Notes under the pieces: model-generated
What the model saw: only the letters and a program-made list of their open reading frames with translations
Databases searched by the model: none
Told to the model about the DNA's origin: nothing
Translations under genes and position numbers: made by a program
Shown here: piece after piece, positions 1-64,000 of the stretch
Position numbering within the stretch: position 1 is the stretch's first letter
Layout: every line of letters starts with the position of its first letter
Source of the DNA: Candidatus Latescibacterota bacterium
GTDB lineage: Bacteria > Latescibacterota > UBA2968 > UBA8231
Direction: 5' to 3'
NCBI GenBank assembly: GCA_965217585.1
Contig: OZ244561.1
Location: 4,672,001 to 4,736,000, forward strand
Length of the DNA: 64,000 nt

Positions 1-264
1 ATCGCCTGCCGCGAGGGGTTTTGGCCCGAAGCAGAGAGGCAGCGGCAGGACGCGTTGCTGGAGCGGTTGGGGGTGCCCGGGGGGTTGGCCGAGGTGGAGG
101 CGGAGCGGATTTTGACCTGTGCCAAGGCCGACAAGAAGCGAGTGGATGGGCGGCTGCGGTTCGTGTTGGGTCGGCGGATTGGGGAGGTGGAGGTCGTGGA
201 AGGAATAACCGATGCGACGGTGCGCGCAGCCATTGAATACGCGCAGCGCTTTTGCGAGGAATGA
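1..264 (+). CDS. aroB: 3-dehydroquinate synthase, C-terminal fragment (runs off window start)
   Basis: Frame open from base 1; DKKRVDGRLRFVLGRRIG matches the AroB C-terminal DKK...LRFVL..IG motif. Confidence 0.85.
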   Translation: MACREGFWPEAERQRQDALLERLGVPGGLAEVEAERILTCAKADKKRVDGRLRFVLGRRIGEVEVVEGITDATVRAAIEYAQRFCEE

Positions 265-269
265 GATAA

Positions 270-1589
270 ATGAGTGAAAATCAGCCTCACAAAGTTCACC
301 TAGTCAGCTTAGGATGCCCGAAAAACACGGTCGATTCTGAGCGGATGCAGGGGCTTTTGCAGGGCCATGCCTATCAGATGACGGACGTGCCGGAAGAAGC
401 GGACGTGGTGGTGGTCAATACCTGCGGCTTTATCGAACCGGCCAAAGAGGAGTCCCTCGCCGCGATTATGGACGCGCATCGGCTCAAACAAGAGGGTCAG
501 TGCGAGGGAGTGATTGTCACGGGGTGTCTATCGACGCGCTACTACGAGGAGCTAGCGCAGGAGTTGGTGGAGGCCGACAAGCTGTTGACGATCGCCGACG
601 AGGCCGACATCGTCCACCACGTTGACGACGTGTTGGGCGTCCAGCGGCCCAGGTACTTGGCCAGCTTGCCGCGAACCTCGCTGACGCCCAAGCACTGGGC
701 GTACCTGCGCATATCGGACGGCTGCGATCATCAATGCGCCTTTTGCGCCATTCCCGCCATCCGCGGGCGGCACGTGAGCGAGCCGGTCGAACAGCTCGTG
801 GCCGAGGCCGAGCGGCTGGCCGCGGAAGGGGTGCGGGAGCTGGTCTTGGTCTCGCAGGACTCGGTGCGCTACGGGGCCGACCTCTACGGCCGGCCGCAGC
901 TCGTGCGCCTCTTAAACGCGCTCGCCGAGGTGGAGGGCATTGAGTGGATGCGCTTGATGTACACCTATCCGGCGTTCTGGACCGAGGAACTGATCGACTT
1001 CTACGCCACGTGCGACAAAATGTGCCGGTACATCGACATGCCGCTGCAACACATCTCCGACCCAGTGCTCAAGCGCATGAAGCGGGCGACGACGCGCCAA
1101 AAGACACTCGATTTGTTGGCGCAGCTGCGGGAGCGGCTGCCGGGGGCTGGGCTGCGCTCGACGTTCATCGTCGGCTTCCCCGGCGAGACCGAAGCCGATT
1201 TTGCCGCCTTGCTGGAGTTCGTGGCCGAGACGCGCTTTGACTACGCGACCGGCTTTCTCTACTCACCGGAAGATGAGACTTCGGCGTATGAGCTTGGCGA
1301 TCCGGTCGCCGAGGAGGTCAAGCAGGAGCGCTACAGCCGCCTGACGCAACTACAGGAGCGCGTGGGCACGGAGAAAAGCGACGAGCTCGTCGGCACGCGG
1401 CAGGTGGTCTTGGTCGATGCGCGCGAGGGGGCAGTGTGCTATGGGCGGATGGAGCGCGATGCCCCGGAAATCGACGGCCAAGTCGTCATCGCCGAGGGCA
1501 CGCCTCCGGTGGGTTCTTTCGTCGAAGTGGAGATCACCGCCGCCGCGCCCTACGAGCTGAGTGCTAAGGTAGTGGGAGAGCCGCGTTGA
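270..1589 (+). CDS. rimO: Ribosomal protein S12 methylthiotransferase (radical SAM, UPF0004 + TRAM)
   Basis: SLGCPKNTVDSE, NTCGFI, CxxxCxxC (CDHQCAFC), C-terminal DAPEIDG. Confidence 0.95.
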   Translation: MSENQPHKVHLVSLGCPKNTVDSERMQGLLQGHAYQMTDVPEEADVVVVNTCGFIEPAKEESLAAIMDAHRLKQEGQCEGVIVTGCLSTRYYEELAQELVEADKLLTIADEADIVHHVDDVLGVQRPRYLASLPRTSLTPKHWAYLRISDGCDHQCAFCAIPAIRGRHVSEPVEQLVAEAERLAAEGVRELVLVSQDSVRYGADLYGRPQLVRLLNALAEVEGIEWMRLMYTYPAFWTEELIDFYATCDKMCRYIDMPLQHISDPVLKRMKRATTRQKTLDLLAQLRERLPGAGLRSTFIVGFPGETEADFAALLEFVAETRFDYATGFLYSPEDETSAYELGDPVAEEVKQERYSRLTQLQERVGTEKSDELVGTRQVVLVDAREGAVCYGRMERDAPEIDGQVVIAEGTPPVGSFVEVEITAAAPYELSAKVVGEPR

Positions 1590-1903
1590 ATAAGGCGAGG
1601 CCGCGCGACATCGCCGTGGATGGCCAGGCCGGCGAGTTGGTCATTGCGTGGAGCGATGGCCGCGAGAGCCGTTACAGCTTGGAGGGGTTGCGGCGCGAGT
1701 GCCCTTGCGCCCACTGCCGGGAACTGCGCGATACGAGCGAAGGGGGGTTGACGCTCTTGCAGCCCGAGGCAGTGTCGGCCACGGCCGAGGTGCGGGGGGT
1801 TAGCTACGTCGGGCGCTACGGCATTCGCATCGAATGGGCCGACGGGCATGATCACGGCATTTATACGTTTGAGTTTTTTCGCGCGATAGACGCGGGCGGA
1901 TGA
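1586..1903 (+). CDS. DUF971 / GBBH-like N-terminal domain protein
   Basis: LRRECPCAHC and VGRYGIRIEWADGHDHGIY motifs; start overlaps rimO stop. Confidence 0.85.
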   Translation: MNKARPRDIAVDGQAGELVIAWSDGRESRYSLEGLRRECPCAHCRELRDTSEGGLTLLQPEAVSATAEVRGVSYVGRYGIRIEWADGHDHGIYTFEFFRAIDAGG

Positions 1904-1930
1904 GGCAAGGCGGGTTTTGGGAAGCGAGCG

Positions 1931-1957
1931 ACCACCCCTGACAGGGTGGTTTTTTTT
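1931..1957 (+). terminator. Rho-independent terminator
   Basis: ACCACCC-ctgaca-GGGTGGT stem followed by a T run, downstream of the aroB-rimO-DUF971 unit. Confidence 0.75.
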
Positions 1958-4022
1958 ATGCCGCTTGGCGCACCGGAACGTCGCGGGGGGCGCGGGCGAT
2001 CCACTGCTCGGCGAGGAGGAGGGCGAGGGCCAAAATCAGGAATTCGCGCCATAGCTCGCGGCCGTGGCGGTTGCCCAAAACTGCGAGGCGCAGGTCGTCG
2101 CCCGGGCTGAGGAAATGGACTTCTGCGTCTGCGAAAACGCTCCGTACGTACTCGGGTACTACGGGTGCGAGCGCGGATTCGCGGGCGTCGAGGTTGACGG
2201 CGAACGCATCGACCACTGCGCCCGCAGTGCGCAGGTGCCAGATGCCGGCCTCGCCGACTTGGGGAATTTTCCACAAGTATTGGCCGCCGACGCGCTCCGG
2301 CTCCAAGCGCAGGCGCTCGCCCGACGGCGTTTCGGCCTCTACCGCAGCTTCCATTGGCACATCGGCCAAGCGGCGATAGACCGTTTCCCCGACCAAGTAG
2401 GTAGCGCGGCGGTCGGGCGGCAAGCTCAGTTCGCGCACCAAGCGGTGCAGGAGCGGGGCGAACAACCCGCGTTGGTGCAGGTCGTTCCACTGCGGGTCAA
2501 TGGGGAACGCCGCGAGCGCGACGCGCCCCTGCTCCTTCCAAGCTAGCGCCATGGCGAGCTGCCCGCCGTCGAAGCGGGCCAAGGGGAGGAGGTCGGGCGC
2601 GGGGACCATGGCGAAATAGGCGTAGAAGCGCGGTTGATCTCCGTCGTCGGCGAGGAGGTCTGTGAAGAGTCGGTGGTGCGGCTCTTCCTCGTCTAGGACT
2701 TGATAGATGGCCGCGTTGCCGGGCGAGCCGATCCGGTCTTTGAAGCGTCCCGGGGTCAGGCCGGGCAAGAGGTCGCGGTTGTAGTAGCCGAGGTCACTGT
2801 GCGGCGCGGGGAAGAGGACCACGCCCCCGCCACCGGCGACGAATTCGTCCAAGGCTGTCTTTTGCGCCGCGCTCAGCCGCGCGAGGTTGCAGAGCACGAG
2901 CACATCTACTCCGGCGAGGGCGTTGGCGTTGAGGTCGGCAAAGAGACCGGTGCGAATTTTCACGACCGGATCGGAGAGGGCCGCCGCCCCGAGTGCCCGG
3001 CGCGCATAGTACGCGTCCTCGGGTCGCTCGCCCAACAGCAGCACGGTGATGGCGGTGGGCAGGTCGAGCGTGAAGTAGCGGCGGTTGTCGAGCGCGAGGG
3101 CATCGTCGGCGAGCGCGACGTGTCCACTCAGCCGCCCGGGCCGTCGCGGTGAGAAGCTGAGTGCTACTTGGGTCGTGCCCGGCGCTCCGGGATCCACGCC
3201 TTGGCGACGCACGCGCTGACCATCGACAAAAAGGTCGAGCGTTGTGCCCTCACCGCTGTGGGCGATTGCGGCTTGCAAGGCGACCTTGGCGTCGGCAGCG
3301 AGCATCCAACTCGGGGCCGCGACCCGCTTGACGTAGGCATTCGACCGGGTCTGGGCGCGGGGACCAGCGACATAGACGCGCGCGCCAGCAAAGGACGGGG
3401 CCGAGTCGTCGAGTTGATCCCAGTTGTATTGGGCCAAATCGGTAAAAATAAAAAGTTCGTGCGCTAATTCGGATTCTTGGTTTAAGCGTTGGGCCGCCGC
3501 GTGTAAGGCAGCGCGCAAGTCCGTCGCCTCTTGCGTCGGCGCGAGTTCGGCAATGCGCTCGGCCAAGTAGGCGCGGTCGCCCGCTAAAGGGGCGTGGGGC
3601 CGTTGGGCAAAAGGCTGTACGGCCACTTGATCGCGCGGGGGTAAAACAGCCAGCAGGTCGCCGAGTTGGAACTGGAGCTGGTCGAAGAAGGAGCCAGAAG
3701 GCCGTTGGTAGCGGGTGCTGTACGACAGATCCAAGAGCGCGTGAACGGTCACCGGGCGATCTCCGCCTCCCCATCCGCCGCCGGCTTGATACGTCGGGCG
3801 GGCAAAGGCGCAGACGATGAGCGCGACGATGAGGGTGCGCAGCAAGAGAACCAGCCACTGGCGTAGCTGGAGCCGCCGCATGCGGTTTTGCTGTAGCTGG
3901 CGCAGAAAGGCGAAGTCGCTGAAAGGATGGGGCTGGGCACGCCCTCGATGCAGCAGGTGGATGGCTAGAGGGAGGGCTGCCGCTACTAGTCCGAGGAGGA
4001 CCGCGGGATTGAGAAACTGCAA
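1956..4022 (-). CDS. BatA/aerotolerance N-terminal + vWA domain membrane protein
   Basis: MQFLNP..L.L...LPLAIHLL N-terminus, DLSYS MIDAS-like motif, FTD, C-terminal FAVN...RES...ELWR TM anchor. Confidence 0.85.
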   Translation of the reverse strand: MQFLNPAVLLGLVAAALPLAIHLLHRGRAQPHPFSDFAFLRQLQQNRMRRLQLRQWLVLLLRTLIVALIVCAFARPTYQAGGGWGGGDRPVTVHALLDLSYSTRYQRPSGSFFDQLQFQLGDLLAVLPPRDQVAVQPFAQRPHAPLAGDRAYLAERIAELAPTQEATDLRAALHAAAQRLNQESELAHELFIFTDLAQYNWDQLDDSAPSFAGARVYVAGPRAQTRSNAYVKRVAAPSWMLAADAKVALQAAIAHSGEGTTLDLFVDGQRVRRQGVDPGAPGTTQVALSFSPRRPGRLSGHVALADDALALDNRRYFTLDLPTAITVLLLGERPEDAYYARRALGAAALSDPVVKIRTGLFADLNANALAGVDVLVLCNLARLSAAQKTALDEFVAGGGGVVLFPAPHSDLGYYNRDLLPGLTPGRFKDRIGSPGNAAIYQVLDEEEPHHRLFTDLLADDGDQPRFYAYFAMVPAPDLLPLARFDGGQLAMALAWKEQGRVALAAFPIDPQWNDLHQRGLFAPLLHRLVRELSLPPDRRATYLVGETVYRRLADVPMEAAVEAETPSGERLRLEPERVGGQYLWKIPQVGEAGIWHLRTAGAVVDAFAVNLDARESALAPVVPEYVRSVFADAEVHFLSPGDDLRLAVLGNRHGRELWREFLILALALLLAEQWIARAPRDVPVRQAA

Positions 4023-4040
4023 GGCGGGGAAGGTGCCGCG

Positions 4041-4514
4041 CTAGCTCGCAGAAGGAATATCGCGCTCTGCAGCTTCGATGGTGGCGATGATTTCCTCGGC
4101 CGAATTCGCTTCGATGAGCTTCTTTTTGAACGCGTCGTTTTTGAGCAAGCGCGAAATCCGCGCCAGCGCCTTGATGTGGGGGCCGGAGACATTGGCCGGG
4201 GAAACCAGCAGGAAGAACACGAAGGCTGGCTCGCCGTCGAGGGCATCGAAATCAACTCCCCGCCGCTGGGTGCCCATGGCCGCGACCAATTTAGTCGCCG
4301 CGGCCGACTTGCCGTGGGGGATGGCGATGCCGTCGCCGATGCCCGTGCTCATGATCTTTTCGCGGTCGAGTACAGCTTGCAATACTTGGTCGCGGTCGGT
4401 GATGGAGTCGCCGACTACGAGCGAGTTGACCAGCTCGGCGATGATATCCTCTTTGGATTCTCCTTTGAGGTCAACTATGGTGGATTCGGGCGACAGAATA
4501 TCCAACAGGTTCAT
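4041..4514 (-). CDS. PTS sugar transporter subunit IIA (Fru/Ntr family)
   Basis: REKIMSTGIGDGIAIPHG phospho-His motif; start taken at ATG 4514. Confidence 0.9.
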   Translation of the reverse strand: MNLLDILSPESTIVDLKGESKEDIIAELVNSLVVGDSITDRDQVLQAVLDREKIMSTGIGDGIAIPHGKSAAATKLVAAMGTQRRGVDFDALDGEPAFVFFLLVSPANVSGPHIKALARISRLLKNDAFKKKLIEANSAEEIIATIEAAERDIPSAS

Positions 4515-4581
4515 GCGCGTTATCTCCGAGTGATTTGTTGAAAAATAAGCCATCCCCGCGACATTCGTCAACCACTCATTG

Positions 4582-5079
4582 TTATTGAGTTATGGCTTTT
4601 ACAAGTCGCGGTACCACGAAGTAGAGCAAGCGCCCGCGACTAATTTCTTCCCAAGAGTGGACGCCCAATTCGACCGCGGCTAGGCCCGCAGTCGGCAGGT
4701 AGATGCGCGCGCCCGTTAGCTCGCAGATCCACTCCTCCAGCCCTGGGTTGTGGGCAATGATGAGTCCGGTCTGCGCGCTGTCTGGCAAGCCAGCCGCCGC
4801 TTGGGCCAAGGTGCTGGGGGACGAGAGGTAGAGCGCGTCGTCCAAGTGCAGGACGCTCGCCGGCAGGCCGAGGGATGCGGCTAGGCCGGTGGCCGTCTGG
4901 TGCGCCCGGAGCGCTGCCGAGGCCAGCACGAGCTCGGGGCGCGGGCCATACACTGCGAGCAGGCGGGCGATGCGGGGCAAATCCGCACGGCCGCGCTTGT
5001 TGAGCGGACGGTCGAAATCGTCGCTTATCCCGGGGGGATAATCCGACTTGGCGTGGCGCATTATTAGCAAGGTCTTCAT
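4582..5079 (-). CDS. sixA: Phosphohistidine phosphatase SixA family
   Basis: MRHAKS, DRPL..RG, S.A.RA.QT, AHNPG motifs. Confidence 0.85.
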   Translation of the reverse strand: MKTLLIMRHAKSDYPPGISDDFDRPLNKRGRADLPRIARLLAVYGPRPELVLASAALRAHQTATGLAASLGLPASVLHLDDALYLSSPSTLAQAAAGLPDSAQTGLIIAHNPGLEEWICELTGARIYLPTAGLAAVELGVHSWEEISRGRLLYFVVPRLVKAITQ

Positions 5080-5196
5080 GGAAATTAGGAATTGGGAACG
5101 TGTTGGTTGCGTGAGCATTTACTAGAGGGTATTTTTATCAACAGCAAGATAGTGTGTGCCTGCGCTCGATACAAACGCGACTCAGGATTTCTATTC

Positions 5197-6267
5197 ATGG
5201 TTCCGCAACCCGTAGAGCTCAATTTAACCATCCGCCCCCAGCGGCGCTTTGCAATCATCGACATCGCCGAGCTGATCCGCGAGCAAGTCGGCGACGAGCT
5301 GCGCCCCTTTCGCAAAGCCGCGTACTGTTCATTTCACACTACGGCCGGCTATATAGAGCAGGGCATGTGTCGGCGCTTGGGGCACAGCCGCAAGCAGATC
5401 GACCCATTTATCCGCGCCATCAAAAAGATATTTCCCTACAACGCTGGCTATTTCCACGACCGCATGCAGCTACGCGACGAGCTGAGCGAGGGCGAAAAGG
5501 AAAAGGAGCCGGTCAACGCCGACTCGCATCTGACCTTTATCGCCGCGGGTCTCAAAAACTGCGTGACTTATATCCACCGCCCTGAGCAGCCGGTGTACTT
5601 CATTGAGCTAGACGGTATCTACAAGCACTACGTGCGCAACCGGCGCACCGCAGTCATGGCCTACAACCGCGCCGAAATCGTGCATCGCGGTCGGGTGGAG
5701 ATTCCAGTGGCCGACAGCCATGCGATCGACGCCTTCAACCTCAAGGATCCGCGCTACGGTCTCTTTGAAACGCTTGCCGATCGGCTGCGGCAATGCGGCA
5801 TAGACAAAGGCTGCATCGACATTCGCCTCGCCCCGGAGGAAAAGCACGTCGGCATGACCGTCAACGAGTACGAGACCCTGTTGATGCGCAACGACTTGCC
5901 CCAGGCCCTCAGCGATCCGCTGCGCTACGTGCTCCAGCACGGCAAGCGTCTTCTGCGGCATCCCGCCTCCATCCCCGGCAAGATGCACGCCTACGCAGCC
6001 TACGATTCCCTGCGCTTCTACAACGAATTGCTCGATCAAGTTCCGGTGGGGCGGTCGGTCATCGACCGCATATTTTCGGTGTTGTCAACGCCGGCCCAGC
6101 GCATCTTGCGCCTGAAGCGCCACATCCGGCTGCTGGTTTCAGACAGCGCGGGAGCCGGGGCGGATCGCATTCTACAGGGCACGTACCAAAGCCCGATTCT
6201 GGTGCAGCACCAACCGGCTGCGGGCGGCGTGCGCGCGCTCGACGTCACCCTGCGCCGCTTCGTCTGA
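5197..6267 (+). CDS. Hypothetical protein, YjbQ/UPF0047-like (apparently two-domain)
   Basis: HTTAG, YFHD, NADSHL, FIELDG in the first half; TVNE and QGTYQ in the second half. Confidence 0.6.
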   Translation: MVPQPVELNLTIRPQRRFAIIDIAELIREQVGDELRPFRKAAYCSFHTTAGYIEQGMCRRLGHSRKQIDPFIRAIKKIFPYNAGYFHDRMQLRDELSEGEKEKEPVNADSHLTFIAAGLKNCVTYIHRPEQPVYFIELDGIYKHYVRNRRTAVMAYNRAEIVHRGRVEIPVADSHAIDAFNLKDPRYGLFETLADRLRQCGIDKGCIDIRLAPEEKHVGMTVNEYETLLMRNDLPQALSDPLRYVLQHGKRLLRHPASIPGKMHAYAAYDSLRFYNELLDQVPVGRSVIDRIFSVLSTPAQRILRLKRHIRLLVSDSAGAGADRILQGTYQSPILVQHQPAAGGVRALDVTLRRFV

Positions 6268-6269
6268 GC

Positions 6270-7610
6270 ATGCAGGTCGATCCTTCCATTTTCAAAGCCT
6301 ACGATATCCGCGGCATCTATCCCGACCCCCTGAGCGAAGAAGTAGCCTATGCCATAGGCCGTGCCTTGGTGGCGCTGCTAAAGTGCGAGGAGGTCGTCGT
6401 AGGGCGCGACATGCGCCTTTCGAGTCCGGCCATAAAAGAGCACCTCTTGCGCGGCCTCGTCGATCAAGGCGCGGACGTCATCGACATCGGCATGGTCGGC
6501 ACCGATCAGTACTACTATGCCTGCGCCACCTTGGATCGCCCAGGCGCGATGGTGACGGCTTCGCACAACCCGCCCGAATACTGCGGCTTCAAGATGGTGC
6601 GCCAAATGCCCTATTTGCTCAGCGGCGAATCCGGGATCCAAGACCTGCGCCGCCTCGTGGCAGAAGAGAGCTGGGGCACGAGTCAACGGCGGGGTGCGGT
6701 TCGGACCGAGGACGTGGCAGCAGGCTTTATCGACAAGGTGTTGAGCCTGGTGGATCCGGCCCGCATCAAGCCGCTCAAGGTGGTGGCCGACACGGGCAAC
6801 GGCATGGTCGGGCCGATTCTGCAAGACGTGTACGAGCGATTGCCCATTGAGTTTATCGGCATGTACCTAGAGCCGGATGGCCATCTGCCCAACCACGGTC
6901 TCGACCCCATGCAGCCGGAAAACCGCGCCGACTTGGAGCGCCGCGTCCTAGCCGAAGGCGCAGACGTCGGTTTTGCCTTCGACGGCGACGGCGACCGCTT
7001 TTTCATCATTGATGACCGGGGCCGCTTCGTGCCCGGCGACTTTGCGACCGCGCTGATGGCTTGCTACATGCTAGAGCGCCATCCCGGTGCCAAGATCGTG
7101 TACGATGTGCGTTGCTCGTGGGCCGTGCCCGACCTCGTAAAAGCGGTCGGCGGTACCCCGCTGATCGAGCGCGTGGGGCATTCGTTCCTCAAGCCGCGGA
7201 TGTTTGAGGAAGAAGCCGTTTTCGCGGGCGAGCTGAGTGGTCATTACTACTTCCGCGACTTCTTTGGCGCGGATTCGGGCCTCGTGCCGTCGCTGGTGAT
7301 GCTGGAACTGTTGTCGCAGCGCGGGGTTAAGCTCTCCGAACTGCTCGCTCCGCTAGAGCACCAGTACTTCACGTCCTCTGAGATCAACTCCGAGGTCGCG
7401 GACCCCGCCGCCAAAATCGCGGCCCTAGCTGACCGCTACCAAGACGGCCACATCCTGCGCCTCGACGGGATTTCAGTCCGCTACGACGACTGGCACTTCA
7501 ACGTGCGGCCCTCCAATACCGAGCCGCTGTTGCGGCTCAACCTAGAAGCCCTCTCCGCAGAGCGCATGGCCGAGAAGCGAGATGAAGTACTCGCCTTTAT
7601 TCGCGCGTAA
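6270..7610 (+). CDS. Phosphomannomutase/phosphoglucomutase
   Basis: FKAYDIRG, TASHNP, FDGDGDR, GELSGH, RPSNTEP; true start ATG 6270 (the ORF track extends upstream spuriously). Confidence 0.95.
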   Translation: MQVDPSIFKAYDIRGIYPDPLSEEVAYAIGRALVALLKCEEVVVGRDMRLSSPAIKEHLLRGLVDQGADVIDIGMVGTDQYYYACATLDRPGAMVTASHNPPEYCGFKMVRQMPYLLSGESGIQDLRRLVAEESWGTSQRRGAVRTEDVAAGFIDKVLSLVDPARIKPLKVVADTGNGMVGPILQDVYERLPIEFIGMYLEPDGHLPNHGLDPMQPENRADLERRVLAEGADVGFAFDGDGDRFFIIDDRGRFVPGDFATALMACYMLERHPGAKIVYDVRCSWAVPDLVKAVGGTPLIERVGHSFLKPRMFEEEAVFAGELSGHYYFRDFFGADSGLVPSLVMLELLSQRGVKLSELLAPLEHQYFTSSEINSEVADPAAKIAALADRYQDGHILRLDGISVRYDDWHFNVRPSNTEPLLRLNLEALSAERMAEKRDEVLAFIRA

Positions 7611-7613
7611 ATT

Positions 7614-9071
7614 ATGACGGCCCCCGCCCCTAAGATCCCGTGGGCTTTCGCCCTCGACCGCCGCTACTTTGCGGCGTTTTTGGTTTTCCAAGGCGCGGTG
7701 GTCGCTGGCAGCATCTTCGTTTCCGAGTTCCTCCCGATCCTCGTCGTCGGCGCGCTCTGCGTCGCGTTCTTTGTCGCGGGCCTGATGCTGAGGCCGTGGA
7801 TCGTCGTCCCAATTTTGTTGCTGACGACGGCCCTCGACAGCACCGGTCGGCTGTTCGGCGAGTCCGGCCCTTCAAAAGACATCTTCTTGCTGACGGGGTT
7901 TCACTTGGCCTTCGGGCTGATGGTCGTCGGCTTGGCCGCCAACATCTGTCTGCGGCAGCGCATGCACTTTCCCGACTTCGAGATTAAGATGCCGCTCTTT
8001 TTGTTCCTCGCGTCTATTGCGGTGTCGCTGACGTACACGCCCAATCAGCCGGCTGCAACCGTCAGCTTCTTGCGGATTTGCGCCCTCGTGCTCTTCACCT
8101 ACATGGTGCAAATCACGCTCGACTCTAGGCGGACCGTGTCCGCGGTCTTATGGTCCCTAGTGGTCTTGACGATAGCGGGCTCAGTGATGGGGGCCTATCA
8201 GGTCATCACCGGCCAATTCCACCTGCCGGCCAAGGTCATCACCGCCTTGGGCGGCAACGTGCCGCGGGCGACGGGGGCCTTTCACAACCCCAACATCTTT
8301 GCCTCGTTTGTAATGAGCGGCGTCCTGCCGCTGTTGGCCGTCTTGCTCAATTATCGACTGCCTAGGGGCCAGCGGGCGCTTTTTGCTTTGTCGATCGTCA
8401 TCGGCATTGGCGGGCTGTTGGCCTCGTTTAGCCGCTCTAGCTGGGTGTCAACGCTGGCCGGCGTGCTCGTCATCCTCTGGTTGAGCGGCAAGCTGCGCTA
8501 TTTTTTTATCGTAGTTTTTGCCTCTATCCTGCTGGTGCTCGGCCTCAAAGAATTCGTGCCTTATGCCGAGTACATCTTCGAGCGCTTCGCCTCCATCTTT
8601 ACCTTGTTTGATGAGTTCGGCTCGACCGGCCGCGCTTCGAGTACGGCGCGCATTTATCTCGTCATGGCCTCGCTCGACATGTTTTTGGACCATCCGTTCT
8701 TGGGCGTTGGTTGGCGGGCCTTCCCGGTCGTATTCTCCGAATACGCGCCGCCCGGATATCCCCACTGGACCCTAGTAAAAGAGCCGCACACTATAGTGAC
8801 TGCGGTCTTGGGCGAACTAGGCATCGTTGGTTTCGCGGCTTTTGTCTGGTTTGTCGGGAAGACGTTCTTTTTGAGCTTGGGGCGCTTGCAGCAGATGCAG
8901 GATTCCTATTTACGCGCCGTAGCCATCGGCTTGATCGCCACGTTTGTCGCCTTCCAGGTCAATCAGTCGTTCAATGGCGACCTGCCCAGCAACATGTTTT
9001 GGTTCTACATCGGCATGCTCTTCGCCGTGCAGCGGCTCGACGCGGACGCGCGTGCGCCGTTAAGGTCTTAG
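7614..9071 (+). CDS. O-antigen ligase / Wzy-like polymerase family membrane protein
   Basis: Many TM helices, RATGAFHNPN, SFSRSSW, DHPFLGVG, H...ELGIVG. Confidence 0.85.
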   Translation: MTAPAPKIPWAFALDRRYFAAFLVFQGAVVAGSIFVSEFLPILVVGALCVAFFVAGLMLRPWIVVPILLLTTALDSTGRLFGESGPSKDIFLLTGFHLAFGLMVVGLAANICLRQRMHFPDFEIKMPLFLFLASIAVSLTYTPNQPAATVSFLRICALVLFTYMVQITLDSRRTVSAVLWSLVVLTIAGSVMGAYQVITGQFHLPAKVITALGGNVPRATGAFHNPNIFASFVMSGVLPLLAVLLNYRLPRGQRALFALSIVIGIGGLLASFSRSSWVSTLAGVLVILWLSGKLRYFFIVVFASILLVLGLKEFVPYAEYIFERFASIFTLFDEFGSTGRASSTARIYLVMASLDMFLDHPFLGVGWRAFPVVFSEYAPPGYPHWTLVKEPHTIVTAVLGELGIVGFAAFVWFVGKTFFLSLGRLQQMQDSYLRAVAIGLIATFVAFQVNQSFNGDLPSNMFWFYIGMLFAVQRLDADARAPLRS

Positions 9072-9117
9072 TCCCCTGTTTGCCGTGCCGGCGCTTTGAA
9101 GAACGCGAGGATCAATC

Positions 9118-10278
9118 GTGAAAGTTTTGCTGCTATCGCACCTCTACCCCAACGTCATATCTAAGCTCTCCGGAAGTTTTGTCCACAATCAGGCGCGTTT
9201 CCTCCAAGATCATTGTCAACTAGAAGTTGTAGCACCCGTGCCTTGGTTTCCCCTGCCGGGATTTGGGTTGTGGAGTGCCTACCGCCATGTCCCACGCTGC
9301 GAAGTGGTGGACGGAATCGAGGTACGACATCCCCGCCGCTTCGCCGTACCGCGGCGGATTTTTTTTACTCAGCAGTGGCGTTTTCACCTCAAGGCTTTGC
9401 GCAACGCTGTTGCGGGTGTGCCGGACATCATCCACGCACACTGCGCCTATCCCGACGGTCGGGCCGCTGTTGAGTACGGTTCACAAACCGGCCGACCCGT
9501 AGTCATCACGGTCCACGGTTCAGACATTAAGATCCTACCCAAGCTCAAGTCCCAATGGCGGCAATTGATCGTTGAGGCCCTAACGCAAGCCGCGGCCGTT
9601 ATTGTCGTCAGCCAAGAACTGCGTCGCGAGGTGATGCAATTGGGCGTCCCGGCCGATAAGGTTCGCTACATTCCCAACGGCGTTGACTGTCGGCTCTTTT
9701 CGGTGGCCGGGTCGCACCAGCCCGATAAAGAAAAGTGGCACCTACTTTATGTGGGCCGATTTGTCGAGGCAAAGGGATTGCACGTCTTGCTAGCGGCATT
9801 GGCTAAAGTGCGCAGTCAGGGCCGCGATGTCTCGTTGACCTTGATCGGCGGCCATCCTGCGACCGGGACCGCCGATCCTTTCCTACCTCAAGTCAAGGCC
9901 TTGAACCTGTCCGAGCATGTGTCGTTTGAGGATGCGGTCCCTTGGGAGGAGCTACCTTCCTATATGGCCGCCGCCGATCTGTTCGTGCTGCCCAGTTTCA
10001 GCGAGGGACTGACCACGTCGCTGATCGAAGCCATGGCCTGTGGCCTGCCCGTGGTCGCCACGCGCTGTGGTGGGCCAGAGGAGGTCGTCAATGAGGAGAT
10101 CGGGCGGCTAGTGGCGGTCGGCGACGCGGAGGACTTGGCGGCGGGCATCCTCGCGGTGCTAGACGAATACGACCGCTACGATCGCGCGGCGATCCGCCGA
10201 CAGGCCGAGGAACGCTACGACTATCGCCGGGTGGCGGCTCGCATTTACGCGCTCTACGAGGAGGTGCTAGCCAGATAA
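9118..10278 (+). CDS. Glycosyltransferase family 4
   Basis: TVHGSD, IPNGVD, YVGR...KG, EGL....IEAMACGLPVV. Confidence 0.92.
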   Translation: MKVLLLSHLYPNVISKLSGSFVHNQARFLQDHCQLEVVAPVPWFPLPGFGLWSAYRHVPRCEVVDGIEVRHPRRFAVPRRIFFTQQWRFHLKALRNAVAGVPDIIHAHCAYPDGRAAVEYGSQTGRPVVITVHGSDIKILPKLKSQWRQLIVEALTQAAAVIVVSQELRREVMQLGVPADKVRYIPNGVDCRLFSVAGSHQPDKEKWHLLYVGRFVEAKGLHVLLAALAKVRSQGRDVSLTLIGGHPATGTADPFLPQVKALNLSEHVSFEDAVPWEELPSYMAAADLFVLPSFSEGLTTSLIEAMACGLPVVATRCGGPEEVVNEEIGRLVAVGDAEDLAAGILAVLDEYDRYDRAAIRRQAEERYDYRRVAARIYALYEEVLAR

Positions 10279-10398
10279 TGTCCGCAGATTCCCAACGCTG
10301 GTACCAATCCCGGACAATGCGCGGTACGCGGTTGCATAAATGGATACAAATGACGAAAATATAACGAGATAAGATACACCTTCTACCGCCAGAATCCC

Positions 10399-11538
10399 AT
10401 GTTCATTGCCGTTTTTTGGGCCGCCTTATTCCTCGTCGTCTATACCTATCTAATCTATCCGGTTTTGCTCTGGCTCTTGGCGGCCGGCCGCAAGATGCCC
10501 GAGTACGCGCCGCTGAGCGAATGGCCTACGGCGTCGCTGATCATTGCCGCGCACAACGAAGAAGCCGTATTGCGCGCCAAGCTAGAAAACGCGCTGGCCA
10601 TGGACTATCCAGCCGAGCGGCTCGACATCATCGTCGTCTCAGACGCCTCGACCGATGGCACCGACCGCATTGCCGCCGAATTTGCCGAGCGCGGGGTGCG
10701 GCTGCACCGGCAGGAGATCCGCGGCGGCAAGACCGAGGCGCAAAACGCGGGTGTGCGCTTGGCGCGGGGGCAGTTCCTCGCGTTCTCAGACGCCAACAGC
10801 ATGTACGCGCCCAGTGCGCTCAAGCGGCTGTTGGTGCCTTTTGCCGACGAGCGGATCGGCTGCGTCTGCGGCGAGCTGCAATACGCCAACCCAGACGACC
10901 AAGGCGCTGGCAAGGGCGAAGGTCTGTACTGGCGCTACGAGCAGTTTCTCAAGCGCCGGGAGAGCCTGCTCAGCTCCGCGCTGGGAGCTAATGGGGCGAT
11001 CTACGCGCTCCGGCGCGAGCTGTTCGTCGAGCTGCGCGGCGACATTATCAGCGACTTTGTCGCGCCCCTACACGCATGGCGGCGCGGCTTTCGCATTGCG
11101 TACGAGCCGACGGCCGTTGCCACCGAGTACAGCAGCGTCCGCTTTGGCGACGAGTTTCGCCGCCGCCGCCGCATTGTCTCGCGCTCGCTCTACGGGCTGT
11201 GGACCGAGGCCGGCGTGCTCAACCCGTTCGCGCACTTTTTTTTTGCGTTGCAGATGTTTTCCCACAAGGTGCTCCGCTGGCTCGTGCCGGTGTGGCTGTT
11301 GGTAGTGCTCGCGGTCAATATCCCGTTGGCCGCGAGCGAGTACTACGGCCTCTTGCTCGCGCTGCAAGTGGCTTTCTACGGCTTGGCCGCCTTGGGCCTC
11401 TTGCTGCCGGAGCGGCTTGGGCGATATTGGCTCTTCTACGTGCCGACTTATTTCACCGCCACCAATTTGGGCACCTTGCTGGGGCTGCTGAACTTTCTAA
11501 CGGGTCGCCGCCACCGCGTCTGGCAACCCACGAGGTAG
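10399..11538 (+). CDS. Glycosyltransferase family 2 (PgaC/IcaA-like)
   Basis: IIAAHNEE, VSDASTD, FSDAN, GANGAIYA, RRRRI, C-terminal TM helices. Confidence 0.9.
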   Translation: MFIAVFWAALFLVVYTYLIYPVLLWLLAAGRKMPEYAPLSEWPTASLIIAAHNEEAVLRAKLENALAMDYPAERLDIIVVSDASTDGTDRIAAEFAERGVRLHRQEIRGGKTEAQNAGVRLARGQFLAFSDANSMYAPSALKRLLVPFADERIGCVCGELQYANPDDQGAGKGEGLYWRYEQFLKRRESLLSSALGANGAIYALRRELFVELRGDIISDFVAPLHAWRRGFRIAYEPTAVATEYSSVRFGDEFRRRRRIVSRSLYGLWTEAGVLNPFAHFFFALQMFSHKVLRWLVPVWLLVVLAVNIPLAASEYYGLLLALQVAFYGLAALGLLLPERLGRYWLFYVPTYFTATNLGTLLGLLNFLTGRRHRVWQPTR

Positions 11539-11545
11539 AGCGTTT

Positions 11546-13000
11546 ATGTCGCGCCTGAAACGCGTTGTCCTGCTGCTGTTGAGTGACACAGTCGCCGTCA
11601 GTTTGGCGTCGGTTTTCTTTTTGTGGATGAAGTTGGCCGGCGGCGGGCTGGAGATCGTCCGCCACAACTACGAGCGGCTTTATCCAGACGCGGTGGACGG
11701 GCCGACCTTCTGGTATGCGCTGGGCTATTACTCGGACGTGTTGCCGCTGATAAGCGGCTGCTGGCTGCTGCTGTTTTTGTTCTTTGGCTTCTATCAATCC
11801 TCGCCCTCTAGTTCGCGCTTCGACGAAATTTTCGAGGTCGTCAAGGTCGTCACCTTGGGCATCTTGCTGGCCATGATCGCCACCTTTGACCGCGACATCC
11901 GCCTCACTCGACTGCTGGTCTTGTTCTACTGGCTGGGCATGGTCGCGCTGGTGGCGGGTGGGCGGGTGCTGGTGCGCAGTTTTGAGCGGCAGCTCTTGCT
12001 GCGCGGCATTGGCCTCCGGCGCACGGCCATCGTGGGCGTGGATGCGCGCGGCATCCGGCTGCTGCGCGCGTTGCGCGCGTCGCCGGCTCAGGGGTATGAG
12101 GTCGTGGGCTTTGTGCGGGCGCGCGGAGAGCAAGAGCGCGGGGCCATTGACGGCCTGCCCGTGCTCGGCGAAGTAGGCAATCTGCGAACCATCCTTGCGG
12201 CCGAGGGCATTGAGGCCGTGCTCATTGCCCTGCAATCCAATTCGCACGAAGAGATCATGCAGATCGTCGAGGAGGCCGAAGGGCTGCCGGTCTCCTTCGG
12301 CATCACGCCCGACCTGTACGACATTGTGACCGGCCACGTGCGCACGACGCAGATTTACGGCGTGCCGCTGATGGAACTCAAGCCCGAGCTGATGCCGACT
12401 TGGCAGCGGACGGTCAAGCGGCTCAGCGATGTGGTGGTGGCCGTCGTCGTGCTCGCGGGCTTGGCCCCGTTGTGGCTGTTGGTGGCCGCGGCGATCAAAC
12501 TGACCTCCAAGGGGCCGGTTTTCTTTCGCCAAGAGCGCGTCGGCGAGGGGGGCCGGACCTTTGCAATGCTCAAATTTCGCTCAATGTACGTGGATGCTGA
12601 GGAGAAGACCGGTCCGGTGTGGGCCAAGGGTGCAGACCCACGGGTTACCCCGATTGGCCGGGTGCTGCGCGCCCTGCACTTAGACGAGATTCCCCAGTGC
12701 ATCAACTTCCTGCGCGGCGACATGAGCTTGGTCGGCCCGCGGCCCGAACGACCGTTTTTCGTCGAGCAGTTCAAGAAGCAGATTCCCTTGTACATGCGGC
12801 GTTTTAACGTCAAGCCCGGCCTGTTGGGCTGGGCGCAGTCCAAGCACGAGTTCGACCTCGATTCCAAGGACGTGGTGGGCATTGCCCGCGAGCGGCTAGA
12901 GTACGATTTCTACTACATCGAGAACATGTCACTCAAGCTGGACTTCAAGATCATGCTGCAAACGGTGTGGTTCGTGCTGACGGGCAAGAGCACGCGCTGA
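11546..13000 (+). CDS. Polyprenyl-phosphate hexose-1-phosphate transferase (WcaJ/WbaP family)
   Basis: KRLSD, KFRSM, LDEIPQ, MSLVGPRPER, KPGLLGWAQ. Confidence 0.93.
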   Translation: MSRLKRVVLLLLSDTVAVSLASVFFLWMKLAGGGLEIVRHNYERLYPDAVDGPTFWYALGYYSDVLPLISGCWLLLFLFFGFYQSSPSSSRFDEIFEVVKVVTLGILLAMIATFDRDIRLTRLLVLFYWLGMVALVAGGRVLVRSFERQLLLRGIGLRRTAIVGVDARGIRLLRALRASPAQGYEVVGFVRARGEQERGAIDGLPVLGEVGNLRTILAAEGIEAVLIALQSNSHEEIMQIVEEAEGLPVSFGITPDLYDIVTGHVRTTQIYGVPLMELKPELMPTWQRTVKRLSDVVVAVVVLAGLAPLWLLVAAAIKLTSKGPVFFRQERVGEGGRTFAMLKFRSMYVDAEEKTGPVWAKGADPRVTPIGRVLRALHLDEIPQCINFLRGDMSLVGPRPERPFFVEQFKKQIPLYMRRFNVKPGLLGWAQSKHEFDLDSKDVVGIARERLEYDFYYIENMSLKLDFKIMLQTVWFVLTGKSTR

Positions 13001-13254
13001 TCTTTCCCCTAGTTTCGATGACGAAAACGACGACGCGACCAACGGCCTATCTCGCCGATCTGCAATAGGTGGGGGACTGAGGAGCGGTCGAGCTTGGCTG
13101 ACGGCGGCGGGCGCTCAGGTGAGCCGCCGAGAAGTCGCGATAGACGTTCAGTGCCAAAATCCGCGTAGTGAAGTCGCCTATCGAAGCCACGTCATTGGAA
13201 ACTGCATGTCATACCTCCAACGTCGCCAAACAGATCAACGATGGAGATTGATAC

Positions 13255-13801
13255 TCAGATAAGCTCTCGAATCTTCTTGTGAAAGTAGCAGAAACTGGGC
13301 GATGCGTTGGTAGCTACGTTCATGTGTGGGGCGATGCGCTCCGCCCATATCGACTTTTCTTGGCCGACTCCTCCCCTCTCTTTCAGTCCGTCCGCGCCGC
13401 CTTGGGATACTGCATCTGCCAAGAGTTCCCATGTGCCGCAAATGGTGTCGTTTTTGTAACGACTTAGGACATTGTCCTTGGCCTTCGGGTAAGCCGCTTT
13501 GATCGCGGGAATGTCACCGAGTAGCCCAGCTTCACCTTCTTCTATGGCAATGCAGAACCGGGTCTCTGGTTTGGGATTGCACGCATTCAGGACGGTGAAG
13601 AGTTCTTGGCGAAATGTTTTCAGACATTTGTCATCTAGGTCGCAAACCAGAATCACCACTGCTGGATAATTCGGGGGGTAGTCGGCAAATGTCTTCCCAT
13701 ACCCTGACCCTGGATGTATGTTGATTGCCGATGATCTTTGGAATCAGAATGTCGAGTATTTTTTTGCCGGACTGATCTTCGACGAGTACCTCAAAGTGCA
13801 T
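13255..13801 (-). pseudogene. DUF4276-like (TOPRIM-type) partner protein, frameshifted by an apparent internal deletion
   Basis: ATG 13801 gives MHFEVLVEDQSGKKILDILIPKII; GYGKTFAD..VILVCDLDD..CIAIEEGEA..LGD continues in another frame; junction near 13700-13713. Confidence 0.65.
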
Positions 13802-13805
13802 CCAA

Positions 13806-15079
13806 TCACCTTTCGTCGAGGTAGTCGCTGAACCAGAGGCCGCCCAGCGGCAATCCTTCTTCGACCATGTTGTTCACAATAGGATCGTCGCTTGCTCGGC
13901 GAATCGTTGAAAAGCCATCCTCGCCTTTTTCCAAAATCCAGACTTCTTGCGGCTCTAACGCATTGACGAAGTATGGCTGATGCGTCGTGACAAAAACTTG
14001 CGAGTTGCCTCTGCGTCCACTGGCGTGTTCGCGGAATTCGTTGGCGAGGGTCTCCAAAAGCTTGTGATACAGGCCGTTTTCCGGCTCTTCGATGCAGAGG
14101 AACGGAGGGGGTGTCGGGTCTTCGAGTAGCAATAAGTAGGCGAATACCTTGAGCGTCCCATCGGACACTTGCTGAGCATAGAACGGCTCTTGGAAGCCTT
14201 TGTCGTTGAACCTAAGCAGCAACCGACCATCATTGGTTCTTTCCGTGTCGATCTTGTGTATGCCCGGAATTTTCTCGGCGATCTTCTTTAGCATAGCCTG
14301 AAAACGCCGTGGATGTTCGCGCTCCATGAATTGCACGACGTTGCCGAGATTGTCACCATGGATGTTGAGACGGCTCTGTGGACCAGCCAACGGTAGGCTG
14401 CGGGCTGCGTCGGGGGTGAAGTAACTGAGATACCATCCCTCGATGAAGCGGCGAAAAGCGGAAATTCGCGGGTATTGTTTCAAGGCACCGAGCGTGGCAA
14501 TGCCGAGCTTGCGCTGGTCTTCCAATTCGATGAGTTCTGCATCTTTGAATTCTTTTTCTTTTCCTATCGATTGTATCCACTCGGAAATATCGAAACCTTC
14601 TGATGTTTCATCGATTTGCTTACCCGTCTGGTTTCCCTTCCAAACCGTGCCTAAGCCTGCTGTAAGAGAAAGGAAAAAGAGTGATCGGTCATTTCCCAAG
14701 TCTTCTTTCATTGTTTCTTCAGCCACATAAGGACGCCCGAAATTGTTTGCCGCAATGGCGATCTCGTAAGTATAGGCTGGGCATTTTCTTCTTCTTTGTA
14801 ATGTACCTCGAACTCGATAGGACCTGTTTCCCCCTGCGTCCGCATCCTCTCGAACCCACCGCGCCCGCGTGCGTCGCAGGCTTCCTCAACGCCGAGTTTC
14901 AGGGCGTCGGCAAGGAAACCGAACGCATCGAACAGGGCGCTCTTTCCCACGCCGTTTTTGCCGATCACCGCTGTCATGGGAGTAAGCGGTTGGCTATTCG
15001 GTTGGTTCCACAGACGTCCCAGCGTAACGTCCTTGAGCACCTTGAAGTTTTTTATTCGCAAGCCTTCTATCTTAGCCAT
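13806..15079 (-). pseudogene. AAA_21/ABC-type ATPase, split by a 1-bp frameshift near 14770
   Basis: Walker A GKNGVGKS in 14708-15079; SDGT signature, IEEPENGLY and TTHQP in 13806-14726; one added base restores PITYEIAI. Confidence 0.8.
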
Positions 15080-15107
15080 TTTACCGTCCTCAATTCACGG
15101 CCCTACC

Positions 15108-15473
15108 TCATGCCTTGAGCGCCAGATGGACGAGTGCCCAGACGCGGCCGCCTTTCACCGTCCCGGCTAGGCGCAGCCAGCCGCCGTAGTGCGACACCCG
15201 CACAAAGGACGGCTTATCGAGCGTATGCTGCTGTACGACTAAGTTCATACGCGATCCTTCGTCGCACCAGTGGATGCCATCAGACGAGATCTGCACCTGT
15301 AGCTCGACGTCGGCCAAAGGCTTGGGGGACGAGTCCGCCGCTTCAGCGCGGAGTATTCGCACGAAGAAAATCGCCTCGTGGCTCCAGCCTGCCTCGTACG
15401 GCTCGGTGACAAACTCGCCCTCCCAGAGCTGATTGCGCTCCACGACGGCGGTGTGGCTCTGTCGCATACTCAT
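15108..15473 (-). CDS. Hypothetical protein
   Basis: 121 aa, start overlaps the upstream stop; TEPYEAGW and QISSDGIHW motifs. Confidence 0.7.
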   Translation of the reverse strand: MSMRQSHTAVVERNQLWEGEFVTEPYEAGWSHEAIFFVRILRAEAADSSPKPLADVELQVQISSDGIHWCDEGSRMNLVVQQHTLDKPSFVRVSHYGGWLRLAGTVKGGRVWALVHLALKA

Positions 15474-16369
15474 CGCGCAAACTCCCCGGATAATAACACG
15501 GAGTCGATATAGAAAAAGGCCCGCTTATCCATGTCGGCTTCGACCCAAAAGGCCGCGTTGAGCATACACCACAGATTGGCCATGGCCGGCAGTTCAATGC
15601 AGTGCATCCCCTCCGGCCCGAAGGTGTGGTCGTTGCACTGAAACCCGGTGAAGGCCCGCCTTTTGAGATCCAAGCCGACGCGCAGATAGTGCCAGTTCAT
15701 TTTGGTGGCGATTTCGTTGTAGCACAAAAGCTGCGGCTCGCCCGGCACATCCTCCCAGCCCTCCGGCCCCAAGTGGAAATGCGACACCGTCTTGCCGCTG
15801 TGGCCAATCGGCTGTACCGACCGGGTGGCGGGCTTAGTCTGCCAGCGTGCCCGGCGCTGGCCGCTCTCGGCGTTGAGGTAGCGCAAGTGGGGCATCCAGC
15901 GCCGCCCTTGGGAATTGCCGTCCTGCACGTCGAAGAGCACACCCCAAGCGCGGACATCCATCTCGCCGAGCTTGAGTTCGGATGCTTCGGGCTTGAACGC
16001 GAAATAGCACTCCAACTGCACTTGGCCCAACGCCCGAAAGGTGTGCCGCTTGATGCCCACGGAGAGGCCGCCGGCCTGCGGGCGGGTGGCCAGCTTGAGG
16101 GCGTAGGTGCCCTCCATCGAGCCAGCCGTGCCAGTGTCCCACATTGTCAGGTTGCTCAACATGGGGGGCCGCAGGTCTTGGTAATCGGGCAGCATGGCGT
16201 CGAGCGAGTCTTCGTAGTTGCCGATCAGTCCGGTCCAGCCGTTCAGTCCCGCGTCGAAATCGTCGTAGCACAGAATGCGCTCGAGGGGGTCAAAGCGGCT
16301 CAACCGAGGATTGGCTAGCAATGATTCCACAGCATACTCCGGTGTTGGGATGTAATGAGCTCTCGCCAA
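15470..16369 (-). CDS. Conserved hypothetical protein (possibly DUF6772-like)
   Basis: 299 aa with host-like codon usage; family name from recall only. Confidence 0.7.
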   Translation of the reverse strand: MARAHYIPTPEYAVESLLANPRLSRFDPLERILCYDDFDAGLNGWTGLIGNYEDSLDAMLPDYQDLRPPMLSNLTMWDTGTAGSMEGTYALKLATRPQAGGLSVGIKRHTFRALGQVQLECYFAFKPEASELKLGEMDVRAWGVLFDVQDGNSQGRRWMPHLRYLNAESGQRRARWQTKPATRSVQPIGHSGKTVSHFHLGPEGWEDVPGEPQLLCYNEIATKMNWHYLRVGLDLKRRAFTGFQCNDHTFGPEGMHCIELPAMANLWCMLNAAFWVEADMDKRAFFYIDSVLLSGEFAR

Positions 16370-16370
16370 T

Positions 16371-16404
16371 AAAAAACCCCGCCGAACAGTGCGCTCGGCG
16401 GGGT
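16371..16404 (-). terminator. Rho-independent terminator
   Basis: Minus strand CCCCGCCGA-loop-TCGGCGGGG followed by TTTTTT, downstream of 16430-16933. Confidence 0.75.
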
Positions 16405-16429
16405 CAGTACGTCTGACGGGACAGGCGTA

Positions 16430-16933
16430 CTACTCGGCGGCTGTCGCTTTGACTTGACCCCAGCTCACGGCCTCAACAGCCGTGCTTATCTGAGGATCAA
16501 TCCAGCGCGCGGGCACGATCGGCGACGAAACCCAGCGGCCATCGATCTGGGCGTCCGCAGACACGCCGTAAACCCAGGACTCGGGATGCGGCAGTTCTGC
16601 AAAAAATTTCCTACTGTACTGCTCCCGATCGGGCAAGGCTTCCACGCGGTCCCACGGCACGTAGGTGGGCTGTGCTTCGGCGGGCCCAACGAACTCTCCA
16701 CTGCTGGCTTCGATCTCGTCGGCGACGAGAATCTGCAAGTAGATCGTGTAGCGGCTCGCGTCTTCGACCTCCTCCCACTCGACCAGCACGAACTGGGACT
16801 GGGGGCCAGCAACGCTGGCCCTTACGTCGTCCGGTGCCATAAGCTCCATGGCACCGTGAGGGCATCCGCCCTGCGCCCAAGCCGCGCTCGCGAACGCGAG
16901 AGCGACGCCGGCTATTAGCATCCGCTGTTTCAT
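16430..16933 (-). CDS. Secreted protein, Fn3-like, with C-terminal TAVEAVSWGQVKA motif
   Basis: Signal peptide ending AWA, RBS AAGGAGG, VEWEEVEDASRYTIY Fn3-like strand. Confidence 0.8.
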   Translation of the reverse strand: MKQRMLIAGVALAFASAAWAQGGCPHGAMELMAPDDVRASVAGPQSQFVLVEWEEVEDASRYTIYLQILVADEIEASSGEFVGPAEAQPTYVPWDRVEALPDREQYSRKFFAELPHPESWVYGVSADAQIDGRWVSSPIVPARWIDPQISTAVEAVSWGQVKATAAE

Positions 16934-17059
16934 AAGGGCACCTCCTTAAAAAAAGAGTGGATACTACTTGTCAAAATACCATTATTCTCGGCAAATTCCA
17001 ATTTTTTTATCTCCACGGCGGCTGCCGCCTTCAAGGACGCCGGCAGTCGCAACCCGCCC

Positions 17060-17836
17060 CTATTTGTCGCCGCGCGGATTGGCGCGCAGGGTTTGGAGGT
17101 GGCTGTCGAGGACTTGCACACCGTAGCGAAGGGCATTGCCGACGTTGAGGTAGCGATACCCCCAGCGAATCTTCTCTTGAATCTGGTCTAGTTCCCCCAG
17201 CGTAGTGCCTGCGGCGATTCCCGTGTCCGCTAGCTGTTGCGGCACGTCGCGCATGATTTCCCGCACTTGCCGCGACTCGGTATCGGTGATTGTCCCCACG
17301 GTCGCCGAGAGGTCCAACGGCCCGACAAAAATCACGTCAATGCCGGGCACGCGCTTGATCTCGTCCAAGTTGTCGTAGGCCCGCTGGCTTTCGAGTTGGA
17401 GGACGACGAGCGTCTCCTCGTTGGCGGTTTTGATGACCTCGTTCCAGTCCGCGCCGGCGATTTGGGTCCACATGGGCGAGAGACCGCGCCGGCCTGCGGG
17501 TGCGTAGCGGGCGGCCTCGACCGCGGCGGCGGCTTCGGCGGCCGTGTCGACTTGGGGCACCATCACGGCTACTGCGCCCGCGTCGTACGCCTTCTTGATC
17601 AGTGCGGGGTCGTTCCACGCGACGCGCACCATGGGCGCGACGCCGCGCATCCGCGCCAGCACCAAGATCGAGTCGAGCGCTTCGGTGGCGTGGGGCATGT
17701 GTTCGGTGTCGGCCCAGAGGAAATCGGGACCGGTGGCGATGACCGACCCAGCCACGTGTGGGGTGGGGGCCGGCAGGCTGGTGCCGAGGATGATTTCGCC
17801 GCTGCGCAGACGCGCTTTGAGGTTGTTGGGATACAT
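17060..17836 (-). CDS. HpcH/HpaI aldolase family
   Basis: DTEH, MVRV, DAGA..VMVPQV, QLES, FVGPLDLS. Confidence 0.92.
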   Translation of the reverse strand: MYPNNLKARLRSGEIILGTSLPAPTPHVAGSVIATGPDFLWADTEHMPHATEALDSILVLARMRGVAPMVRVAWNDPALIKKAYDAGAVAVMVPQVDTAAEAAAAVEAARYAPAGRRGLSPMWTQIAGADWNEVIKTANEETLVVLQLESQRAYDNLDEIKRVPGIDVIFVGPLDLSATVGTITDTESRQVREIMRDVPQQLADTGIAAGTTLGELDQIQEKIRWGYRYLNVGNALRYGVQVLDSHLQTLRANPRGDK

Positions 17837-17853
17837 GGATCGCTCCGTTGGAA

Positions 17854-18663
17854 TTAGCCGTACAGTGAGTAGAAGATGGCACCGCCGAGCAGGATGCGAT
17901 AGACGGCAAACGAATGGGTACCGTGGCGCTGGAGGAAGCGGAGGAGGAAGCCGATGGACAGGTAGCCGCTAACCGCGGCAGCGAGGATCCCCAGCCCCAA
18001 ACTCAGCAGCCCAGCGCCGCCTAGGCCCCCTTCGAGCAGTGCGAATAGTTGTAGGAGGCCGCTGGCGCCGATGGCCGGCAAGCCGAGCAAAAAGGAGAAG
18101 CGGGCGGCGTCTGCGCGCTGGAGACCCGCAAAAAGCCCGCCCATGATGGTTGAACCAGACCGCGAACACCCGGGAATCAGGGCGAGGGCTTGGCACAGGC
18201 CAATGAACTGGATTGACCAGAAGCCGAGGTCCTGCATGGTGCGCTCGCGTCGCCCCACGCGCTCGGCCAGCATCAAGAACAGCGCGAGGACGATCAGGCT
18301 CGCGGCGATGAGGGGAAGCTGGCGCGCCTCGGTCTCGATAAAGTCGCGTCCCCCGAGGCCGAGTACGGCAATGGGCACGGTGCCCACGGCAATGGACCAC
18401 GCCATGCGGCAGTCTGGGCTGTGGTTGAAGTTGCGGTGCATCACCCCTTGCAGCGCGGCGACGACCAGCCTTTTGATATCGGCTGTGAAGTACGCGAATA
18501 CGGCCGCGAGCGTCCCCAGTTGGATCACCGCGGAAAACGCCGTGCCTGGATCGTCCCAGCCGAGAAAATGGGGCACCACCCGCAGGTGGGCGGTACTACT
18601 GATGGGCAGGAATTCAGTCAGGCCTTGGACTATGCCTAAGATGAGTGCTTGCAGCCAATCCAT
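17854..18663 (-). CDS. uppP: Undecaprenyl-diphosphate phosphatase
   Basis: GIVQGLTEFLPISSTAHL, PGCSRSGST, AARFSFLL. Confidence 0.95.
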   Translation of the reverse strand: MDWLQALILGIVQGLTEFLPISSTAHLRVVPHFLGWDDPGTAFSAVIQLGTLAAVFAYFTADIKRLVVAALQGVMHRNFNHSPDCRMAWSIAVGTVPIAVLGLGGRDFIETEARQLPLIAASLIVLALFLMLAERVGRRERTMQDLGFWSIQFIGLCQALALIPGCSRSGSTIMGGLFAGLQRADAARFSFLLGLPAIGASGLLQLFALLEGGLGGAGLLSLGLGILAAAVSGYLSIGFLLRFLQRHGTHSFAVYRILLGGAIFYSLYG

Positions 18664-18715
18664 GGGAGGGCTTAAGCTAACCGCCGCCGCCTGCCCGGAC
18701 AAGGACGGCGCACCC

Positions 18716-18745
18716 TTGACAAAAACGCGGGCCGGTGTGCAGAAT
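18716..18745 (+). promoter_or_regulatory. Putative sigma70 promoter for the dehydratase-ackA unit
   Basis: TTGACA, 18-bp spacer, CAGAAT, upstream of RBS AAGGAG. Confidence 0.45.
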
Positions 18746-18779
18746 ACCCACTGATTTTCACCGACAACAAGGAGACCTC

Positions 18780-19979
18780 ATGCCCGTTCTGATTGAAGAC
18801 GTCCAAACTATCCTCACCCAACCGGCCGGCTCCCGCTTGGTCATCGTCAAGATCGTCACCTCGGACGACGGCCTGTACGGACTTGGTTGCGCGACCTTTA
18901 CCCAGCGCTTCCACGCCGTGCATACTGCCATCGAACAGCACCTCAAGCCCTTCCTCATCGGCCGTGACGTGGATCGCATTGAGGAGACTTGGCAGATGGC
19001 CATGGTCAACAGTTATTGGCGCAACGGCCCGGTGCTCAACAACGCCATCTCTGGAGTTGATCAGGCGCTGTGGGACATCAAAGGCAAGCGGGCGGGGATG
19101 CCGGTGTACCAATTGCTGGGCGGCAAGTGCCGCGAAGGGGCGGCTGTGTACGGCCATGCAGGCGGCGAGACGCCCGAGGCCGTCGTCGATAGCATCCTCC
19201 AGTTTGAGGAGCAAGGCTATCGCTACATCCGCTGCCAAATGGGCGGCTACGGCGGCAAGGCATCGACCTTGGTTAAGCCCGAAGGGGCGCCCGAAGGCGC
19301 GTACTACAACCGCAAAGAGTACATGATGAACCACCTGCGGATGTTCGAGCACATTCGCGCAGAACTGGGTTTTGAGGTGGAGCTGCTGCACGACATCCAC
19401 GAGCGGTTGCACCCGATTGAGGCGGTGGGCTTTGCCAAGGACGTGGAGGAGTTCAAGCTGTTTTTCTTGGAGGACGCTCTGGCGCCCGAAGACATCGAGT
19501 GGTTCCGCCACATCCGCCAGCAGTGCGCGACGCCGCAGGCCATGGGCGAGCTATTCAATCACCCGCACGAGTGGACGCCGCTCATCGAGGGACGGCTCAT
19601 TGACTTCATGCGCATGCACGTCAGCCAGATGGGCGGGATCACGCCGGCGCGCAATGTGGCGGCATTCGGGCAGATGTACGGGGTGCGCACGGCTTGGCAC
19701 GGTCCGGGCGATACCTCGCCGGTGGGGCACGCGGCCAACCTACACTTGGACCTGTGGGCACCCAACTTTGGGATCCAAGAGTGGTGTCGGTTCCCGGAAC
19801 ACGTGTACGAGATGTTTCCGGGGCTGCCCGAGGTGCGCAACGGGTACATGTATCCGGGCGACGGCCCTGGGTTGGGGATCGACATCGACGAGGACTTGGC
19901 GGCCAAGTATCCTTGTGCGAACGAGGTCATTGGGTGGACGCAGACGCGCTTGCCCGACGGCAGCCCAGCGCGGCCCTAA
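18780..19979 (+). CDS. Mannonate dehydratase / RspA-like enolase superfamily protein
   Basis: YWRNGPV, ALWDIKGK, LLHDIHERL, FLED, MGE, WHGPGD. Confidence 0.9.
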   Translation: MPVLIEDVQTILTQPAGSRLVIVKIVTSDDGLYGLGCATFTQRFHAVHTAIEQHLKPFLIGRDVDRIEETWQMAMVNSYWRNGPVLNNAISGVDQALWDIKGKRAGMPVYQLLGGKCREGAAVYGHAGGETPEAVVDSILQFEEQGYRYIRCQMGGYGGKASTLVKPEGAPEGAYYNRKEYMMNHLRMFEHIRAELGFEVELLHDIHERLHPIEAVGFAKDVEEFKLFFLEDALAPEDIEWFRHIRQQCATPQAMGELFNHPHEWTPLIEGRLIDFMRMHVSQMGGITPARNVAAFGQMYGVRTAWHGPGDTSPVGHAANLHLDLWAPNFGIQEWCRFPEHVYEMFPGLPEVRNGYMYPGDGPGLGIDIDEDLAAKYPCANEVIGWTQTRLPDGSPARP

Positions 19980-19980
19980 G

Positions 19981-21165
19981 ATGAAAGTCCTAGTTTCCAA
20001 TCTCGGCAGTACCTCGTTTAAGTACAAGGTCTTTGCCATGCCCGAAGAAGTGGTTTTGGCGCGCGGTGGCATGGATCGGATTGGGGGTCAAGGCTCGGTA
20101 CACACCTTCCAGATCGGCGGGGCCGACGAGGTTGAGCAGGCCGTAGATTTGCCCGACCACGCCAGTGCGATTGACGAGGCCCTCACGCGCTTGGCCGAGG
20201 GCGGGGTGTTGGCGTCGGTGGAGGAGCTGGACGCGGTGGGATTTAAGGCCGTTCACGCGCGCGCGATTTCCGGGGTGGTCGAGCTCGACGAGGATGTGGT
20301 GGGGCGGATGGAGGATTTTTATCCGCTGGCCCCGGCGCACAATCCCGCGTACGTGGCGGCGATTCGGCAGTTTGCGCGGGTGGCCCCCAAGGCGCGGCGG
20401 GTCGGGTGCTTTGAGACGGCCTTTCACGGGGCGATGCCGCAGCGGCGCAAAATGTACGCAGTGCCCTACGCTTGGTATGAGCAATACGGCATCCAGCGCT
20501 ACGGCTTCCACGGGGCCAGCCACCGCTATGCCGCTGAGGAGGTCGTGGAACTGGAAGGGCGCGCCGACCTCAAACACGTCAACATGCACTTGGGCGGGTC
20601 TTCGTCGCTGTGCGCGGTAAAAGATGGAGTCTCACAGGGGGCGTCGCACGGGCTAAGCCCGCAGGGCGGCCTGCCGCAGAACAACCGCATCGGCGACTTG
20701 GACCCGTACGCGCTGGACTTGGTCATGCGCAACGAGGATCGCCCGTGGGCCGAGGTGCTGGAGCAGTGCGCCAGCGAGGGCGGCCTGTTGGGGATATGCG
20801 GGCACAGCGACATGCGCGATATTGAAGCGGGTGCGGAAAATGGCGACGAGCGCTGTGCCTTGGCCATAGCCGTGCTGGCGACGTCGGCGCGCGACTGGCT
20901 GGGGGCTTTTGCGGTGGAGATGGGTGGGCTGGACGCGATCAGTTTTACCGGCGGCATTGGCGAGTACTCGGCTGCCGTGCGCGGCGAAATCCTGCGCGAC
21001 TTGGAATTTTTGGGGGTGGTGATGGATGCGACTAAAAATGAGAGCGTGCAAGGCGAGGGCAGCCTGCACACCGCGGCGAGCCGAGTGCCCATTTACGTGC
21101 TGCGCACCGACGAGGAACTGGTGGTGGCGCGGCAGACTTGTGAATTTTTGAGAGCTATCCCCTAG
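19981..21165 (+). CDS. ackA: Acetate/propionate kinase (divergent)
   Basis: NLGSTSFKY, LAPAHNP, RYGFHGASH, HLGGSSS, FTGGIGE, TDEE. Confidence 0.88.
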   Translation: MKVLVSNLGSTSFKYKVFAMPEEVVLARGGMDRIGGQGSVHTFQIGGADEVEQAVDLPDHASAIDEALTRLAEGGVLASVEELDAVGFKAVHARAISGVVELDEDVVGRMEDFYPLAPAHNPAYVAAIRQFARVAPKARRVGCFETAFHGAMPQRRKMYAVPYAWYEQYGIQRYGFHGASHRYAAEEVVELEGRADLKHVNMHLGGSSSLCAVKDGVSQGASHGLSPQGGLPQNNRIGDLDPYALDLVMRNEDRPWAEVLEQCASEGGLLGICGHSDMRDIEAGAENGDERCALAIAVLATSARDWLGAFAVEMGGLDAISFTGGIGEYSAAVRGEILRDLEFLGVVMDATKNESVQGEGSLHTAASRVPIYVLRTDEELVVARQTCEFLRAIP

Positions 21166-21225
21166 CCTCCCTTCTGTGTCTGTGGATGGTGGGAGCGCAG
21201 GTGTGATTAGGGCAGTATTATTAGG

Positions 21226-21315
21226 GCGGCCTACTGGCTGGGCATGGCCATGCACCGCAAGTATCCGCGCCGGGTACTGACCGCACTACGCTTTTTGCTG
21301 AAGACCCCAATTTGA
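21226..21315 (+). pseudogene. 3' remnant of a lost gene
   Basis: AAYWLGMAMHRKYPRRVLTALRFLLKTPI*; preceded by an in-frame stop at 21208 and no RBS. Confidence 0.4.
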
Positions 21316-21324
21316 CAAGATCTA

Positions 21325-21382
21325 CTCTTTCCAGCAAATTTGTTGGCAACAGGGTTGTTGGCAACAAATTTGCTGGAAAGAG
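21325..21382 (+). promoter_or_regulatory. Long inverted repeat overlapping the promoter/RBS of the ATPase operon
   Basis: CTCTTTCCAGCAAATTTGTTG...CAACAAATTTGCTGGAAAGAG, 21-bp perfect arms; TTGACA at 21312-21317. Confidence 0.8.
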
Positions 21383-21392
21383 AGGTGTGACC

Positions 21393-22670
21393 ATGAGGCT
21401 CAGGAAGGCAGGCGGGAACTGGGTTGATGATGATCGGTTCTTCGACCGGGATGCCGAGCTCGAAGCACTCACCGAGCGGGTAAGGGACGGAACCCATACA
21501 CTGCTGACCGCGCAACGGCGGATGGGCAAGACGAGCTTGGTTAGGGAGTTACTGCGTCGCCTAAAGGACGAGGACAGCTTCGAGACGATCTTCGTTGATC
21601 TGGAGGGTGCCCGCACTCCAGCAGACGCCATCGCCGAGATCGGAGTTCGGTCGAGGTCGGTGCAGGGCGTACAGCGCAAGCTCAAATCTTGGCTCGCCAA
21701 CACTCTACGCGAGGCCGTTGATCGAGTCGATACGCTAGCCGTTTCCGAGGTGCAGGTGAAACTGCGCGCTGGAATCGACGCCGGAAACTGGCGGCAGAAG
21801 GGAGACGAGGTCTTTGCAGCCTTGGCTGAGAACGACCGGCCAGTGGTGCTCGCTATCGACGAGTTGCCGATTCTCGTCAATCGTCTGCTCAAGGGGGACG
21901 ACTACTGCATCACGCCGGAGCGAAGGCAGGCAGTGGATGAGTTCCTGAGTTGGCTACGCAAGAACGGTCAAGAACATCGAGGCCGGGTCTGCCTGATCCT
22001 CTCAGGCAGCGTGAGCTTGGAGCCGATTCTGCAACAGGCTGGGCTCAGCGCCCACGCGAACATCTTTTCTCCCTTCGATCTAAAGCCTTGGGAAGAGGAG
22101 ACTGCCAGTGCCTGCCTCGCCGCGCTGGCAGGCACTTATGACATCGAACTTCCACTCACCGTCCGCCAAGACATGTGCCGCCGGCTGCGGTGTCAGATTC
22201 CCCACCATGTGCAGCAGTTTTTCGATAATCTCCACGAAGATCTGCGCCGGGCCAACCGGCGGGAAGCCTCACTAGAAGATGTAGATCGCGTATACACTAC
22301 CGAGATGCTGGGTGTCCGGGGACAGATGGATCTAGAGCACTACGAGAGCCGGCTGCGGATGGTTCTCGGGGACAAAGGTTATCTGGCCGCCTTGGATATA
22401 TTGACCGAGGCCGCGGTCAACTACGGATTGCTGCATAGCGATGCCATTGACCAATATTATGAGTACTTCCAGGCTGATGCCGTCCCGGTCTCTACCAAGG
22501 ACATTCTTAGTGTGCTCGAACATGACGGCTATTTGGCGAGACAAGGTGACGACTACCGGTTCGTATCGGGCCTACTCGAAGCTTGGTGGCGCGCCCGGCA
22601 CGGCCGGCACTTCGTCCCCATAGCCCGCCGCCAAGCCAAAACGAGGAACAGCGGTAGCCATGACCACTAG
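21393..22670 (+). CDS. STAND-type / archaeal-ATPase-like P-loop NTPase
   Basis: FFDRDAE, Walker A AQRRMGKTS, Walker B LAIDE, SGS sensor, C-terminal LEHDGYL winged-helix-like region. Confidence 0.85.
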   Translation: MRLRKAGGNWVDDDRFFDRDAELEALTERVRDGTHTLLTAQRRMGKTSLVRELLRRLKDEDSFETIFVDLEGARTPADAIAEIGVRSRSVQGVQRKLKSWLANTLREAVDRVDTLAVSEVQVKLRAGIDAGNWRQKGDEVFAALAENDRPVVLAIDELPILVNRLLKGDDYCITPERRQAVDEFLSWLRKNGQEHRGRVCLILSGSVSLEPILQQAGLSAHANIFSPFDLKPWEEETASACLAALAGTYDIELPLTVRQDMCRRLRCQIPHHVQQFFDNLHEDLRRANRREASLEDVDRVYTTEMLGVRGQMDLEHYESRLRMVLGDKGYLAALDILTEAAVNYGLLHSDAIDQYYEYFQADAVPVSTKDILSVLEHDGYLARQGDDYRFVSGLLEAWWRARHGRHFVPIARRQAKTRNSGSHDH

Positions 22671-25191
22671 AAAGTACAACCCGGGGTTTCTCACCGACGA
22701 CGAACTGGTGGTCTCGTTCTGTGTGCGGACGGGCGAGTTTGAATCAATCGTTGACATGCTGCGTGAATGCACTGGAAGCGCCAATCCGCATCAAATTGCG
22801 ATCGGCCCACGCGGCAGCGGGAAAACGAGCCTGCTGCTGCGTGTCGCGGTCGAGGTGAGCCGGGATGCCGAATTGCGATCCGGCTTCTTTCCGATCGTCT
22901 TCGCCGAGGAAAGCTACGAAGTCGCCTCCGCTGGCGAGTTCTGGCTGGAATGTCTGTCCCGCTTGGCCGACCAGATGCCTCGCGGGGAGGATGTTCCCGA
23001 CCTGCACCGAACTTACGAACACTTGCGCACCATTCAGGACGACCAAATTCTTGCTGAACTCTGCCTCGGTACTCTGCTGGACTTCTCGGACCGGGAGGGC
23101 AAGCGGCTCGTGCTGATGGTTGAGAATTTGAACATGATGTTCAGGGACATGGCAGACTCCGAGGCGGGCTGGCGGCTGCGGAAGATTCTCCAGACCGAGC
23201 CGCGTATCATCCTACTGGCGAGTGCGACCAGCCGCTTCGACGAGATCGACAATCCGGACCACGCCCTGTACGACCTGTTCCGGGTACTGCTGCTGCACCC
23301 GCTCGACACCAAGGAATGCGCCGCGCTGTGGGAAGCGGTGTCCGGCAAATGCCCTCCGCCTGAGACCATTCGATCCCTAGAGATTCTCACCGGTGGCAGT
23401 CCGCGTCTGATCGCCATCGTGGCTCGCTTCGGAGCGGGGCGTTCCTTTCCCGAACTCATGGCCGAACTACTCGACCTCGTCGATGACCATACGGAGTACT
23501 TCAAGAGCCATATCGAATCGCTACCACCGCAGGAGCGGCGGGTCTATCTCGCGCTCGCCGACCTGTGGAAGCCGGCGACCACGAAGGAGATCTCGGCCCG
23601 CACCCGGTTGGAGACGAGCAAGTGTAGTGCCCAACTCACCCGCCTCATCGAACGGGGCGTCGTTCAGGTTATGGGGGGTACTGCCCGGCGCAAACAGTAT
23701 TACCTGACCGAGCGCCTCTACAACATCTACTATCTGCTGCGGCGCTCCCGCGGACAGGATTCCCTAATCAAGGCCCTCATCCAATTCATGGAGTCGTACT
23801 ACTCTGGTACTGAACTGAGAGACATCGGTGCTCATATCGCCCGCGAGGCAGGAAGTTTCGGCGGGGAGATGCAATCGCTGGCCCGGATCGCACTTGCACA
23901 GATGATGAAGTTACCGGCACTGGACGGGCATCGCGAAGAACTACTTGCGATGATTCCCGAAGGTTTCACGGAGGTTTTCGAGCGGGATTCGGTACCTTCC
24001 AATGTGGAGAGCAAGACGTCGGTCGGCGTGGAACAGTATCCCCGTCGGGAGGACCAAGGTAGCGAGGATACGAACGAACAGGCTGAGTTTCTGGCCGCGA
24101 AGGAGATCTTCGACGAAGCGGTTGCTCTGACGAATCAGGATCGGACAGAAGAAGCACTGTCCGCCTTCGACGAAGTGGTGCATCGATTCGCCGAGAGCGA
24201 AATGCCGATGGTCTCCCAACTAGTCGCACTGGCTGGACTCACACTCAACTACTTAGATCGTCCAGAGGACGCGCTGACCGCCTATGACGAAGTAGTACGC
24301 CGATTCGGCGATAGTAAGACGCCAGACCTTCTCGGATTAGTTGCGATGGCGCTTCGCGGCAAAGGGTGTGTACTCTATGACTTAGACCGGCTAGAGGATG
24401 CGCTGGCCACCTTCGACGAGGTGGTGCGCCGATTCGGCGATAGCGAGATGCCGGTCTTTCTCGAATCGGTCGCGTTCGCCCTCTTTGGCAAAGGGTGTGC
24501 ACTCGACGATTTAGACCGGTCGGAGGACGCGCTGACCACCTATGGCGAAGTAGTGCGCCGATTCGGCGACAGCGAGATGCCAGCCCTTCTCGAAGCAGTT
24601 GCAAGGTCGCTCGTCAGCAAAGGAGTCATACTTGACAGACTGAATCGTCCAGAGGACGCGCTGGCCACTTGTGACGAGGTAGTGCGCCGATTCGGTGATA
24701 GCGAATCTCCTGCGTTTCGTATGGTGACTGAGTGCGCGCTTCTTATAAAAGCGAATTCTGAGATAGAGTGTCGGCGGTACAAGGCAGCCATCGAGTCGGC
24801 AGGTCGGGTAATTGATATGTGCCACACGGAATCGTCGGAGAACCAATGGCTGGCTTATCTGATCAGGGCAAGGGCGACCCTCGCAAGCGGAGACCTATCC
24901 GCGAGCGAGCGAGACATTGCGGAGATCTTGACGATTCTTCCCGATCTCGACTCCCTTCCGAAGGAGAGCCTTGATGCACTGATGGCGTTCAGCATCGAGA
25001 TCGGGCTGGAGCGCATGGTCGATCTTATTCAGGCGTCGCCGTCGGCAAATCTTCTGTTGCCGCTTACGACGGCTTTGGAACAGGAACTCGGACACGAGCC
25101 CCGGGTGGCGCTTGAGGTCGCGGAAGTTGCCGAGGATATCCGGAAGGATTTGGCGAGGCTGAGGGAAACGCAGAGTGATGGCGTCGAGTAA
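22660..25191 (+). CDS. STAND-like ATPase + winged helix + TPR repeat protein
   Basis: GPRGSGKTS, LMVENL (degenerate Walker B), GGSPRL, wHTH ATTKEISARTRLETSKCSAQLTRL, 43-aa TPR-like repeats. Confidence 0.85.
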   Translation: MTTRKYNPGFLTDDELVVSFCVRTGEFESIVDMLRECTGSANPHQIAIGPRGSGKTSLLLRVAVEVSRDAELRSGFFPIVFAEESYEVASAGEFWLECLSRLADQMPRGEDVPDLHRTYEHLRTIQDDQILAELCLGTLLDFSDREGKRLVLMVENLNMMFRDMADSEAGWRLRKILQTEPRIILLASATSRFDEIDNPDHALYDLFRVLLLHPLDTKECAALWEAVSGKCPPPETIRSLEILTGGSPRLIAIVARFGAGRSFPELMAELLDLVDDHTEYFKSHIESLPPQERRVYLALADLWKPATTKEISARTRLETSKCSAQLTRLIERGVVQVMGGTARRKQYYLTERLYNIYYLLRRSRGQDSLIKALIQFMESYYSGTELRDIGAHIAREAGSFGGEMQSLARIALAQMMKLPALDGHREELLAMIPEGFTEVFERDSVPSNVESKTSVGVEQYPRREDQGSEDTNEQAEFLAAKEIFDEAVALTNQDRTEEALSAFDEVVHRFAESEMPMVSQLVALAGLTLNYLDRPEDALTAYDEVVRRFGDSKTPDLLGLVAMALRGKGCVLYDLDRLEDALATFDEVVRRFGDSEMPVFLESVAFALFGKGCALDDLDRSEDALTTYGEVVRRFGDSEMPALLEAVARSLVSKGVILDRLNRPEDALATCDEVVRRFGDSESPAFRMVTECALLIKANSEIECRRYKAAIESAGRVIDMCHTESSENQWLAYLIRARATLASGDLSASERDIAEILTILPDLDSLPKESLDALMAFSIEIGLERMVDLIQASPSANLLLPLTTALEQELGHEPRVALEVAEVAEDIRKDLARLRETQSDGVE
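24148..24705 (+). repeat. Tandem 129-bp coding repeats (43-aa TPR-like units)
   Basis: GAGGA(C/T)GCGCTG units at 24265, 24394, 24523 and 24652; shorter 117-bp first unit at 24148. Confidence 0.9.
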
Positions 25192-25214
25192 CTTAGGACG
25201 AAGGAGGTGTACTT

Positions 25215-26510
25215 GTGAAACTGAAATCTGTGGAGATTGAAAACTATCGCGCCATTGAAAAGCTCAAGCTGCCACTCGATCCGTCGCTGACGGTGTTGCA
25301 CGGCGACAATGGGTACGGCAAGACGAGCGTTCTGAGTGCGATTGCGGTGGGATTGGGGGATGAGGCTATGCTCGGACCGTTTCTCGATGTCTTCATTTAT
25401 TTTTGCGAAGAGGATTGGCGCGAAGGCGCAGGGAATCCGCTGGTATCGCTCACTTCAATGGACGGAAAGGCGTGTGAGCGACCAGGGACTAGGTCGGTGG
25501 TTAAGCGGAAGAAGGCGGAGGAAGAGATGTCGGTCCACCGGGAGAATCTGGAGGAGGCGCTGGTCGAGGATAGCCATGCAGATAACAACGATATGCCGAT
25601 CTGTGTCCTTTATGGTACTGATCGGACGGTCTCAGATGTGCCAGAATCGGTGGTATCTCCGCGCCATTTACCGCGCCGGGTTTCTCGGTTAGATGCGCTG
25701 AAAGGGGCGCTTTCTGCTCGCACGGATTTTGAGGACCTCTTTGCTTGGTTCTATTTCAAGGAGGACGAGGAATTGAGGGAACAGAAGGAACGCCGCGACT
25801 TCGATTATCAGCTAAAAGAGGTATCTGCGGTGCGCCAAGCGATCTCGTCCATGCTTCCGGAAGTGTCCGACCCTCGTACCGAGTCGAATCCTCCCCGTTT
25901 TATAGTGTCCCAGAAATCGGAGCAAGGACAAGTAGAAAAGCTCCCACTCGACCAGCTAAGTGGGGGCTATCGCATTATGCTGGCGCTGGCGGCCGATCTG
26001 GCACGGCGGATGGTGCAGGGCAATCCGCACTTGGACGACCCACTTGAATCCGAGGCGGTTGTCCTGATTGACGAGGTGGAACTGCATCTGCATCCAAAAT
26101 GGCAGCAACGCATCTTGGACGATCTGCAGCGGACGTTCCCGAATGCGCAGTTTATCGTCTCTACTCACAGCCCGCAGGTGCTGACTACGGTCGAGCCGCA
26201 GCGCATTGTGGAACTTGCTCGAGAAGGCGACCGCATTGTTGCGGGGGCACCGGCAGGGGCGACGTATGGGGCCGAGGCGGGGGATGTGCTTTCCGTGGTG
26301 ATGGGCGTAAAAGAACGGCCCGAGAACGAGTTCACAAAAGCACTGGAACAATACCGGTATCTGATCAGGGAGGGACAGTGGGAGTCCGAAGAAGCCTTGG
26401 CTCTGCGAGCGAGTCTGGAGAGCATGTCTCCCTACGATCCGGCCCTCGATCGAGCTGACCTTGAAATCCGACGACGCAAGCTGTTTAAGCAGCGGGCCGA
26501 GTCGCCATGA
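25215..26510 (+). CDS. ABC/AAA_21 ATPase, PtuA-like (Septu / retron type I effector)
   Basis: GDNGYGKT, LSGGYR, LIDEVELHLHPKWQQ, STHSP; RBS AGGAGG; followed by an HNH gene. Confidence 0.85.
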   Translation: MKLKSVEIENYRAIEKLKLPLDPSLTVLHGDNGYGKTSVLSAIAVGLGDEAMLGPFLDVFIYFCEEDWREGAGNPLVSLTSMDGKACERPGTRSVVKRKKAEEEMSVHRENLEEALVEDSHADNNDMPICVLYGTDRTVSDVPESVVSPRHLPRRVSRLDALKGALSARTDFEDLFAWFYFKEDEELREQKERRDFDYQLKEVSAVRQAISSMLPEVSDPRTESNPPRFIVSQKSEQGQVEKLPLDQLSGGYRIMLALAADLARRMVQGNPHLDDPLESEAVVLIDEVELHLHPKWQQRILDDLQRTFPNAQFIVSTHSPQVLTTVEPQRIVELAREGDRIVAGAPAGATYGAEAGDVLSVVMGVKERPENEFTKALEQYRYLIREGQWESEEALALRASLESMSPYDPALDRADLEIRRRKLFKQRAESP

Positions 26511-26989
26511 AGAGGGTTCGCGAATTGAGTAACCCGACTCTTGGCCTTGACGAATACCTCGGTTGTATGGGTGAAGACGCGGATTGGGACGAATTTCGCT
26601 CTCACAATTCGGGGGCGTCGTACCGCGAACTTAGAGGTGCCCTAACCCAAAACCAACACGGACTCTGCGCTTACTGCGAGATTGCGATCAGAGGATGGCG
26701 TCGTCAGATTGAGCATGTGATCCCGCAGAGCGACGCCAAACTGGGCAAAGCGAAGGCCCTCGACATAGCCAACATGGTCGCCTGCTGTATGGGTGGAACC
26801 GTGCAGGATGATGAGGATCGTTATCGCAGTCCCGTGGGACATAACACGAGCTGTGGTCAGGCAAAGGGAAGTCAGAACGACGAAAATTTTATTGACCCTC
26901 GGATACTACCCGCGCTGCCCTCGCTTATGAGGGTAATTGACAACGGGCTGATTGAAGCAGACGAAAATGAGTACATAAAAAAACGATAG
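26507..26989 (+). CDS. HNH endonuclease, PtuB/TIGR02646-like, probably C-terminally truncated
   Basis: QHGLCAYCE, IEHVIPQS, NMVACC, SCGQAKG; ends abruptly at ENEYIKKR. Confidence 0.75.
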   Translation: MKRVRELSNPTLGLDEYLGCMGEDADWDEFRSHNSGASYRELRGALTQNQHGLCAYCEIAIRGWRRQIEHVIPQSDAKLGKAKALDIANMVACCMGGTVQDDEDRYRSPVGHNTSCGQAKGSQNDENFIDPRILPALPSLMRVIDNGLIEADENEYIKKR

Positions 26990-27003
26990 ATTATCTGTGG
27001 AGG

Positions 27004-27735
27004 ATGAAACTCATGTTCGGAACTATTCGCAACTCGTCCGGCGAAGAGTTGGACTACACTTTTCACGCCGGCACGGAGGGGTCGCGGCACATTGCCGTCT
27101 TGGGGCACGGCGTGACCGGCAACAAGGACCGCCCCTTTGTAGTAGCGCTCGCCGAGGGGCTAGCGGCTGCTGGCATCCACGCGCTGCGCTTTTCCTTTGC
27201 CGGTAACGGCGCGTCCGAAGGCCGCTTTGCCGACTCGACGATCTCCAAAGAGGTCGAAGATCTTGGCGCGGTGCTCAGCGCCTTGGACGGCTACTCGGTC
27301 TGCTATGTCGGCCACAGCATGGGAGGGGCGGTCGGCGTCTTGCGCACCAGCCGCGACGAGCGCATCCGTCTGCTCGTCTCTTTGGCCGGCATGGTGCATA
27401 CTCGCGCCTTTGCCGAGCGCGAGTTCGGCGAGGAGGTGCCCGACGAGGGCTGCATGTGGGACGAGCCAGACTGCCCGCTCTCGCAAGCGTACATGGACGA
27501 CATGGCCCAGATCGACACCGTGGTGGAACGCGGGGCCGAGATTGCGGTACCTTGGCTGTTGATCCACGGCAGCGAGGACGACGTGGTGCCGATTGCCAAC
27601 TCGCATGACATCCTCGCCCAAGCCAGCGACACCGCCGAACTCGTCGTCATCGACGGAGCCGACCACGTCTTTAGCGAGCACGCGCAAGTCATGGTCGAAA
27701 AGATCGTCGGTTGGCTACAAGGGCAGTGGGCATAA
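27004..27735 (+). CDS. Alpha/beta hydrolase
   Basis: HGVTG, GHSMG nucleophile elbow, HGSEDDVVP, GADH. Confidence 0.9.
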   Translation: MKLMFGTIRNSSGEELDYTFHAGTEGSRHIAVLGHGVTGNKDRPFVVALAEGLAAAGIHALRFSFAGNGASEGRFADSTISKEVEDLGAVLSALDGYSVCYVGHSMGGAVGVLRTSRDERIRLLVSLAGMVHTRAFAEREFGEEVPDEGCMWDEPDCPLSQAYMDDMAQIDTVVERGAEIAVPWLLIHGSEDDVVPIANSHDILAQASDTAELVVIDGADHVFSEHAQVMVEKIVGWLQGQWA

Positions 27736-27840
27736 GCATCCCCGCAGGTCGCAGCCTACCAGAGATAGCGCGCAACTCCTATCTTTAAAGGAGTACGCCC
27801 GGCAATCCCGCCGGCCATGTGCGCTCTGCCAAGCTAAGCC

Positions 27841-30699
27841 ATGCAAAAGAAAACCCCGAGTCGCCTGAGTGCTCGCCAGCAACGGACCTTGCTGGCGGTC
27901 GTGGTCCTAGGCGTCTTCATGGTCGCCGATACGCTCTATCTGCTGACCAACCGGCTGGCCGACGTCTTGGACTCGGGTTATTTCGCGGTCACTGACATTT
28001 CCCTGCCCAAGTTTTACCAGGGCATGGTGCTGTCGCATACGGGCGTCGGTCTGGTGCTGGTGGTGTTGGCGATGGGCTTTGTGGCTTGGCACCTACCGGC
28101 CGTGTGGCGCAGAAGCCGCAAGAGGGCCATCCTCACCGGCATCGCCACGCTGACGCTGGGCATCTTACTGGCCATCAGCGGGCTGTTCATCCTCAGCGCG
28201 GCGAGCAACCGCGGCAATCCGGTGGCCTACTGGAGCCACGTGGCCGCGGCGGTTTTAGTCCCTCTCTTTTACTTGGCGCACCGCCGCCTCTCGCTGTGGA
28301 AGCCCTCCGCGCGGAGCTATCGCATAGTGCCCGTAGCGGTGGTTGGGCTGTTGGCGCTAGCCGTGGTGCTACACGGGTTGACCTATAGCGGCGAGCAGTA
28401 CACGCAGGCGGCCGAGCAGGCATTCGCCGCTGGCAAGCACACCGGCCCGGGTTCCAAGGCGCGGCAGGTCGCCGACTTTGCCCCAGACGACTTCGTACCC
28501 GCCAATTTTGTCCCGGCTGAAAGCCCCTTTTTCCCGGCGGCTACTACGACTACGACCGGCGACATTCTGCCCTCGCGGATCATCACTCGCGGCGATCTTT
28601 CGCAGCCGGAGAAACTTGCCGGGGACCTCGACGAGTACGGCTTTGTGGTCAACGAGCCGATTGGCTCGGAGACTTGCGCCCGTTGCCACGCGGCGGTCGT
28701 CGAACAGTGGGCGACATCGGCGCATCGCTTTGCCTCGTTTAACAACCCCTTCTACGAGGCGACGATCAACGACATGCGCAGCAACTCGACCGAGAGCAAC
28801 GCGGAGGTCGCTGCCCATATTGCCTATTACAAGGACTTGGCGGGGGAGGAGGGCAAAATCAAGTCCAAGTGGTGCTCGGGTTGCCACGATCCGGCGCTGA
28901 TGCTGGCGGGTAAAATGACCGAGGAGATCGACCGCGCCTCGCCCCAGGCCCAAGCCGGGCTGACCTGCCTGGGCTGCCACGCCATCGACGAAATTCACGA
29001 TCAGACCGGCAACGGCAACTACAACATCGCCGACGAGCAGGAGGATCCCTATCTGTTCGCCAATGCCAAAGAAGGGGCTGGCCGCTTCGTGCACGACACT
29101 GCGCTGAAGGCGCGGCCCATCGTCCACAAAAAGCAGATGCTCAAGCCCTTTTTCCGCACCTCTGAGTTTTGCGCCACCTGCCACAAGGTCAGCCTCGACT
29201 CGCGCGTCAATGGCTACCGCTGGCTGCGCGGCCAAGACGAATATGACAATTGGCACGACAGCGGCGTGGCGCTCAACGCCTCCAGGACTTTCTACCTGCC
29301 CGGTGTCAAGCGGGTCTGCCAGGACTGCCACATGCCGCTGGAGGAAGCGGTCGCCGGTGACGTGTCGGCGCGGGATGGCTACGTCAAGTCGCACCGCTTT
29401 TTGGCGGTCAACACGGCCCTGCCCTTCATCCGCGGCGACGAGGAGACCATCGCGCGGATCGAGGAATTTCTGCAAGACGAAAAACTCAGCGTCGATGTAT
29501 TCGCGCTGCACCACCAAGAAGAAGCGCACTACGCGCTGGACAAGAGCCAGCCAGCGCTGGTGCCCGGCGGCGAGTACGCATTCGACGTGGTGGTGCGCAA
29601 CAAGGGCGTCGGGCATACCTTCCCGGGCGGAACCAACGATTCCAACGAGGGCTGGCTAGAGGTCTCGGTGGTGGGAGACGACGACGTGGTGCTGGCTTTG
29701 AACGGGGCGGTGCAAGACGACGGGCACGTCGATTTGGGGGCGCATTTTTACAAGGCGCTGATGGTCGATGCAAAAGGCCAAGCCATCCATCGGCGCAACG
29801 CCCAGGACATCGTCACGGCCGTGTACGTGCGCACCATTGGTCCGGGTACGGCGGATGTAGCTCACTACAGCTTCGAGGTGCCCGCAGACTACGCGGGGCG
29901 CAAGCTGACGCTGCGGGCGCGGCTGCTGTGGCGCAAGTTCGACCGCGCCTATACGGAATTTGCCTTCAACAGCAACCGCCAAGGCTTCCGCCGCTTCGAC
30001 CAAGTGCCGGAGTTGCCGGTAACTGAGATCGCCCGCAGCGAAGTGGAGCTAGCGGTGGGAGGGTCGTCCGCGGCGGGTGCGCCGGATGCGGGCGACTGGA
30101 TGCGCTTCAACGACTATGGCATCGGCTTGCTGCTCCAAGACGATACCCAAGGTGCCGCACGGGCCTTTGCGACGGTGGAACAGCTAGCGCCCAAGCGCCT
30201 AGACGGCTGCCGCAACTTGGCTAGGGTTGCGGTGCGCGACGGTCACTTAGAGCGGGCCTACGAGCACTTGGGGGACTGCGAGACGCTGGTCACCGGCGAC
30301 GGGCAGACGGCTTGGGTTTGGGGCGTGGTGTTACAAGAGGACGGTCGCTACGAGGCGGCGGCGCAGGCGTATCGCCGGGTGTTGCGCGACTTTCCCGAGG
30401 ATCGGGCTTCATGGCGCAACTTGGGCCGGGTGCTCTATCTCGACGGCCGCTACGAGGAGGCTTTGGAGGCCCTCGACGGCGTGCTGGCTATTGATCCGGA
30501 AGACCGCGTCGCCCACTACCACCGAATGCTCTGCCTGCGCGCCCTTAGCCGCGAGGACGAGGCCCTCGTCGCCGAGCAGGCTTACCAGTACCACCAGATC
30601 GACGAGTCGGCTCAAGAGCTGACGCGCCGCTACCGGCTAGAGCATCCGCACGACAACCGCGAGGCACTCAAAATCCACGTTCATCCGTTGGGGAATTGA
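27841..30699 (+). CDS. Membrane-anchored pentaheme cytochrome c with C-terminal TPR
   Basis: N-terminal TM helices with His; five CxxCH motifs (CARCH, CSGCH, CLGCH, CATCH, CQDCH); GHTFPGG; TPRs. Confidence 0.88.
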   Translation: MQKKTPSRLSARQQRTLLAVVVLGVFMVADTLYLLTNRLADVLDSGYFAVTDISLPKFYQGMVLSHTGVGLVLVVLAMGFVAWHLPAVWRRSRKRAILTGIATLTLGILLAISGLFILSAASNRGNPVAYWSHVAAAVLVPLFYLAHRRLSLWKPSARSYRIVPVAVVGLLALAVVLHGLTYSGEQYTQAAEQAFAAGKHTGPGSKARQVADFAPDDFVPANFVPAESPFFPAATTTTTGDILPSRIITRGDLSQPEKLAGDLDEYGFVVNEPIGSETCARCHAAVVEQWATSAHRFASFNNPFYEATINDMRSNSTESNAEVAAHIAYYKDLAGEEGKIKSKWCSGCHDPALMLAGKMTEEIDRASPQAQAGLTCLGCHAIDEIHDQTGNGNYNIADEQEDPYLFANAKEGAGRFVHDTALKARPIVHKKQMLKPFFRTSEFCATCHKVSLDSRVNGYRWLRGQDEYDNWHDSGVALNASRTFYLPGVKRVCQDCHMPLEEAVAGDVSARDGYVKSHRFLAVNTALPFIRGDEETIARIEEFLQDEKLSVDVFALHHQEEAHYALDKSQPALVPGGEYAFDVVVRNKGVGHTFPGGTNDSNEGWLEVSVVGDDDVVLALNGAVQDDGHVDLGAHFYKALMVDAKGQAIHRRNAQDIVTAVYVRTIGPGTADVAHYSFEVPADYAGRKLTLRARLLWRKFDRAYTEFAFNSNRQGFRRFDQVPELPVTEIARSEVELAVGGSSAAGAPDAGDWMRFNDYGIGLLLQDDTQGAARAFATVEQLAPKRLDGCRNLARVAVRDGHLERAYEHLGDCETLVTGDGQTAWVWGVVLQEDGRYEAAAQAYRRVLRDFPEDRASWRNLGRVLYLDGRYEEALEALDGVLAIDPEDRVAHYHRMLCLRALSREDEALVAEQAYQYHQIDESAQELTRRYRLEHPHDNREALKIHVHPLGN

Positions 30700-30734
30700 A
30701 TAATTGTTCGCCAGGATATAAGGAAACCTTAAGC

Positions 30735-31238
30735 GTGGGAAAATACTCAGGTCCAGAAGATGTCTATCGAGAGTTAGTTGATGAGTCTGAGGAGCATTGG
30801 TTGTATTGCTTGATTGCCTTCGCGATTGTCGAAGAACAAAAAATCGAGTGGATCAAGCACTACGAAGAGCAGTACAATACTCCGCCTAGCCCAGACCAAA
30901 TCCGCGAATGGTACGAGCAGCAGCCGACGGGTGTTCTCCTCCGTGCTAAGGGTACGGCCGAAAACGCCCTTCGGGTCTACTCGGATGAAGTCGTTGAGGC
31001 CATCGGGGACGCTTGGAGGAAGCAAGTCGAAGAGGAGACCATAGTCGGAGAGATCAGGCAGAATAGTCGCTTCTGGCCTCAATTTTGTATAAATTTAGTT
31101 GGAGGCTTCGCTGGTACTGTTCTATTCGCATCATTACTTGCACTGATAGCATTTTTTGTAATAAACGACACTTCGCCAGTTGCTATAGTTACAGACCTCA
31201 AAGCAAATAAGGAGGAGGTTGTAGATGACAAAGAATAG
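30735..31238 (+). CDS. Hypothetical protein with one C-terminal TM helix
   Basis: AT-richer ORF; hydrophobic INLVGGFAGTVLFASLLALIAFFVI; start uncertain (30696 or 30735). Confidence 0.7.
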   Translation: MGKYSGPEDVYRELVDESEEHWLYCLIAFAIVEEQKIEWIKHYEEQYNTPPSPDQIREWYEQQPTGVLLRAKGTAENALRVYSDEVVEAIGDAWRKQVEEETIVGEIRQNSRFWPQFCINLVGGFAGTVLFASLLALIAFFVINDTSPVAIVTDLKANKEEVVDDKE

Positions 31239-31476
31239 AGAGCAAACAGGCAGGAGGGCGGCTACAGCCGCGTCCAAGGTTATCAGAAGCAAAAGTGCGA
31301 GCAAGTCCGCCAAGTCGGCAGCCGGCTCTGCTCTGTCACAAAGAAAGAGCACAAAAGTCACCTCGAGTCGTGCTGCGTCGGCTGCTTCAAAGGTCCTTCG
31401 TAGCAGCGGTTCGAGCAAATCGGCCAAGACATCTTCCGGCTCTGCTCTGACCCAGAGGCCGAATAGAGAGAAGTAG
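31225..31476 (+). CDS. Small basic Ser/Ala/Lys-rich protein with an internal duplication
   Basis: Strong RBS AGGAGGAGG; two copies of AASKV(I/L)R...SKSAK...GSAL(S/T)QR. Confidence 0.75.
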   Translation: MTKNREQTGRRAATAASKVIRSKSASKSAKSAAGSALSQRKSTKVTSSRAASAASKVLRSSGSSKSAKTSSGSALTQRPNREK

Positions 31477-31614
31477 CTCTAAGCCCTATTAGAATGTAAA
31501 CGCTGCATTTTCCCAGCAGCTAAGCGGGTTTCTACGGCTCGACCCATATTTCGTCCTCCTTTTACAGCGATGACAGACGGCATTTTTCTTTTGCCCGGCA
31601 GCTCTAATCTTCCT

Positions 31615-33387
31615 ATGAAGCTTTTATCGAGGAGTATCCAGTTGGTCTGCGCGTTGCTGTGGGCTGCCTGCGGTCCGGAAGAACCTTCAGCCCCGGCTCC
31701 GACGCCCGAGTATACTAAAGCACCGACCGCCGACTACGCGGTGGGGCGCGGGCGGAAAGAGGCCCCTGCGGTGCGCTTTGTCGATGTGACGCGAGAGGCT
31801 GGTCTCGAATTCAGGCACGAGACTGGTGCGCGCGGCGACAAGTGGATGCCGGAAACCATGGGTAGCGGCTGCGCGCTTTTTGATTACGATGGGGACGGCT
31901 GGCTGGATGTGCTTTTGGTCAACAGCGAGGGGTGGCAGGGCGAAAAGGCTCCCGGCAAGCTCTACCGCAATCTCGGCAACGGCACTTTTGCCGACGCAAC
32001 GGAACGCGCTGGCCTAGGTTTTTCTGTCTATGGCATGGGCGCGACGATTGCCGACTACGATGCCGATGGCGACCCGGATATCTACCTGACGACCTTGGGG
32101 CCGAACCTGCTCTTGCGCAACGACGCGGGTCGCTTCGTCGATGTGGCGCGGGAAGCGGGCGTGGCGGGCGTGGTCTGGCGCGACGATGCGGGTAATGAGA
32201 ATCCCGAGTGGTCCACGGGCGCGGCCTGGGTTGATGTGGATGGCGACGGCTGGCTGGATCTGTTGGTCACCAACTACGTGCATTGGTCTCCCAGCACCGA
32301 CATATACACTACGCAAGATGGCAAGGGAAAGTCCTACGCCACGCCACAGCAGTACCCCGGCTCGACGCCGAGGCTCTACCGCAATCTGGGTGAGGGCCGC
32401 TTCCGGGAGATAACCAAAGAGGCCGGTCTGTTATTGCCCGAGGGCAAATCCATGGGCGTGGCCATGACCGACTTTGAAGACGACGGCCGCATCGACTTGG
32501 TCGTCACCAACGACACCCAGCCCAATTTCCTGTTGCAAAACTTAGGTGGGGGTCGCTTTGCGGAGCGGGGGCTCGCCGCGGGCATTGGCTACGATGAGAG
32601 CGGGCGGGCGCGAGCGGGGATGGGCATAGATATCGCATCGGTCGCCAACGACGGCGTGCTTTCCATCGCCATTGGCAACTTCAGCCGCGAGGCGCTCTCA
32701 CTCTACCGCCAAGCTGGCGGCGAGGTTTTCGTCGATGGCGCAGGTGGGGCTAGACTGATGCAGGCGACGCTGCGGCCGTTGACCTTTGGGCTGCGCTTTT
32801 TCGACTACGATCTCGACGGCTACCAAGACCTGATTTTGGCCAATGGGCACATCGAGCCAGAGATCAACTCGACGCAGAAGGAGATCGAGTACCGTCAACC
32901 ACCGCAGTTGTTTTGGAATACCGGCGACGGGCGGATGGTCGAGGTGTCGGAGCAGACGGGCGGGCCATTTCTCAAGCCAGTGGTGGCGCGAGGGCTGTCC
33001 GTCGGCGATATCGACGCAGACGGCGACTTGGACGTGCTGCTGACGACCAATGGCGGTCCGGCTTATCTATTGCGCAACGAGGGGCCGACCGGTCGCGCGG
33101 TGGCGCTCGATCTGACGGGCAAGGTACCTAATCGAGACGCTATTGGCGCGAGGGTGACTGCGCAGGTGGGCGAACAGGAGCAGGTGTTCATGGTGCGCAC
33201 GGGATCTTCCTATTTGAGCCACAGTCCGACGACCCTGACCGTTGGCTTGGGAGCCGCCGAGCAGATCGACCGCTTGGAGATTCGCTGGCCGGATGGGACG
33301 GTGGAAGCCCTTGAACAGCTTGCGGCTGGTGCGAGCTACGAAATCGCGCAGGGTGAGGGTATTGTGGGGCAGAGGGCCTTTCAATAG
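31615..33387 (+). CDS. CRTAC1-family FG-GAP + ASPIC/UnbV protein, likely lipoprotein
   Basis: LWAAC lipobox-like motif; repeated DYDGDGxxD; NRDAIGARV, GSSYLS, GLG, IRWPDG. Confidence 0.9.
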   Translation: MKLLSRSIQLVCALLWAACGPEEPSAPAPTPEYTKAPTADYAVGRGRKEAPAVRFVDVTREAGLEFRHETGARGDKWMPETMGSGCALFDYDGDGWLDVLLVNSEGWQGEKAPGKLYRNLGNGTFADATERAGLGFSVYGMGATIADYDADGDPDIYLTTLGPNLLLRNDAGRFVDVAREAGVAGVVWRDDAGNENPEWSTGAAWVDVDGDGWLDLLVTNYVHWSPSTDIYTTQDGKGKSYATPQQYPGSTPRLYRNLGEGRFREITKEAGLLLPEGKSMGVAMTDFEDDGRIDLVVTNDTQPNFLLQNLGGGRFAERGLAAGIGYDESGRARAGMGIDIASVANDGVLSIAIGNFSREALSLYRQAGGEVFVDGAGGARLMQATLRPLTFGLRFFDYDLDGYQDLILANGHIEPEINSTQKEIEYRQPPQLFWNTGDGRMVEVSEQTGGPFLKPVVARGLSVGDIDADGDLDVLLTTNGGPAYLLRNEGPTGRAVALDLTGKVPNRDAIGARVTAQVGEQEQVFMVRTGSSYLSHSPTTLTVGLGAAEQIDRLEIRWPDGTVEALEQLAAGASYEIAQGEGIVGQRAFQ

Positions 33388-34265
33388 AGCAAGCGGCCCT
33401 TCTCGTCGTGGCTGACCTTGTCGGGGTCGTGCGGCCCGGAGCGGGCGCGTTTAGCCTCCCCTTTTTTGTAGCGGTGGCGCATTTCCGTCTGCCGCCAGCG
33501 CAAAAAACTGCGTTCCTGCGCGTCGCGGTTGCGCGCCGAAGCTGGGGCCGGGATTTCGATGGTGGCGTAGGTGATTTCGCTCACTCGGCGCGACAGAGCG
33601 ATAATCTCTCCTTTGCTGATGACCAAGGTGACGCCGACGTTGGCCTCGACAATGGCGACGCCGTTTTCGCGCGCCCGGGCTAACACGGCGTGGTCTTGAT
33701 CCTTAGAGCGGGAGCCGAAGGAGGGAATGAGCAGGTACTGTGCCCCGTCGAGCACTGGGATGCGGGCGATGTCGGGATTCCAGCGGTCGTTGCAGATGAG
33801 GAAGCCGCAGCGGCCAAACGGAGTGTCAAAGGCATGGGCATGGGCGCCGAGGCGGTTGTACCACCAGGAGGGATGGTAGCCCTCGGCCAGTTGCATTTTG
33901 TGGTACTTGCCGCGCAGGCGGCCCCGGTGGTCAATGAAGACGGCGCAGTTGTACACATCGTCGCCGATGCGCTCGGCCAAGCCAAAGGCTAGGCATATTC
34001 CCAGTTCGCGGGCTAGCTCGCGGAAGCGGCCAATGACCGGGCCGCGCGTGGTGACGGCCACGTCCCGCATCCGTTCTTCCGACTCCTCCCCGGTGATCAG
34101 TTCCATGACCACGTAGCCTTCTAATACCCCTTCGGGCGCCAAGGCCAGTTGGGCACCGCCTTTAGCAGCGGCGCGGAACATGGCCTCTAGGTGGTCGGCA
34201 TTGCCGGCTAGGTCGAATTTTTTAGGCCGGAAGGAAATGGCGGCGACATCTACAGATTGGTACAT
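33381..34265 (-). CDS. Carbon-nitrogen hydrolase (nitrilase superfamily)
   Basis: E-K-C triad: APEG, YHK, LICND. Confidence 0.88.
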   Translation of the reverse strand: MYQSVDVAAISFRPKKFDLAGNADHLEAMFRAAAKGGAQLALAPEGVLEGYVVMELITGEESEERMRDVAVTTRGPVIGRFRELARELGICLAFGLAERIGDDVYNCAVFIDHRGRLRGKYHKMQLAEGYHPSWWYNRLGAHAHAFDTPFGRCGFLICNDRWNPDIARIPVLDGAQYLLIPSFGSRSKDQDHAVLARARENGVAIVEANVGVTLVISKGEIIALSRRVSEITYATIEIPAPASARNRDAQERSFLRWRQTEMRHRYKKGEAKRARSGPHDPDKVSHDEKGRLLY

Positions 34266-34276
34266 GGGTTCGTCTC

Positions 34277-35659
34277 CTATTCTTCTTGGCGGCAAAAGCG
34301 CAGCGCGTACAGGTCGGCGTCGTACATGACAAAGCGCAGACGCACTGGCCGACCGGCCAATGGGCCTACTTCAGCGCCCGATTCCCACTGCACAGCTAAG
34401 TCCGTCTGATCCTGAAAAAGCTCGGGCGAATCGGCCAGCGCTAGGCCGGGGAAAGGCTTGCCGTTTTCGTCCTGAATTTCGACGCGGATGCTGCCGGCTG
34501 CGGAGGTGGACATATTGAGCCGCAACTGATCGCCGCTAAAGATCAGGGGCTTGGTGGTGAACTGGCCGCCGCGATAGGGAGCTTGCACCGAGGCGAAACC
34601 ATCCAAGCGCATCGTCAGGCGGCGGATGCAGGATGTGGGCATGCGCCAGTGCTCGGTCATGTAGAGCGACAGTTCGGCGGGTCCGGTACGCAGCAGGCCG
34701 CGCATGATGTACACGCTGCGGTCGTGCCAATTGCCGGGGTTGGGGCCTGGGCGCACGAAGGCTTCCGGGAAGAGCCTGTCGAAGTGGAGGCCGTCGTGGC
34801 TGCTCATTAGCACGCCGTCGTTGACCCCGGGATACGGCCAACCGGGCGTGGGGCTGCGGCTGTTGACAAAGCGCGAGGGGAACATCAAGTAGAGGCCGGG
34901 GGAACGCTCGTAGGGAACGCAGGAATTGGTGTACATGTGCTCCAGCGGCGCATCGCCGGTGTCGATGGCTGCTAGCGGACTCCAGTGGACAAAGTCGTCG
35001 GAGGTGGCGCGGCGGATCCAGCGCACGCCTCCCTTGAAGGCGCGAGTGGCACCGTGGCCGAGTTCGCCATCGCAGCGAATGCCTCGGGTGTACATGATGT
35101 ACTGGCCGGTCCACGGATCGCGGAAGGCGATATTGTGCGAGTCGAATGGGCCTTCGGTCTGCACAGGTTCGGGGTTTTTGCGCCAGTGCAAGCCGTCGGG
35201 CGAGGTCGCCGTGTAAATGGCACCGCGCCGGCCGATGCCTTTGTAACGCTCTTGAGCCGGGGCTGCTGGATCGAGGAACGGGGAGAAGTTGACTAGGTTG
35301 GGATCGTCGAGAACTAGGTTATTGGCCGTCGAGCCTTGGAAGTCGATGAGGCCCAGCTCTGGTTTGTGCCAAGTGATGCCGTCGCTGCTTTCGGCATAGG
35401 CGGTGCAGGCCCTGTCGGTTTTGTTGTTGTCGGCGTGGGGGATGCAGCGGTACCAGGCGCGGAAGCGGTCGCCGTCTTTGAAGAGCACGGCGTAGGCGAG
35501 GCCGCCTTCTTCCCAAGGATGGTCAATGCGCACTGCGGCGTTGCGGCGCGCGGGCTGGTGGAGGACTTGGCGGGCGTCTTGTAGCTCGTCGATGAGGCGG
35601 CGGTCGAGCAGTAGTTGGCGATTGGAGCCGATGGGGATGGGGGTGTTTGATTGGTTCAT
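34277..35659 (-). CDS. Five-bladed beta-propeller glycosidase-like protein (GH32/43-like)
   Basis: YAESSDGITWHKPELG, SPDGLHW, FDSHN, SHDGLHF, RLDGFAS, ADLYAL. Confidence 0.75.
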   Translation of the reverse strand: MNQSNTPIPIGSNRQLLLDRRLIDELQDARQVLHQPARRNAAVRIDHPWEEGGLAYAVLFKDGDRFRAWYRCIPHADNNKTDRACTAYAESSDGITWHKPELGLIDFQGSTANNLVLDDPNLVNFSPFLDPAAPAQERYKGIGRRGAIYTATSPDGLHWRKNPEPVQTEGPFDSHNIAFRDPWTGQYIMYTRGIRCDGELGHGATRAFKGGVRWIRRATSDDFVHWSPLAAIDTGDAPLEHMYTNSCVPYERSPGLYLMFPSRFVNSRSPTPGWPYPGVNDGVLMSSHDGLHFDRLFPEAFVRPGPNPGNWHDRSVYIMRGLLRTGPAELSLYMTEHWRMPTSCIRRLTMRLDGFASVQAPYRGGQFTTKPLIFSGDQLRLNMSTSAAGSIRVEIQDENGKPFPGLALADSPELFQDQTDLAVQWESGAEVGPLAGRPVRLRFVMYDADLYALRFCRQEE

Positions 35660-37275
35660 TCGGGTTGAATTTCAGGTAGTTGGGAGAGTATTGCCTTAGA
35701 AACGGACGGAACGCTGTTGTTTCGGAGAACGCGTGTCAGCCAGCTTTCAAAATCATGCTTCTTCTGTTTTTTGAGCTTACGCGCAACAAGCACTATTACT
35801 TCCTTATTGTCATAATACGAAAGTAGTTTCGGCAGATCCCGCTCAGCTATAGCTTGGTTGATTTGCTCTGTGGCCTGCTTTGCGATTGATCTTATATTAA
35901 GGATTTCAGTCCGAGAGCGATACTCCTCTTCGAGATCATCAATGGTTCCTGCCTCGCTCAAATCGACTTTCTTCAACATTCGATCGACGCGCCTTCTGCA
36001 ATACCTCACAACCACCTTCTCGATTTTTTCAGGAGAGTTTATTGTTTCAAATATTGCATTTGATAACTGAGCGAGGACTTCGTCAAGTTCGGTGCCTCGG
36101 TATCCATCAGTTTCGGCAATTGCTCTACTGACATCAGGCAGCGCAATCACATTTTCGATTTCGGAAACAGGAAGAACTTTGATCCCCCGTTCGGCCAAAT
36201 AATGCTTGTCTTCATCGTCATAGTCGTCCGCATCGACTATTCCAGAACACTTTATCCGGGTGAGGTCAGCGTTCTTTCGCATGGTTATCACCGAATGGAT
36301 AACTTCCGAGCAAGAGCCACGAGGAATGACAGTCCATTTAGGGTAACAACGACGATAAATAGCCATATCAAGACTGCCGTGATCGCCTTCGACAAATAGA
36401 ATTGGCCTCCGGCTACCAAGTATCAGTGTGACAAGCTCATCGTTAAAGCCTGTTTCCTCCGGTACTTTTTCAATCGTCCAGCGCGGTGTTGGGTCGTAAT
36501 CCTTTATCACGAATTTTTGTGCCGTGCGTGCAACTGCAAATTCAAGATCATGGGTGATAAACACAAATGCACAATCGGGTCGGTTCGCTTCTAATTCATC
36601 CCAAAGCTTTGACATAATGGATCGATGAACATGAAGTTCGGGCTCATCAATAATAAGAACCGTATCTTCTTCCGCGACCAGTGTTTGTCCTATCATATAA
36701 AAGATGGCTCGCTCACCATCACTCATCTCAGATGCTTTATAAGTCTGGTTAGAGCTTGGTAATGATACCAGAATATCATCTCCGGAAATATGAAGTTTCC
36801 TGTGTGGCAACAAGCGGTCCCATATTTCCTGTAAGGTATCAAATTTTGTGAGTTGAAAAGACTCGTCCGTTTCAATAGCTCCAGGCTTATAGCGTCGATA
36901 AGCCTGGAGCGAAGTATTTGACTGTTCCGCGAATAATGCTTGAATCAGATAATCAAAATCATTGAGTAATTGTACCGCACCTTTACTCTGCCATCGATGG
37001 CTTTCTCTGTATCTTATTCCGGCCTTCTCATCAGCGCTCCCGGTACGTAGCCCCATGAGAGCCTTCTTCTCACTGATTTTTGCAACATCCGGATTCAGCG
37101 TTAGCGCTCTGTGAGCAGAGATTCTATGGGCTTGAAGTCCCAAGACTCGCTCTATCTGCACCGCCAAGCGCGTCTTTCCGCCACCATTTGCCCCTACGAA
37201 AATGAGTGAACTGCCGGCAGGTAATTCAAAATTAGTGTTTCCTTGGTCAGTTGGGATTGAAAACTGGAAGTTCAA
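35656..37275 (-). CDS. Fused ABC ATPase + DUF4435/TOPRIM protein (PARIS AriAB-fusion-like)
   Basis: GANGGGKT, MSDGER, IIDEPELHVH, ITHD; TOPRIM FVEG..SLD, GIVDAD, EIEN; markedly AT-rich. Confidence 0.8.
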   Translation of the reverse strand: MNFQFSIPTDQGNTNFELPAGSSLIFVGANGGGKTRLAVQIERVLGLQAHRISAHRALTLNPDVAKISEKKALMGLRTGSADEKAGIRYRESHRWQSKGAVQLLNDFDYLIQALFAEQSNTSLQAYRRYKPGAIETDESFQLTKFDTLQEIWDRLLPHRKLHISGDDILVSLPSSNQTYKASEMSDGERAIFYMIGQTLVAEEDTVLIIDEPELHVHRSIMSKLWDELEANRPDCAFVFITHDLEFAVARTAQKFVIKDYDPTPRWTIEKVPEETGFNDELVTLILGSRRPILFVEGDHGSLDMAIYRRCYPKWTVIPRGSCSEVIHSVITMRKNADLTRIKCSGIVDADDYDDEDKHYLAERGIKVLPVSEIENVIALPDVSRAIAETDGYRGTELDEVLAQLSNAIFETINSPEKIEKVVVRYCRRRVDRMLKKVDLSEAGTIDDLEEEYRSRTEILNIRSIAKQATEQINQAIAERDLPKLLSYYDNKEVIVLVARKLKKQKKHDFESWLTRVLRNNSVPSVSKAILSQLPEIQPE

Positions 37276-37319
37276 TTTCGATTCTCCAATAATTTTTTAA
37301 TGGATGAACGCTTACATAT

Positions 37320-37440
37320 AGGTACGAAAGCGGTCGCTATCTTTGAAGAGTACGGTGTAGGCGATACGGCCTTCTTCATAGTCGCTACTACGGCGTTGTG
37401 GTGCCCGGGCTAGTGGAGCCTTGGCGGGCGTATTATAGCT
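37320..37440 (-). pseudogene. Decayed copy of the 5' part of the propeller gene (35455-35586)
   Basis: 48/58 identical over 37320-37377 vs 35455-35512; similarity continues with indels. Confidence 0.8.
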
Positions 37441-37489
37441 AACGTAGGTCTGATCTACAACTTAACAAGTCTTGTTCTATCCCATCCGC

Positions 37490-37518
37490 TTGCGATTCGG
37501 ACACTTATGTCCTATTCT
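37490..37518 (+). promoter_or_regulatory. hicAB promoter with palindromic operator
   Basis: TTGCGA, 17 bp, TATTCT; GGACA-ctta-TGTCC palindrome at 37499-37512 in the spacer. Confidence 0.6.
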
Positions 37519-37525
37519 GTAGAAC

Positions 37526-37741
37526 GTGAAAGGCAGAGAATTCGTAGACCGGGTTTTTGAGCTTGGCGCGGAGCGCGCGGTTTCCGTGCGTCTCGATACC
37601 AAGCGCGGCAAGGGGAGTCACGTCACGCTGTATTACGGTACGCGCAAGACCGTCGTAAAAGATCGCCGCAAGGAGCTTGCTCCCGGCCTGCTGTCCGCTA
37701 TGATCCGTCAGCTCGGCCTCGAACGCAGCGACTTTAAGTAA
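37526..37741 (+). CDS. hicA: HicA family mRNA interferase toxin
   Basis: RGKGSH motif, 71 aa, upstream of hicB. Confidence 0.85.
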   Translation: MKGREFVDRVFELGAERAVSVRLDTKRGKGSHVTLYYGTRKTVVKDRRKELAPGLLSAMIRQLGLERSDFK

Positions 37742-37742
37742 G

Positions 37743-39040
37743 TTGAATTCGACAGGTAGTTGTCTTAGGCGGCCTTTGTGTAGGTTCGTTTTTGGTTATG
37801 TTCAATCTGTTTTCGCGCACACTCCCAAGCAAAATTTCGCTTGAGGGTAAACGCACTCCACGGTCCTTGGTGGGGAATATCCCGCTGCCGAAAATGGATC
37901 AAAACCAAGTAGGCCATAACGGACAACGCGACGGAGCGTTCGACTCGTTGGGTCTGCTTGGTCACCTGGGCTTGTCCTAATCCGGTGGCCCCTTTCAATT
38001 CTTTGATGAGCAGTTCCACGTGCCAGCGGCGGGTATACAACACGACGAGTTGGCCTGCGGTCACGTCCGGTAGATTGGTCACCAGGATTTTGGTTTGTTT
38101 CGGCGAATCGTTGCGCCGTTTCTTGCTCAAGACCAACGTGACATCTCCGATGTGTCGCAGGCGTTTACGACCGCGGTAGACCCAATAGACCCGCCGACGG
38201 GAGCCGTGCGGACGAAACCAGATTTTTCGATAACAGGTATGGCGCGTATGATGGACCCAATCTTTGAGCGTATGGCCGTCTTCAAACTTCCAGGTGCGGG
38301 GCAGACTCATGACGAAAAAGAAGCCTCGTTGCTGGATCAAGTGCAGCGTTTCTTTAGCGGGAAACCCGGCATCGGCGACCACGATCACTTGCTGGGCCCA
38401 AGCCGGTGGTACCAAGGCGGTCAGCATCTGACGAAACAACACATTGGGCTTCTGATAGGCCGGGTCTTCTTTACGCCGAACCAACTCGAAATCGATAGGG
38501 ATTCGATAATTGCCCCACTGCAGCATGACCAGGATCACTTCAAACCCCCACAGAAAGGGACTATAGCCATCGGCGCGGGCTTTGCGCACCAACGGATGTT
38601 TCTTGGCCACCTTGGCTTTGTAGGTCCCGTCGACGATCACCAACACCCGACCGTCTTCCGCCGGTGGCAGCCCGGCGATCACCGCATCAACCAAGTACCC
38701 CAACAGCAACCGCCAACTCCAGTAGGTCGCACTCAGCAAGCGACGTAAGTGCCATTCCGCTATATGGTTAGGCCCCAAGCGGGCTAAACCACACAGCGTC
38801 GCTTTATCTTGATAGATTAACAACAGCGTCATACTCCAACAGAACACCAGATGATGGCGATGACGAAAAAAATGTTGAGTCCCACGCAAAAAATAACGAA
38901 GGTTCACAGGCAAGCGAGTCAGGTTCAGCATCGGAGTTTCCCTGGGGTAGATGATCCATGGCGGTGAATCAAGCTATCCCAAAATAGGGAGACTCCGATG
39001 CCTGTTCGAGCCTAAATATCAACCTACCTGTCGAATTCAA
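37743..39040 (-). mobile_element. Insertion sequence, IS701/IS4-like
   Basis: 17-bp perfect terminal IRs TTGAATTCGACAGGTAG (37743-37759, 39024-39040); GTAAG direct repeats at 37738-37742 and 39041-39045. Confidence 0.92.
37765..38931 (-). CDS. DDE transposase
   Basis: IVDGT, VADAGF, YTRRWHVELLIKELKGATGL (YREK-like). Confidence 0.92.
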   Translation of the reverse strand: MLNLTRLPVNLRYFLRGTQHFFRHRHHLVFCWSMTLLLIYQDKATLCGLARLGPNHIAEWHLRRLLSATYWSWRLLLGYLVDAVIAGLPPAEDGRVLVIVDGTYKAKVAKKHPLVRKARADGYSPFLWGFEVILVMLQWGNYRIPIDFELVRRKEDPAYQKPNVLFRQMLTALVPPAWAQQVIVVADAGFPAKETLHLIQQRGFFFVMSLPRTWKFEDGHTLKDWVHHTRHTCYRKIWFRPHGSRRRVYWVYRGRKRLRHIGDVTLVLSKKRRNDSPKQTKILVTNLPDVTAGQLVVLYTRRWHVELLIKELKGATGLGQAQVTKQTQRVERSVALSVMAYLVLIHFRQRDIPHQGPWSAFTLKRNFAWECARKQIEHNQKRTYTKAA

Positions 39041-39077
39041 GTAAGTAAGGTAAAGGTATAGGAAAAAGGAGATCGTC

Positions 39078-39506
39078 ATGCAGTTTCGCTATCCCGCACG
39101 GCTTCAGCCCGATCACTCGGGCGAGATCATCGTCTCGTTCCGGGATCTTCCCGAATGTCTCACGTCCGGCACCGACGAGGCCGAGGCTCTCATCGAGGCT
39201 CGCGACGCCCTTGAGGAAGCTATCGCCGGCCGCATTGACGACGACGAGCCGATCCCGGTGCCGAGTCGGCGGCGCGCCGCCGAGCAGCTCATCGCCGTGC
39301 CGCCGGACATGGCTGCGAAGGCTGCGTTCGCGTTGGCGTTCCGCGCTAGTGGTCTGTCGCGCCTTGTTTTGGCTCGCCGCCTCGGCGTCAACGAGAAAGT
39401 CGTGCGTCGCATGCTCGACCCGCGTCACCACACGGCCGCCAACCGGATTCACAAGGCCCTGCGCGTGCTCGGTCAGGAGCTCATTGTGGAGTCGCGTGCG
39501 GCGTAA
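39078..39506 (+). CDS. hicB: HicB family antitoxin with C-terminal HTH
   Basis: VSFRDLPECLTSG...EARDAL...IPVPS; RMLDPRHHT. Confidence 0.88.
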   Translation: MQFRYPARLQPDHSGEIIVSFRDLPECLTSGTDEAEALIEARDALEEAIAGRIDDDEPIPVPSRRRAAEQLIAVPPDMAAKAAFALAFRASGLSRLVLARRLGVNEKVVRRMLDPRHHTAANRIHKALRVLGQELIVESRAA

Positions 39507-39522
39507 TGGGGGTGGCCTGCTG

Positions 39523-40101
39523 CTACTGTTTTCGCAGCGATTTCTTCAACAATCTGCCCCAGATTCTGTCGTAGGGATGGACGACCTTTACCCGCTCGTT
39601 TCCCCGATAGACAGGTCGTCCCTCGTTTGCCCAGGCGAAGATCGATCCTTCCAGATTATAGACCTCCGTATATCCCTTTTTCATTAGGAACTGGGCAAGT
39701 TCCGACGAGCGGTACCCCACGGAACAGTACAAAACAATACGCTGGTCCGATGGTACTCCTTGGAGCGCTTTCTGGGCCTCGTCTTTCGAGGGGGCTGGCC
39801 GGGCACCCTGCAGATGGCTGACGGCATATTCCTCGGATTCTCGTACGTCGAACAGCAGGAGGTTTTCCCGCTGCGGAGATTCGTCGAGCCAGGATTGTAG
39901 CGTATCGGTTGAGACCTGGGCGACTGTCGGAAATCTAGCGCGGATCATCTTCAGCGTCATGGACCAGAACATAGTGTTATCCTCGCCTTCTTCCGGAGCC
40001 TCGGCATAGGCAGGTGCGGATGCGGCGACGCCAATACATATCGCTAGTAGTAGGGCAAACATGAGACCTGTCTTAAATTGGTGGAGGTTGAGTCGGCTCA
40101 T
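39523..40101 (-). CDS. Secreted rhodanese-like domain protein
   Basis: Signal-peptide-like N-terminus; DVRESEEYAVSHL, YCSVGYRS, NLEGSIFAW; start uncertain. Confidence 0.85.
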   Translation of the reverse strand: MSRLNLHQFKTGLMFALLLAICIGVAASAPAYAEAPEEGEDNTMFWSMTLKMIRARFPTVAQVSTDTLQSWLDESPQRENLLLFDVRESEEYAVSHLQGARPAPSKDEAQKALQGVPSDQRIVLYCSVGYRSSELAQFLMKKGYTEVYNLEGSIFAWANEGRPVYRGNERVKVVHPYDRIWGRLLKKSLRKQ

Positions 40102-40138
40102 AAGGATAAATACTTATAGAAGAGGAGGAACTGATCCG

Positions 40139-40969
40139 ATGCAAGACCTACGCATAGCCGCGGTGCAGATGAACTGCCGCGTCGCGGAACACGATCGCAA
40201 TTTAGCAACTATCGAGCGCTTTGCCGAGGCGGCGGCGGCACAAGATGTGGACATCGTCTGCTTTCCCGAGCTGTGCGTGTGCGGGTACAATGCCGGCGAC
40301 ACCTCGACGCCGGAGCCCGAGCCGCTCGCAGGTGGATCGCTCCACAGGCTCGAAGAGATCGCACGCAACGGCCAAATCACCCTGCTCGCTGGTATCCTCG
40401 AACGGGACGCCAGCGGCATCGTTTACAACACGCAGGTCGCCTGTGGTCCCGAGGGGTACGTCGGCCGCTATCGCAAGACGCACGTCCCTGATTCCGAGAT
40501 CGGCACTTGGCGCCACGGCGATGATCTGCCGGTATTTGACCATGCAAAGGCCCGCTACGGTATTGAGATTTGTTACGATTCTCACTTCCCGGAGTTGAGC
40601 ACCCTGTTGGCGGAAAAGGGAGCCGAGGTGATCTTCCTGCCCCATGCCTCACCGGGGGAGACCCCCGCAAACAAGCGGGCTCGCTGGATGCGCTACGTTC
40701 CTGCCCGTGCGTACGACAACAACGTGTACGTCGCTATTTGCAATAACGTCGGCGACAACGGGGCCGGTCGCACTTTCTCGGGGGTGACCTTCATCTGCGA
40801 TCCCCTCGGTGCGGTCATTGCCGAAGGGCAGAGCGGCAGTAAAGAGGAGATGGTCGTCGCCGACTTGAGTGCGTCGGCGCTGGCGGAGAGTCGCAGGAAG
40901 ACGCTGATGTTCTTCCGCCATTACCGACGGCCCGAGATGTACCGGCGCTGGGAGAATGAGATCAGATAG
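40139..40969 (+). CDS. Nitrilase-related carbon-nitrogen hydrolase
   Basis: FPEL, YRKTH, ICYDSHFPE, ARAYDN; RBS AGGAGG. Confidence 0.9.
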   Translation: MQDLRIAAVQMNCRVAEHDRNLATIERFAEAAAAQDVDIVCFPELCVCGYNAGDTSTPEPEPLAGGSLHRLEEIARNGQITLLAGILERDASGIVYNTQVACGPEGYVGRYRKTHVPDSEIGTWRHGDDLPVFDHAKARYGIEICYDSHFPELSTLLAEKGAEVIFLPHASPGETPANKRARWMRYVPARAYDNNVYVAICNNVGDNGAGRTFSGVTFICDPLGAVIAEGQSGSKEEMVVADLSASALAESRRKTLMFFRHYRRPEMYRRWENEIR

Positions 40970-41038
40970 GGTAGCTCGGCCCGGGCGCAACGCTAGATTC
41001 GTCCCTTGGCGGGCACTTAAACACAGGGAGCTGAAACG

Positions 41039-42178
41039 ATGATCAAGTCCGTCCTGTTCCGCGAAGACAACGTGTATAAGGCCTTCCCCGATCTCGTCGA
41101 GTGCGGCGACGGCACTTGGGTATGCGTGTACCGGGAGAGTCTCGGGCACACCGCCCTCCCCTTCGGCCGCATCGCCTGCCACCTCAGCATCGACGGCGGC
41201 CGCACCTGGAGCGAGAAGGCCGTCGTCGACGAGGTGATCGACCCGGAAACCGAGGGCCGCCTGAACAACCCGCGCCTGCTCGCCCTCGACGGCTCCGAGT
41301 TGCTGATCATCTGCGACCTGCTGCCCCGCCTCGAGCCGGAGCACCATCCCGATTCGGAGATCCTCATCTACTGCTCGACCGACTCGGGGCGCACCTGGAG
41401 CGCGCGCGCCTCCACCGGGATCAGGGGCCACATCTGTCCCTGCATATTCCGCACCAAGGCCGGCGAGATCATCATCGGCGCCGACCGCGTTGGGCCGGGG
41501 GACGACCGCGACGTGGTCTGGCTCCACAACGCCTTCACCTCGACCGACGGTGGACGGACTTGGGGGCCGGCAATCCACGTCTGCTCCGACCCAGAGTTGT
41601 GGCTCAACGAAGGGACCTACGTCGAGCTGGACGACGGGACTCTAGTCTGCTACTTGCGCGAGGACCTGCAGCGCGCCATCGGGCACAAGGCGATTTCGCG
41701 AGACGGCGGCAAAACCTGGTCCGGCCCATACCCCACCTTCCTCACCTGCTGCGTCGGCAGGCCGCGGGCTGGCATCCTGCAGAGCGGCGAGGTTGCAATC
41801 GTCCACGGCTTCCAGCGCCTGACGCCGCCGCGCAATCTCGTGCTCCACGTCGAGACCCAGGCGATTGCCGCAGACCCGGACTGCACCGCTAACTGCGCCC
41901 GCCAAGCCGGCCACCGGTATTTCTTCATAGACCACGACCGCAGCATCCACTGCGACGGTGCCTACTCCGGCTGGGTGCAGAGACCGTCCGGGGACCTGTT
42001 CGTGGTGCAGTACATCAACGACGACGGCCCGTATGCCCACATCCGCAGCTACGAGATTGGCCGCTCCGACTGGATCCTCTGTCCCGAGGGGGATCTACTG
42101 CTGGAGCCGCCGCGCTGGCCTGGGTACGTCGACAGGGCCGCGGCGGCGAGCGGGGAGCTATACGGAGAGGCGCGCTAG
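41039..42178 (+). CDS. Sialidase-like BNR-repeat protein
   Basis: Four Asp-box repeats (SIDGGRTW, STDSGRTW, STDGGRTW, SRDGGKTW); AFP and Y-S-G-W motifs. Confidence 0.8.
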   Translation: MIKSVLFREDNVYKAFPDLVECGDGTWVCVYRESLGHTALPFGRIACHLSIDGGRTWSEKAVVDEVIDPETEGRLNNPRLLALDGSELLIICDLLPRLEPEHHPDSEILIYCSTDSGRTWSARASTGIRGHICPCIFRTKAGEIIIGADRVGPGDDRDVVWLHNAFTSTDGGRTWGPAIHVCSDPELWLNEGTYVELDDGTLVCYLREDLQRAIGHKAISRDGGKTWSGPYPTFLTCCVGRPRAGILQSGEVAIVHGFQRLTPPRNLVLHVETQAIAADPDCTANCARQAGHRYFFIDHDRSIHCDGAYSGWVQRPSGDLFVVQYINDDGPYAHIRSYEIGRSDWILCPEGDLLLEPPRWPGYVDRAAAASGELYGEAR

Positions 42179-42285
42179 CCGATCCCGAGTGCTGCAAGAA
42201 CCGTTTCGCATGCAGGGGAAGCACTTGATCGCGTAACATGTCTGTGATTAATTTTTGTGTAACTATATGTGTTGGAGGTAACACA

Positions 42286-42486
42286 ATGGCGACGAACTTG
42301 GCGATAGATCCAAAACTGCTCGACAAGGCGCTGGAAATCAGCGGCGAGAAGACCAAGAAGGCGACCGTCAACCGCGCCTTGCGGGAGTTCATCGCACGGC
42401 GAGAGCAGGAACGGCTTTTGGATCTTTTTGGTAAACTCGACTGGGACGACGGCTTTGACTACAAACGCGAACGGAGCCGTGGGTGA
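42286..42486 (+). CDS. vapB: VapB-family antitoxin
   Basis: MATNLAIDPKLL...TKKATVNRALREF; GGAGG RBS; overlaps the PIN gene. Confidence 0.85.
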   Translation: MATNLAIDPKLLDKALEISGEKTKKATVNRALREFIARREQERLLDLFGKLDWDDGFDYKRERSRG

Positions 42487-42890
42487 CGTTGTTTGCAGAC
42501 ACGAGCGTTTGGTCGCTGGCCTTGCGGCGGGATGCGGCACCCGAAGGGCCCGAGGTGCAGCGCCTGCGGGAGGCGCTCAGTAGTGGCGAATCGATTTACA
42601 CGACCGGAATCGTTTTGCAGGAGTTGTTGCAGGGCTTTCGGGGGCCGCGAGCCAAGACGCGGATCGTCGAACGGTTTGAGGCGCTCGCCATGATTACGCC
42701 CGTGCGTGACGACTACATTGACGCAGCCGCGTTGCGCAACGAGTGTCGCCGCCACGGCATTCAGACTGGAACCATCGACGCGCTGCTCGCCCAGATCTGC
42801 ATTCGCCACAAACTGGTTATGTTGGCGACCGACCTCGATTTCAGCCACATGACAAAGTGGACGCCGCTTCAGCTTTGGTGCGCCCGATGA
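42483..42890 (+). CDS. vapC: VapC PIN-domain toxin
   Basis: DTSVW, QELLQG, IDALLA, TDLDF. Confidence 0.9.
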   Translation: MTLFADTSVWSLALRRDAAPEGPEVQRLREALSSGESIYTTGIVLQELLQGFRGPRAKTRIVERFEALAMITPVRDDYIDAAALRNECRRHGIQTGTIDALLAQICIRHKLVMLATDLDFSHMTKWTPLQLWCAR

Positions 42891-42997
42891 TCTTCTATAC
42901 CGGAGAAGAGTACAAGTAGCTGTCATGGGCGATGAATGGTTTTTGTAAAATGGTGGTCAATCGACACCCCTTCACTGGCCAGTAATTTTAACGGGAG

Positions 42998-44563
42998 ATG
43001 ACCATGGCTCGTTTACAAGATGTCAATACCACGGATGTGCGCAGCGCCATTGAATTGGGTTGCCGCACCATGTCGAGCGTTTTCAATGCCGACGACAATG
43101 ATATTCCCTTTTTCGGCTCGCGCGTGCGCCCCCAAGCCGAACTGCGCTTCAGCGCCGCACACTCGGAGGCGCACGTGCCCGGTCGCCATCTCAATGCCCT
43201 GCTCAACGCCGAGGACGCGGCGAGTGTTGAAGTAGATGAAGCGGCGATTGAAAAACACGCGGCCGCCGCTTTCTATTCGTACAGCGGCCCCATCGCCATG
43301 CCACTCAACCGGGCCGAGTTGGGCGGTCCGCTGGTCAACTTCATTCCACACAATATCCGCGAGGGTTTCCACGCGCTCTATCCGCTGGTGCAGTACCGCG
43401 ACTCAGAGCAGGCACGGCAGTTGGCTGAGGCTAGTATCGAGGCGTTTCGCCGCTACTGGTCCGCGGACGAGGGCTGGGATCGACCGGCGCTACAGGCGCT
43501 GGGGTTGGAGGCGTGGGAGAGTTTGTTCATTCCAGGGGAAGCCCGGGCCTTGGGGCCTTTGGTCAAGTACTATCGGGCCACCGGCTATGGGCCGGCGTTG
43601 GAGCTGGCGTTGGAGTTGGCTGCGAAAATTACGGGTGAGTTCTTTACTGCGGACGGTGACCACGACCGGGAACTGCTGGGCGACCACACTCACTCGGTCA
43701 CCTGCGTCATGTCGTCGTTGGCACAATTGGCCGACCTGACGGGCGACGCGGCGCTTCTGCTGGGCGTCAAGGCTTTTTACGATAATGGCCTGTGGGCCAT
43801 GCGCAACCCATTGGGCTGGGTCGTCGAAAGCACGCATCCCGATGCTCCGCCCGATCGCGGCGAGGTCAACAATACCGGCGACATCGTCGAGACTGCGCTG
43901 ATACTGGGGCGCTGGGGCTGGAGCGAGTACTTCCAAGACGCCGAGCGCATTGTGCGGGGCCATATGCTGCCGTCGCAACTGCGCGATATTGCCTTCATTG
44001 ACCAACCGCCGAATCCCGAGGGCGTGGACGGCCTGCGCAACGTGGCCCAGCGGCACCGGGGGGCCTTTGGCTTTCCTGCGCCGTACGGCCATCAACCGGT
44101 GGAGGCCGATACCGTTGGCTTCAATATGGATATTGTCGGCGGAGCGGTGGCGTCTTTGTGCGAGGTGTACCGGGAGATGGTGCGCAGCGGCCCGGCCGGT
44201 CACCGGGTCAATTTGCTCTTTGACCACGAGAACGAGGCCGTGCGTGTCGAATCCCCCTATACCCATGACGTCCTGCGCGTCGAGGTTAAGCAGCCGGGGC
44301 CGTTGTGGGTGCGCCTGCCTAGTGGGGTAACACCGTCTGACTTAACGGTAGAGGGGGCCGCGCCGCCGCGCATAGATAGTGGGTTCCTTTTCTTTGCCCA
44401 ACCGCCTTTGCACGCGCCGATTGAGATCCGCTTTGCCCTAGCCGAAGAAGAGCTGGTCCTGCGGCATCGGACCCGTTCGATACGCGCCCGGCTGCGCGGC
44501 GACGCGGTGGTCGCGATGGATGACTTCGGTGCTGATCTGACCTTTTTTTCGTCGTTTGATTAA
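42998..44563 (+). CDS. Hypothetical protein, alpha/alpha-toroid (GH127-like), paralog A
   Basis: 521 aa; HVPGRHLNALL, HNIREGFHALY, RGEVNNTGD; C-terminal VRLPS beta-sandwich-like region. Confidence 0.7.
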   Translation: MTMARLQDVNTTDVRSAIELGCRTMSSVFNADDNDIPFFGSRVRPQAELRFSAAHSEAHVPGRHLNALLNAEDAASVEVDEAAIEKHAAAAFYSYSGPIAMPLNRAELGGPLVNFIPHNIREGFHALYPLVQYRDSEQARQLAEASIEAFRRYWSADEGWDRPALQALGLEAWESLFIPGEARALGPLVKYYRATGYGPALELALELAAKITGEFFTADGDHDRELLGDHTHSVTCVMSSLAQLADLTGDAALLLGVKAFYDNGLWAMRNPLGWVVESTHPDAPPDRGEVNNTGDIVETALILGRWGWSEYFQDAERIVRGHMLPSQLRDIAFIDQPPNPEGVDGLRNVAQRHRGAFGFPAPYGHQPVEADTVGFNMDIVGGAVASLCEVYREMVRSGPAGHRVNLLFDHENEAVRVESPYTHDVLRVEVKQPGPLWVRLPSGVTPSDLTVEGAAPPRIDSGFLFFAQPPLHAPIEIRFALAEEELVLRHRTRSIRARLRGDAVVAMDDFGADLTFFSSFD

Positions 44564-44575
44564 AAGCAACGTATC

Positions 44576-44603
44576 CGCAGATAAACGCAGATAAACGCAG
44601 ATA
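44576..44603 (+). repeat. 10-bp tandem repeat CGCAGATAAA x2.8
   Basis: CGCAGATAAA CGCAGATAAA CGCAGATA just after the stop of paralog A. Confidence 0.85.
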
Positions 44604-44721
44604 CGGGATGCGGTGCGAGCAACCACAAGGGATTGTCCCTACACGGTTTGGTCCCCGTGGATTCGGGCGATATATTAGCGGCCCCTATCGCAGCAGCGCA
44701 ATTGCGCTAAGGAGGATGAAC

Positions 44722-45576
44722 ATGGCGAAAATTAAGCCGCCTAAAATCTATCATCTGTGTTCTCTGGGTACTCTGGGGGGATACGGCGGCAAGAAGGGCG
44801 AGTGGAGTACGGCCAAAAAGCTTAAAAAAATAAAAGACGCTGGTTTCGACGGCTTTGTGGGACGCACCTTTATGGTGACCCCGGACGAGGTGGCCGCCTC
44901 GGGGTTGGTCTTTGCTTGTACCACTGACTTGGGCGGCATCCGCGAGATCAAGCCCAAGTTGCGGGAAATTAAGGCGGCGGGAGCGCGCTGCGTCAACGTG
45001 CAAATGCTCGACCACGACACGCTCACCCAGCGGGCCGTGGAGGTCGCGCGGCGTTTGATGGCCGCGGCCGAAGACTTGGAGATGGACGTGGCCGTGGAGG
45101 TCCACCGCGATACTTGCACGGAAACGCCGGAAAAAGCCTATGCCTTGGCCGCCGGTTACGAGAAGGCGGAGGAGAAATCGCTGAAAATGACTTGGGACTT
45201 TTCGCATCCGGCGGTGATTAAGCATTTGTCGCCGCCCTATTGGGAGCGCTTAGCCGAGCGCGTCGATCTGATCCAGCTAGCGCAACAGTTCCACTTTAGG
45301 CCCTTCAACGGGCACCACGCCATGATTCCGGCCATTGACCACAAGGGCAAGATCATTCCCGAATTCGTCGATTGGCTGGAATTCGCCGAGCAGGTCATGG
45401 CCTGCTGGCTGGAAGCAGCCGAGCCGGGTCGGGAAATGTTCGCCTGCCCCGAGCAGATCGCCGGCGGCTACCATCTGTCGGTTTTCCCCGACCGCTGGAA
45501 GGACGTGCAGGTGGTGCGGCGCGAGCTGGACAGGGTGTGGAAGAGGCAATTGAAAAAGTGGCAGGCACCGGCTTAG
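44722..45576 (+). CDS. Xylose isomerase-like TIM-barrel protein
   Basis: AGFDG, EVHRDT, WDFSH, HFR, PE metal-site pattern; RBS AGGAGG. Confidence 0.8.
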   Translation: MAKIKPPKIYHLCSLGTLGGYGGKKGEWSTAKKLKKIKDAGFDGFVGRTFMVTPDEVAASGLVFACTTDLGGIREIKPKLREIKAAGARCVNVQMLDHDTLTQRAVEVARRLMAAAEDLEMDVAVEVHRDTCTETPEKAYALAAGYEKAEEKSLKMTWDFSHPAVIKHLSPPYWERLAERVDLIQLAQQFHFRPFNGHHAMIPAIDHKGKIIPEFVDWLEFAEQVMACWLEAAEPGREMFACPEQIAGGYHLSVFPDRWKDVQVVRRELDRVWKRQLKKWQAPA

Positions 45577-45598
45577 CGCGAGAAGGGTACTTAACCCC

Positions 45599-46558
45599 GT
45601 GCAGATAAGTGTCGAGACGCCTCCTTTGGACGTCGACCTGACCGAGGAGTTGATTGATTTTTGGGACGGGATTTTCGGGGACGGTTACCAGCCCGACCGC
45701 TCTTTGTACGCCGGCGATGAACGCTCCTTTAACCGCGATACGTTCTATCTCTTAGAGCAGGGAGGACGCACGGTCGGCAGCAGCCATTTAACCACGGCGG
45801 TGGGTAATTCAGAACTGAGTGGTTTGGGCGAGGTGGGGACCGCGCCGCAATGTCGCGGCAAGGGCATTGCCAGTCGCTTGTGCCGGGCGGCGCGCGACGA
45901 CTTTTTGGCCGCGGGGGGACAGGCTCTGTTCCTAGGCACGGTCAACCCGGTCGCGGCCCGCATTTATCACCGCTTAGGTTGGCGCAAGATGCCCGGTTCC
46001 ACTATCTGGGCTTTGATCGCCAGCGGGGAATCGCCCGAGTCTTTTCTGGTAGACTACTTTAGGGCTAGCGATGAGGTCGGGGTTGAGCCGGGGACGCCGG
46101 CCCAGCGCGTGCCCATGGTCCCCTTGATCATCGCGCCGCACGACTGGCGGGTACTCGACGCCAATGTCGAATTGTACTCGACCCGCTATCTCGAACAGAA
46201 TTCCTGTATGGGGCTATACCCGCGCTATGCCAAGCTGGTCGAACAATGCGCCGGCGCTTGGTTTGCCGCCCGCACCCGAGATGGGCGCTTGGTGGGTTTG
46301 GCCAGTGCGCGGCCCGACGGGGAGGGCGCTTGTCAGGTGGATGGTTTCGTCCACGGTCGCTACGCAGGGTCTTGGGCCCATTTGATGCGGGCGGCCATTG
46401 ACTGGGCCGGGGGGCGCTGCTGGGTGCGGCTCTGCGTCGAGGACGAGGAGAAAGGCGCTTGCTTGAAGGACTTGGGTTTTGTGGACGGAGGGGCGGGCGA
46501 GCCGTTTGTCATGGGGGATCGGACCGTCGAGGCCGTGCGCTTGGTCGCCGGTGTTTAA
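45599..46558 (+). CDS. GNAT family N-acetyltransferase (two GNAT-like domains)
   Basis: VGTAPQCRGKGIASRL, NPVAARIYHRLGW. Confidence 0.85.
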   Translation: MQISVETPPLDVDLTEELIDFWDGIFGDGYQPDRSLYAGDERSFNRDTFYLLEQGGRTVGSSHLTTAVGNSELSGLGEVGTAPQCRGKGIASRLCRAARDDFLAAGGQALFLGTVNPVAARIYHRLGWRKMPGSTIWALIASGESPESFLVDYFRASDEVGVEPGTPAQRVPMVPLIIAPHDWRVLDANVELYSTRYLEQNSCMGLYPRYAKLVEQCAGAWFAARTRDGRLVGLASARPDGEGACQVDGFVHGRYAGSWAHLMRAAIDWAGGRCWVRLCVEDEEKGACLKDLGFVDGGAGEPFVMGDRTVEAVRLVAGV

Positions 46559-46567
46559 GGAAAGGCC

Positions 46568-48154
46568 ATGGTACAACTGCACGATGTGAATACCACTGAT
46601 ATCGGCGACGCCATTCGCTTGGGTTGCCAAGCCATGAGCCGGGCTTTCAACGCCGATGATGCCGATATACCCTACGGAGGAGCGCAGGTGCGGCCCAAAG
46701 CCTTTTTGGGCGGCAGCATGGAAGGCCACATGCCGGGCCGTCTCTTGAACGCTATGCTGGCGGCTGAAGACGCCACGGGTTTGGACTTGGACGAAGAGGT
46801 GATCGACAAGCACGCCCGTGCAGCTTTTTTCTCCTACAGCCGAGCGCCGCTGCCCTTGCAGCGCATCGGCCAGCACACCAAGGGTGAGGGAGATCCTATT
46901 GAACTGCAAGAGCACAATTTGCGCGAGGGATTCCACGCCCTCTACGCCCTAGCTGCTTTCCGCAAGTCCGAGCGGGCTATGGAATTGGCCGCGGCTAGCA
47001 TTGAGTTACTGTTCGATTATTGGGTGCCCAACGAGCAGTGGGATCGCGTGCGCCTCGAACGCGACACGCCGGTGCGCCTGCGCGATTCCGGCGAGGCGAC
47101 CTTTATCCAAGGACCGGCGCGCGCTATTGGGCCGCTGGCCAAACTGTACCAAGCCACCGGGTACCAACCGGCCTTGGATTTGGCCACCGTGCTCAAGGAC
47201 AAGGCCGTGCGCGAATTTTTTCTCGACGACGGCTCCTTTGCCACCGAGCGCTTTGGCCTGCACGTGCATTCGACCACTTGTGTGATGTCGTCGCTGGCGC
47301 AGCTAGCCGAGTGCACTGGGGACGCCGGGCTGATGCAGCGAGTCAAGCGGTTTTACGATGGCGGCCTGTGGGATTTGCGCGATCAGATCGGCTGGTCCAT
47401 TGAGACATCGACCCGCCCTACGCCCTGTCGCCGGGGCGAGGCCAACAATACCGGCGATATTATTGAGACCGCGCTCATCTTGGGGCGCTGGGGCCACCCC
47501 GAGTACTACGCCGATGCCGAGCGCATGTTGCGCAGCCATTTGCTGCCGTCGCAATTGCGCGATGTCTCGTTTATCGTCGAGCCAGATAATCCCGAGGGGG
47601 TGGACGGCAAGCGCCAAGTGGCGTACAGGCTGCGCGGCGGCTTTGGTTTCCCTGCCCCCCACGGACACGAGCCGCTGGGCATCTGGCAATCGAACAAGCC
47701 GCGCATTGGCTTCAATATTGACATTGTCGGCGGGTCCGTAGGTTCGCTGGCCGCGGCGTACAAGGCCGTGGTGCGCAGCGATGGAGCGGGGCATTGGGTG
47801 GACATGCTGTTCGACTGTGAGACCGAGGCCCTTGAAGTTCAGTCGCCCTATACGCATCCGCGCCTAGCGGTCAAAGTCAAGCAGTCGGGGACACTGCACG
47901 TGCGCCTGCCGCCTTGGCTTGATAGCGATTATCTCTCGGTCGAGGGTGCCGCGCAGCCGACCTTACGCGACGGCTATGCGGTGATTGAGAATCCGCCCGT
48001 GGGGCGTTGGGTCAGCTTTGCGTTTGACTTGCTCGTCCATGAGACGACCCTGACGTGGCGGGACAGCGCCATCCGCGCCCGACTGCGCGGCGACGAAGTG
48101 GTGGCGATGGATAACTTCGGCACGGATCTGACCTTTTTCCCGCCGTTTGATTGA
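46568..48154 (+). CDS. Hypothetical protein, paralog B of 42998-44563
   Basis: Collinear with paralog A from L.DVNTTD to MD.FG.DLTFF. Confidence 0.75.
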   Translation: MVQLHDVNTTDIGDAIRLGCQAMSRAFNADDADIPYGGAQVRPKAFLGGSMEGHMPGRLLNAMLAAEDATGLDLDEEVIDKHARAAFFSYSRAPLPLQRIGQHTKGEGDPIELQEHNLREGFHALYALAAFRKSERAMELAAASIELLFDYWVPNEQWDRVRLERDTPVRLRDSGEATFIQGPARAIGPLAKLYQATGYQPALDLATVLKDKAVREFFLDDGSFATERFGLHVHSTTCVMSSLAQLAECTGDAGLMQRVKRFYDGGLWDLRDQIGWSIETSTRPTPCRRGEANNTGDIIETALILGRWGHPEYYADAERMLRSHLLPSQLRDVSFIVEPDNPEGVDGKRQVAYRLRGGFGFPAPHGHEPLGIWQSNKPRIGFNIDIVGGSVGSLAAAYKAVVRSDGAGHWVDMLFDCETEALEVQSPYTHPRLAVKVKQSGTLHVRLPPWLDSDYLSVEGAAQPTLRDGYAVIENPPVGRWVSFAFDLLVHETTLTWRDSAIRARLRGDEVVAMDNFGTDLTFFPPFD

Positions 48155-48157
48155 GCC
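48078..48157 (+). repeat. Direct repeat copy 1 (3' end of paralog B)
   Basis: 75/80 identical to 55945-56024. Confidence 0.9.
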
Positions 48158-48292
48158 TAGAAGCCGTCCTTGATCACGGCGTCCATGCAGTTGTAGAGTT
48201 GTTCGAGGTGCCTGAGCTCAAAGCCTCCGGCCGTCATTTTGCGAATCGGCTCGCCGTCGGCGCACCATCGCCGTCGCCGTACCCGATAATTG

Positions 48293-49303
48293 TCACTGCG
48301 TCCGGTAGTGGGCGACGGCGGCGGCGTCCAGCGCAATCCCGAGCCCATTTCCACGGGGCACGACAAAGTGTCCTGAAGCGAATTCCAGCGAGCCCCCGAT
48401 CAGGTCGTTTTCGCGCACGAATGGCAGTTCGTCGCAGGGCAGCAGATCGTTGGTCAAGGTCGCTTGCAGATGCGCCGAGAAGGCGGCCTGAACCCCTAGA
48501 CACAACCCCCCGATCTGCAGCCAGATCGGGCAACCCGCTGTCTCGGCGATGGCGGCGCTCCGCTTCACGGAGGCCACGTTGCCGCTGAGGTTGAAGCAAT
48601 CCACGGCGTCCGCCTTGACCGCGCAGAGAACGGCGTACGGGTCGAGGAGGTGCAACGCCTGCGGGATGTCGGTCTTGTGGCGCAGCAGCGAATACCACGC
48701 GTAGTTGACGGCGATCTTCTCTACCGGATCCTCGAAGCATTCAATGTTGTAGGGCGTCAGCTCCCTGGCGAGACGGACCGCCGTGGTGGGATATTTGAAC
48801 CCGCAGTTGGGATCGACGCGAATGGCGTAGTCTACTCCCGCCGTCGCTTCTGCGATCAACTCCGCCTGGCGCACAATGTCGGCCGGATGCGCCTTGAGCT
48901 TGTGAACAGTGAACCCGAGAGCTGCAGCTCTTTCCGCCTCTCTGGCGGTCTCCTCCGGAGGCAGGTGGGGCGACCAGTACGCGACAGGTACTTCATCGCG
49001 TACCTTGTCGCCCATCAACCTCCACACTGGAACTCCTTTGGCTTGGGCGACAATGTCGTACAGAGCGCACTGCCACGGCTCGCTGGCGCGCTCCAGAGCC
49101 ATACCCAGCGGATCTTTGCCGATGAGTCCATCCGCTTGCGGCTGCACTGCGCGGCACGGCTGCCAGATCTCCCCCAGGCCGATCAGGCCTTCGTCCGTGT
49201 GGACCCTCGCAATGGTGTGCTCCCAGTCCGCGTGGCCGACGTTGCGGATGGGGGCGATGTAGGGGACGTCCACTTCGATGAGTTCGATGTTGGTAATTTT
49301 CAT
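48293..49303 (-). CDS. Mandelate racemase/muconate lactonizing enzyme family
   Basis: TDEGLIGLGE, ALYD, KLK, VDPN, FEDP, PRGNGLGI. Confidence 0.88.
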   Translation of the reverse strand: MKITNIELIEVDVPYIAPIRNVGHADWEHTIARVHTDEGLIGLGEIWQPCRAVQPQADGLIGKDPLGMALERASEPWQCALYDIVAQAKGVPVWRLMGDKVRDEVPVAYWSPHLPPEETAREAERAAALGFTVHKLKAHPADIVRQAELIAEATAGVDYAIRVDPNCGFKYPTTAVRLARELTPYNIECFEDPVEKIAVNYAWYSLLRHKTDIPQALHLLDPYAVLCAVKADAVDCFNLSGNVASVKRSAAIAETAGCPIWLQIGGLCLGVQAAFSAHLQATLTNDLLPCDELPFVRENDLIGGSLEFASGHFVVPRGNGLGIALDAAAVAHYRTQ

Positions 49304-49357
49304 CTGGCTATCTCGCAGGTGTAATCTTTTTCCCGCCGTTTGAATCTCACGCCTAAA

Positions 49358-50938
49358 TTAGGCAAAGTACTCCTCGTCGTCCCGCAGCGCATTGCGGTGC
49401 GGCAGATATTCGACCACCAGCTCCACATCCACGAGGGTCACCGGGTGAATGAGCTGGGCGTCTTTCTCCACGACCTCCACCTCCACCGTATTTATCCCCC
49501 GCTGGGGCAGGCGCTGGATCTGCTTGAGATCGATGTGCAGCCGGTACCCGTTGACCGCGTAATCCGGCCTGGGGCGCAACTGGTAGGTCCAGTCGGCCTT
49601 GCGCCACGCGGTCTCGGGTATTTCACCGCCATTCCACTTCAGCCCGATCCGGTCCTCGTACGTCAGGTGCTGCAACATCAGGCGCAACTCGCAGCGCCAC
49701 AACTCGCCGGCTCGGTCCCGGCCGGCCACGTCGTCGCTCACTTCCAGCGTGAACGGCCGCGCTGGAGCTCCGCACGGCAATTCGGCCGGTAGCTGTTCGG
49801 ATAGGCCACAGGCAGGGGCTGACTTGGGATTGATGGGGATGCCGAGCCGGTACCGCTTGTCGAGATTTTCTAGCAAGTCTGGATGTCCCATAAACCGCAT
49901 CCTTCCAGCCGCCTCGTCATCGTATGGATAGCGCTTGGGCATTGGGTAATACGTGTGGAAGAACACGCCGTGGACCCCAGCGGCATAGGCATTGGCTGCC
50001 GCGGCCCGCACTACCGGCCGGGAAAGCTCGGGGTTATTGGTCGATTCCATACCCGCCAACACCCGCACATCCCCACCCTCGGCCGCGGCGACAACGCTCC
50101 GTAATCCAGCAGTGTCGTTTGCAAAATCACCGACGATCTGCATACAGATCAGCGCGTCGACGATCCCCTCCTCGATCCAGGTCTCCACGTCCATCCCCAT
50201 GCGCTTGTTGCCGTCTAGGGTCGCGCCGATGCGGACCACCAACCGCTTGGGACGACCCTGCTCTGCGGCCGCCCGGTCGCAGACCCGGCGTATTTCCCGC
50301 ATCCACTCGGTCAAGGTCTCGGTGTGCTCGGCGACCTCTCCGCGGCCGATAAACGGCGCGTAGTCGTGCATGTTCAGCTCAATGCCGTCGCCGGGATAAT
50401 CCCCGACTAGTTCGGCGATCACCGCCAGCCGGTCTGCCCGTACTTCGGGTACGGCAAAGGATAGCCGGTTGGGGTTGTCGAAGTGGGCCTCGGGGTACTC
50501 GGGCTCGTCGCCGACCTGCCATTCGGGATGCTCGGTGGTGAAGTCGGCTACCCGGCAATTGGTGACGCGGCCGTGCGGCGTGTGAATCATGTTCAACAGC
50601 AGGCTGGGCAGAAACTGGAAACCGCGCTGCTGCGCCCGCTGGCACACGAGCATGAGCGGGTCCGTGCCCTGTTCGATCATCAGCCTGGCGTTGTGCGCCG
50701 CCCGCCACCAAATATCGTGATCGGTCAGGTCGACGTTGTGCCCCCAGCGCTCGCCCACCTTGGTGGCGTAGAGCAAAACGCTGCAGTCGCCCACGGCATA
50801 GGTGATGGTGTCAATGCCGAGGTCGACTAGCTCGTCGATGGGTTCTAGGTACTGCTTGGCCCCCATGGGTGGCTCGTACAAGTACACGCTTGAATGGCGG
50901 CCGTCGGTGTAGAACATCACTTCGTGGGTCTTGCTCAT
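49358..50938 (-). CDS. GHL10-like TIM-barrel hypothetical protein
   Basis: EHPEW, LSFAVPEVR, YPGDGIELN, DVETWIEEGIVD; RBS GAGGAGG. Confidence 0.7.
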   Translation of the reverse strand: MSKTHEVMFYTDGRHSSVYLYEPPMGAKQYLEPIDELVDLGIDTITYAVGDCSVLLYATKVGERWGHNVDLTDHDIWWRAAHNARLMIEQGTDPLMLVCQRAQQRGFQFLPSLLLNMIHTPHGRVTNCRVADFTTEHPEWQVGDEPEYPEAHFDNPNRLSFAVPEVRADRLAVIAELVGDYPGDGIELNMHDYAPFIGRGEVAEHTETLTEWMREIRRVCDRAAAEQGRPKRLVVRIGATLDGNKRMGMDVETWIEEGIVDALICMQIVGDFANDTAGLRSVVAAAEGGDVRVLAGMESTNNPELSRPVVRAAAANAYAAGVHGVFFHTYYPMPKRYPYDDEAAGRMRFMGHPDLLENLDKRYRLGIPINPKSAPACGLSEQLPAELPCGAPARPFTLEVSDDVAGRDRAGELWRCELRLMLQHLTYEDRIGLKWNGGEIPETAWRKADWTYQLRPRPDYAVNGYRLHIDLKQIQRLPQRGINTVEVEVVEKDAQLIHPVTLVDVELVVEYLPHRNALRDDEEYFA

Positions 50939-51060
50939 GATCGTCCTCCTCGTCTCTTGTCTGGCGCTGCGGTCTCCTGATCTCACAGCGCCAATTCGGT
51001 GTGTCAACAGGTGCAATTAACTCCAGCCGGGCGGCGCGAGCAAGTCCCTTTGGCAAGATC

Positions 51061-51089
51061 TTGACCCACCAGCGACAATGCCCTATGCT
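51061..51089 (+). promoter_or_regulatory. Putative sigma70 promoter
   Basis: TTGACC, 17 bp, TATGCT, upstream of the PhyH gene. Confidence 0.5.
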
Positions 51090-51125
51090 TGGCCATTCGC
51101 CGCCCCCAAATAATTGAGGACGCCC

Positions 51126-52016
51126 ATGATATTCACCGATGCGCAGTTGGCCCAGTACGAAGAGCAGGGCGCCGTGACCATCGACAGCCCCTTCACCACC
51201 GAGCAGTTGGACAGAGCAGAGGCGGCGTGGGACCGCTTGCGTCACCAAGGCGGTGAACCGTACGAGGATCCGGATTACATCGAAGTCATCGAGCACCCGT
51301 ACTTTGAGGAGGTGGCCAAAAAGCTGCTGCGCGCCGATGCGGTCCATCTGTGGTGGGGCCTGGCCCCCCACGAGCGGGCCCCGGCCTCAGCGCCGTACGC
51401 CGATCCCCGCCAGCAGTGGGCGCGCGGGTGCCACGTGGACATCCAGGCCACGCTGGAGGATTTTGCGGCCACCCCCCGCCGGATGCGGGCCGAGTTGTGG
51501 TTCTGGCTCAACGATGTGCCCGCGCACCGCGGTGCCATGCGCATCCTGCCCGGCAGCCACCGCCCCATCATGGCGCACTGGAGTCGGGTCCTCCGGCCCG
51601 AGCACAAAGCCGAACTGCCCCGCGTGCACGGCCTGCGGCCGGCTCCAGTCCCGTCGACTGCGCCCGCTTTCCCCGAGTACATCCCGGACCTGGGCGAAAG
51701 GCCCTGGCTCGAGTGCGAGCCCATCCCCGCAGTGGCGCGCCGGGGACAGATCTTGGTGCTCTGCAGCGCCGGACTGCACGCGGCCTGGCAGAATGAGGAC
51801 ACCGTGCCCCGCAAAGCCATGGGCACCTCGTGGATCGCCGCCGGAGTTTCGTGCGGCCTGCCCAAGAACCAGCGCGACGCCCTGATGGACTTCTTCCCCC
51901 GGCTGCGGCGCCAACTGCGCCCGGACCGCGCCCACATTGTGCCGGATCATTTCGACTGGCTCTTTGAAAGCGACTACGATCCGCGCTGGCCGGAGACTTT
52001 TCCGCCCTCCCATTGA
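51126..52016 (+). CDS. Phytanoyl-CoA dioxygenase (PhyH) family
   Basis: QYEEQG, HVD facial triad, GAMRILPGSH, LHAAWQN...R. Confidence 0.88.
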   Translation: MIFTDAQLAQYEEQGAVTIDSPFTTEQLDRAEAAWDRLRHQGGEPYEDPDYIEVIEHPYFEEVAKKLLRADAVHLWWGLAPHERAPASAPYADPRQQWARGCHVDIQATLEDFAATPRRMRAELWFWLNDVPAHRGAMRILPGSHRPIMAHWSRVLRPEHKAELPRVHGLRPAPVPSTAPAFPEYIPDLGERPWLECEPIPAVARRGQILVLCSAGLHAAWQNEDTVPRKAMGTSWIAAGVSCGLPKNQRDALMDFFPRLRRQLRPDRAHIVPDHFDWLFESDYDPRWPETFPPSH

Positions 52017-54760
52017 GCAGTTGTCCCGACCCGCCTAGAGGGCTAACGCTGATCGCCGTCGCAGTCGGCCTCCTATTCTCGTCGCCTTTTGGTGCATTCG
52101 CAATGGATCGCATTTCCACGGCAATTGGAGCGTGGCCCATGTATCGCGGCGACACCCGCCTCACGGGACGGGCCGTCCTGCCGGGGGCCATGCGCAAAGC
52201 GCCCGTCGTGGCCTGGCAATACCCGATCGAGGCGGGCCAAGTGTGGGCGGCCGTGCACGCGGCAACCAGGTCCTCGCCGGCGACGAGCGCCGGGCCCGAG
52301 CAATTCACCCCGCCCCACCGCCGCGCTGCCGAGGACCGGCAATGGGGCCTTGGGCCCCGCTTGGTCGATCTGTACGGCAACGGCCAGTTGGTGCCCGATC
52401 CGGGTCGGGCGGCTGCGCTGTTGCCCGAGGTCCCCGGGCTGCAGACAGTTGAATTTCCACTGGTTCCGGACGCTCCCGGGACCGATTCGAGGCAAGTGGT
52501 CTGCTATGCCCACGAGGCGGGCCGGAAGCGGGAAATATGGCGGTCGGAGATATTCCACACTGTCCAGAACACCAACTTTGTCGTCGCCGACATAGATGGC
52601 GACGGCCGACTCGAAATCGCCTTTGCGCCCCACTACCGGATCATTGTCCTCGACGGGCAGAGCGGCCGCACCAAGCACCTGCTCAACATGCACGGCCTGC
52701 GCAACTACGGTTTCTTCTGCGCCACCGACATAGATGGCGACGGCCGGCTGGATTTTGTCGTTATCGCCGACTTTGCCATGCACATCGACGTGGTCAAAAA
52801 CGAGGGGGATCGGCTAAGGCTGCTGTGGCGGCGCGATATCGAGCAAAATATCCAGAGCAAGAGCCGCATCATTCGCCCCGGGCCCAATCCAGTGCAGGAC
52901 CTCGACGGCGATGGCCGCATCGAGATTATCTTCAACCTTTTCAACGAGCGGGACGACGGCCAATGGCATGTAGTCGCCTGCGACGCGCTCACCGGCGAGA
53001 CCGTGCTCGACCTGCCGCGGCAATACCTCCACGGCACCGCCGATGTCGATGGCGACGGCGTGCCCGAACTCTTTGTTTCTCGCAGCGCGGGACTGCTGGT
53101 GCCCACCAATGCCGCGCTGAGCCTCCTGCGCGTTGATGGCGAGTCGGCCATACCCCTGTGGCACCATGCGCGTGGACAGTGGGTAACAGCGGCGACCGAG
53201 CTGCCCCCCACCCACTCGACCATTGTGGCGCGCGGCACCGACGATATAGTGACTGCGTCCCTGGCGGCTTCCGGCCAGCGTGGCTTTTTCACCGTTGAAA
53301 TTAGAGACAATCGGACTGAACTCTTGCGCGCCTTTGTCCTCGACCGCGCCGGGGGCACCGAGGTCCGCACCGCGCAGGTGTGGAGCTTCGACCTTCCGGC
53401 CCGCTCCCGGATGCAATGGCGGGCCTCCGCCGATATAGACGGCGATGGGGTCGACGAGGTACTCGTCAGCTTCCACCAGACGCACGGCGCAATAGCTGAA
53501 TTGGGTGCCGCAGAGGGTGCCCGGATCCGCGCTCTGCGCCTGGAGCGCACAGGAGCTGCCGGCACCCCTGGCACGGACGGATCGGGCATGCAGACGCGGC
53601 CGGTAGCCGTGGCAGCTAGCAGCCGCCAGCCAACCCGAGTGATCTTCGAAGGAGCCAATCGCCACCTCGCAGCGCTGGAGCCGCCGCGGATCCAAGGAGA
53701 TCCGGCGCTACTGCGCTGGCGCCTGCCGGGAGCCGGACCAGCCCTCATCGCCGAGCTAGACGGCGACGGCCGGCCCGAGGTGGTGTACGCGGATCAGACG
53801 ACCTCCGGAGAGGGTGAAATAGTCGCCGCCGACCTCGACGGCAAGCCGCGCTGGCACCGACGGGTGGCGGGTTTTCCCGGTCCCCATCCGCCGTGGAATT
53901 TCGGCGGGATTACTAGCTGGTGGGTCGGACGCTACAACGACACCGAGCGCGACGATATATGGGTCTCCGCCCGCCGCAGCACCATGCACAGCGACGAAGC
54001 TTGGGTATTGCGGGGCACGGATGGCGAGCCTCTGTGGCACCTGCGCGAAGTGCGCACTGACCAGACCGGAGCGGGCGCAAGAGGTTGGGGGGCTGGGGGC
54101 TCTTTCGTGGCTTCGGCCGATGTCGACGGCGATGGCCTGGAGGATGTCATCGGCCTGTATCCGGTCAATTACATGGCCGCCCGCGGCACCACTGGTGCCC
54201 TGGTCCACTCCATATCCGCGGCCAGCGGTCTGTTCGCCGGTGTCTGGGCCGCCTATTGCCAGCCGATGGTGGCCGACTTCAATGGCGACGGCCGCGAGGA
54301 ACTGCTGTGGTGCGGTCCCTACCACCACGGGCTCACCACCTTGGACGCCAGCGTACTCTGGTACCACGCCGGTGGAGCCGGCATGGCCGGCGTCGGCGAT
54401 GTCGATGGCGACGGCCGTTTGGAGTTGGGCATCACCGGCTGGGAAAAGGGCGAGGGCCTGCGCTGTCTGGACGCGGCCACTGGAGCGGAGAAATGGCATT
54501 GGCCTCTGCCGGGCAATGCGCGGACTGCGGTCTACTCCGCCGACATCGACGGCAATGGCCGGGATGAATTTCTCTTTGCGGTCGAGCAGACGCTCTACGC
54601 GGTCGGCGACCGCGACGACGCACCGCATCTGAGGTGGCAGCTGGACTTGCCCACGAGGCCGGGCGATCTGACCCTGGCCGATGTCGACGGCGACGGCGAG
54701 ATCGAAATCCTCTTCATAGGCGAGGACTCCGTCCTCTACTGCCTCGATTCCGCCCGCTGA
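52013..54760 (+). CDS. Large FG-GAP/VCBS-repeat beta-propeller protein, probably exported
   Basis: About 11 D(I/V/L)DGDGxxE/D repeats; hydrophobic N-terminus; WPMYRGD...TG. Confidence 0.85.
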   Translation: MSSCPDPPRGLTLIAVAVGLLFSSPFGAFAMDRISTAIGAWPMYRGDTRLTGRAVLPGAMRKAPVVAWQYPIEAGQVWAAVHAATRSSPATSAGPEQFTPPHRRAAEDRQWGLGPRLVDLYGNGQLVPDPGRAAALLPEVPGLQTVEFPLVPDAPGTDSRQVVCYAHEAGRKREIWRSEIFHTVQNTNFVVADIDGDGRLEIAFAPHYRIIVLDGQSGRTKHLLNMHGLRNYGFFCATDIDGDGRLDFVVIADFAMHIDVVKNEGDRLRLLWRRDIEQNIQSKSRIIRPGPNPVQDLDGDGRIEIIFNLFNERDDGQWHVVACDALTGETVLDLPRQYLHGTADVDGDGVPELFVSRSAGLLVPTNAALSLLRVDGESAIPLWHHARGQWVTAATELPPTHSTIVARGTDDIVTASLAASGQRGFFTVEIRDNRTELLRAFVLDRAGGTEVRTAQVWSFDLPARSRMQWRASADIDGDGVDEVLVSFHQTHGAIAELGAAEGARIRALRLERTGAAGTPGTDGSGMQTRPVAVAASSRQPTRVIFEGANRHLAALEPPRIQGDPALLRWRLPGAGPALIAELDGDGRPEVVYADQTTSGEGEIVAADLDGKPRWHRRVAGFPGPHPPWNFGGITSWWVGRYNDTERDDIWVSARRSTMHSDEAWVLRGTDGEPLWHLREVRTDQTGAGARGWGAGGSFVASADVDGDGLEDVIGLYPVNYMAARGTTGALVHSISAASGLFAGVWAAYCQPMVADFNGDGREELLWCGPYHHGLTTLDASVLWYHAGGAGMAGVGDVDGDGRLELGITGWEKGEGLRCLDAATGAEKWHWPLPGNARTAVYSADIDGNGRDEFLFAVEQTLYAVGDRDDAPHLRWQLDLPTRPGDLTLADVDGDGEIEILFIGEDSVLYCLDSAR

Positions 54761-54769
54761 GCTTTTCCA

Positions 54770-55900
54770 CTAGCTCCTCCGGGAACTCGGCTCGGCCTCT
54801 GCGACGAAGAAGTCATCGGCGAGGATGCTCTTGGTCTCGACTCCGTGACTGTACTCGGGCAGCCCGATTGTCGTCACCACGCCCATGGCCGTGAAGTGCT
54901 CGCACTCGCCGCTGACCCCGCTCTTATTGCCCCCGCCGTGGCCGCGCAGCCAGGCGTCGTCAATGACGCGCACTCCCTTCCACATGCCCCGGGTGGCATT
55001 GAGGTGGCCGAAGCGCGCCAGATCCGAGGCGCTGATGACCACCCAACCTGGGCCGCTGCGCACGACTTGGCCGCCGATCTGGTAGGGTGGGTCGAGGTAG
55101 GTGTACGCGTCCGGAATGGCGGGATAGAGGTATTTCCGCTCTTTCACTTCGCCGCCAGCGAGCCAGTCCCAGCGCTCGTATGGGATGCCAATGGCGTCGA
55201 ACAGGCGCTCCTGGACCACGTCCTTGAGGTCGCGGCCCCAAACGTAGGTCAGCGCTTGGCCCAACCGCCAGAAGCCGGCGCTGCTGTACAGCCCCTCGGT
55301 GCCCGGTTCGGCATGGGCGTAGCAGTCGTAGAAAGAGTCGCCCGTCCAATGGGCCCATTCGGGGACGCCAGAAACCGCGTCCCGCTCTTCGAGACCAGTG
55401 CGCTTTTCCCGCCAGCGGATGCCGATTTCAAAGGGAAAGCCGCCCCAGTGCAGGCTCTCATCGCGCCGCCCAATCAAGTGGCGCCAGGTGAGTTTTTGGT
55501 GGTGACCGCAATCGAGGTACTTGTGCTCGTGCGATAGCTGCCCGGCTCCGGTCCACGTCTGGTGGATCGGCTCGTCCGGGTCGAGGAGGCCGTCGCCAAC
55601 GGCCGCGCCCAGCACCACCCACGTCAAGGCCTTGCCGACCGAGGCCGTCTGATGCCGATAGTGGCGGTCGCCCCAGGCGTGCATTAGGTATCCGCCGCGC
55701 GTGAGCACGGCGCCGTACTGGTCGCCGCTGTGGTCCTCGCCGCCAAAGCTCGCCCCTCTGACATCGAGGCTGTCCAGCCAGGTGGCGAATTTCCGCGCAT
55801 CGAGACCGGCTTCGGCGGGCGCAATCTGCACCCAGTCGCGATCCGGGTACGCGACCCAGTCCGGTACTTGTACCGTTGCCGTCGGGGCGATCAGATTCAT
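54770..55900 (-). CDS. Serine hydrolase, beta-lactamase-like
   Basis: SVGK (SxxK), PGTEGLYSS, SASDLARFG. Confidence 0.8.
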   Translation of the reverse strand: MNLIAPTATVQVPDWVAYPDRDWVQIAPAEAGLDARKFATWLDSLDVRGASFGGEDHSGDQYGAVLTRGGYLMHAWGDRHYRHQTASVGKALTWVVLGAAVGDGLLDPDEPIHQTWTGAGQLSHEHKYLDCGHHQKLTWRHLIGRRDESLHWGGFPFEIGIRWREKRTGLEERDAVSGVPEWAHWTGDSFYDCYAHAEPGTEGLYSSAGFWRLGQALTYVWGRDLKDVVQERLFDAIGIPYERWDWLAGGEVKERKYLYPAIPDAYTYLDPPYQIGGQVVRSGPGWVVISASDLARFGHLNATRGMWKGVRVIDDAWLRGHGGGNKSGVSGECEHFTAMGVVTTIGLPEYSHGVETKSILADDFFVAEAEPSSRRS

Positions 55901-55944
55901 GGTTCAACTCCTCTGTGTAGTGTATTTTGATGGTGCCACGGAAT

Positions 55945-56024
55945 CCCGGCTGCGCGGCGGCGAGGTGGTGGCGATGGATAATTTCGGTACGGATCTGACC
56001 TTTTTCCCGCCGTTTGATTGAGCC
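55945..56024 (+). repeat. Direct repeat copy 2 (orphan 3' end of paralog B)
   Basis: Encodes RLRGGEVVAMDNFGTDLTFFPPFD* without the rest of the gene. Confidence 0.9.
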
Positions 56025-56034
56025 GATTTCGACC

Positions 56035-57138
56035 CTAGTCGGCCAACTCGCTGCCCCGGCGGTTGGCGATGGAGCGCGGCGTCAGGTCGAAGAGGGTGTC
56101 GTGCCCGTGGAAGAAGCGGTCGAGTTCGTCGACCATCAGCTCGAAAAAGCGCGGGTAGCTCTGTTCCGTCACGCCGGCGATGTGGGGGGTGACGAAGACG
56201 TTTTCCAAGTGGAGAATCTCCTTGTCGCCATAGGCGTCCTCCGCTCCCACATCCGGGTCGAACACGTCTAAACCGGCGACGATATCGCCCCGCTTGAGCC
56301 GCTTCACCAGCGCCTCCGAATCAACCACTTTACCCCGCGACACATTGACGAACACCGCGCCCGGCTGGATCAGGTCTAGCTCCCGTTGCCCAATCATGCG
56401 CTCGGTGCGCGGGGTGTGCGGGGCTAGGCAGACGATGGCGTCGCACAGGGACATCACGTTGTCCAACGAGGTTTTGAGGAAGCCGACGGCGTCGGCCATC
56501 TCCCGCGCCAGATAGGGATCGCACACCCACACTTCAGTATTGAAGGGGCGCAAAAACTGGATTAGCCGCCGACCAATGTGCCCGCAGCCGATCAGACCGA
56601 CGCGCTTGCCGGTCAGGTCGCCGTGGATAAAGCCAAAGTCGCTGTGCGGACGAGGGCGCACGTCGCCGGCGATGAGGCGGCGGAATTGGGCACCGGCGTT
56701 GCGCAGGGAGATGATGATGAGCGCCAAGGCCCACTCGGACACTGGATACGACGAGCCGTTGGTCGTATCGACCGTACAGACGCCCCGCGCCCAAGCGGCT
56801 TCGACGTCGATGCGGCTGGCAAAGCGGTCGCCTTCTAGTTCGCCGATGATCTTCAGGTCGGGGGCTTGATCCAAGATCGCGGCCTCGACTGTCGGGCAAC
56901 CGTGGCAGACGACTAAGCCGTCGTAGCTACCCAGCCGCTCGCCCAGTGTTCGGGCGATCTCGGGGTCTGCGTTGGTGTCGTAAATGCCGCCGCCTTCGCA
57001 TTCGAACCAGTCCCAGTCGGCGAAGGCTTCAAGGCGTTCGAAATCGGTCGCGGCGAGGTACTGCTCGCGCACGTGCTTGTTACAGGCGATGAGTATTTGG
57101 GGGCGTGCGTTCATGGTTATGGTCTCCGTTGTTAACAT
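56035..57138 (-). CDS. D-isomer specific 2-hydroxyacid dehydrogenase
   Basis: GLIGCGHIG, FVNVSRG, AGLDVF, TPHIAG; start 57138 or 57114. Confidence 0.9.
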   Translation of the reverse strand: MLTTETITMNARPQILIACNKHVREQYLAATDFERLEAFADWDWFECEGGGIYDTNADPEIARTLGERLGSYDGLVVCHGCPTVEAAILDQAPDLKIIGELEGDRFASRIDVEAAWARGVCTVDTTNGSSYPVSEWALALIIISLRNAGAQFRRLIAGDVRPRPHSDFGFIHGDLTGKRVGLIGCGHIGRRLIQFLRPFNTEVWVCDPYLAREMADAVGFLKTSLDNVMSLCDAIVCLAPHTPRTERMIGQRELDLIQPGAVFVNVSRGKVVDSEALVKRLKRGDIVAGLDVFDPDVGAEDAYGDKEILHLENVFVTPHIAGVTEQSYPRFFELMVDELDRFFHGHDTLFDLTPRSIANRRGSELAD

Positions 57139-57150
57139 GATTCAGCGGAG

Positions 57151-57336
57151 TTATCCGCCTATTTCTGGTATGGAGAGTGATAGACGATCCCGAAAGATGA
57201 GATCGATCGCGCTCGCCAGACTTTCCCGAGCCTCTTGCTTTGTGCGGCCTTGGCCGTTGGCTCCCGGCACCTCTGGACAATATGCGATGTGCCATTCGCC
57301 GTCTCGTTCAAAAATAGCCGTGTAGGTATTGCTCAC
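57151..57336 (-). CDS. Orphan HicB-like antitoxin (short form, possibly truncated)
   Basis: AYCPEVPGANGQGRTKQEARESL; RBS AGGAGG; no hicA adjacent. Confidence 0.7.
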   Translation of the reverse strand: MSNTYTAIFERDGEWHIAYCPEVPGANGQGRTKQEARESLASAIDLIFRDRLSLSIPEIGG

Positions 57337-57397
57337 TGTTCGAACCTCCTGTGAGAAGCTGTCTCAAAACCCCTAGCGGTGGGATTTCCTAATATAG

Positions 57398-58639
57398 TTA
57401 CTCCACTTCCACTCGCACTCGGCGTTGGGCCGGGTCAAAGGCGACTAAAGTAGCTCCGTCCTCTAACAGGAAAGTGTCGCTTTTGAAAGAGGCGCGGCTC
57501 GAAGCTCGCGTCAATGGGCGGTCATCTACCCGAACTGAGCGCACCTGCCCATCCGTCAGGCGCAGGGTCAAATCAGGGGTCTGCACCGGCAGGTTGAGGC
57601 GGATGGTGTTGCCCTCTACTGAGATCTCGGCCATTGCGCGGGCGCAGGCATAGGTGGTAATCTGGCTACAGGTGCGCCATTGGGTGCGCTCTCCGCTGGG
57701 ATCGCGCTCGGCGAGACGGCTCACCACTTTTTTGAATGCCTTAAAGCCGCGCCGGTCCGCATCGTGTAGCCCATAAAATCCCTGCCAATGGCTGATGAGT
57801 ACCGCTGGCTCGCCCGCGTCAATGAGGGCCGGTAGGCGGCCGCCCTCCAAGTCGGGCGCGATGTACTTGTCGGGATCAACCTCGCCATACCCGGTCCAAC
57901 TGCCAGTCCAATCGCCAGTGGAGGCAATGATTTCGCCAGTGGCTTGCCCGGCTTGGCGATCGGGGTACCACACGGGGGTGTCCACCGTGGCCTCCCTAGA
58001 GATCCGCTGAAAAAAGTAGGGCACGGGGTTGCCCGTGACTTGGCGCACGGCCTCGCCAGCACAGCGGGCGTAAAAGGGCAAGGTGCGGCCGCCGAAGCCG
58101 CCCGGTGAGGTTACTCCTTGGGGCGTCAGGCCCACAGCGACTAGAATGCGGCACGCTTGGGCGATGTACTCGGTGACCAATTCCTCTTGGTCTTCGGGCA
58201 GCGCGGCCCAATCGTATTGCTCCCATATTCTAGAGGGGAGCGGCTGCAAGGTCTTGGGATCTAGCACGAACGTGTGGGTGAGCATCTCGGGCGTGATGTC
58301 GAAGGCGGGGACGATGACCTCGCGGCACATGGCCAGCCATTCGTCTTGCTGGGCTTTGCTGAAGAGAGGCAGCCCCTCGTCGATGCGTCCTAGAGCCGCC
58401 GGGCAGGGCACCACCGAGAACTTGCCCCGGACGCCGCTTGCTAGGCACCACTCGGCAAATTCGCGGGTAAAGGACGTAGGATGAGCCACCGGCACATCCT
58501 CCCAGCGCTGGGGACGGCCCTCGGCAATAGTGCGATCGCGAAGGAAGAAATAGTTGAGGTTGACCAGCACTGTGGAATCGTCGAAGATGATGGACAAGGG
58601 CACCCGATCGAGGGCGTGGCGGGCGATTTCAGCGAACAG
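57398..58639 (-). CDS. Hypothetical protein (polysaccharide-deacetylase-like); probable CTG start
   Basis: IIFDDS, GKFSVVP, TPEMLTH, GVTSPGGFG, SHW; RBS GGAGG 6 nt before an in-frame CTG at 58639. Confidence 0.75.
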   Translation of the reverse strand: MFAEIARHALDRVPLSIIFDDSTVLVNLNYFFLRDRTIAEGRPQRWEDVPVAHPTSFTREFAEWCLASGVRGKFSVVPCPAALGRIDEGLPLFSKAQQDEWLAMCREVIVPAFDITPEMLTHTFVLDPKTLQPLPSRIWEQYDWAALPEDQEELVTEYIAQACRILVAVGLTPQGVTSPGGFGGRTLPFYARCAGEAVRQVTGNPVPYFFQRISREATVDTPVWYPDRQAGQATGEIIASTGDWTGSWTGYGEVDPDKYIAPDLEGGRLPALIDAGEPAVLISHWQGFYGLHDADRRGFKAFKKVVSRLAERDPSGERTQWRTCSQITTYACARAMAEISVEGNTIRLNLPVQTPDLTLRLTDGQVRSVRVDDRPLTRASSRASFKSDTFLLEDGATLVAFDPAQRRVRVEVE

Positions 58640-58799
58640 GAGCGTCCTCCTTTTTTTATCAATCTGCCGCGACTGAACGGCTGTTTGGCGTCTAATATAC
58701 TATGCTCTCTTGCCGTTACAAAAACTACACCCAATGGGGGACATCCGCCGCGTACCGGCTGGGGTTGACTCCTGATCTGCTAGGCGCGGTCCGAAGAGA

Positions 58800-61460
58800 G
58801 TGCGCCCAGTGACCAATCGTCCGCGCGTCGCCGTGCGCCTCGCCGGTGCGGCCCTGCTGCTCGGTGGCTTGGCCTTCAATCCGCTGGCCCTCGCGCATTT
58901 TTCCCCAGGGCATCCGCTTAGCACCGAGGGTGTCATCGTTCTCCAGATCGCCTTGATTCTTGGCGGCGGTTGGCTCGTTTGGCGATGCCCCCGGCTACCG
59001 CTGGTTCCGATTGTGCTCGTCGCTCTCGCCTTTGGCGCGCTGGCCATTATCGGGGGATACAGTACGGTCCGCTCACTGCAAACGGTGCAGGAACGCAACC
59101 GGCTCTTGGCGACTATTGACCGCAGCGAAGAGGTGCAGCAGCACCTGAGCGGCGAGGCCCTGCCGCTTCTCGCCTTGGGGATGTACCAAGGCCAATTACC
59201 CGCCGCGCCGGCTCGTGCGCTTTTTGCCGCCACGGTCGTTGTCGCGGACGTGGAGCAGACAGCAGAGGCGACCGAAGTCGTCCCGGCGTTGGGCATTAAG
59301 CGCCAGCGCTGGCGGATCGCACCCGCCGCGCAGTTGCGCGGCTCGGACCTCCAGCTATGGGGGCCGCTCTTGGCTGCGGTGCATTCCTGCGACTATGCGG
59401 CCTTCCATATTGAGAGCGGGCATTTCCTCGACGAGGGGGAGGCGATCTATCAAGCCCGCTTGCGCTTTGACGCCTCGGCGCAGACACAAGACGGGGAGCG
59501 CGCGCAAATTCGGGCTTGGCTAATGCTGGATTGGCAGCGACAGGAAGATGCCACTTGGCGGATTCAGCGCTGGGAGACCGAATCGCTGGAGATGCTCACG
59601 CGGGCGCACGCGCTGTTTGCCGAAGTCCTCGACGAGGCACTTCCGCGCGACGAGGCCCGCGCCCGGGCTCGGTTTTCGCGCCACGCCGAACTGGTGCGCC
59701 AGTCGTTTAGCGACTCCGCGTTTGTCGCACCGCATCGCTATTTCACCCGCCAAGCTTTTGACCGCCATCCCGGCATCAGCGTCGTGGATATCGACGCCGA
59801 TGGGTACGACGACCTATACATTGCCGTGCGCCGGGGTAGGAACATGCTGTTGCACAATGGCGGCGACGGCACGTTCACCGAGCGCGCGGCCCAATACGGT
59901 CTCGATGTGGAGCACCACACCGCGGCTGCGCTCTTCGCCGACTTTGACAACGACGGCGACCCGGATGTCTTCCTCGGCCGCACGCTCGCGCCCAGCCGCT
60001 ACTTGGTCAACGAAGACGGGCACTTCGCTTCCCGCGACTTGGGCGATGGCGTCTTGCCGTTTCTCGTGGCCTCGATTTCAGCGGCCGATTACGACGGCGA
60101 TGGCCTGCTCGATGTGTACTTTTCCACGTATGCCGCGCGGATGTTGCTCGAAGCGGTCACCACCGCGTCTCACGCAGGAACGCTGTTGGCCGACTTCCTG
60201 CCTGCGGACCACGCTCGCACACTCTACGACCTGAGCCGCGACCGCATCGGCCACCTCATCCACGATGCGCCCGGGCCGCCCAATGTCCTGCTGCGCAACC
60301 TCGGCAACGGTCGCTTCGCACCCACCGCCGCGGTGTGGCGCAATACGTTACAGGCGACCTGGGCCGACTACGACCGCGACGGCGACCCGGATCTCTACCT
60401 CGCCAACGATTTTGCTGCCAACAACTTGCTCCGCAACGACGGCGGTGCCCTCGTCGATGTCACCGCCGCGAGCGGGGTTGCGGATCCGGGTTTTGGCATG
60501 GGTGCGAGTTGGGCCGATTACGATGGGGATGGCCGCCAAGACCTGTATGTAACCAACATGCACAGCAGCGCCGGTCTCCGCATCACGGCAGCCGCTGGGC
60601 GGGCGGGCGCGGCGTTTGCCCCTTTGGCTCGGGGCAACTCCCTCCTGAGGAACGGCCGCGCAGGCTTCACCCGAGTTGCAGATTCGACCGTGGAGGACGG
60701 CGGCTGGGGCTGGGGCGGCCAATTTTTGGACTTTGACAACGACGGCGACCTCGACATCTACACCCTGAGTGGCTACTACACCCCGCCGGCCGCAGTCGCT
60801 CTTCCCGAAGATACCTGAAGCCTGTTTTGGCGCACGGTCGTGCGCCATGGCCGGACCGATGGGGCGTACAACGTGGGAGCGCGGCTCGACGCTGGGGCCT
60901 CGCTCAGCGGATACCAGCGCAACCGCTTATTCCTCAATGTAGAAGGCCGCGATTTTATTGACCTGTCGGGCCTGTCAGCGGCGGATTCGCCGGCGGATGG
61001 CCGCGCCTTCGCCACCTTGGACTTCGACCGCGATGGCCGCATTGATTTGGCCGTCGTCAATGCCAACGAGCCGTTCTGCGAGTTGTTTGCGAACCGGAGC
61101 AAGGCGGGGCACATCCTCGCGTTGCGCTTTGTGGGAGGTAACGACCGCGACGAGGTCTCGCGCGAGTGGAGCGTGCGCGATGGGTATGGTGTCTCGGTTG
61201 AAGTAGATGTCGGCGGGAGGACGCTGTTGCGCGAGCATCGGGCTGGCGAGGGCTTCTCGGCCCAGAACAGCGCGACCTTGATCGTCGGCTTGGGCGCACA
61301 TCAACGAGCGGATGCCGTGCGCGTGCGTTGGCCTTCGGGACGCACCCAGCGCGCAACTGATGTGGGGGCTGGGGTGCTGTTGACTGTGTACGAAAACTCT
61401 CGGTACTCGCCTACGGGGGCGGCGTTTGTTGTGGTGCCGTACCGCAGCGGAGAGCCGTAA
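58800..61460 (+). CDS. Membrane-anchored CRTAC1/FG-GAP + ASPIC/UnbV protein with in-frame UGA (candidate selenocysteine, U673; 886 aa)
   Basis: ORFs 58800-60818 and 60840-61460 are in the same frame, separated only by TGA; domain continuity; SECIS-like hairpin downstream. Confidence 0.8.
60816..60851 (+). promoter_or_regulatory. Putative bacterial SECIS element
   Basis: TGA, then stem TGGCGCAC / GTGCGCCA (60828-60847) with a GGTC loop starting 17 nt after the codon; possible GCC/GGC lower stem. Confidence 0.75.
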
Positions 61461-61640
61461 AGGCGAGGGTGGGGCGATTGCGTAGCGACCCCATTGGTAG
61501 GATATTGACAGTATGTAACGACGGTGTTGATGAACTGCGACCGGCATCATTCGATCAAGTTGTATAATACTTGAAGGAGATGTTGTGGATGATAGAGTTA
61601 TTACTTGATGTCAGAGATTCACTTATGAAGGCCAGAGAAA

Positions 61641-61976
61641 TTGAGGCTACCCAACGCACAATATGCCCGAGTTCAAAGAGAAAAAATCACAGACTATCTG
61701 CTCTCAACAACTAGTCCCGATAGCCGAAGCAAGGCTGAATTCTTTTTTCGATTCGGCTTTCGCGTGGATCAGTGGCATAGCTTAGCGGACGCATTACGGG
61801 TTCAGGGAACAAGCTATGAAGTGGTCAGTATTGTAGAAACCGGCTACGGTATAAAGTATGTTGTAGATGGATCGCTTGAGACTTCCGATGGGCGCAACCC
61901 ATGTGTTAGGACGGTCTGGCAGATTGACAGAGGAAGCGACTATCCTAGGTTCATTACGGCATATCCGGCTGATTAG
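61641..61976 (+). CDS. DUF6883-like putative toxin
   Basis: KITDYLL, SKAEFF..FGF, YGIKY, RTVWQ, PRFITAYP. Confidence 0.75.
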   Translation: MRLPNAQYARVQREKITDYLLSTTSPDSRSKAEFFFRFGFRVDQWHSLADALRVQGTSYEVVSIVETGYGIKYVVDGSLETSDGRNPCVRTVWQIDRGSDYPRFITAYPAD

Positions 61977-61985
61977 GAGGCAAAT

Positions 61986-62279
61986 ATGTTCAAGGAATTA
62001 GACGCTATCGTGCTTACAACCGAAATTCCGTTCGATCGCATTTGGGATGTCCCACCCGGCAGCCCGCTCATTGAAAACGGCAAGCTGGGAAAAGGGCTGA
62101 AAGCCGGCGACGTCGGCACGATTGTGTATGTGCAGGGCAACGGAGAGGCCTTTGAGGTGGAGTTTCTGAAATCGGATGGCTACACGGTCGCCATTGCCAC
62201 CGTTTTGGCCTCTCAAGCGCGACTGGCAACCAGCGAGGACTGCGCCAACTATCGCTTCTCGATGAAGACTCCTGCCTAA
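61986..62279 (+). CDS. DUF4926-like putative antitoxin/immunity protein
   Basis: MFKELD.IVL, GLKAGDVGTIV, AFEVEF..DG.T.A; RBS AGGAGG. Confidence 0.75.
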   Translation: MFKELDAIVLTTEIPFDRIWDVPPGSPLIENGKLGKGLKAGDVGTIVYVQGNGEAFEVEFLKSDGYTVAIATVLASQARLATSEDCANYRFSMKTPA

Positions 62280-62446
62280 TCGGCATCGCCTTTTTGTACT
62301 GAGACCGATTCCATGCGTCTCACCAACTCTAGGGCACCCAGATAGCAGCCGACCGCGACAGCAAATCCCCAATGTAGGGCGATACTAGCATGGCCACTTG
62401 GTCGCGGCGCAAGGGACTCATGGCGCTAATCGAGGAGGTATAAAAA

Positions 62447-63172
62447 ATGGTTGCGAATGTTGCTCATCGGGGTGCGTCAGGAAACTATCCCGAAAATACG
62501 TTGATCGCCTTTCAGAAGGCGTTAGAAATTGGCGTTGATGAGATTGAGCTAGATCTCCACTTGACAAAGGATGACCATCTAATTGTCATGCACGACTCAA
62601 CCGTAGACCGAACGACAGATGGCACGGGCGCGATTGCAAAACTCACACTAACTGAAATCAAAGCCCTTGACGCCGGAAGAGTGTTTGGTGAACAGTTTCG
62701 GGGTGAGCGTGTGCCAACATGGGAGGAAGCGTTAGACATAGTACAAGGGAAGGTTAGACTCAATGTCCACCTCAAAGAAGGGGGCAATCCAGACGGTCGC
62801 TATGAACGCAAGGTTGCACAGGCATTGCGCGAGTTTCAGATGGTAGAGGCTTCTATTTTGGCATGCAGCGATGAAAGCGTTGAAATTTTTGCCGAGATTG
62901 ACTCGCGGATTGAGTGCCGGATCTTTCGCGCGAATCGCACCCCCGAGGAATATATCCGAAAATCGGTAGAGCTGGGGCTGCGGACGATGCAGCCGGGACG
63001 GGACATCACGACTCGGGAGTTTGTCCAAAAGGCACATGCGGCAGGACGAGCTGTGCACGTCTTCTATGCGGATACCCCTGAAGATATGCGAGCTTACATC
63101 GAGATCGGCGTTGATGGGATTTTGACAAACTATCCGGAACGGCTGAAAGCGATTCTCACAGAAATTGAGTAG
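62447..63172 (+). CDS. Glycerophosphodiester phosphodiesterase family
   Basis: AHRGASGNYPENT, IELD, VMHD..VDRTT, GVDGILTNYP. Confidence 0.92.
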   Translation: MVANVAHRGASGNYPENTLIAFQKALEIGVDEIELDLHLTKDDHLIVMHDSTVDRTTDGTGAIAKLTLTEIKALDAGRVFGEQFRGERVPTWEEALDIVQGKVRLNVHLKEGGNPDGRYERKVAQALREFQMVEASILACSDESVEIFAEIDSRIECRIFRANRTPEEYIRKSVELGLRTMQPGRDITTREFVQKAHAAGRAVHVFYADTPEDMRAYIEIGVDGILTNYPERLKAILTEIE

Positions 63173-63323
63173 AAGAAATATCATGGGGGAGAGGCGAAAT
63201 CTCAAAGATCCCGATCTGTTCCGCTAATTCCATAATCTCTGCGTTATCGTTGCCGATTAAGGGCCGGAGGAGCTGCTCGGACTGTGAGAGGGATAAGTCA
63301 GGTGCGGAGCGGGGGCCGCCTCG

Positions 63324-64000
63324 TCATACCAACTTTTTGAACACAAAAGCTCCCAACTCGTAGCTAATTACGCGATCATCGTCGTCAAACTTAAAGAGGG
63401 CGATTTCTCCGGCTGCACGACCACCGCGAACAAGCCATTCCTCTTCCTTATCTGTCGGTTCGAGGACTGCCGGGGCATGTAGGGAATACGCAGACCCACC
63501 GTGAGCCGCAAGCCGTAGGCTGCCGTCGCGCACCTCAATGTTCACATCAATGCCCGGCTCGGCGCGATAATAACCGACAAAACGCCGCCATGCTTCTGGT
63601 GTTGGTGCAAGCGCTGGCTGCTCTGGTACAAGCGGCATTGCTTCGTCGGCATTCAGGACCATTTCAAGAACTTCCTGTGCAATCTCAAGACCTCCGGGCG
63701 GAGGCCACATGTTGATGAGAACAACCACGCCCGTTTTCCGCGGAACGTTAAACCACACCTGTGTTCCAAAGCCGTGAATCCCGCCACCGTGATTGTGATA
63801 GATATGGTCGCCGATGCGGGTTGCCCGCCAGCCTAGACATTGCCCCGCCGACCAGTCCGGCTCGACGTATTGCGGTTGTTGAATCTCCACCAGTGTTGGG
63901 CCCTTGAGTACCTGTGCCCCACGGCGGTCTCCGCCGTCGGTTTGGAATTGGAACGATACCCACTTTGCCAAGTCGCCGACGGTGGAATGCAGTTGGCCGG
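63324..64000 (-). CDS. Serine hydrolase (class C beta-lactamase family), C-terminal part (runs off window end)
   Basis: GQLHSTVGDLAKW, LGW, HGGGIHGF, GVVVLIN. Confidence 0.85.
   Translation of the reverse strand, partial: GQLHSTVGDLAKWVSFQFQTDGGDRRGAQVLKGPTLVEIQQPQYVEPDWSAGQCLGWRATRIGDHIYHNHGGGIHGFGTQVWFNVPRKTGVVVLINMWPPPGGLEIAQEVLEMVLNADEAMPLVPEQPALAPTPEAWRRFVGYYRAEPGIDVNIEVRDGSLRLAAHGGSAYSLHAPAVLEPTDKEEEWLVRGGRAAGEIALFKFDDDDRVISYELGAFVFKKLV

Follow-up and report, generated by a model that had tools for sequence, protein, structure and literature searches.

A two-ATPase gene cassette beside a truncated Septu system at a variable genomic site in Candidatus Latescibacterota

Gene content of the locus

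The window, i.e. the whole stretch of 64,000 nt analysed here, contains a block of four + strand genes, which were found by ORF calling in the order A, B, ptuA, ptuB (Table 1). The overlap between A and B is 11 nt and the gap between B and ptuA 23 nt, while ptuA and ptuB share an ATGA overlap. The initial annotation had described four co-oriented, overlapping or tightly spaced genes (two ATPases, followed by a PtuA/PtuB-like ATPase and HNH nuclease) between ackA and a hydrolase, and this is borne out by the spacing and by Pfam and PADLOC matches, with an acetate kinase and an alpha/beta hydrolase as the flanking genes. The GC content of the block is 0.55-0.59, compared with 0.61-0.65 outside it.

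Table 1. Features of the four-gene block and its borders (positions in the window).
Feature	Position	Strand	Length	Evidence
Acetate kinase gene ackA, left edge of the hotspot	19984..21165	+		Pfam Acetate_kinase 1.9e-90
Operator-like repeat array before gene A	21325..21382	+		Read from sequence; palindrome search
Gene A, ORC/Cdc6-like AAA+ ATPase	21393..22670	+	425 aa	Pfam, AF2 model, Foldseek
Gene B, STAND NTPase-wHTH-TPR	22660..25191	+	843 aa	Pfam, AF2 model, Foldseek
ptuA, Septu ABC/SMC-type ATPase, full length	25215..26510	+	431 aa	PADLOC, Pfam, orthologues
ptuB remnant, HNH core	26507..26989	+	160 aa	PADLOC, protein and DNA alignments
Alpha/beta hydrolase gene, right edge of the hotspot	27004..27735	+		Pfam Hydrolase_4 and Abhydrolase_1

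No terminator was predicted between B and ptuA, either in the window or at the related locus L006, and together with the 23-nt gap this makes co-transcription of the two genes likely in both. One RNA-library contig bridges the B-ptuA junction; it does not prove a single transcript, as such libraries can contain DNA. The four genes had been proposed to form one system, in which B as the sensor, together with A, would restrain PtuAB or activate them on encountering a phage protein, thus replacing the RT and msDNA of a retron. The co-orientation, tight spacing, lack of a predicted terminator and bridging contig all argue for such a system, as does the precedent of retrons, in which PtuAB have been co-opted by another sensor (PMC12819146).

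Septu genes

The ptuA gene is full length and matches the PADLOC PtuA profile (4.6e-114) as well as Pfam AAA_15 (1.1e-23) and AAA_21 (8.3e-20). Its orthologues in the phylum are 68-88% identical and also full-length. ptuB matches the PADLOC PtuB profile (7.7e-35) over positions 1-164 of 260 only, the Pfam HNH family weakly (0.0063), and NCBIfam TIGR02646, 'retron system putative HNH endonuclease' (59.1 bits, cut-off 52.15). The PADLOC matches and the ATGA overlap are features shared with known Septu systems. The N-terminal Cys and His blocks of PtuB align with those of its relatives and the HNH core is kept, but the protein is truncated to 160 aa, a point not raised in the initial annotation. 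Of 16 relatives in one protein alignment, 14 measure 236-283 aa, and 11/11 relatives in another measure 245-258 aa. Alignment with the DNA of L006 places a 344-bp gap in the window ptuB, joined at about 26960/26961; the deletion takes the C-terminal ~90 residues, and the frame continues into former intergenic DNA.

What the window lacks, compared with other Septu systems, is the C-terminal helical domain of PtuB. In solved structures this domain binds PtuA (PMC12819146), docking on the PtuA C-terminal extension (PMC12819146; PMC13376987), and mutation of the PtuAB interface abolishes toxicity (PMC13376987). Since the docking domain is deleted, ATPase and nuclease should no longer come together in a complex. 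Judged by its sequence, the Septu system of the window is probably a decaying remnant and this copy inactive. The truncation of ptuB next to intact A and B argues against a four-gene system. Further broken Septu genes lie beside the pair elsewhere: a ptuA with an internal stop (G164/L020), and fragments only at L010 and L011.

In type I-A retrons (Ec78/Eco7), a PtuAB pair serves as the effector and an additional sensor controls it, which was the analogy behind the initial interpretation. However, the combination of an RT and an msr/msd ncRNA beside PtuAB is absent here. The only RVT_1 match of the 7.3-Mb genome is located ~208 kb beyond the window, and an Rfam search of positions 18000-30000 gave no match, in agreement with the earlier observation that the locus lacks a retron RT. 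The window genes also score below the NCBIfam retron-type cut-offs (PtuA 282 versus 500 bits, PtuB 68 versus 150 bits). Finally, the added genes at this locus are separable from PtuAB.

A defence hotspot between ackA and the hydrolase gene

Both ackA and the alpha/beta hydrolase gene are present in 31/31 genomes of the genus. The interval between them was classified in each genome from the coordinates of the two genes, and its contents were determined by gene searches. It is at most 700 bp long in 10/31 genomes. Septu without the pair is found in 9/31, seven with Septu only and two with Hma, Menshen or other cargo; the pair only is found in 4/31, the pair plus Septu in 2/31, and other cargo in 6/31. 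Six of the Septu-only genomes have gaps of ~2.2 kb, and the seventh (G118) is divided between two contigs.

An intact pair without Septu and an intact Septu without the pair each occur at the same site in congeners. In the four pair-only genomes the cassette stands by itself between the two housekeeping genes, and in the two that were inspected (L004 and L009) a ribosome-binding site and start codon of ptuA remain after the stop codon of B, the scar of a clean loss of ptuAB. The Septu orthologues in congeners without the pair are stand-alone two-gene systems; PtuB is full-length in 11/11 relatives examined. The hotspot amounts to a natural experiment, since a single site may be nearly empty or may carry Septu, the pair, the two together, or other systems, and it holds intact alleles suitable for cloning.

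Association of the A-B pair with Septu

Among 80 A-B loci, PtuA or PtuB was found in the flanks (up to 9 kb) of 11, with both genes in nine and fragments only in two; the remaining 69/80 have neither. Few single neighbours of the pair are as common as PtuAB. The reverse search gave 0/80 metagenome PtuA loci with A or B. Where Septu is present, its position relative to the pair varies (upstream, downstream, or 2-4 kb off). The order ptuA-ptuB-[operator]-A-B, with an estimated 107-388 nt between the two parts, occurs in six loci from Binatia, Gamma- and Alphaproteobacteria and Latescibacterota, and hints at co-transfer or synergy. PtuA is present in 38/168 genomes of the phylum, where a close orthologue adjoins A in three only (G000, G134 and G164), and G166 has a fragment in this position. 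At L085, one of the 80 metagenome PtuA loci, a PtuA that is 86% identical follows ackA immediately, without A or B. A and PtuA also differ in their pairwise identities (88% versus 56% for L034-L035, for instance), so that the two genes are incongruent.

A single four-gene system draws some support from the 11 loci with PtuAB nearby and from the one order that recurs across classes. Against it stand the 69 pair loci without PtuAB and the lack of the pair at any of the 80 metagenome PtuA loci, the varying order and distance, the incongruent histories of A and PtuA, and the congeners that carry only one module, including the two with a deletion scar. We regard it as very improbable. A+B is probably independent of PtuAB, and PtuAB of A+B. 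The initial annotation had itself named rare adjacency in other genomes as evidence against coupling, and rare adjacency is what was found. Its gene assignments, the defence setting and the view that the ATPase pair has no name all stand; control of PtuAB by the pair does not.

The reading we favour, with a probability of about three in four, is that the A+B cassette and a decayed Septu system are two independent modules, which have become neighbours in a defence hotspot of the genus. Septu would already have been at the site when the cassette inserted immediately upstream of the ptuA ribosome-binding site. Close spacing of defence genes within a hotspot is no evidence that they form one system.

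Products of genes A and B

The product of gene A matches Pfam ATPase_2 (PF01637) with 38.7 bits (cut-off 33.2), and AAA_16 and AAA_22 as well. Its Walker A motif is GKT and its Walker B motif DE, and its invariant residues include K46, D156 and E157. The AF2 model (pLDDT 94.5) consists of an AAA+ domain with a C-terminal winged helix only, and neither the model nor Foldseek indicated an effector domain. The best Foldseek matches are 2fna and 2qen (E about 1e-10, TM 0.56-0.68), followed by Orc1/Cdc6 and CED-4. With its gathering score and its AAA+ fold with winged helix, A belongs to PF01637; the likeness to the archaeal proteins of this family, SSO1545 (2fna) and PABY2304 (2qen), and to Orc1/Cdc6 consists of the family score and the best model matches, and does not imply origin binding by A. 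In contrast to the archaeal proteins, A is bacterial and always paired with B. SSO1545 and PABY2304 have no known function.

Gene B encodes a STAND NTPase, a winged helix, a disordered linker, a TPR solenoid and a conserved C-terminal tail. AAA_16 and a TrmB-type wHTH match just below the Pfam cut-offs, the nSTAND models score below theirs, and TPR families are recognised (TPR_16 1.4e-15). Walker A lies at residues 49-56, with nothing before the NTPase. Walker B reads LVLMVEN, its EN aligning with the DE of A; E155 is found in 78/78 homologues and N156 in 77/78, so that the altered VEN motif noted initially is a conserved one. In homologues the N-terminus and C-terminal tail are conserved and the middle varies; the TPR part of the window gene holds a 129-nt tandem repeat (24251-24704). 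The AF2 model (pLDDT 81.6) is all-helical beyond residue 469, with only helical repeats after the NTPase and no effector domain, and the earlier statement that both STAND-like proteins lack an effector thus agrees with the two models. Foldseek ranked the STAND-TPR protein 6mfv first; the match covers the NTPase plus TPR at low similarity (TM 0.27-0.35, 11% identity). Orc/Cdc6, Avs3 and Apaf-1 were also matched.

B resembles Avs proteins in its STAND-type NTPase, winged helix and long, variable C-terminal repeat sensor (fold matches to Avs3 and Apaf-1, TPR families in Pfam), and in its frequent location in defence islands. Avs proteins are described as tripartite with an N-terminal effector (PMC13581612). 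In contrast, no fused effector is present in the models of B or A or in longer homologues; the two fusions among these are natural A-B fusions. A further difference is that B is always accompanied by another ATPase gene and by a conserved operator.

MalT-type STAND regulators carry a C-terminal LuxR-type DNA-binding output domain, which neither Pfam nor the model revealed in B, where the C-terminus consists of TPR-like helices. MalT is not known to have such a partner ATPase or operator.

A conserved operator-like array upstream of gene A

Four units spaced 15 nt apart make up the array upstream of A, the central two (21342-21350 and 21357-21365) being exactly GTTGGCAAC. The whole is an inverted repeat of 58 nt, which stops 10 nt short of the ATG of A; a TTGACA hexamer is located at 21312-21317. 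The motif GTTGSCAAC (up to one mismatch) occurs within 160 nt upstream of A in 79/80 loci, in at least two copies in 61/80. Its density is 12 per kb upstream of A versus 0.24 per kb elsewhere in the loci, and successive copies are 15 nt apart in 66/76 pairs. The repeat array of A resembles iterons.

Distribution and neighbourhood of the cassette

In 79/80 loci, which span at least eight phyla or classes, B is directly downstream of A, and in 70 of the 79 placeable loci the stop codon of A falls -1 to 27 nt from where homology to B begins. This arrangement, the conserved operator, a rare natural A-B fusion and the many loci without Septu mark the pair as a self-contained cassette. As anticipated by the initial annotation, no named system was found for the pair: PADLOC gave weak matches only, NCBIfam none for A, and a PDB sequence search none. 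A+B is an undescribed two-ATPase cassette, absent from PADLOC, NCBIfam and the literature searched.

With neighbouring genes called crudely as the longest non-overlapping ORFs, a PADLOC-type gene lies within 2.4 kb of the pair in 29/81 loci, a raw count from mutually related loci. The count falls to 25/81 when lone methylases and a RecD-like hit are removed, and to 20/81 without Septu. This supports the defence setting proposed earlier, and by its neighbourhood and predicted fold A+B may have a role in defence.

Another reading takes A+B for a signalling pair, for instance a transcription switch of the MalT kind that senses a ligand. It would control its own expression and perhaps that of distant genes, and would be found in defence islands only because accessory DNA gathers there. 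This would fit the closest solved fold of B (6mfv, whose entry title names a STAND protein with tetratricopeptide repeat), the winged helices in both proteins, the conserved operator and the lack of an effector domain; moreover, 52/81 loci lack a PADLOC-type gene within 2.4 kb, and housekeeping genes are frequent next to the pair. Several observations point the other way. The spread is patchy, A being found in 35/168 genomes of the phylum and 7/30 other genomes of the genus. A is 57-89% identical across phyla, while the sensor repeats of B are hypervariable and its length ranges from ~450 to 1570 aa. The defence genes beside the pair (25-29 of 81 loci) belong to more than 10 different systems, the site of the cassette is taken up in other genomes by Septu, Hma or Menshen, and the sole conserved operator found is that of the cassette itself. 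We consider such a switch rather unlikely.

The ORC/Cdc6-like fold of A, the iteron-like array and a distribution consistent with transfer between phyla could also suggest that a mobile element uses A+B for its maintenance or as an addiction module, with ATPases of this type serving replication, partition or exclusion. However, no integrase, transposase or replication gene recurs next to the pair in the 81 loci, where apart from A and B no neighbour family is present in more than ~10. In addition, a scan of viral contigs with one peptide pattern found no relative, A has no PHROG family, and in four congeners the cassette stands alone between housekeeping genes. Such a role seems very unlikely.

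Possible mode of action

Within the favoured reading of two independent modules, we infer a working mode for A+B. The variable TPR array of B might bind a trigger, probably a phage protein. B would bind nucleotide and hardly hydrolyse it, as the conserved EN in Walker B suggests, and hydrolysis would fall to A with its canonical DE. The GTTGSCAAC repeats, spaced at 15 bp, might be bound by one winged helix or by both, with autoregulation of the operon as the result. The cassette might have its output on DNA or transcription, given that neither protein model has an enzymatic effector domain.

Tentatively, A+B could be a new type of two-component, effector-less NLR-like immune module. Its STAND-TPR sensor, itself unable to hydrolyse nucleotide, would recruit the ORC/Cdc6-like ATPase, and in place of a fused enzyme the output would be on DNA, by clamping or by a block of replication or transcription. 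In a softer form of this idea, the cassette would be a portable sensor that synergises with the effector systems of a hotspot, Septu being among the most frequent. If it is an immune sensor, B would be an NLR-like bacterial protein without a fused effector, working via a partner ATPase and its own operator. The cassette is widespread, with 244 clusters at 50% identity at E <= 1e-30.

The four-gene block of the window

The initial annotation saw a co-oriented, tightly spaced candidate operon between ackA and a hydrolase gene, and the four forward-strand reading frames identified there (see table) bear out this arrangement. They encode an ORC/Cdc6-like ATPase (A), a STAND-wHTH-TPR ATPase (B), and the PtuA ATPase and PtuB HNH nuclease of the Septu system. 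The A and B frames share 11 nt, B and ptuA are spaced by 23 nt, and ptuA and ptuB overlap in an ATGA. The block is bordered by an acetate kinase gene and an alpha/beta hydrolase gene, and G+C falls from 0.61-0.65 in the flanks to 0.55-0.59 inside it. The domains originally assigned to the four genes were confirmed by Pfam (A and B) and by PADLOC (PtuA, 4.6e-114; PtuB, 7.7e-35). The reported lack of a retron reverse transcriptase (RT) also stands, as none lies within about 208 kb of the block, and Rfam gave no match in window positions 18000-30000.

A sigma-70 scan returned no promoters, and terminator-like sites numbered 4 against 4.7 expected. Among contigs from RNA libraries, with 90-97% likeness, two studies yielded A and B and one yielded pieces of ptuA/ptuB; such contigs are not proof of expression or of a single transcript. 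Elsewhere in the window are a fused PARIS-type gene and a HEC-01A-type ATPase gene that looks N-terminally truncated; a homologue of the latter, in locus L006, encodes 435 aa.

Features of the window, of its genome and of related loci
Feature	Position	Strand	Remarks
HEC-01A-type AAA_21 ATPase	window 13806-14726	-	PADLOC HEC-01A 4.6e-129, only profile positions 120-402 of 406
ackA last codons	window 21140-21165		ending ...FLRAIP*
Operator repeat array	window 21325-21382		58-nt inverted repeat
A	window 21393-22670	+	425-aa ORF
B	window 22660-25191	+	843-aa ORF
Tandem repeat in B TPR array	window 24251-24704		129-nt (43-aa) unit, 3.5 copies
ptuA	window 25215-26510	+	431-aa ORF
ptuB	window 26507-26989	+	160-aa ORF
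ptuB deletion, joint	window about 26960/26961		344 bp, aligned with L006
ptuB deletion, right-hand end	window 26961-27003
ptuAB deletion, right-hand end	L004 about 12590-12650
ptuAB deletion, right-hand end	L009 about 12950-13110
Fused PARIS-type gene	window 35656-37275	-	PADLOC AriAB 4e-149; Pfam AAA_21 + DUF4435
Decayed second A-B cassette	G000:C1:1401591-1402778 (L084 8425-10121)		same genome as the window
Three-gene hotspot cassette	L177 (G135) 152-2571
Three-gene hotspot cassette	L178 (G137) 178-2606
Three-gene hotspot cassette	L181 (G145) 1490-3870
G146 hotspot cargo			15 kb; HmaC, NsnABC, HmaB, helicase, besides Septu
G145 hotspot cargo			HmaC fragment, DUF7680 protein, three-gene cassette, besides Septu

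The A-B pair and Septu as probably separate modules

It had been proposed that A and B control PtuAB, taking the place of the RT-msDNA of type I-A retrons. A scan limited to one genome per species yielded 80 loci with A (57-89% identity), and in 69 of these a PtuA or PtuB match (E <= 1e-5) is absent from flanks of up to 9 kb. Both ptuA and ptuB accompany the pair in 9 loci, and PtuA fragments only in 2. The reverse comparison gave the same answer: among 80 metagenome loci chosen for a PtuA relative (27-86% identity), not one has A or B. Where the two do meet, order and distance vary. ptuAB lies directly 5' of the operator, the repeat array upstream of A, in L013, L017, L018, L020, L033 and L035, directly 3' of B in both the window and L006, and farther 3', by 2-4 kb, in L018, L032 and L034. 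Within the phylum set PtuA-like genes are present in 38 of 168 genomes; by comparison of coordinates they neighbour A only in the window's own genome (G000), G134 and G164, with a fragment in G166.

A and PtuA also appear to have assorted independently, since their pairwise identities do not track each other: L034 and L035 share 88% in A versus 56% in PtuA, and L018 and L035 share 77% versus 80% (overall r = 0.5, too crude for a formal congruence test). Coupling of A-B to PtuAB is thus not supported, in view of the many loci without PtuAB, the variable gene order, and the presence of each module alone in congeners. We consider it likely (probability roughly 0.75) that the block consists of two independent modules lying side by side.

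The ackA-hydrolase gap as a hotspot

Both border genes are present in all 31 genomes of the genus; gap lengths were computed from their coordinates, and contents come from further gene searches. The gap is at most 700 bp in 10 genomes, among them G139 with a PtuA fragment. Septu alone occupies it in 7 (about 2.2 kb wide in six; in G118 the site is spread over two contigs) and Septu with further cargo in 2 (G146, G145). The pair stands alone in 4 (G123, G124, G126, G129), and pair and Septu occur together in 2 (G000, G134). Other cargo of 1.1-2.9 kb fills the gap in the remaining 6, assigned by content in G119, G131, G135 and G137 and by gap length only in G127 and G120. Septu without the pair in 9 congeners and the pair without Septu in 4 speak against coupling at this very site.

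The junctions suggest how the two came together. Where Septu stands alone, 56 nt separate ackA from the ptuA start; the window and L006 have this ptuA ribosome-binding site and GTG behind the stop codon of B, indicating that the cassette was inserted between the ackA 3' end and the ptuA ribosome-binding site. In the pair-only loci L004 and L009 the ptuA ribosome-binding site and start codon still follow B, joined to DNA normally found 3' of ptuB; this scar implies that ptuAB was deleted there and the pair kept. The junction sequences therefore indicate that each module persists intact without the other at one site.

The last codons of ackA differ between loci with the pair (as in the window) and the Septu-only loci L166, L168, L170 and L172 (...FLSVGTREA*-like), which suggests that the insertion replaced the ackA 3' end. 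The right-hand ends of the ptuB deletion and of the two ptuAB deletions lie a few tens of bases apart, just 5' of a conserved stretch, CATAAAA...CGATAG, that precedes the hydrolase gene; this boundary may be a recombination edge of the hotspot. A three-gene cassette (about 240, 204 and 369 aa) found in the hotspot of three genomes is a candidate unnamed defence system. Of its three proteins, the largest shows a metallo-beta-lactamase fold and a weak match to LmuA, and the other two gave no family match.

The Septu copy is a remnant

Septu is a known system, and by its sequence the copy in the window is degraded. PtuB has 160 aa here versus 236-283 aa in 14 of 16 relatives, and 245-258 aa in 11 of 11 members of a second relative set. 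Alignment with L006 places a 344-bp deletion that takes the last ~90 ptuB codons and part of the spacer, as a result of which the frame ends in former intergenic DNA. The helical C-terminal domain of PtuB is described as binding the C-terminal extension of the PtuA dimer (PMC12819146); mutants of the predicted PtuA-PtuB interface are reported to abolish toxicity, and PtuA alone or PtuB alone to be non-toxic (PMC13376987). Given this role of the lost docking domain, the PtuA-PtuB complex of the window is predicted not to assemble. Other pair-adjacent Septu copies in the phylum are damaged as well: ptuA has an internal stop in L020 (G164), and only fragments are left in L010 and L011. A and B are intact in all three loci.

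Window PtuA has its highest identity, 88%, with the G134 protein and only 74-78% with the G144, G140 and G146 proteins, while the PtuB N-terminus is 92-97% identical to these three and only 54% to G134. This points to ptuAB of the window (25215-26989) being a mosaic allele that arose via recombination within the operon.

A widespread A-B cassette with its own operator

Record titles assign the 80 loci with A to metagenome-assembled genomes of Latescibacterota, Binatia, Gamma- and Alphaproteobacteria, Gemmatimonadota, Acidobacteriota, Chloroflexota, Spirochaetia, Opitutales and Rhodothermales. A B homologue lies directly 3' of A in 79 of them, the exception (L075) having a truncated A. In the 70 of these 79 where a script placed the A stop, B homology begins -1 to 27 nt from it. 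The motif GTTGSCAAC (at most one mismatch) occurs within 160 nt 5' of the A start in 79 of 80 loci, with at least 2 copies in 61. Its density is 12 per kb upstream of A versus 0.24 per kb elsewhere in the loci, and successive copies are spaced by 15 nt in 66 of 76 pairs. Most TTGACA-like matches 5' of A fall wholly or partly within the operator units. Apart from A and B, every neighbouring gene family is confined to about 10 or fewer of 81 loci (window included). Distribution is patchy, with A in 35 of the 168 phylum genomes and in 7 of the 30 other genomes of the genus. Judged from these sequences, A and B with their operator are a cassette of their own; it is real, widespread and undescribed.

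The window's genome also holds a second, decayed copy, in which a stretch of ~30 residues of A is followed by a 516-aa B paralogue (41-44% identical over the N-terminal 430 residues).

A role of the pair in defence or conflict is probable by a small margin. A PADLOC-model match within 2.4 kb was found in 29 of 81 loci, falling to 25 without lone methylases and a RecD-like match and to 20 without Septu, figures based on crude gene calls and inter-related loci. Anti-phage genes are given as ~1.5% of bacterial genes (PMC13434031), and with ~3.7 scored ORFs per locus chance would account for roughly 5% of loci, a figure that is arithmetic and not a matched control. The neighbouring systems include Hma, Wadjet, Menshen, Dsr1, Juk, a TIR protein, type IIG and type IV restriction, AbiE, Mokosh-like, Dpd-like and several candidate systems. 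The paper PMC13581612, on antiviral STAND NTPases, does not mention Septu.

Protein architecture and a possible mechanism

A passes Pfam ATPase_2 and has canonical ATPase motifs, including a DE Walker B; B combines a P-loop NTPase, a TrmB-like winged helix and TPR repeats. The altered Walker B (VEN) initially noted in B proved to be a conserved replacement of DE by EN. Because all 78 homologues have E155 and 77 of them have N156, it is evidently not decay. Profile comparison aligns the VEN of B to the DE of A; BLASTP gave no match between the two, and their P-loop domains are linked solely by profiles.

The AF2 model of A (pLDDT 94.5) has an AAA+ core, a lid and a C-terminal winged helix, and best matches the archaeal ATPase_2 proteins 2fna and 2qen, followed by Orc1/Cdc6 and CED-4. 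In that of B (pLDDT 81.6), NTPase, helical and winged-helix parts are followed by a disordered linker (442-466) and by a solenoid that is helical throughout and extends to the C-terminus. Among the structural matches of B the STAND-TPR protein of 6mfv ranks first, with ORC/Cdc6, SAMD9, Avs3 and Apaf-1 lower. In agreement with the earlier view that neither ATPase has an effector domain, neither model could accommodate a nuclease, protease, TIR or comparable domain. The only longer homologues found are two A-B fusions.

The pair still matches no named system, as first reported. PADLOC gave only weak matches to mad8 and PDC-S01 (5.7e-6 and weaker), PDB sequence searches with A and B nothing below E 0.5, and NCBIfam nothing for A and TPR noise only for B. 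PHROGs held no family for A, a scan of viral contigs with one peptide pattern found no relative, and a protein atlas returned 'ATP-binding protein' clusters only. No description of the pair was found in the main texts of the literature searched. Relatives of A are numerous: 2482 of 8000 scored candidates at E <= 0.001, the best 120 of them 72-97% identical, and 244 clusters (50% identity) at E <= 1e-30.

We suggest that B might be a sensor that binds ATP and hardly hydrolyses it, with A as the motor. One or both winged helices could bind the repeats at their 15-bp spacing, with autoregulation of the operon, and the output would act on DNA or transcription, not via a fused enzyme. All four steps are conjectural; they draw on the canonical motifs of A and the conserved EN of B, on the tight coupling of A and B behind their own operator and on the architecture of B, in which the N-terminal 390 residues and the last ~80 are conserved and the TPR middle is variable, with total lengths of about 450 to 1570 aa across loci.

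The TPR array of window B contains a tandem repeat, and contigs from two metagenome runs have joints that skip 126, 258 or 513 nt there (~1, 2 or 4 units), which suggests that the number of B repeats varies in natural populations.

Follow-up and report, generated by a model that had tools for sequence, protein, structure and literature searches.

A probable selenocysteine codon followed by a conserved SECIS-like hairpin in a membrane-anchored CRTAC1/ASPIC-UnbV gene

Two open reading frames (ORFs), 58800-60818 and 60840-61460, lie in a single shared frame near the end of the window (the whole 64,000-nucleotide stretch of DNA analysed here), and the TGA at 60816-60818 is the sole stop between them. 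Does this TGA end a gene, or is it read as selenocysteine (Sec) within a longer one? The upstream ORF starts with GTG, encodes 672 amino acids and terminates with the TGA. Translation through the TGA yields, as the preliminary description had it, a product of 886 residues with U673 in the context ...ALPEDT-U-SLFWRTVVRH...; it ends at a TAA (61458-61460). Two further statements made there stand as well: the downstream part carries the last FG-GAP repeat and the UnbV_ASPIC domain (residues 796-859 by Pfam), and inspection of the sequence by eye revealed no Shine-Dalgarno-like purine run upstream of GTG 60840. The database entries inspected for this type of locus consist of a 'VCBS repeat-containing protein' plus an unnamed fragment. 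Since TGA is the ordinary stop codon in 3 of the 12 window ORFs checked, the genetic code is not reassigned here. The TGA is in our view best read, with high confidence, as a Sec codon; if the UGA is so decoded, both annotated ORFs belong to a single gene encoding 886 residues. The features of this gene are collected in Table 1.

Table 1. Positions in the window of the parts of the read-through gene and its RNA hairpin
Feature	Position	Strand	Basis
Upstream part, codons 1-672	58800..60815	+	ORF list, translation, Pfam FG-GAP_3 and FG-GAP, structure model
Three predicted transmembrane segments, residues ~14-32, 42-60 and 66-88	58839..59063	+	Kyte-Doolittle windows, charge counts
Alpha/beta domain, residues 136-304	59205..59711	+	secondary structure of the model, pLDDT above 90
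FG-GAP beta-propeller with DxDxDG loops, residues 325-770	59772..61109	+	Pfam, structure model, Foldseek
UGA codon, U673	60816..60818	+	TGA in the same column of homologs; Sec machinery in the genome
Codons 674-886: remainder of the insertion, last propeller blade, UnbV/ASPIC beta-sandwich	60819..61457	+	translation, Pfam
Extended lower stem with internal mismatches	60821..60854	+	minimum-free-energy fold
Core hairpin, stem 60828-60835/60840-60847, loop GGUC 60836-60839	60828..60847	+	sequence, fold
Cys760 codon	61077..61079	+	invariant in the thioredoxin-less subfamily (group A)

If the TGA is a sense codon, it should be conserved as one. It occupies the same column in 21/21 full-length orthologs (67-100% identity), with conservation on both sides. 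The pN/pS ratios in these orthologs are 0.21-0.38 upstream vs. 0.11-0.27 downstream of the TGA, with pS values up to 0.68, indicating that purifying selection downstream of the TGA is at least as strong as that upstream. The codon is also retained in distant homologs, in 27 of the 33 rows of a wider alignment that takes in other genera and families of the phylum. A degenerate-pattern search of named genomes gave 80 loci among the matches listed, 78 of which are true homologs with an alignment spanning the TGA column; the taxa given in the record titles of these homologs are Acidobacteriota, Planctomycetota, Verrucomicrobiota, Latescibacterota, a Gammaproteobacteria MAG and a Cytophagia MAG (again among the matches listed). 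The homologs from several phyla that have TGA in this column are 30-55% identical, and the clade motif D-x-U-S-x-F-W-R-x-V, located between the last propeller blades, is present in the window protein. Short proteins make up 113 of the best 150 cluster representatives, and most of these begin 3-10 residues past the TGA column, as expected of ORFs called after a Sec codon.

The codon itself is unchanged in two independent read-derived DNA contigs that bridge it, with 0 and 8 differences elsewhere, in line with the sequence as first described. RNA-library contigs, which may be DNA carry-over, cover 60622-60786 and 60880-61238, none extending across the TGA; they speak neither for nor against expression. 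The preliminary description had also used an in-window paralog for comparison. This paralog (31570-33387) is indeed one continuous chain; as a guide to the residue at the Sec site it is uninformative, because the insertion of about 50 residues that holds the Sec motif is gapped in alignment A3. A second genomic 'TGA' paralog (C1:1864773-1866464) was rejected, its TGA being an ordinary stop.

We then asked whether the RNA downstream of the UGA has the properties of a SECIS element. A perfect 8-bp stem, UGGCGCAC (60828-60835) paired with GUGCGCCA (60840-60847), encloses a GGUC loop (60836-60839); the hairpin starts 9 nt and its loop 17 nt after the UGA, confirming the earlier account on all these points. 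Its folding energy proved a poor test and was dropped: the 71-nt hairpin context has a z of -0.39 vs. shuffles, and the fold energy of the +6..+42 segment, although it ranks 25/878 among the codon positions of the window gene, ranges from 10/926 to 211/814 in seven other Sec forms, with middling ranks in some groups (130/904 to 211/814). Energy decides nothing in such GC-rich DNA, and conservation was therefore used as the test of the hairpin. The loop is GGUC in 24/24 group A genes, and the six inner pairs are paired throughout. The stems remain paired in these 24 genes and in 19 group B genes, the outer pairs of the extended lower stem being kept less well. Two stem pairs differ on both sides between groups A and B, and one group B gene has a C-G pair changed to U-A on both sides, a compensatory change of the kind proposed as a check at the outset. 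Invariance across the orthologs is limited to 20 of 187 four-fold sites, three of which belong to codons +5, +7 and +8; the 21-nt segment of the gene with the strongest conservation begins 7-9 nt after the U and corresponds to the hairpin.

Of the 78 named-genome Sec forms among the matches listed, 75 have a downstream hairpin whose stem spans 5 bp or more and whose loop contains GU. The degenerate search pattern fixed TGGCG and a GT at position 21, so that this count takes the loop GU and some of the 5' arm as given and leaves only the complementary 3' arm free. By the same criterion, controls gave 8,728 of 73,385 in-frame positions (11.9%) and 0/6 sense-codon homologs. An Rfam search of 60700-61000 with E values up to 10 returned only chance matches, to TarB and Yar_3. 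In the FdhA-like gene of this genome (SRA-U-HAP), a GGUCU loop lies 1 nt farther from the UGA than here, and hairpin 60828-60847 resembles the hairpin of that gene.

The genome encodes the complete Sec machinery, selA, selB, selC and selD, which the preliminary description had named as a check. The tRNA-Sec scores 70.1 bits and is called SeC with anticodon tca by ARAGORN; the scores are 574.8 bits for selA, 340.6 bits for selB and 375.4 bits for selD, and all four scores exceed curated cut-offs. The selD gene is of the Sec type, carrying its own in-frame TGA. The selB gene is present in every TGA-form genome where it was looked for; since 39/41 relatives have it, selB cannot separate TGA forms from the others, and its co-occurrence was dropped as a discriminator. 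The explanation that we favour is that the UGA at 60816-60818 is decoded as Sec by SelB and tRNA-Sec, directed by the hairpin.

Homologs with a sense codon at this position most commonly have Glu. Cys, the residue that the preliminary description had suggested looking for, does occur (L052/L054/L062, P0017, P0126 and P0158), as a minority state; Ser, Gly, Ala, Val, Asp, Thr, Asn, Gln and Pro (P0119) are also found. Neither Trp nor Arg appears at the column in any clear aligned family member. Such a column, with Cys rare and Glu commonest among the sense-codon forms, is unusual for a catalytic Sec.

From its N-terminus, the 886-residue protein has three predicted membrane helices, then a long stalk helix and an alpha/beta domain, followed by a CRTAC1-like FG-GAP propeller and a UnbV/ASPIC beta-sandwich. 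Membership of the CRTAC1/ASPIC-UnbV family is borne out by Pfam (FG-GAP_3, 5.9e-37; UnbV_ASPIC, PF07593, 1.2e-14), while the full read-through protein has no match to an NCBIfam family. An AlphaFold model of the protein has a pLDDT of 91.9 and places helices at residues 7-25, 28-34, 42-62 and 68-130. Following the positive-inside rule, the charge distribution suggests that residues 89-886 are probably outside the cytoplasm. The alpha/beta domain also occurs in the Sec forms that bear a signal peptide and has no Pfam or NCBIfam match; its residues W187, W245 and W253 are nearly invariant in alignments A2 and A3, and its strand pattern leads us to guess at an NTF2-like fold. The best Foldseek match of the model is murine CRTAC1 (9etn_A, E 7.3e-25, TM 0.69 normalised to the target), followed by aldos-2-ulose dehydratase (4a7y), a metal-dependent propeller enzyme. 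In the model, U673 is the first residue of a helix (673-681) within an insertion of about 50 residues that joins two strands of a late propeller blade. The start of a helix is a position typical of redox Cys or Sec residues. By propeller topology, the Sec-bearing insertion would lie on the top face of the propeller.

What might a Sec residue do in such a protein? In most Sec forms the C-terminus is a thioredoxin-fold domain of the TlpA/ResA type that contains a CxxC motif, and the tail of these relatives matches ResA/TlpA structures at about 1e-13. The CxxC is present in 8/8 Sec forms of alignment A3 that have a C-terminal tail vs. 0/11 Glu forms with a homologous tail, and in 93 of the 113 C-terminal fragments among the best 150 cluster representatives. 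This association between Sec and CxxC, and the loss of CxxC in the Glu clade, suggest a redox role outside the cytoplasm; the Glu forms are one clade, a sister clade, and the joint loss of Sec and CxxC may be a single event. The window protein (P0001) has no thioredoxin domain by Pfam, no CxxC and only about 7 residues past the UnbV region, and its group A orthologs L040, L043 and L044 likewise lack both domain and motif. Most Sec forms thus lend weight, through their fused CxxC domain, to the redox or metal chemistry put forward in the preliminary description, but the very protein for which that chemistry was proposed lacks this domain.

Group A has instead a cysteine of its own. The Cys760 column contains Cys in 21/21 group A orthologs vs. 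H, L, F, I, V, Q or Y in the 39 rows of alignment A3 outside this group, and L, F, V or A in the six closest named relatives (among the matches listed). Cys760 is a candidate resolving cysteine. In the CxxC-bearing relatives, Sec would most likely be the redox-active centre, recycled by the fused CxxC domain. The window subfamily has lost the TlpA-like domain; its Sec would be recycled either by Cys760 or by a free TlpA-like protein. The genome encodes many free TlpA-like proteins, and there is no thioredoxin-like, DsbD-like or CcdA gene within 9 kb upstream or 2.5 kb downstream of the locus. We tentatively raise the possibility, on balance a doubtful one, that the window subfamily is a self-contained membrane-anchored selenoenzyme outside the cytoplasm, which recruited Cys760 from the neighbouring blade and cycles through a Sec673-Cys760 selenenylsulfide on a substrate-binding face of the propeller. 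If so, a fold with no known redox active site would have one, and the family as a whole would typically carry Sec, not Cys.

How do other explanations of the TGA compare? A recent nonsense change, or an assembly error, could have cut a CRTAC1-like gene whose downstream part is now decaying: the databases hold only the truncated product (proteins of 660-680 aa covering codons 1-672 alone), and one cluster representative (P0132) crosses the site in a different reading frame, which shows that some assemblies do contain indels. Yet a decaying gene would hardly have kept its TGA in 21/21 orthologs at pS values up to 0.68, with a downstream pN/pS of 0.11-0.27, nor would the TGA be expected in homologs of 30-55% identity from several phyla or in two independent DNA contigs; we regard this explanation as extremely improbable. 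It is also very unlikely, if less extremely so, that the locus consists of two genes, translation stopping at the UGA and restarting at GTG 60840 or nearby, so that a 672-residue propeller fragment would assemble with a 206-residue UnbV protein and the hairpin would have a role in coupling or mRNA stability. Such a restart would fit with the position of the GTG, 7 codons past the TGA, with the Val codon conserved there and with the similar ORFs that gene callers predict family-wide, but the S-x-F-W-R-x residues between TGA and GTG rank with the best conserved of the family and are part of one chain in all sense-codon homologs. The GTG is without a Shine-Dalgarno-like run, two separate products would divide a blade of the modelled propeller and the insertion in that blade, and selB accompanies the TGA form in all genomes where it was looked for. 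UGA is the leakiest stop codon, and Sec insertion is often inefficient, so that both products may exist; the full-length protein might be made by selenium-free read-through (inserting, for example, Trp or Cys via a near-cognate tRNA), or termination might prevail, with the full-length form a minor isoform set by selenium supply. The absence of Trp and Arg from the column in clear aligned members speaks against the selenium-free version, as does the hairpin, which matches SelB-binding elements in position and in its GU loop and resembles that of the FdhA-like gene. Moreover, the TGA has been kept, without drift to TGG or TGY, over such divergence, which argues that Sec itself is selected. We consider read-through or termination of this sort improbable, though a little less so than a pair of genes.

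A different kind of alternative accepts Sec and questions its function: the residue could bind a metal or metalloid, or have a structural role, instead of serving as a redox centre of the thiol type. In favour of this, sister clades have Glu or Asp, both typical ligands of metals, in place of Sec, cation loops of the DxDxDG type abound in the propeller, and the second structural match, 4a7y, is metal-dependent. However, the site can also be occupied by residues that do not bind metals (Ser, Gly, Ala and Val), Sec co-occurs with the TlpA/ResA-like CxxC domain while the Glu clade has lost the CxxC from a homologous tail, and the helix-start position favours a redox residue. A ligand or structural role therefore seems rather unlikely to us, while being the most serious of these alternatives. 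Taken as a whole, the explanation that combines hairpin-directed Sec decoding, a single membrane-anchored gene product of 886 residues and a likely redox role for the family is one that we hold to be highly probable. Its recoding signals, sequence conservation, domain composition and fold are documented by the data, and the topology, the redox role, the recycling partner and the substrate are deduced.

On the evidence of these sequences, Sec-CRTAC1-like proteins are a widespread selenoprotein family: at least 120 genomic stretches match the search pattern, and more than 100 clusters at 50% identity, among the best 150 cluster representatives, are C-terminal fragments. Among the matches listed, Cys forms appear to be far fewer than Sec forms. 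Because gene callers split these genes, the selenoproteomes of Acidobacteriota, Planctomycetota, Verrucomicrobiota, Latescibacterota and others are undercounted. The bacterial selenoproteins known so far are mostly redox proteins of the thioredoxin fold or enzymes with molybdenum or nickel; here, Sec would be carried by a CRTAC1-like beta-propeller that is probably located outside the cytoplasm. The coupling of Sec to CxxC, together with their joint loss in the Glu clade, offers a testable handle on the function of CRTAC1/ASPIC-UnbV proteins, and the thioredoxin-less variant with its private Cys760 provides a natural experiment on Sec recycling. A literature search on selenocysteine in FG-GAP, ASPIC/UnbV, CRTAC1, VCBS or propeller proteins returned nothing relevant. 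FG-GAP and UnbV are absent from the main text of PMC4807772, as are the motif, the hairpin, the distribution and the thioredoxin link, and the running text of the selenoprotein catalogues and reviews consulted makes no mention of a Sec-CRTAC1-like family.

The closest known counterpart of the recoding signal is that of E. coli fdhF, whose product, formate dehydrogenase, is unrelated to the window protein. Both genes have an in-frame UGA, an immediate GC-rich hairpin with GU in its loop and a full selA/selB/selC/selD set in the genome. The upper stem-loop of the fdhF SECIS begins 11 nt from the UGA and has a bulged U17 and a G23/U24 loop, as described in PMC8659212; by comparison with that description, the spacer in the window is 9 nt and the perfect 8-bp stem has no bulged U17. 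The window loop reads G21 G22 U23 C24, placing the GU one position earlier than G23/U24, and the distance from the U of the UGA to the loop G is 21 nt vs. 22 nt in fdhF (PMC8659212). The hairpin had been called fdhF-like, which is apt for its proximity to the UGA, its GC-rich stem and the GU in its apical loop, but not for its spacer, the bulged U or the register of the loop. It would work like the fdhF SECIS as portrayed in that source without being a strict copy, since it departs from the strict model on these three points.

With vertebrate CRTAC1 (9etn), its best structural match, the window protein has in common the propeller and the UnbV/ASPIC sandwich. CRTAC1 is also the only non-thioredoxin PDB sequence match below 1e-10, at 17% identity. 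CRTAC1 is not a selenoprotein and is not known to be anchored in a membrane by N-terminal helices, and an EGF-like domain was not found by Pfam in the window protein. The CRTAC1 residue equivalent to Sec cannot be named, as the profile alignment skips the Sec-bearing insertion.

The nearest kin are the thioredoxin-bearing Sec-CRTAC1-like proteins, found both as group B and in named genomes. These have the D-x-U-S-x-F-W-R-x-V motif in the same column as the window protein, the hairpin at the same offset, the FG-GAP propeller with UnbV/ASPIC and a related alpha/beta domain preceding the propeller. Identity to the window protein is 30-36% for group B and 51% for L092, the nearest thioredoxin-bearing form. 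The window protein has three membrane helices where the thioredoxin-bearing Sec forms have a signal peptide, and it has Cys760 without a thioredoxin domain or CxxC, whereas in the thioredoxin-bearing forms the reverse is true.

The two open reading frames that the preliminary description had joined into one gene do share a frame: the first (58800-60818) comprises 672 codons from a GTG start, and beyond its TGA (60816-60818) the frame stays open to a TAA at 61458-61460. Reading through the TGA yields 886 residues, with the TGA at position 673 (...ALPEDT-U-SLFWRTVVRH...). As had been claimed, the UnbV domain lies downstream of the TGA (Pfam UnbV_ASPIC, residues 796-859), and the FG-GAP repeats span the break. 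TGA terminates 3 of the 12 window ORFs checked and is thus a normal stop in the window, in keeping with the view that the genetic code has not been reassigned. On the sequence evidence assembled here, 58800-61460 is very probably a single gene with a selenocysteine (Sec) codon and a SECIS element.

A six-frame search of 41 related genomes, with stops read through, recovered 21 full-length orthologs from the same genus (67-100% identity), with one TGA apiece and an identical alignment column in 21/21. Synonymous divergence from the window copy reaches 0.68, yet pN/pS is 0.11-0.27 3′ of the TGA (vs. 0.21-0.38 5′ of it), which argues that the part after the TGA is translated in frame and under selection. 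An assembly error is contradicted by two independent DNA contigs from a public run, which bridge the TGA with 0 and 8 differences and leave the codon unaffected. In one 72%-identity ortholog (L043), the match contains a TAA besides the TGA; this is probably its own, slightly earlier stop, since the product ends a few residues before the C-terminus of the window protein. When the search was widened to 168 genomes of the phylum and 20 additional regions, TGA occupied the same column in 27/33 rows. These take in further genera, two additional families and another class (33-52% identity); the consensus is D-x-U-[SA]-x-[FVI]-W-[RQL]-x-V-[VL]. When one genome per species was scanned with a degenerate DNA pattern of this motif, at least 120 stretches matched; 78 of the 80 pattern loci among the matches listed are true homologs (29-55% identity) whose alignment covers the column, and the other 2 matched by chance. 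Taxa given in the record titles are Acidobacteriota, Planctomycetota, Verrucomicrobiota, Latescibacterota, a Gammaproteobacteria MAG and a Cytophagia MAG.

The genome, a single contig of 7.32 Mb, contains a tRNA-Sec (70.1 bits; called SeC, anticodon tca, by ARAGORN), selA (574.8 bits), selB (340.6 bits) and selD (375.4 bits), the last with an in-frame TGA of its own; judged by these genes, the organism is predicted to be able to insert selenocysteine. Further in-frame TGAs stand at classical Sec places in three AhpC/TSA-type genes (U-x-x-C) and one FdhA-like gene (SRA-U-HAP). One of the TGA-bearing AhpC-type genes carries the hairpin CUCUCG-CGUGC-CGAGAG, with a loop identical to that of the thioredoxin-bearing propeller Sec forms with motif WRHVLAS (group B).

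The hairpin reported after the TGA is present at 60828-60847, 9 nt 3′ of the UGA (UGGCGCAC-GGUC-GUGCGCCA). Its folding energy is not distinctive: z is -0.39 in a 71-nt context, and the +6..+42 window ranks 25th among 878 codon positions of its own gene and between 10/926 and 211/814 in seven other Sec forms. The hairpin is singled out by conservation, not by energy. Just 20 of the 187 four-fold degenerate sites stay invariant across the 21 orthologs, and three of them, in succession, are hairpin codons +5, +7 and +8; the most conserved 21-nt window of the 3.2-kb ortholog alignment (18/21 invariant) begins 7-9 nt after the U of UGA. All 24 genes of the window's subfamily (group A) have the loop GGUC and keep the six inner pairs paired; the only inner-stem changes are G-C to G-U, in 9 genes, and A-U to G-U, in 1 gene. 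In group B (19 genes, several genera), UGGCGCCA/UGGCGUCG forms the stem and CGUG[C/U/G] the loop, and seven pairs are preserved in every gene; two pairs differ from group A in both arms, and one gene has a C-G to U-A change, also in both arms. In other lineages this position is taken by stems of other sequence (GCGGCA-AGUUG-UGUCGC and GGCUGU-CGUGUC-ACAGCC), and in two Sec forms from another family of the class (L049 and L050) the hairpin sits about 5 nt further downstream. A hairpin whose stem has 5 bp or more and whose loop contains GU follows the TGA in 75/78 named-genome Sec forms among the matches listed, a count to which only the complementary 3′ arm contributes independent evidence because the search pattern fixed TGGCG and GT at position 21; the same test gave 8,728/73,385 (11.9%) at other in-frame positions of these ORFs and 0/6 in sense-codon homologs for which DNA was available.

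Relatives with a sense codon in the Sec column include one same-genus clade with Cys (AQDYCTTFWTHDI; L052, L054 and L062) and three further proteins, also with Cys (P0017, P0126 and P0158). The L054 locus (902-3109) is a 735-residue paralog in the window's own genome, with motif AQDYCTTFWTHDI, a signal-peptide-like N-terminus, no thioredoxin domain and no hairpin after the Cys codon. Glu predominates (DLESNLWRTMVR) in the full-length relatives (43-48% identity), which come from MAGs with the labels Verrucomicrobiota and Methylomirabilota; further residues seen in the column are Ser, Gly, Ala, Val, Asp, Thr, Asn, Gln and Pro (P0119). Unusually, Sec seems to be the prevailing residue and Cys the exception.

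The group B Sec forms and L092, the nearest relative beyond the genus (51% identity), end in an AhpC-TSA/Redoxin domain with W-C-x-x-C; over this domain, a profile of the alignment hits structures of ResA and TlpA at about 1e-13. In the wide protein alignment (A3), CxxC is present in 8/8 tail-bearing Sec forms and in the Cys form P0017, and in 11/11 tail-bearing Glu forms the homologous domain carries other residues in place of CxxC (e.g. ATSNPAS). The Glu forms are one clade, so Sec and CxxC may have been lost in a single joint event. The window's subfamily has no thioredoxin-type domain, but Cys760 is invariant in its 21/21 orthologs, with Cys in that column in 0/39 other A3 rows and 0/6 of the closest named relatives among the matches listed. 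L049 and L050 are also thioredoxin-less, with U-x-C (U-S-C and U-A-C). The genome has 32 AhpC-TSA family matches, many within open frames of 400-770 residues; this set of TlpA-like thiol-disulfide domains fused to other sequence is, in our view, unusually large. None of the 32 lies near the selenoprotein gene, and they could act as in-trans partners of Sec.

We propose that Sec would be redox-active on the propeller face, outside the cytoplasm, and would be recycled in most of the family by the fused TlpA-like CxxC domain and in the window protein by Cys760 or a free TlpA-like protein. A role for Sec as a metal ligand is possible, because Glu and Asp stand in for it in sister clades. The redox or metal chemistry suggested earlier is supported by the CxxC domain of most Sec forms, to which it is fused, but that domain is missing from the window protein itself.

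An AlphaFold model of the 886-residue protein (43-row input alignment; mean pLDDT 91.9, pTM 0.88) has murine CRTAC1 as its top structural match (9etn_A, E 7.3e-25, TM 0.69 normalised to target), and a helix (673-681) begins at U673. Three hydrophobic segments (residues 14-32, 42-60 and 66-88), together with positive charges at the N-terminus and in loop 60-67, point to a location of residues 89-886 outside the cytoplasm. The two back-to-back genes adjoining the selenoprotein gene on its 3′ side look like a small two-gene module.

Coordinates of model regions (residues), window genes and other single-TGA genes
Feature	Position	Remarks
Helices	7-25, 28-34, 42-62	AlphaFold model
Long helix	68-130	AlphaFold model
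Alpha/beta domain	136-304	AlphaFold model
Propeller	325-770	AlphaFold model
Beta-sandwich	771-880	AlphaFold model
CRTAC1-like FG-GAP paralog	window 31570-33387 (+)	605 aa; UnbV_ASPIC present, Sec-bearing insertion absent
FG-GAP protein	window 52013-54760 (+)	915 aa; weak matches to carrageenase and rhamnogalacturonan-lyase propellers
DUF6883 gene	window 61641-61976 (+)	just 3′ of selenoprotein gene
DUF4926 gene	window 61986-62279 (+)	just 3′ of selenoprotein gene
Five other single-TGA genes (three AhpC/TSA-type, FdhA-like, SelD)	337917-338285 (-), 2235228-2235578 (+), 4566181-4566519 (-), 5609870-5610604 (-), 1742908-1743831 (+)	window's genome, G000:C1

A collection of 5.8 billion proteins contains the orthologs only as 660-680-residue proteins ending at the TGA, some named 'VCBS repeat-containing protein', from MAGs that submitters labelled Gemmatimonadota or Latescibacteria. 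Among the best 150 cluster representatives at 50% identity, 113 are short proteins, most beginning MR[ST]D... or VRTD... at Val/Met codons 3-10 residues past the TGA column, and 93 of the 113 contain CxxC; we infer that they are C-terminal halves of Sec forms. In P0132, which represents the orthologs' C-terminal part, the first 20 residues cross the TGA region out of frame (…RIPEALFWRTVVRH…), suggesting a one-base indel beside the Sec codon in at least one public assembly. No NCBIfam model matches the read-through protein. FG-GAP, ASPIC, CRTAC and propeller are absent from the main texts of a 2022 review (PMC9312934), deep-Sep 2025 (PMC12013277), a 2026 review (PMC13188914) and BSepDB 2026 (PMC13326102), and a full-text literature search returned nothing relevant on the family as a selenoprotein. 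The main text of Kim et al. 2016 (PMC4807772) likewise lacks the terms FG-GAP and UnbV. The accessible selenoprotein literature mentions neither the family nor the fold on which Sec sits nor the prevalence of Sec relative to Cys, although supplements may list the family; the window contributes a probably membrane-anchored, thioredoxin-less variant of the Sec propeller.

Mechanistically, Sec decoding here follows the classical bacterial scheme. In the genome's FdhA-like gene a 7-bp stem carries the loop GGUCU, which lies one nt further from that gene's UGA than the loop of the window hairpin does from its own. According to a review (PMC8659212), the E. coli fdhF element has its upper stem-loop 11 nt from the UGA, a bulged U17 and loop G23/U24, whereas the window hairpin starts after a 9-nt spacer, lacks a bulge and has G22/U23. 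Compared on these features, the likeness to fdhF proposed earlier holds for the GU in a loop just 3′ of the UGA, but not for spacer, bulge or register.
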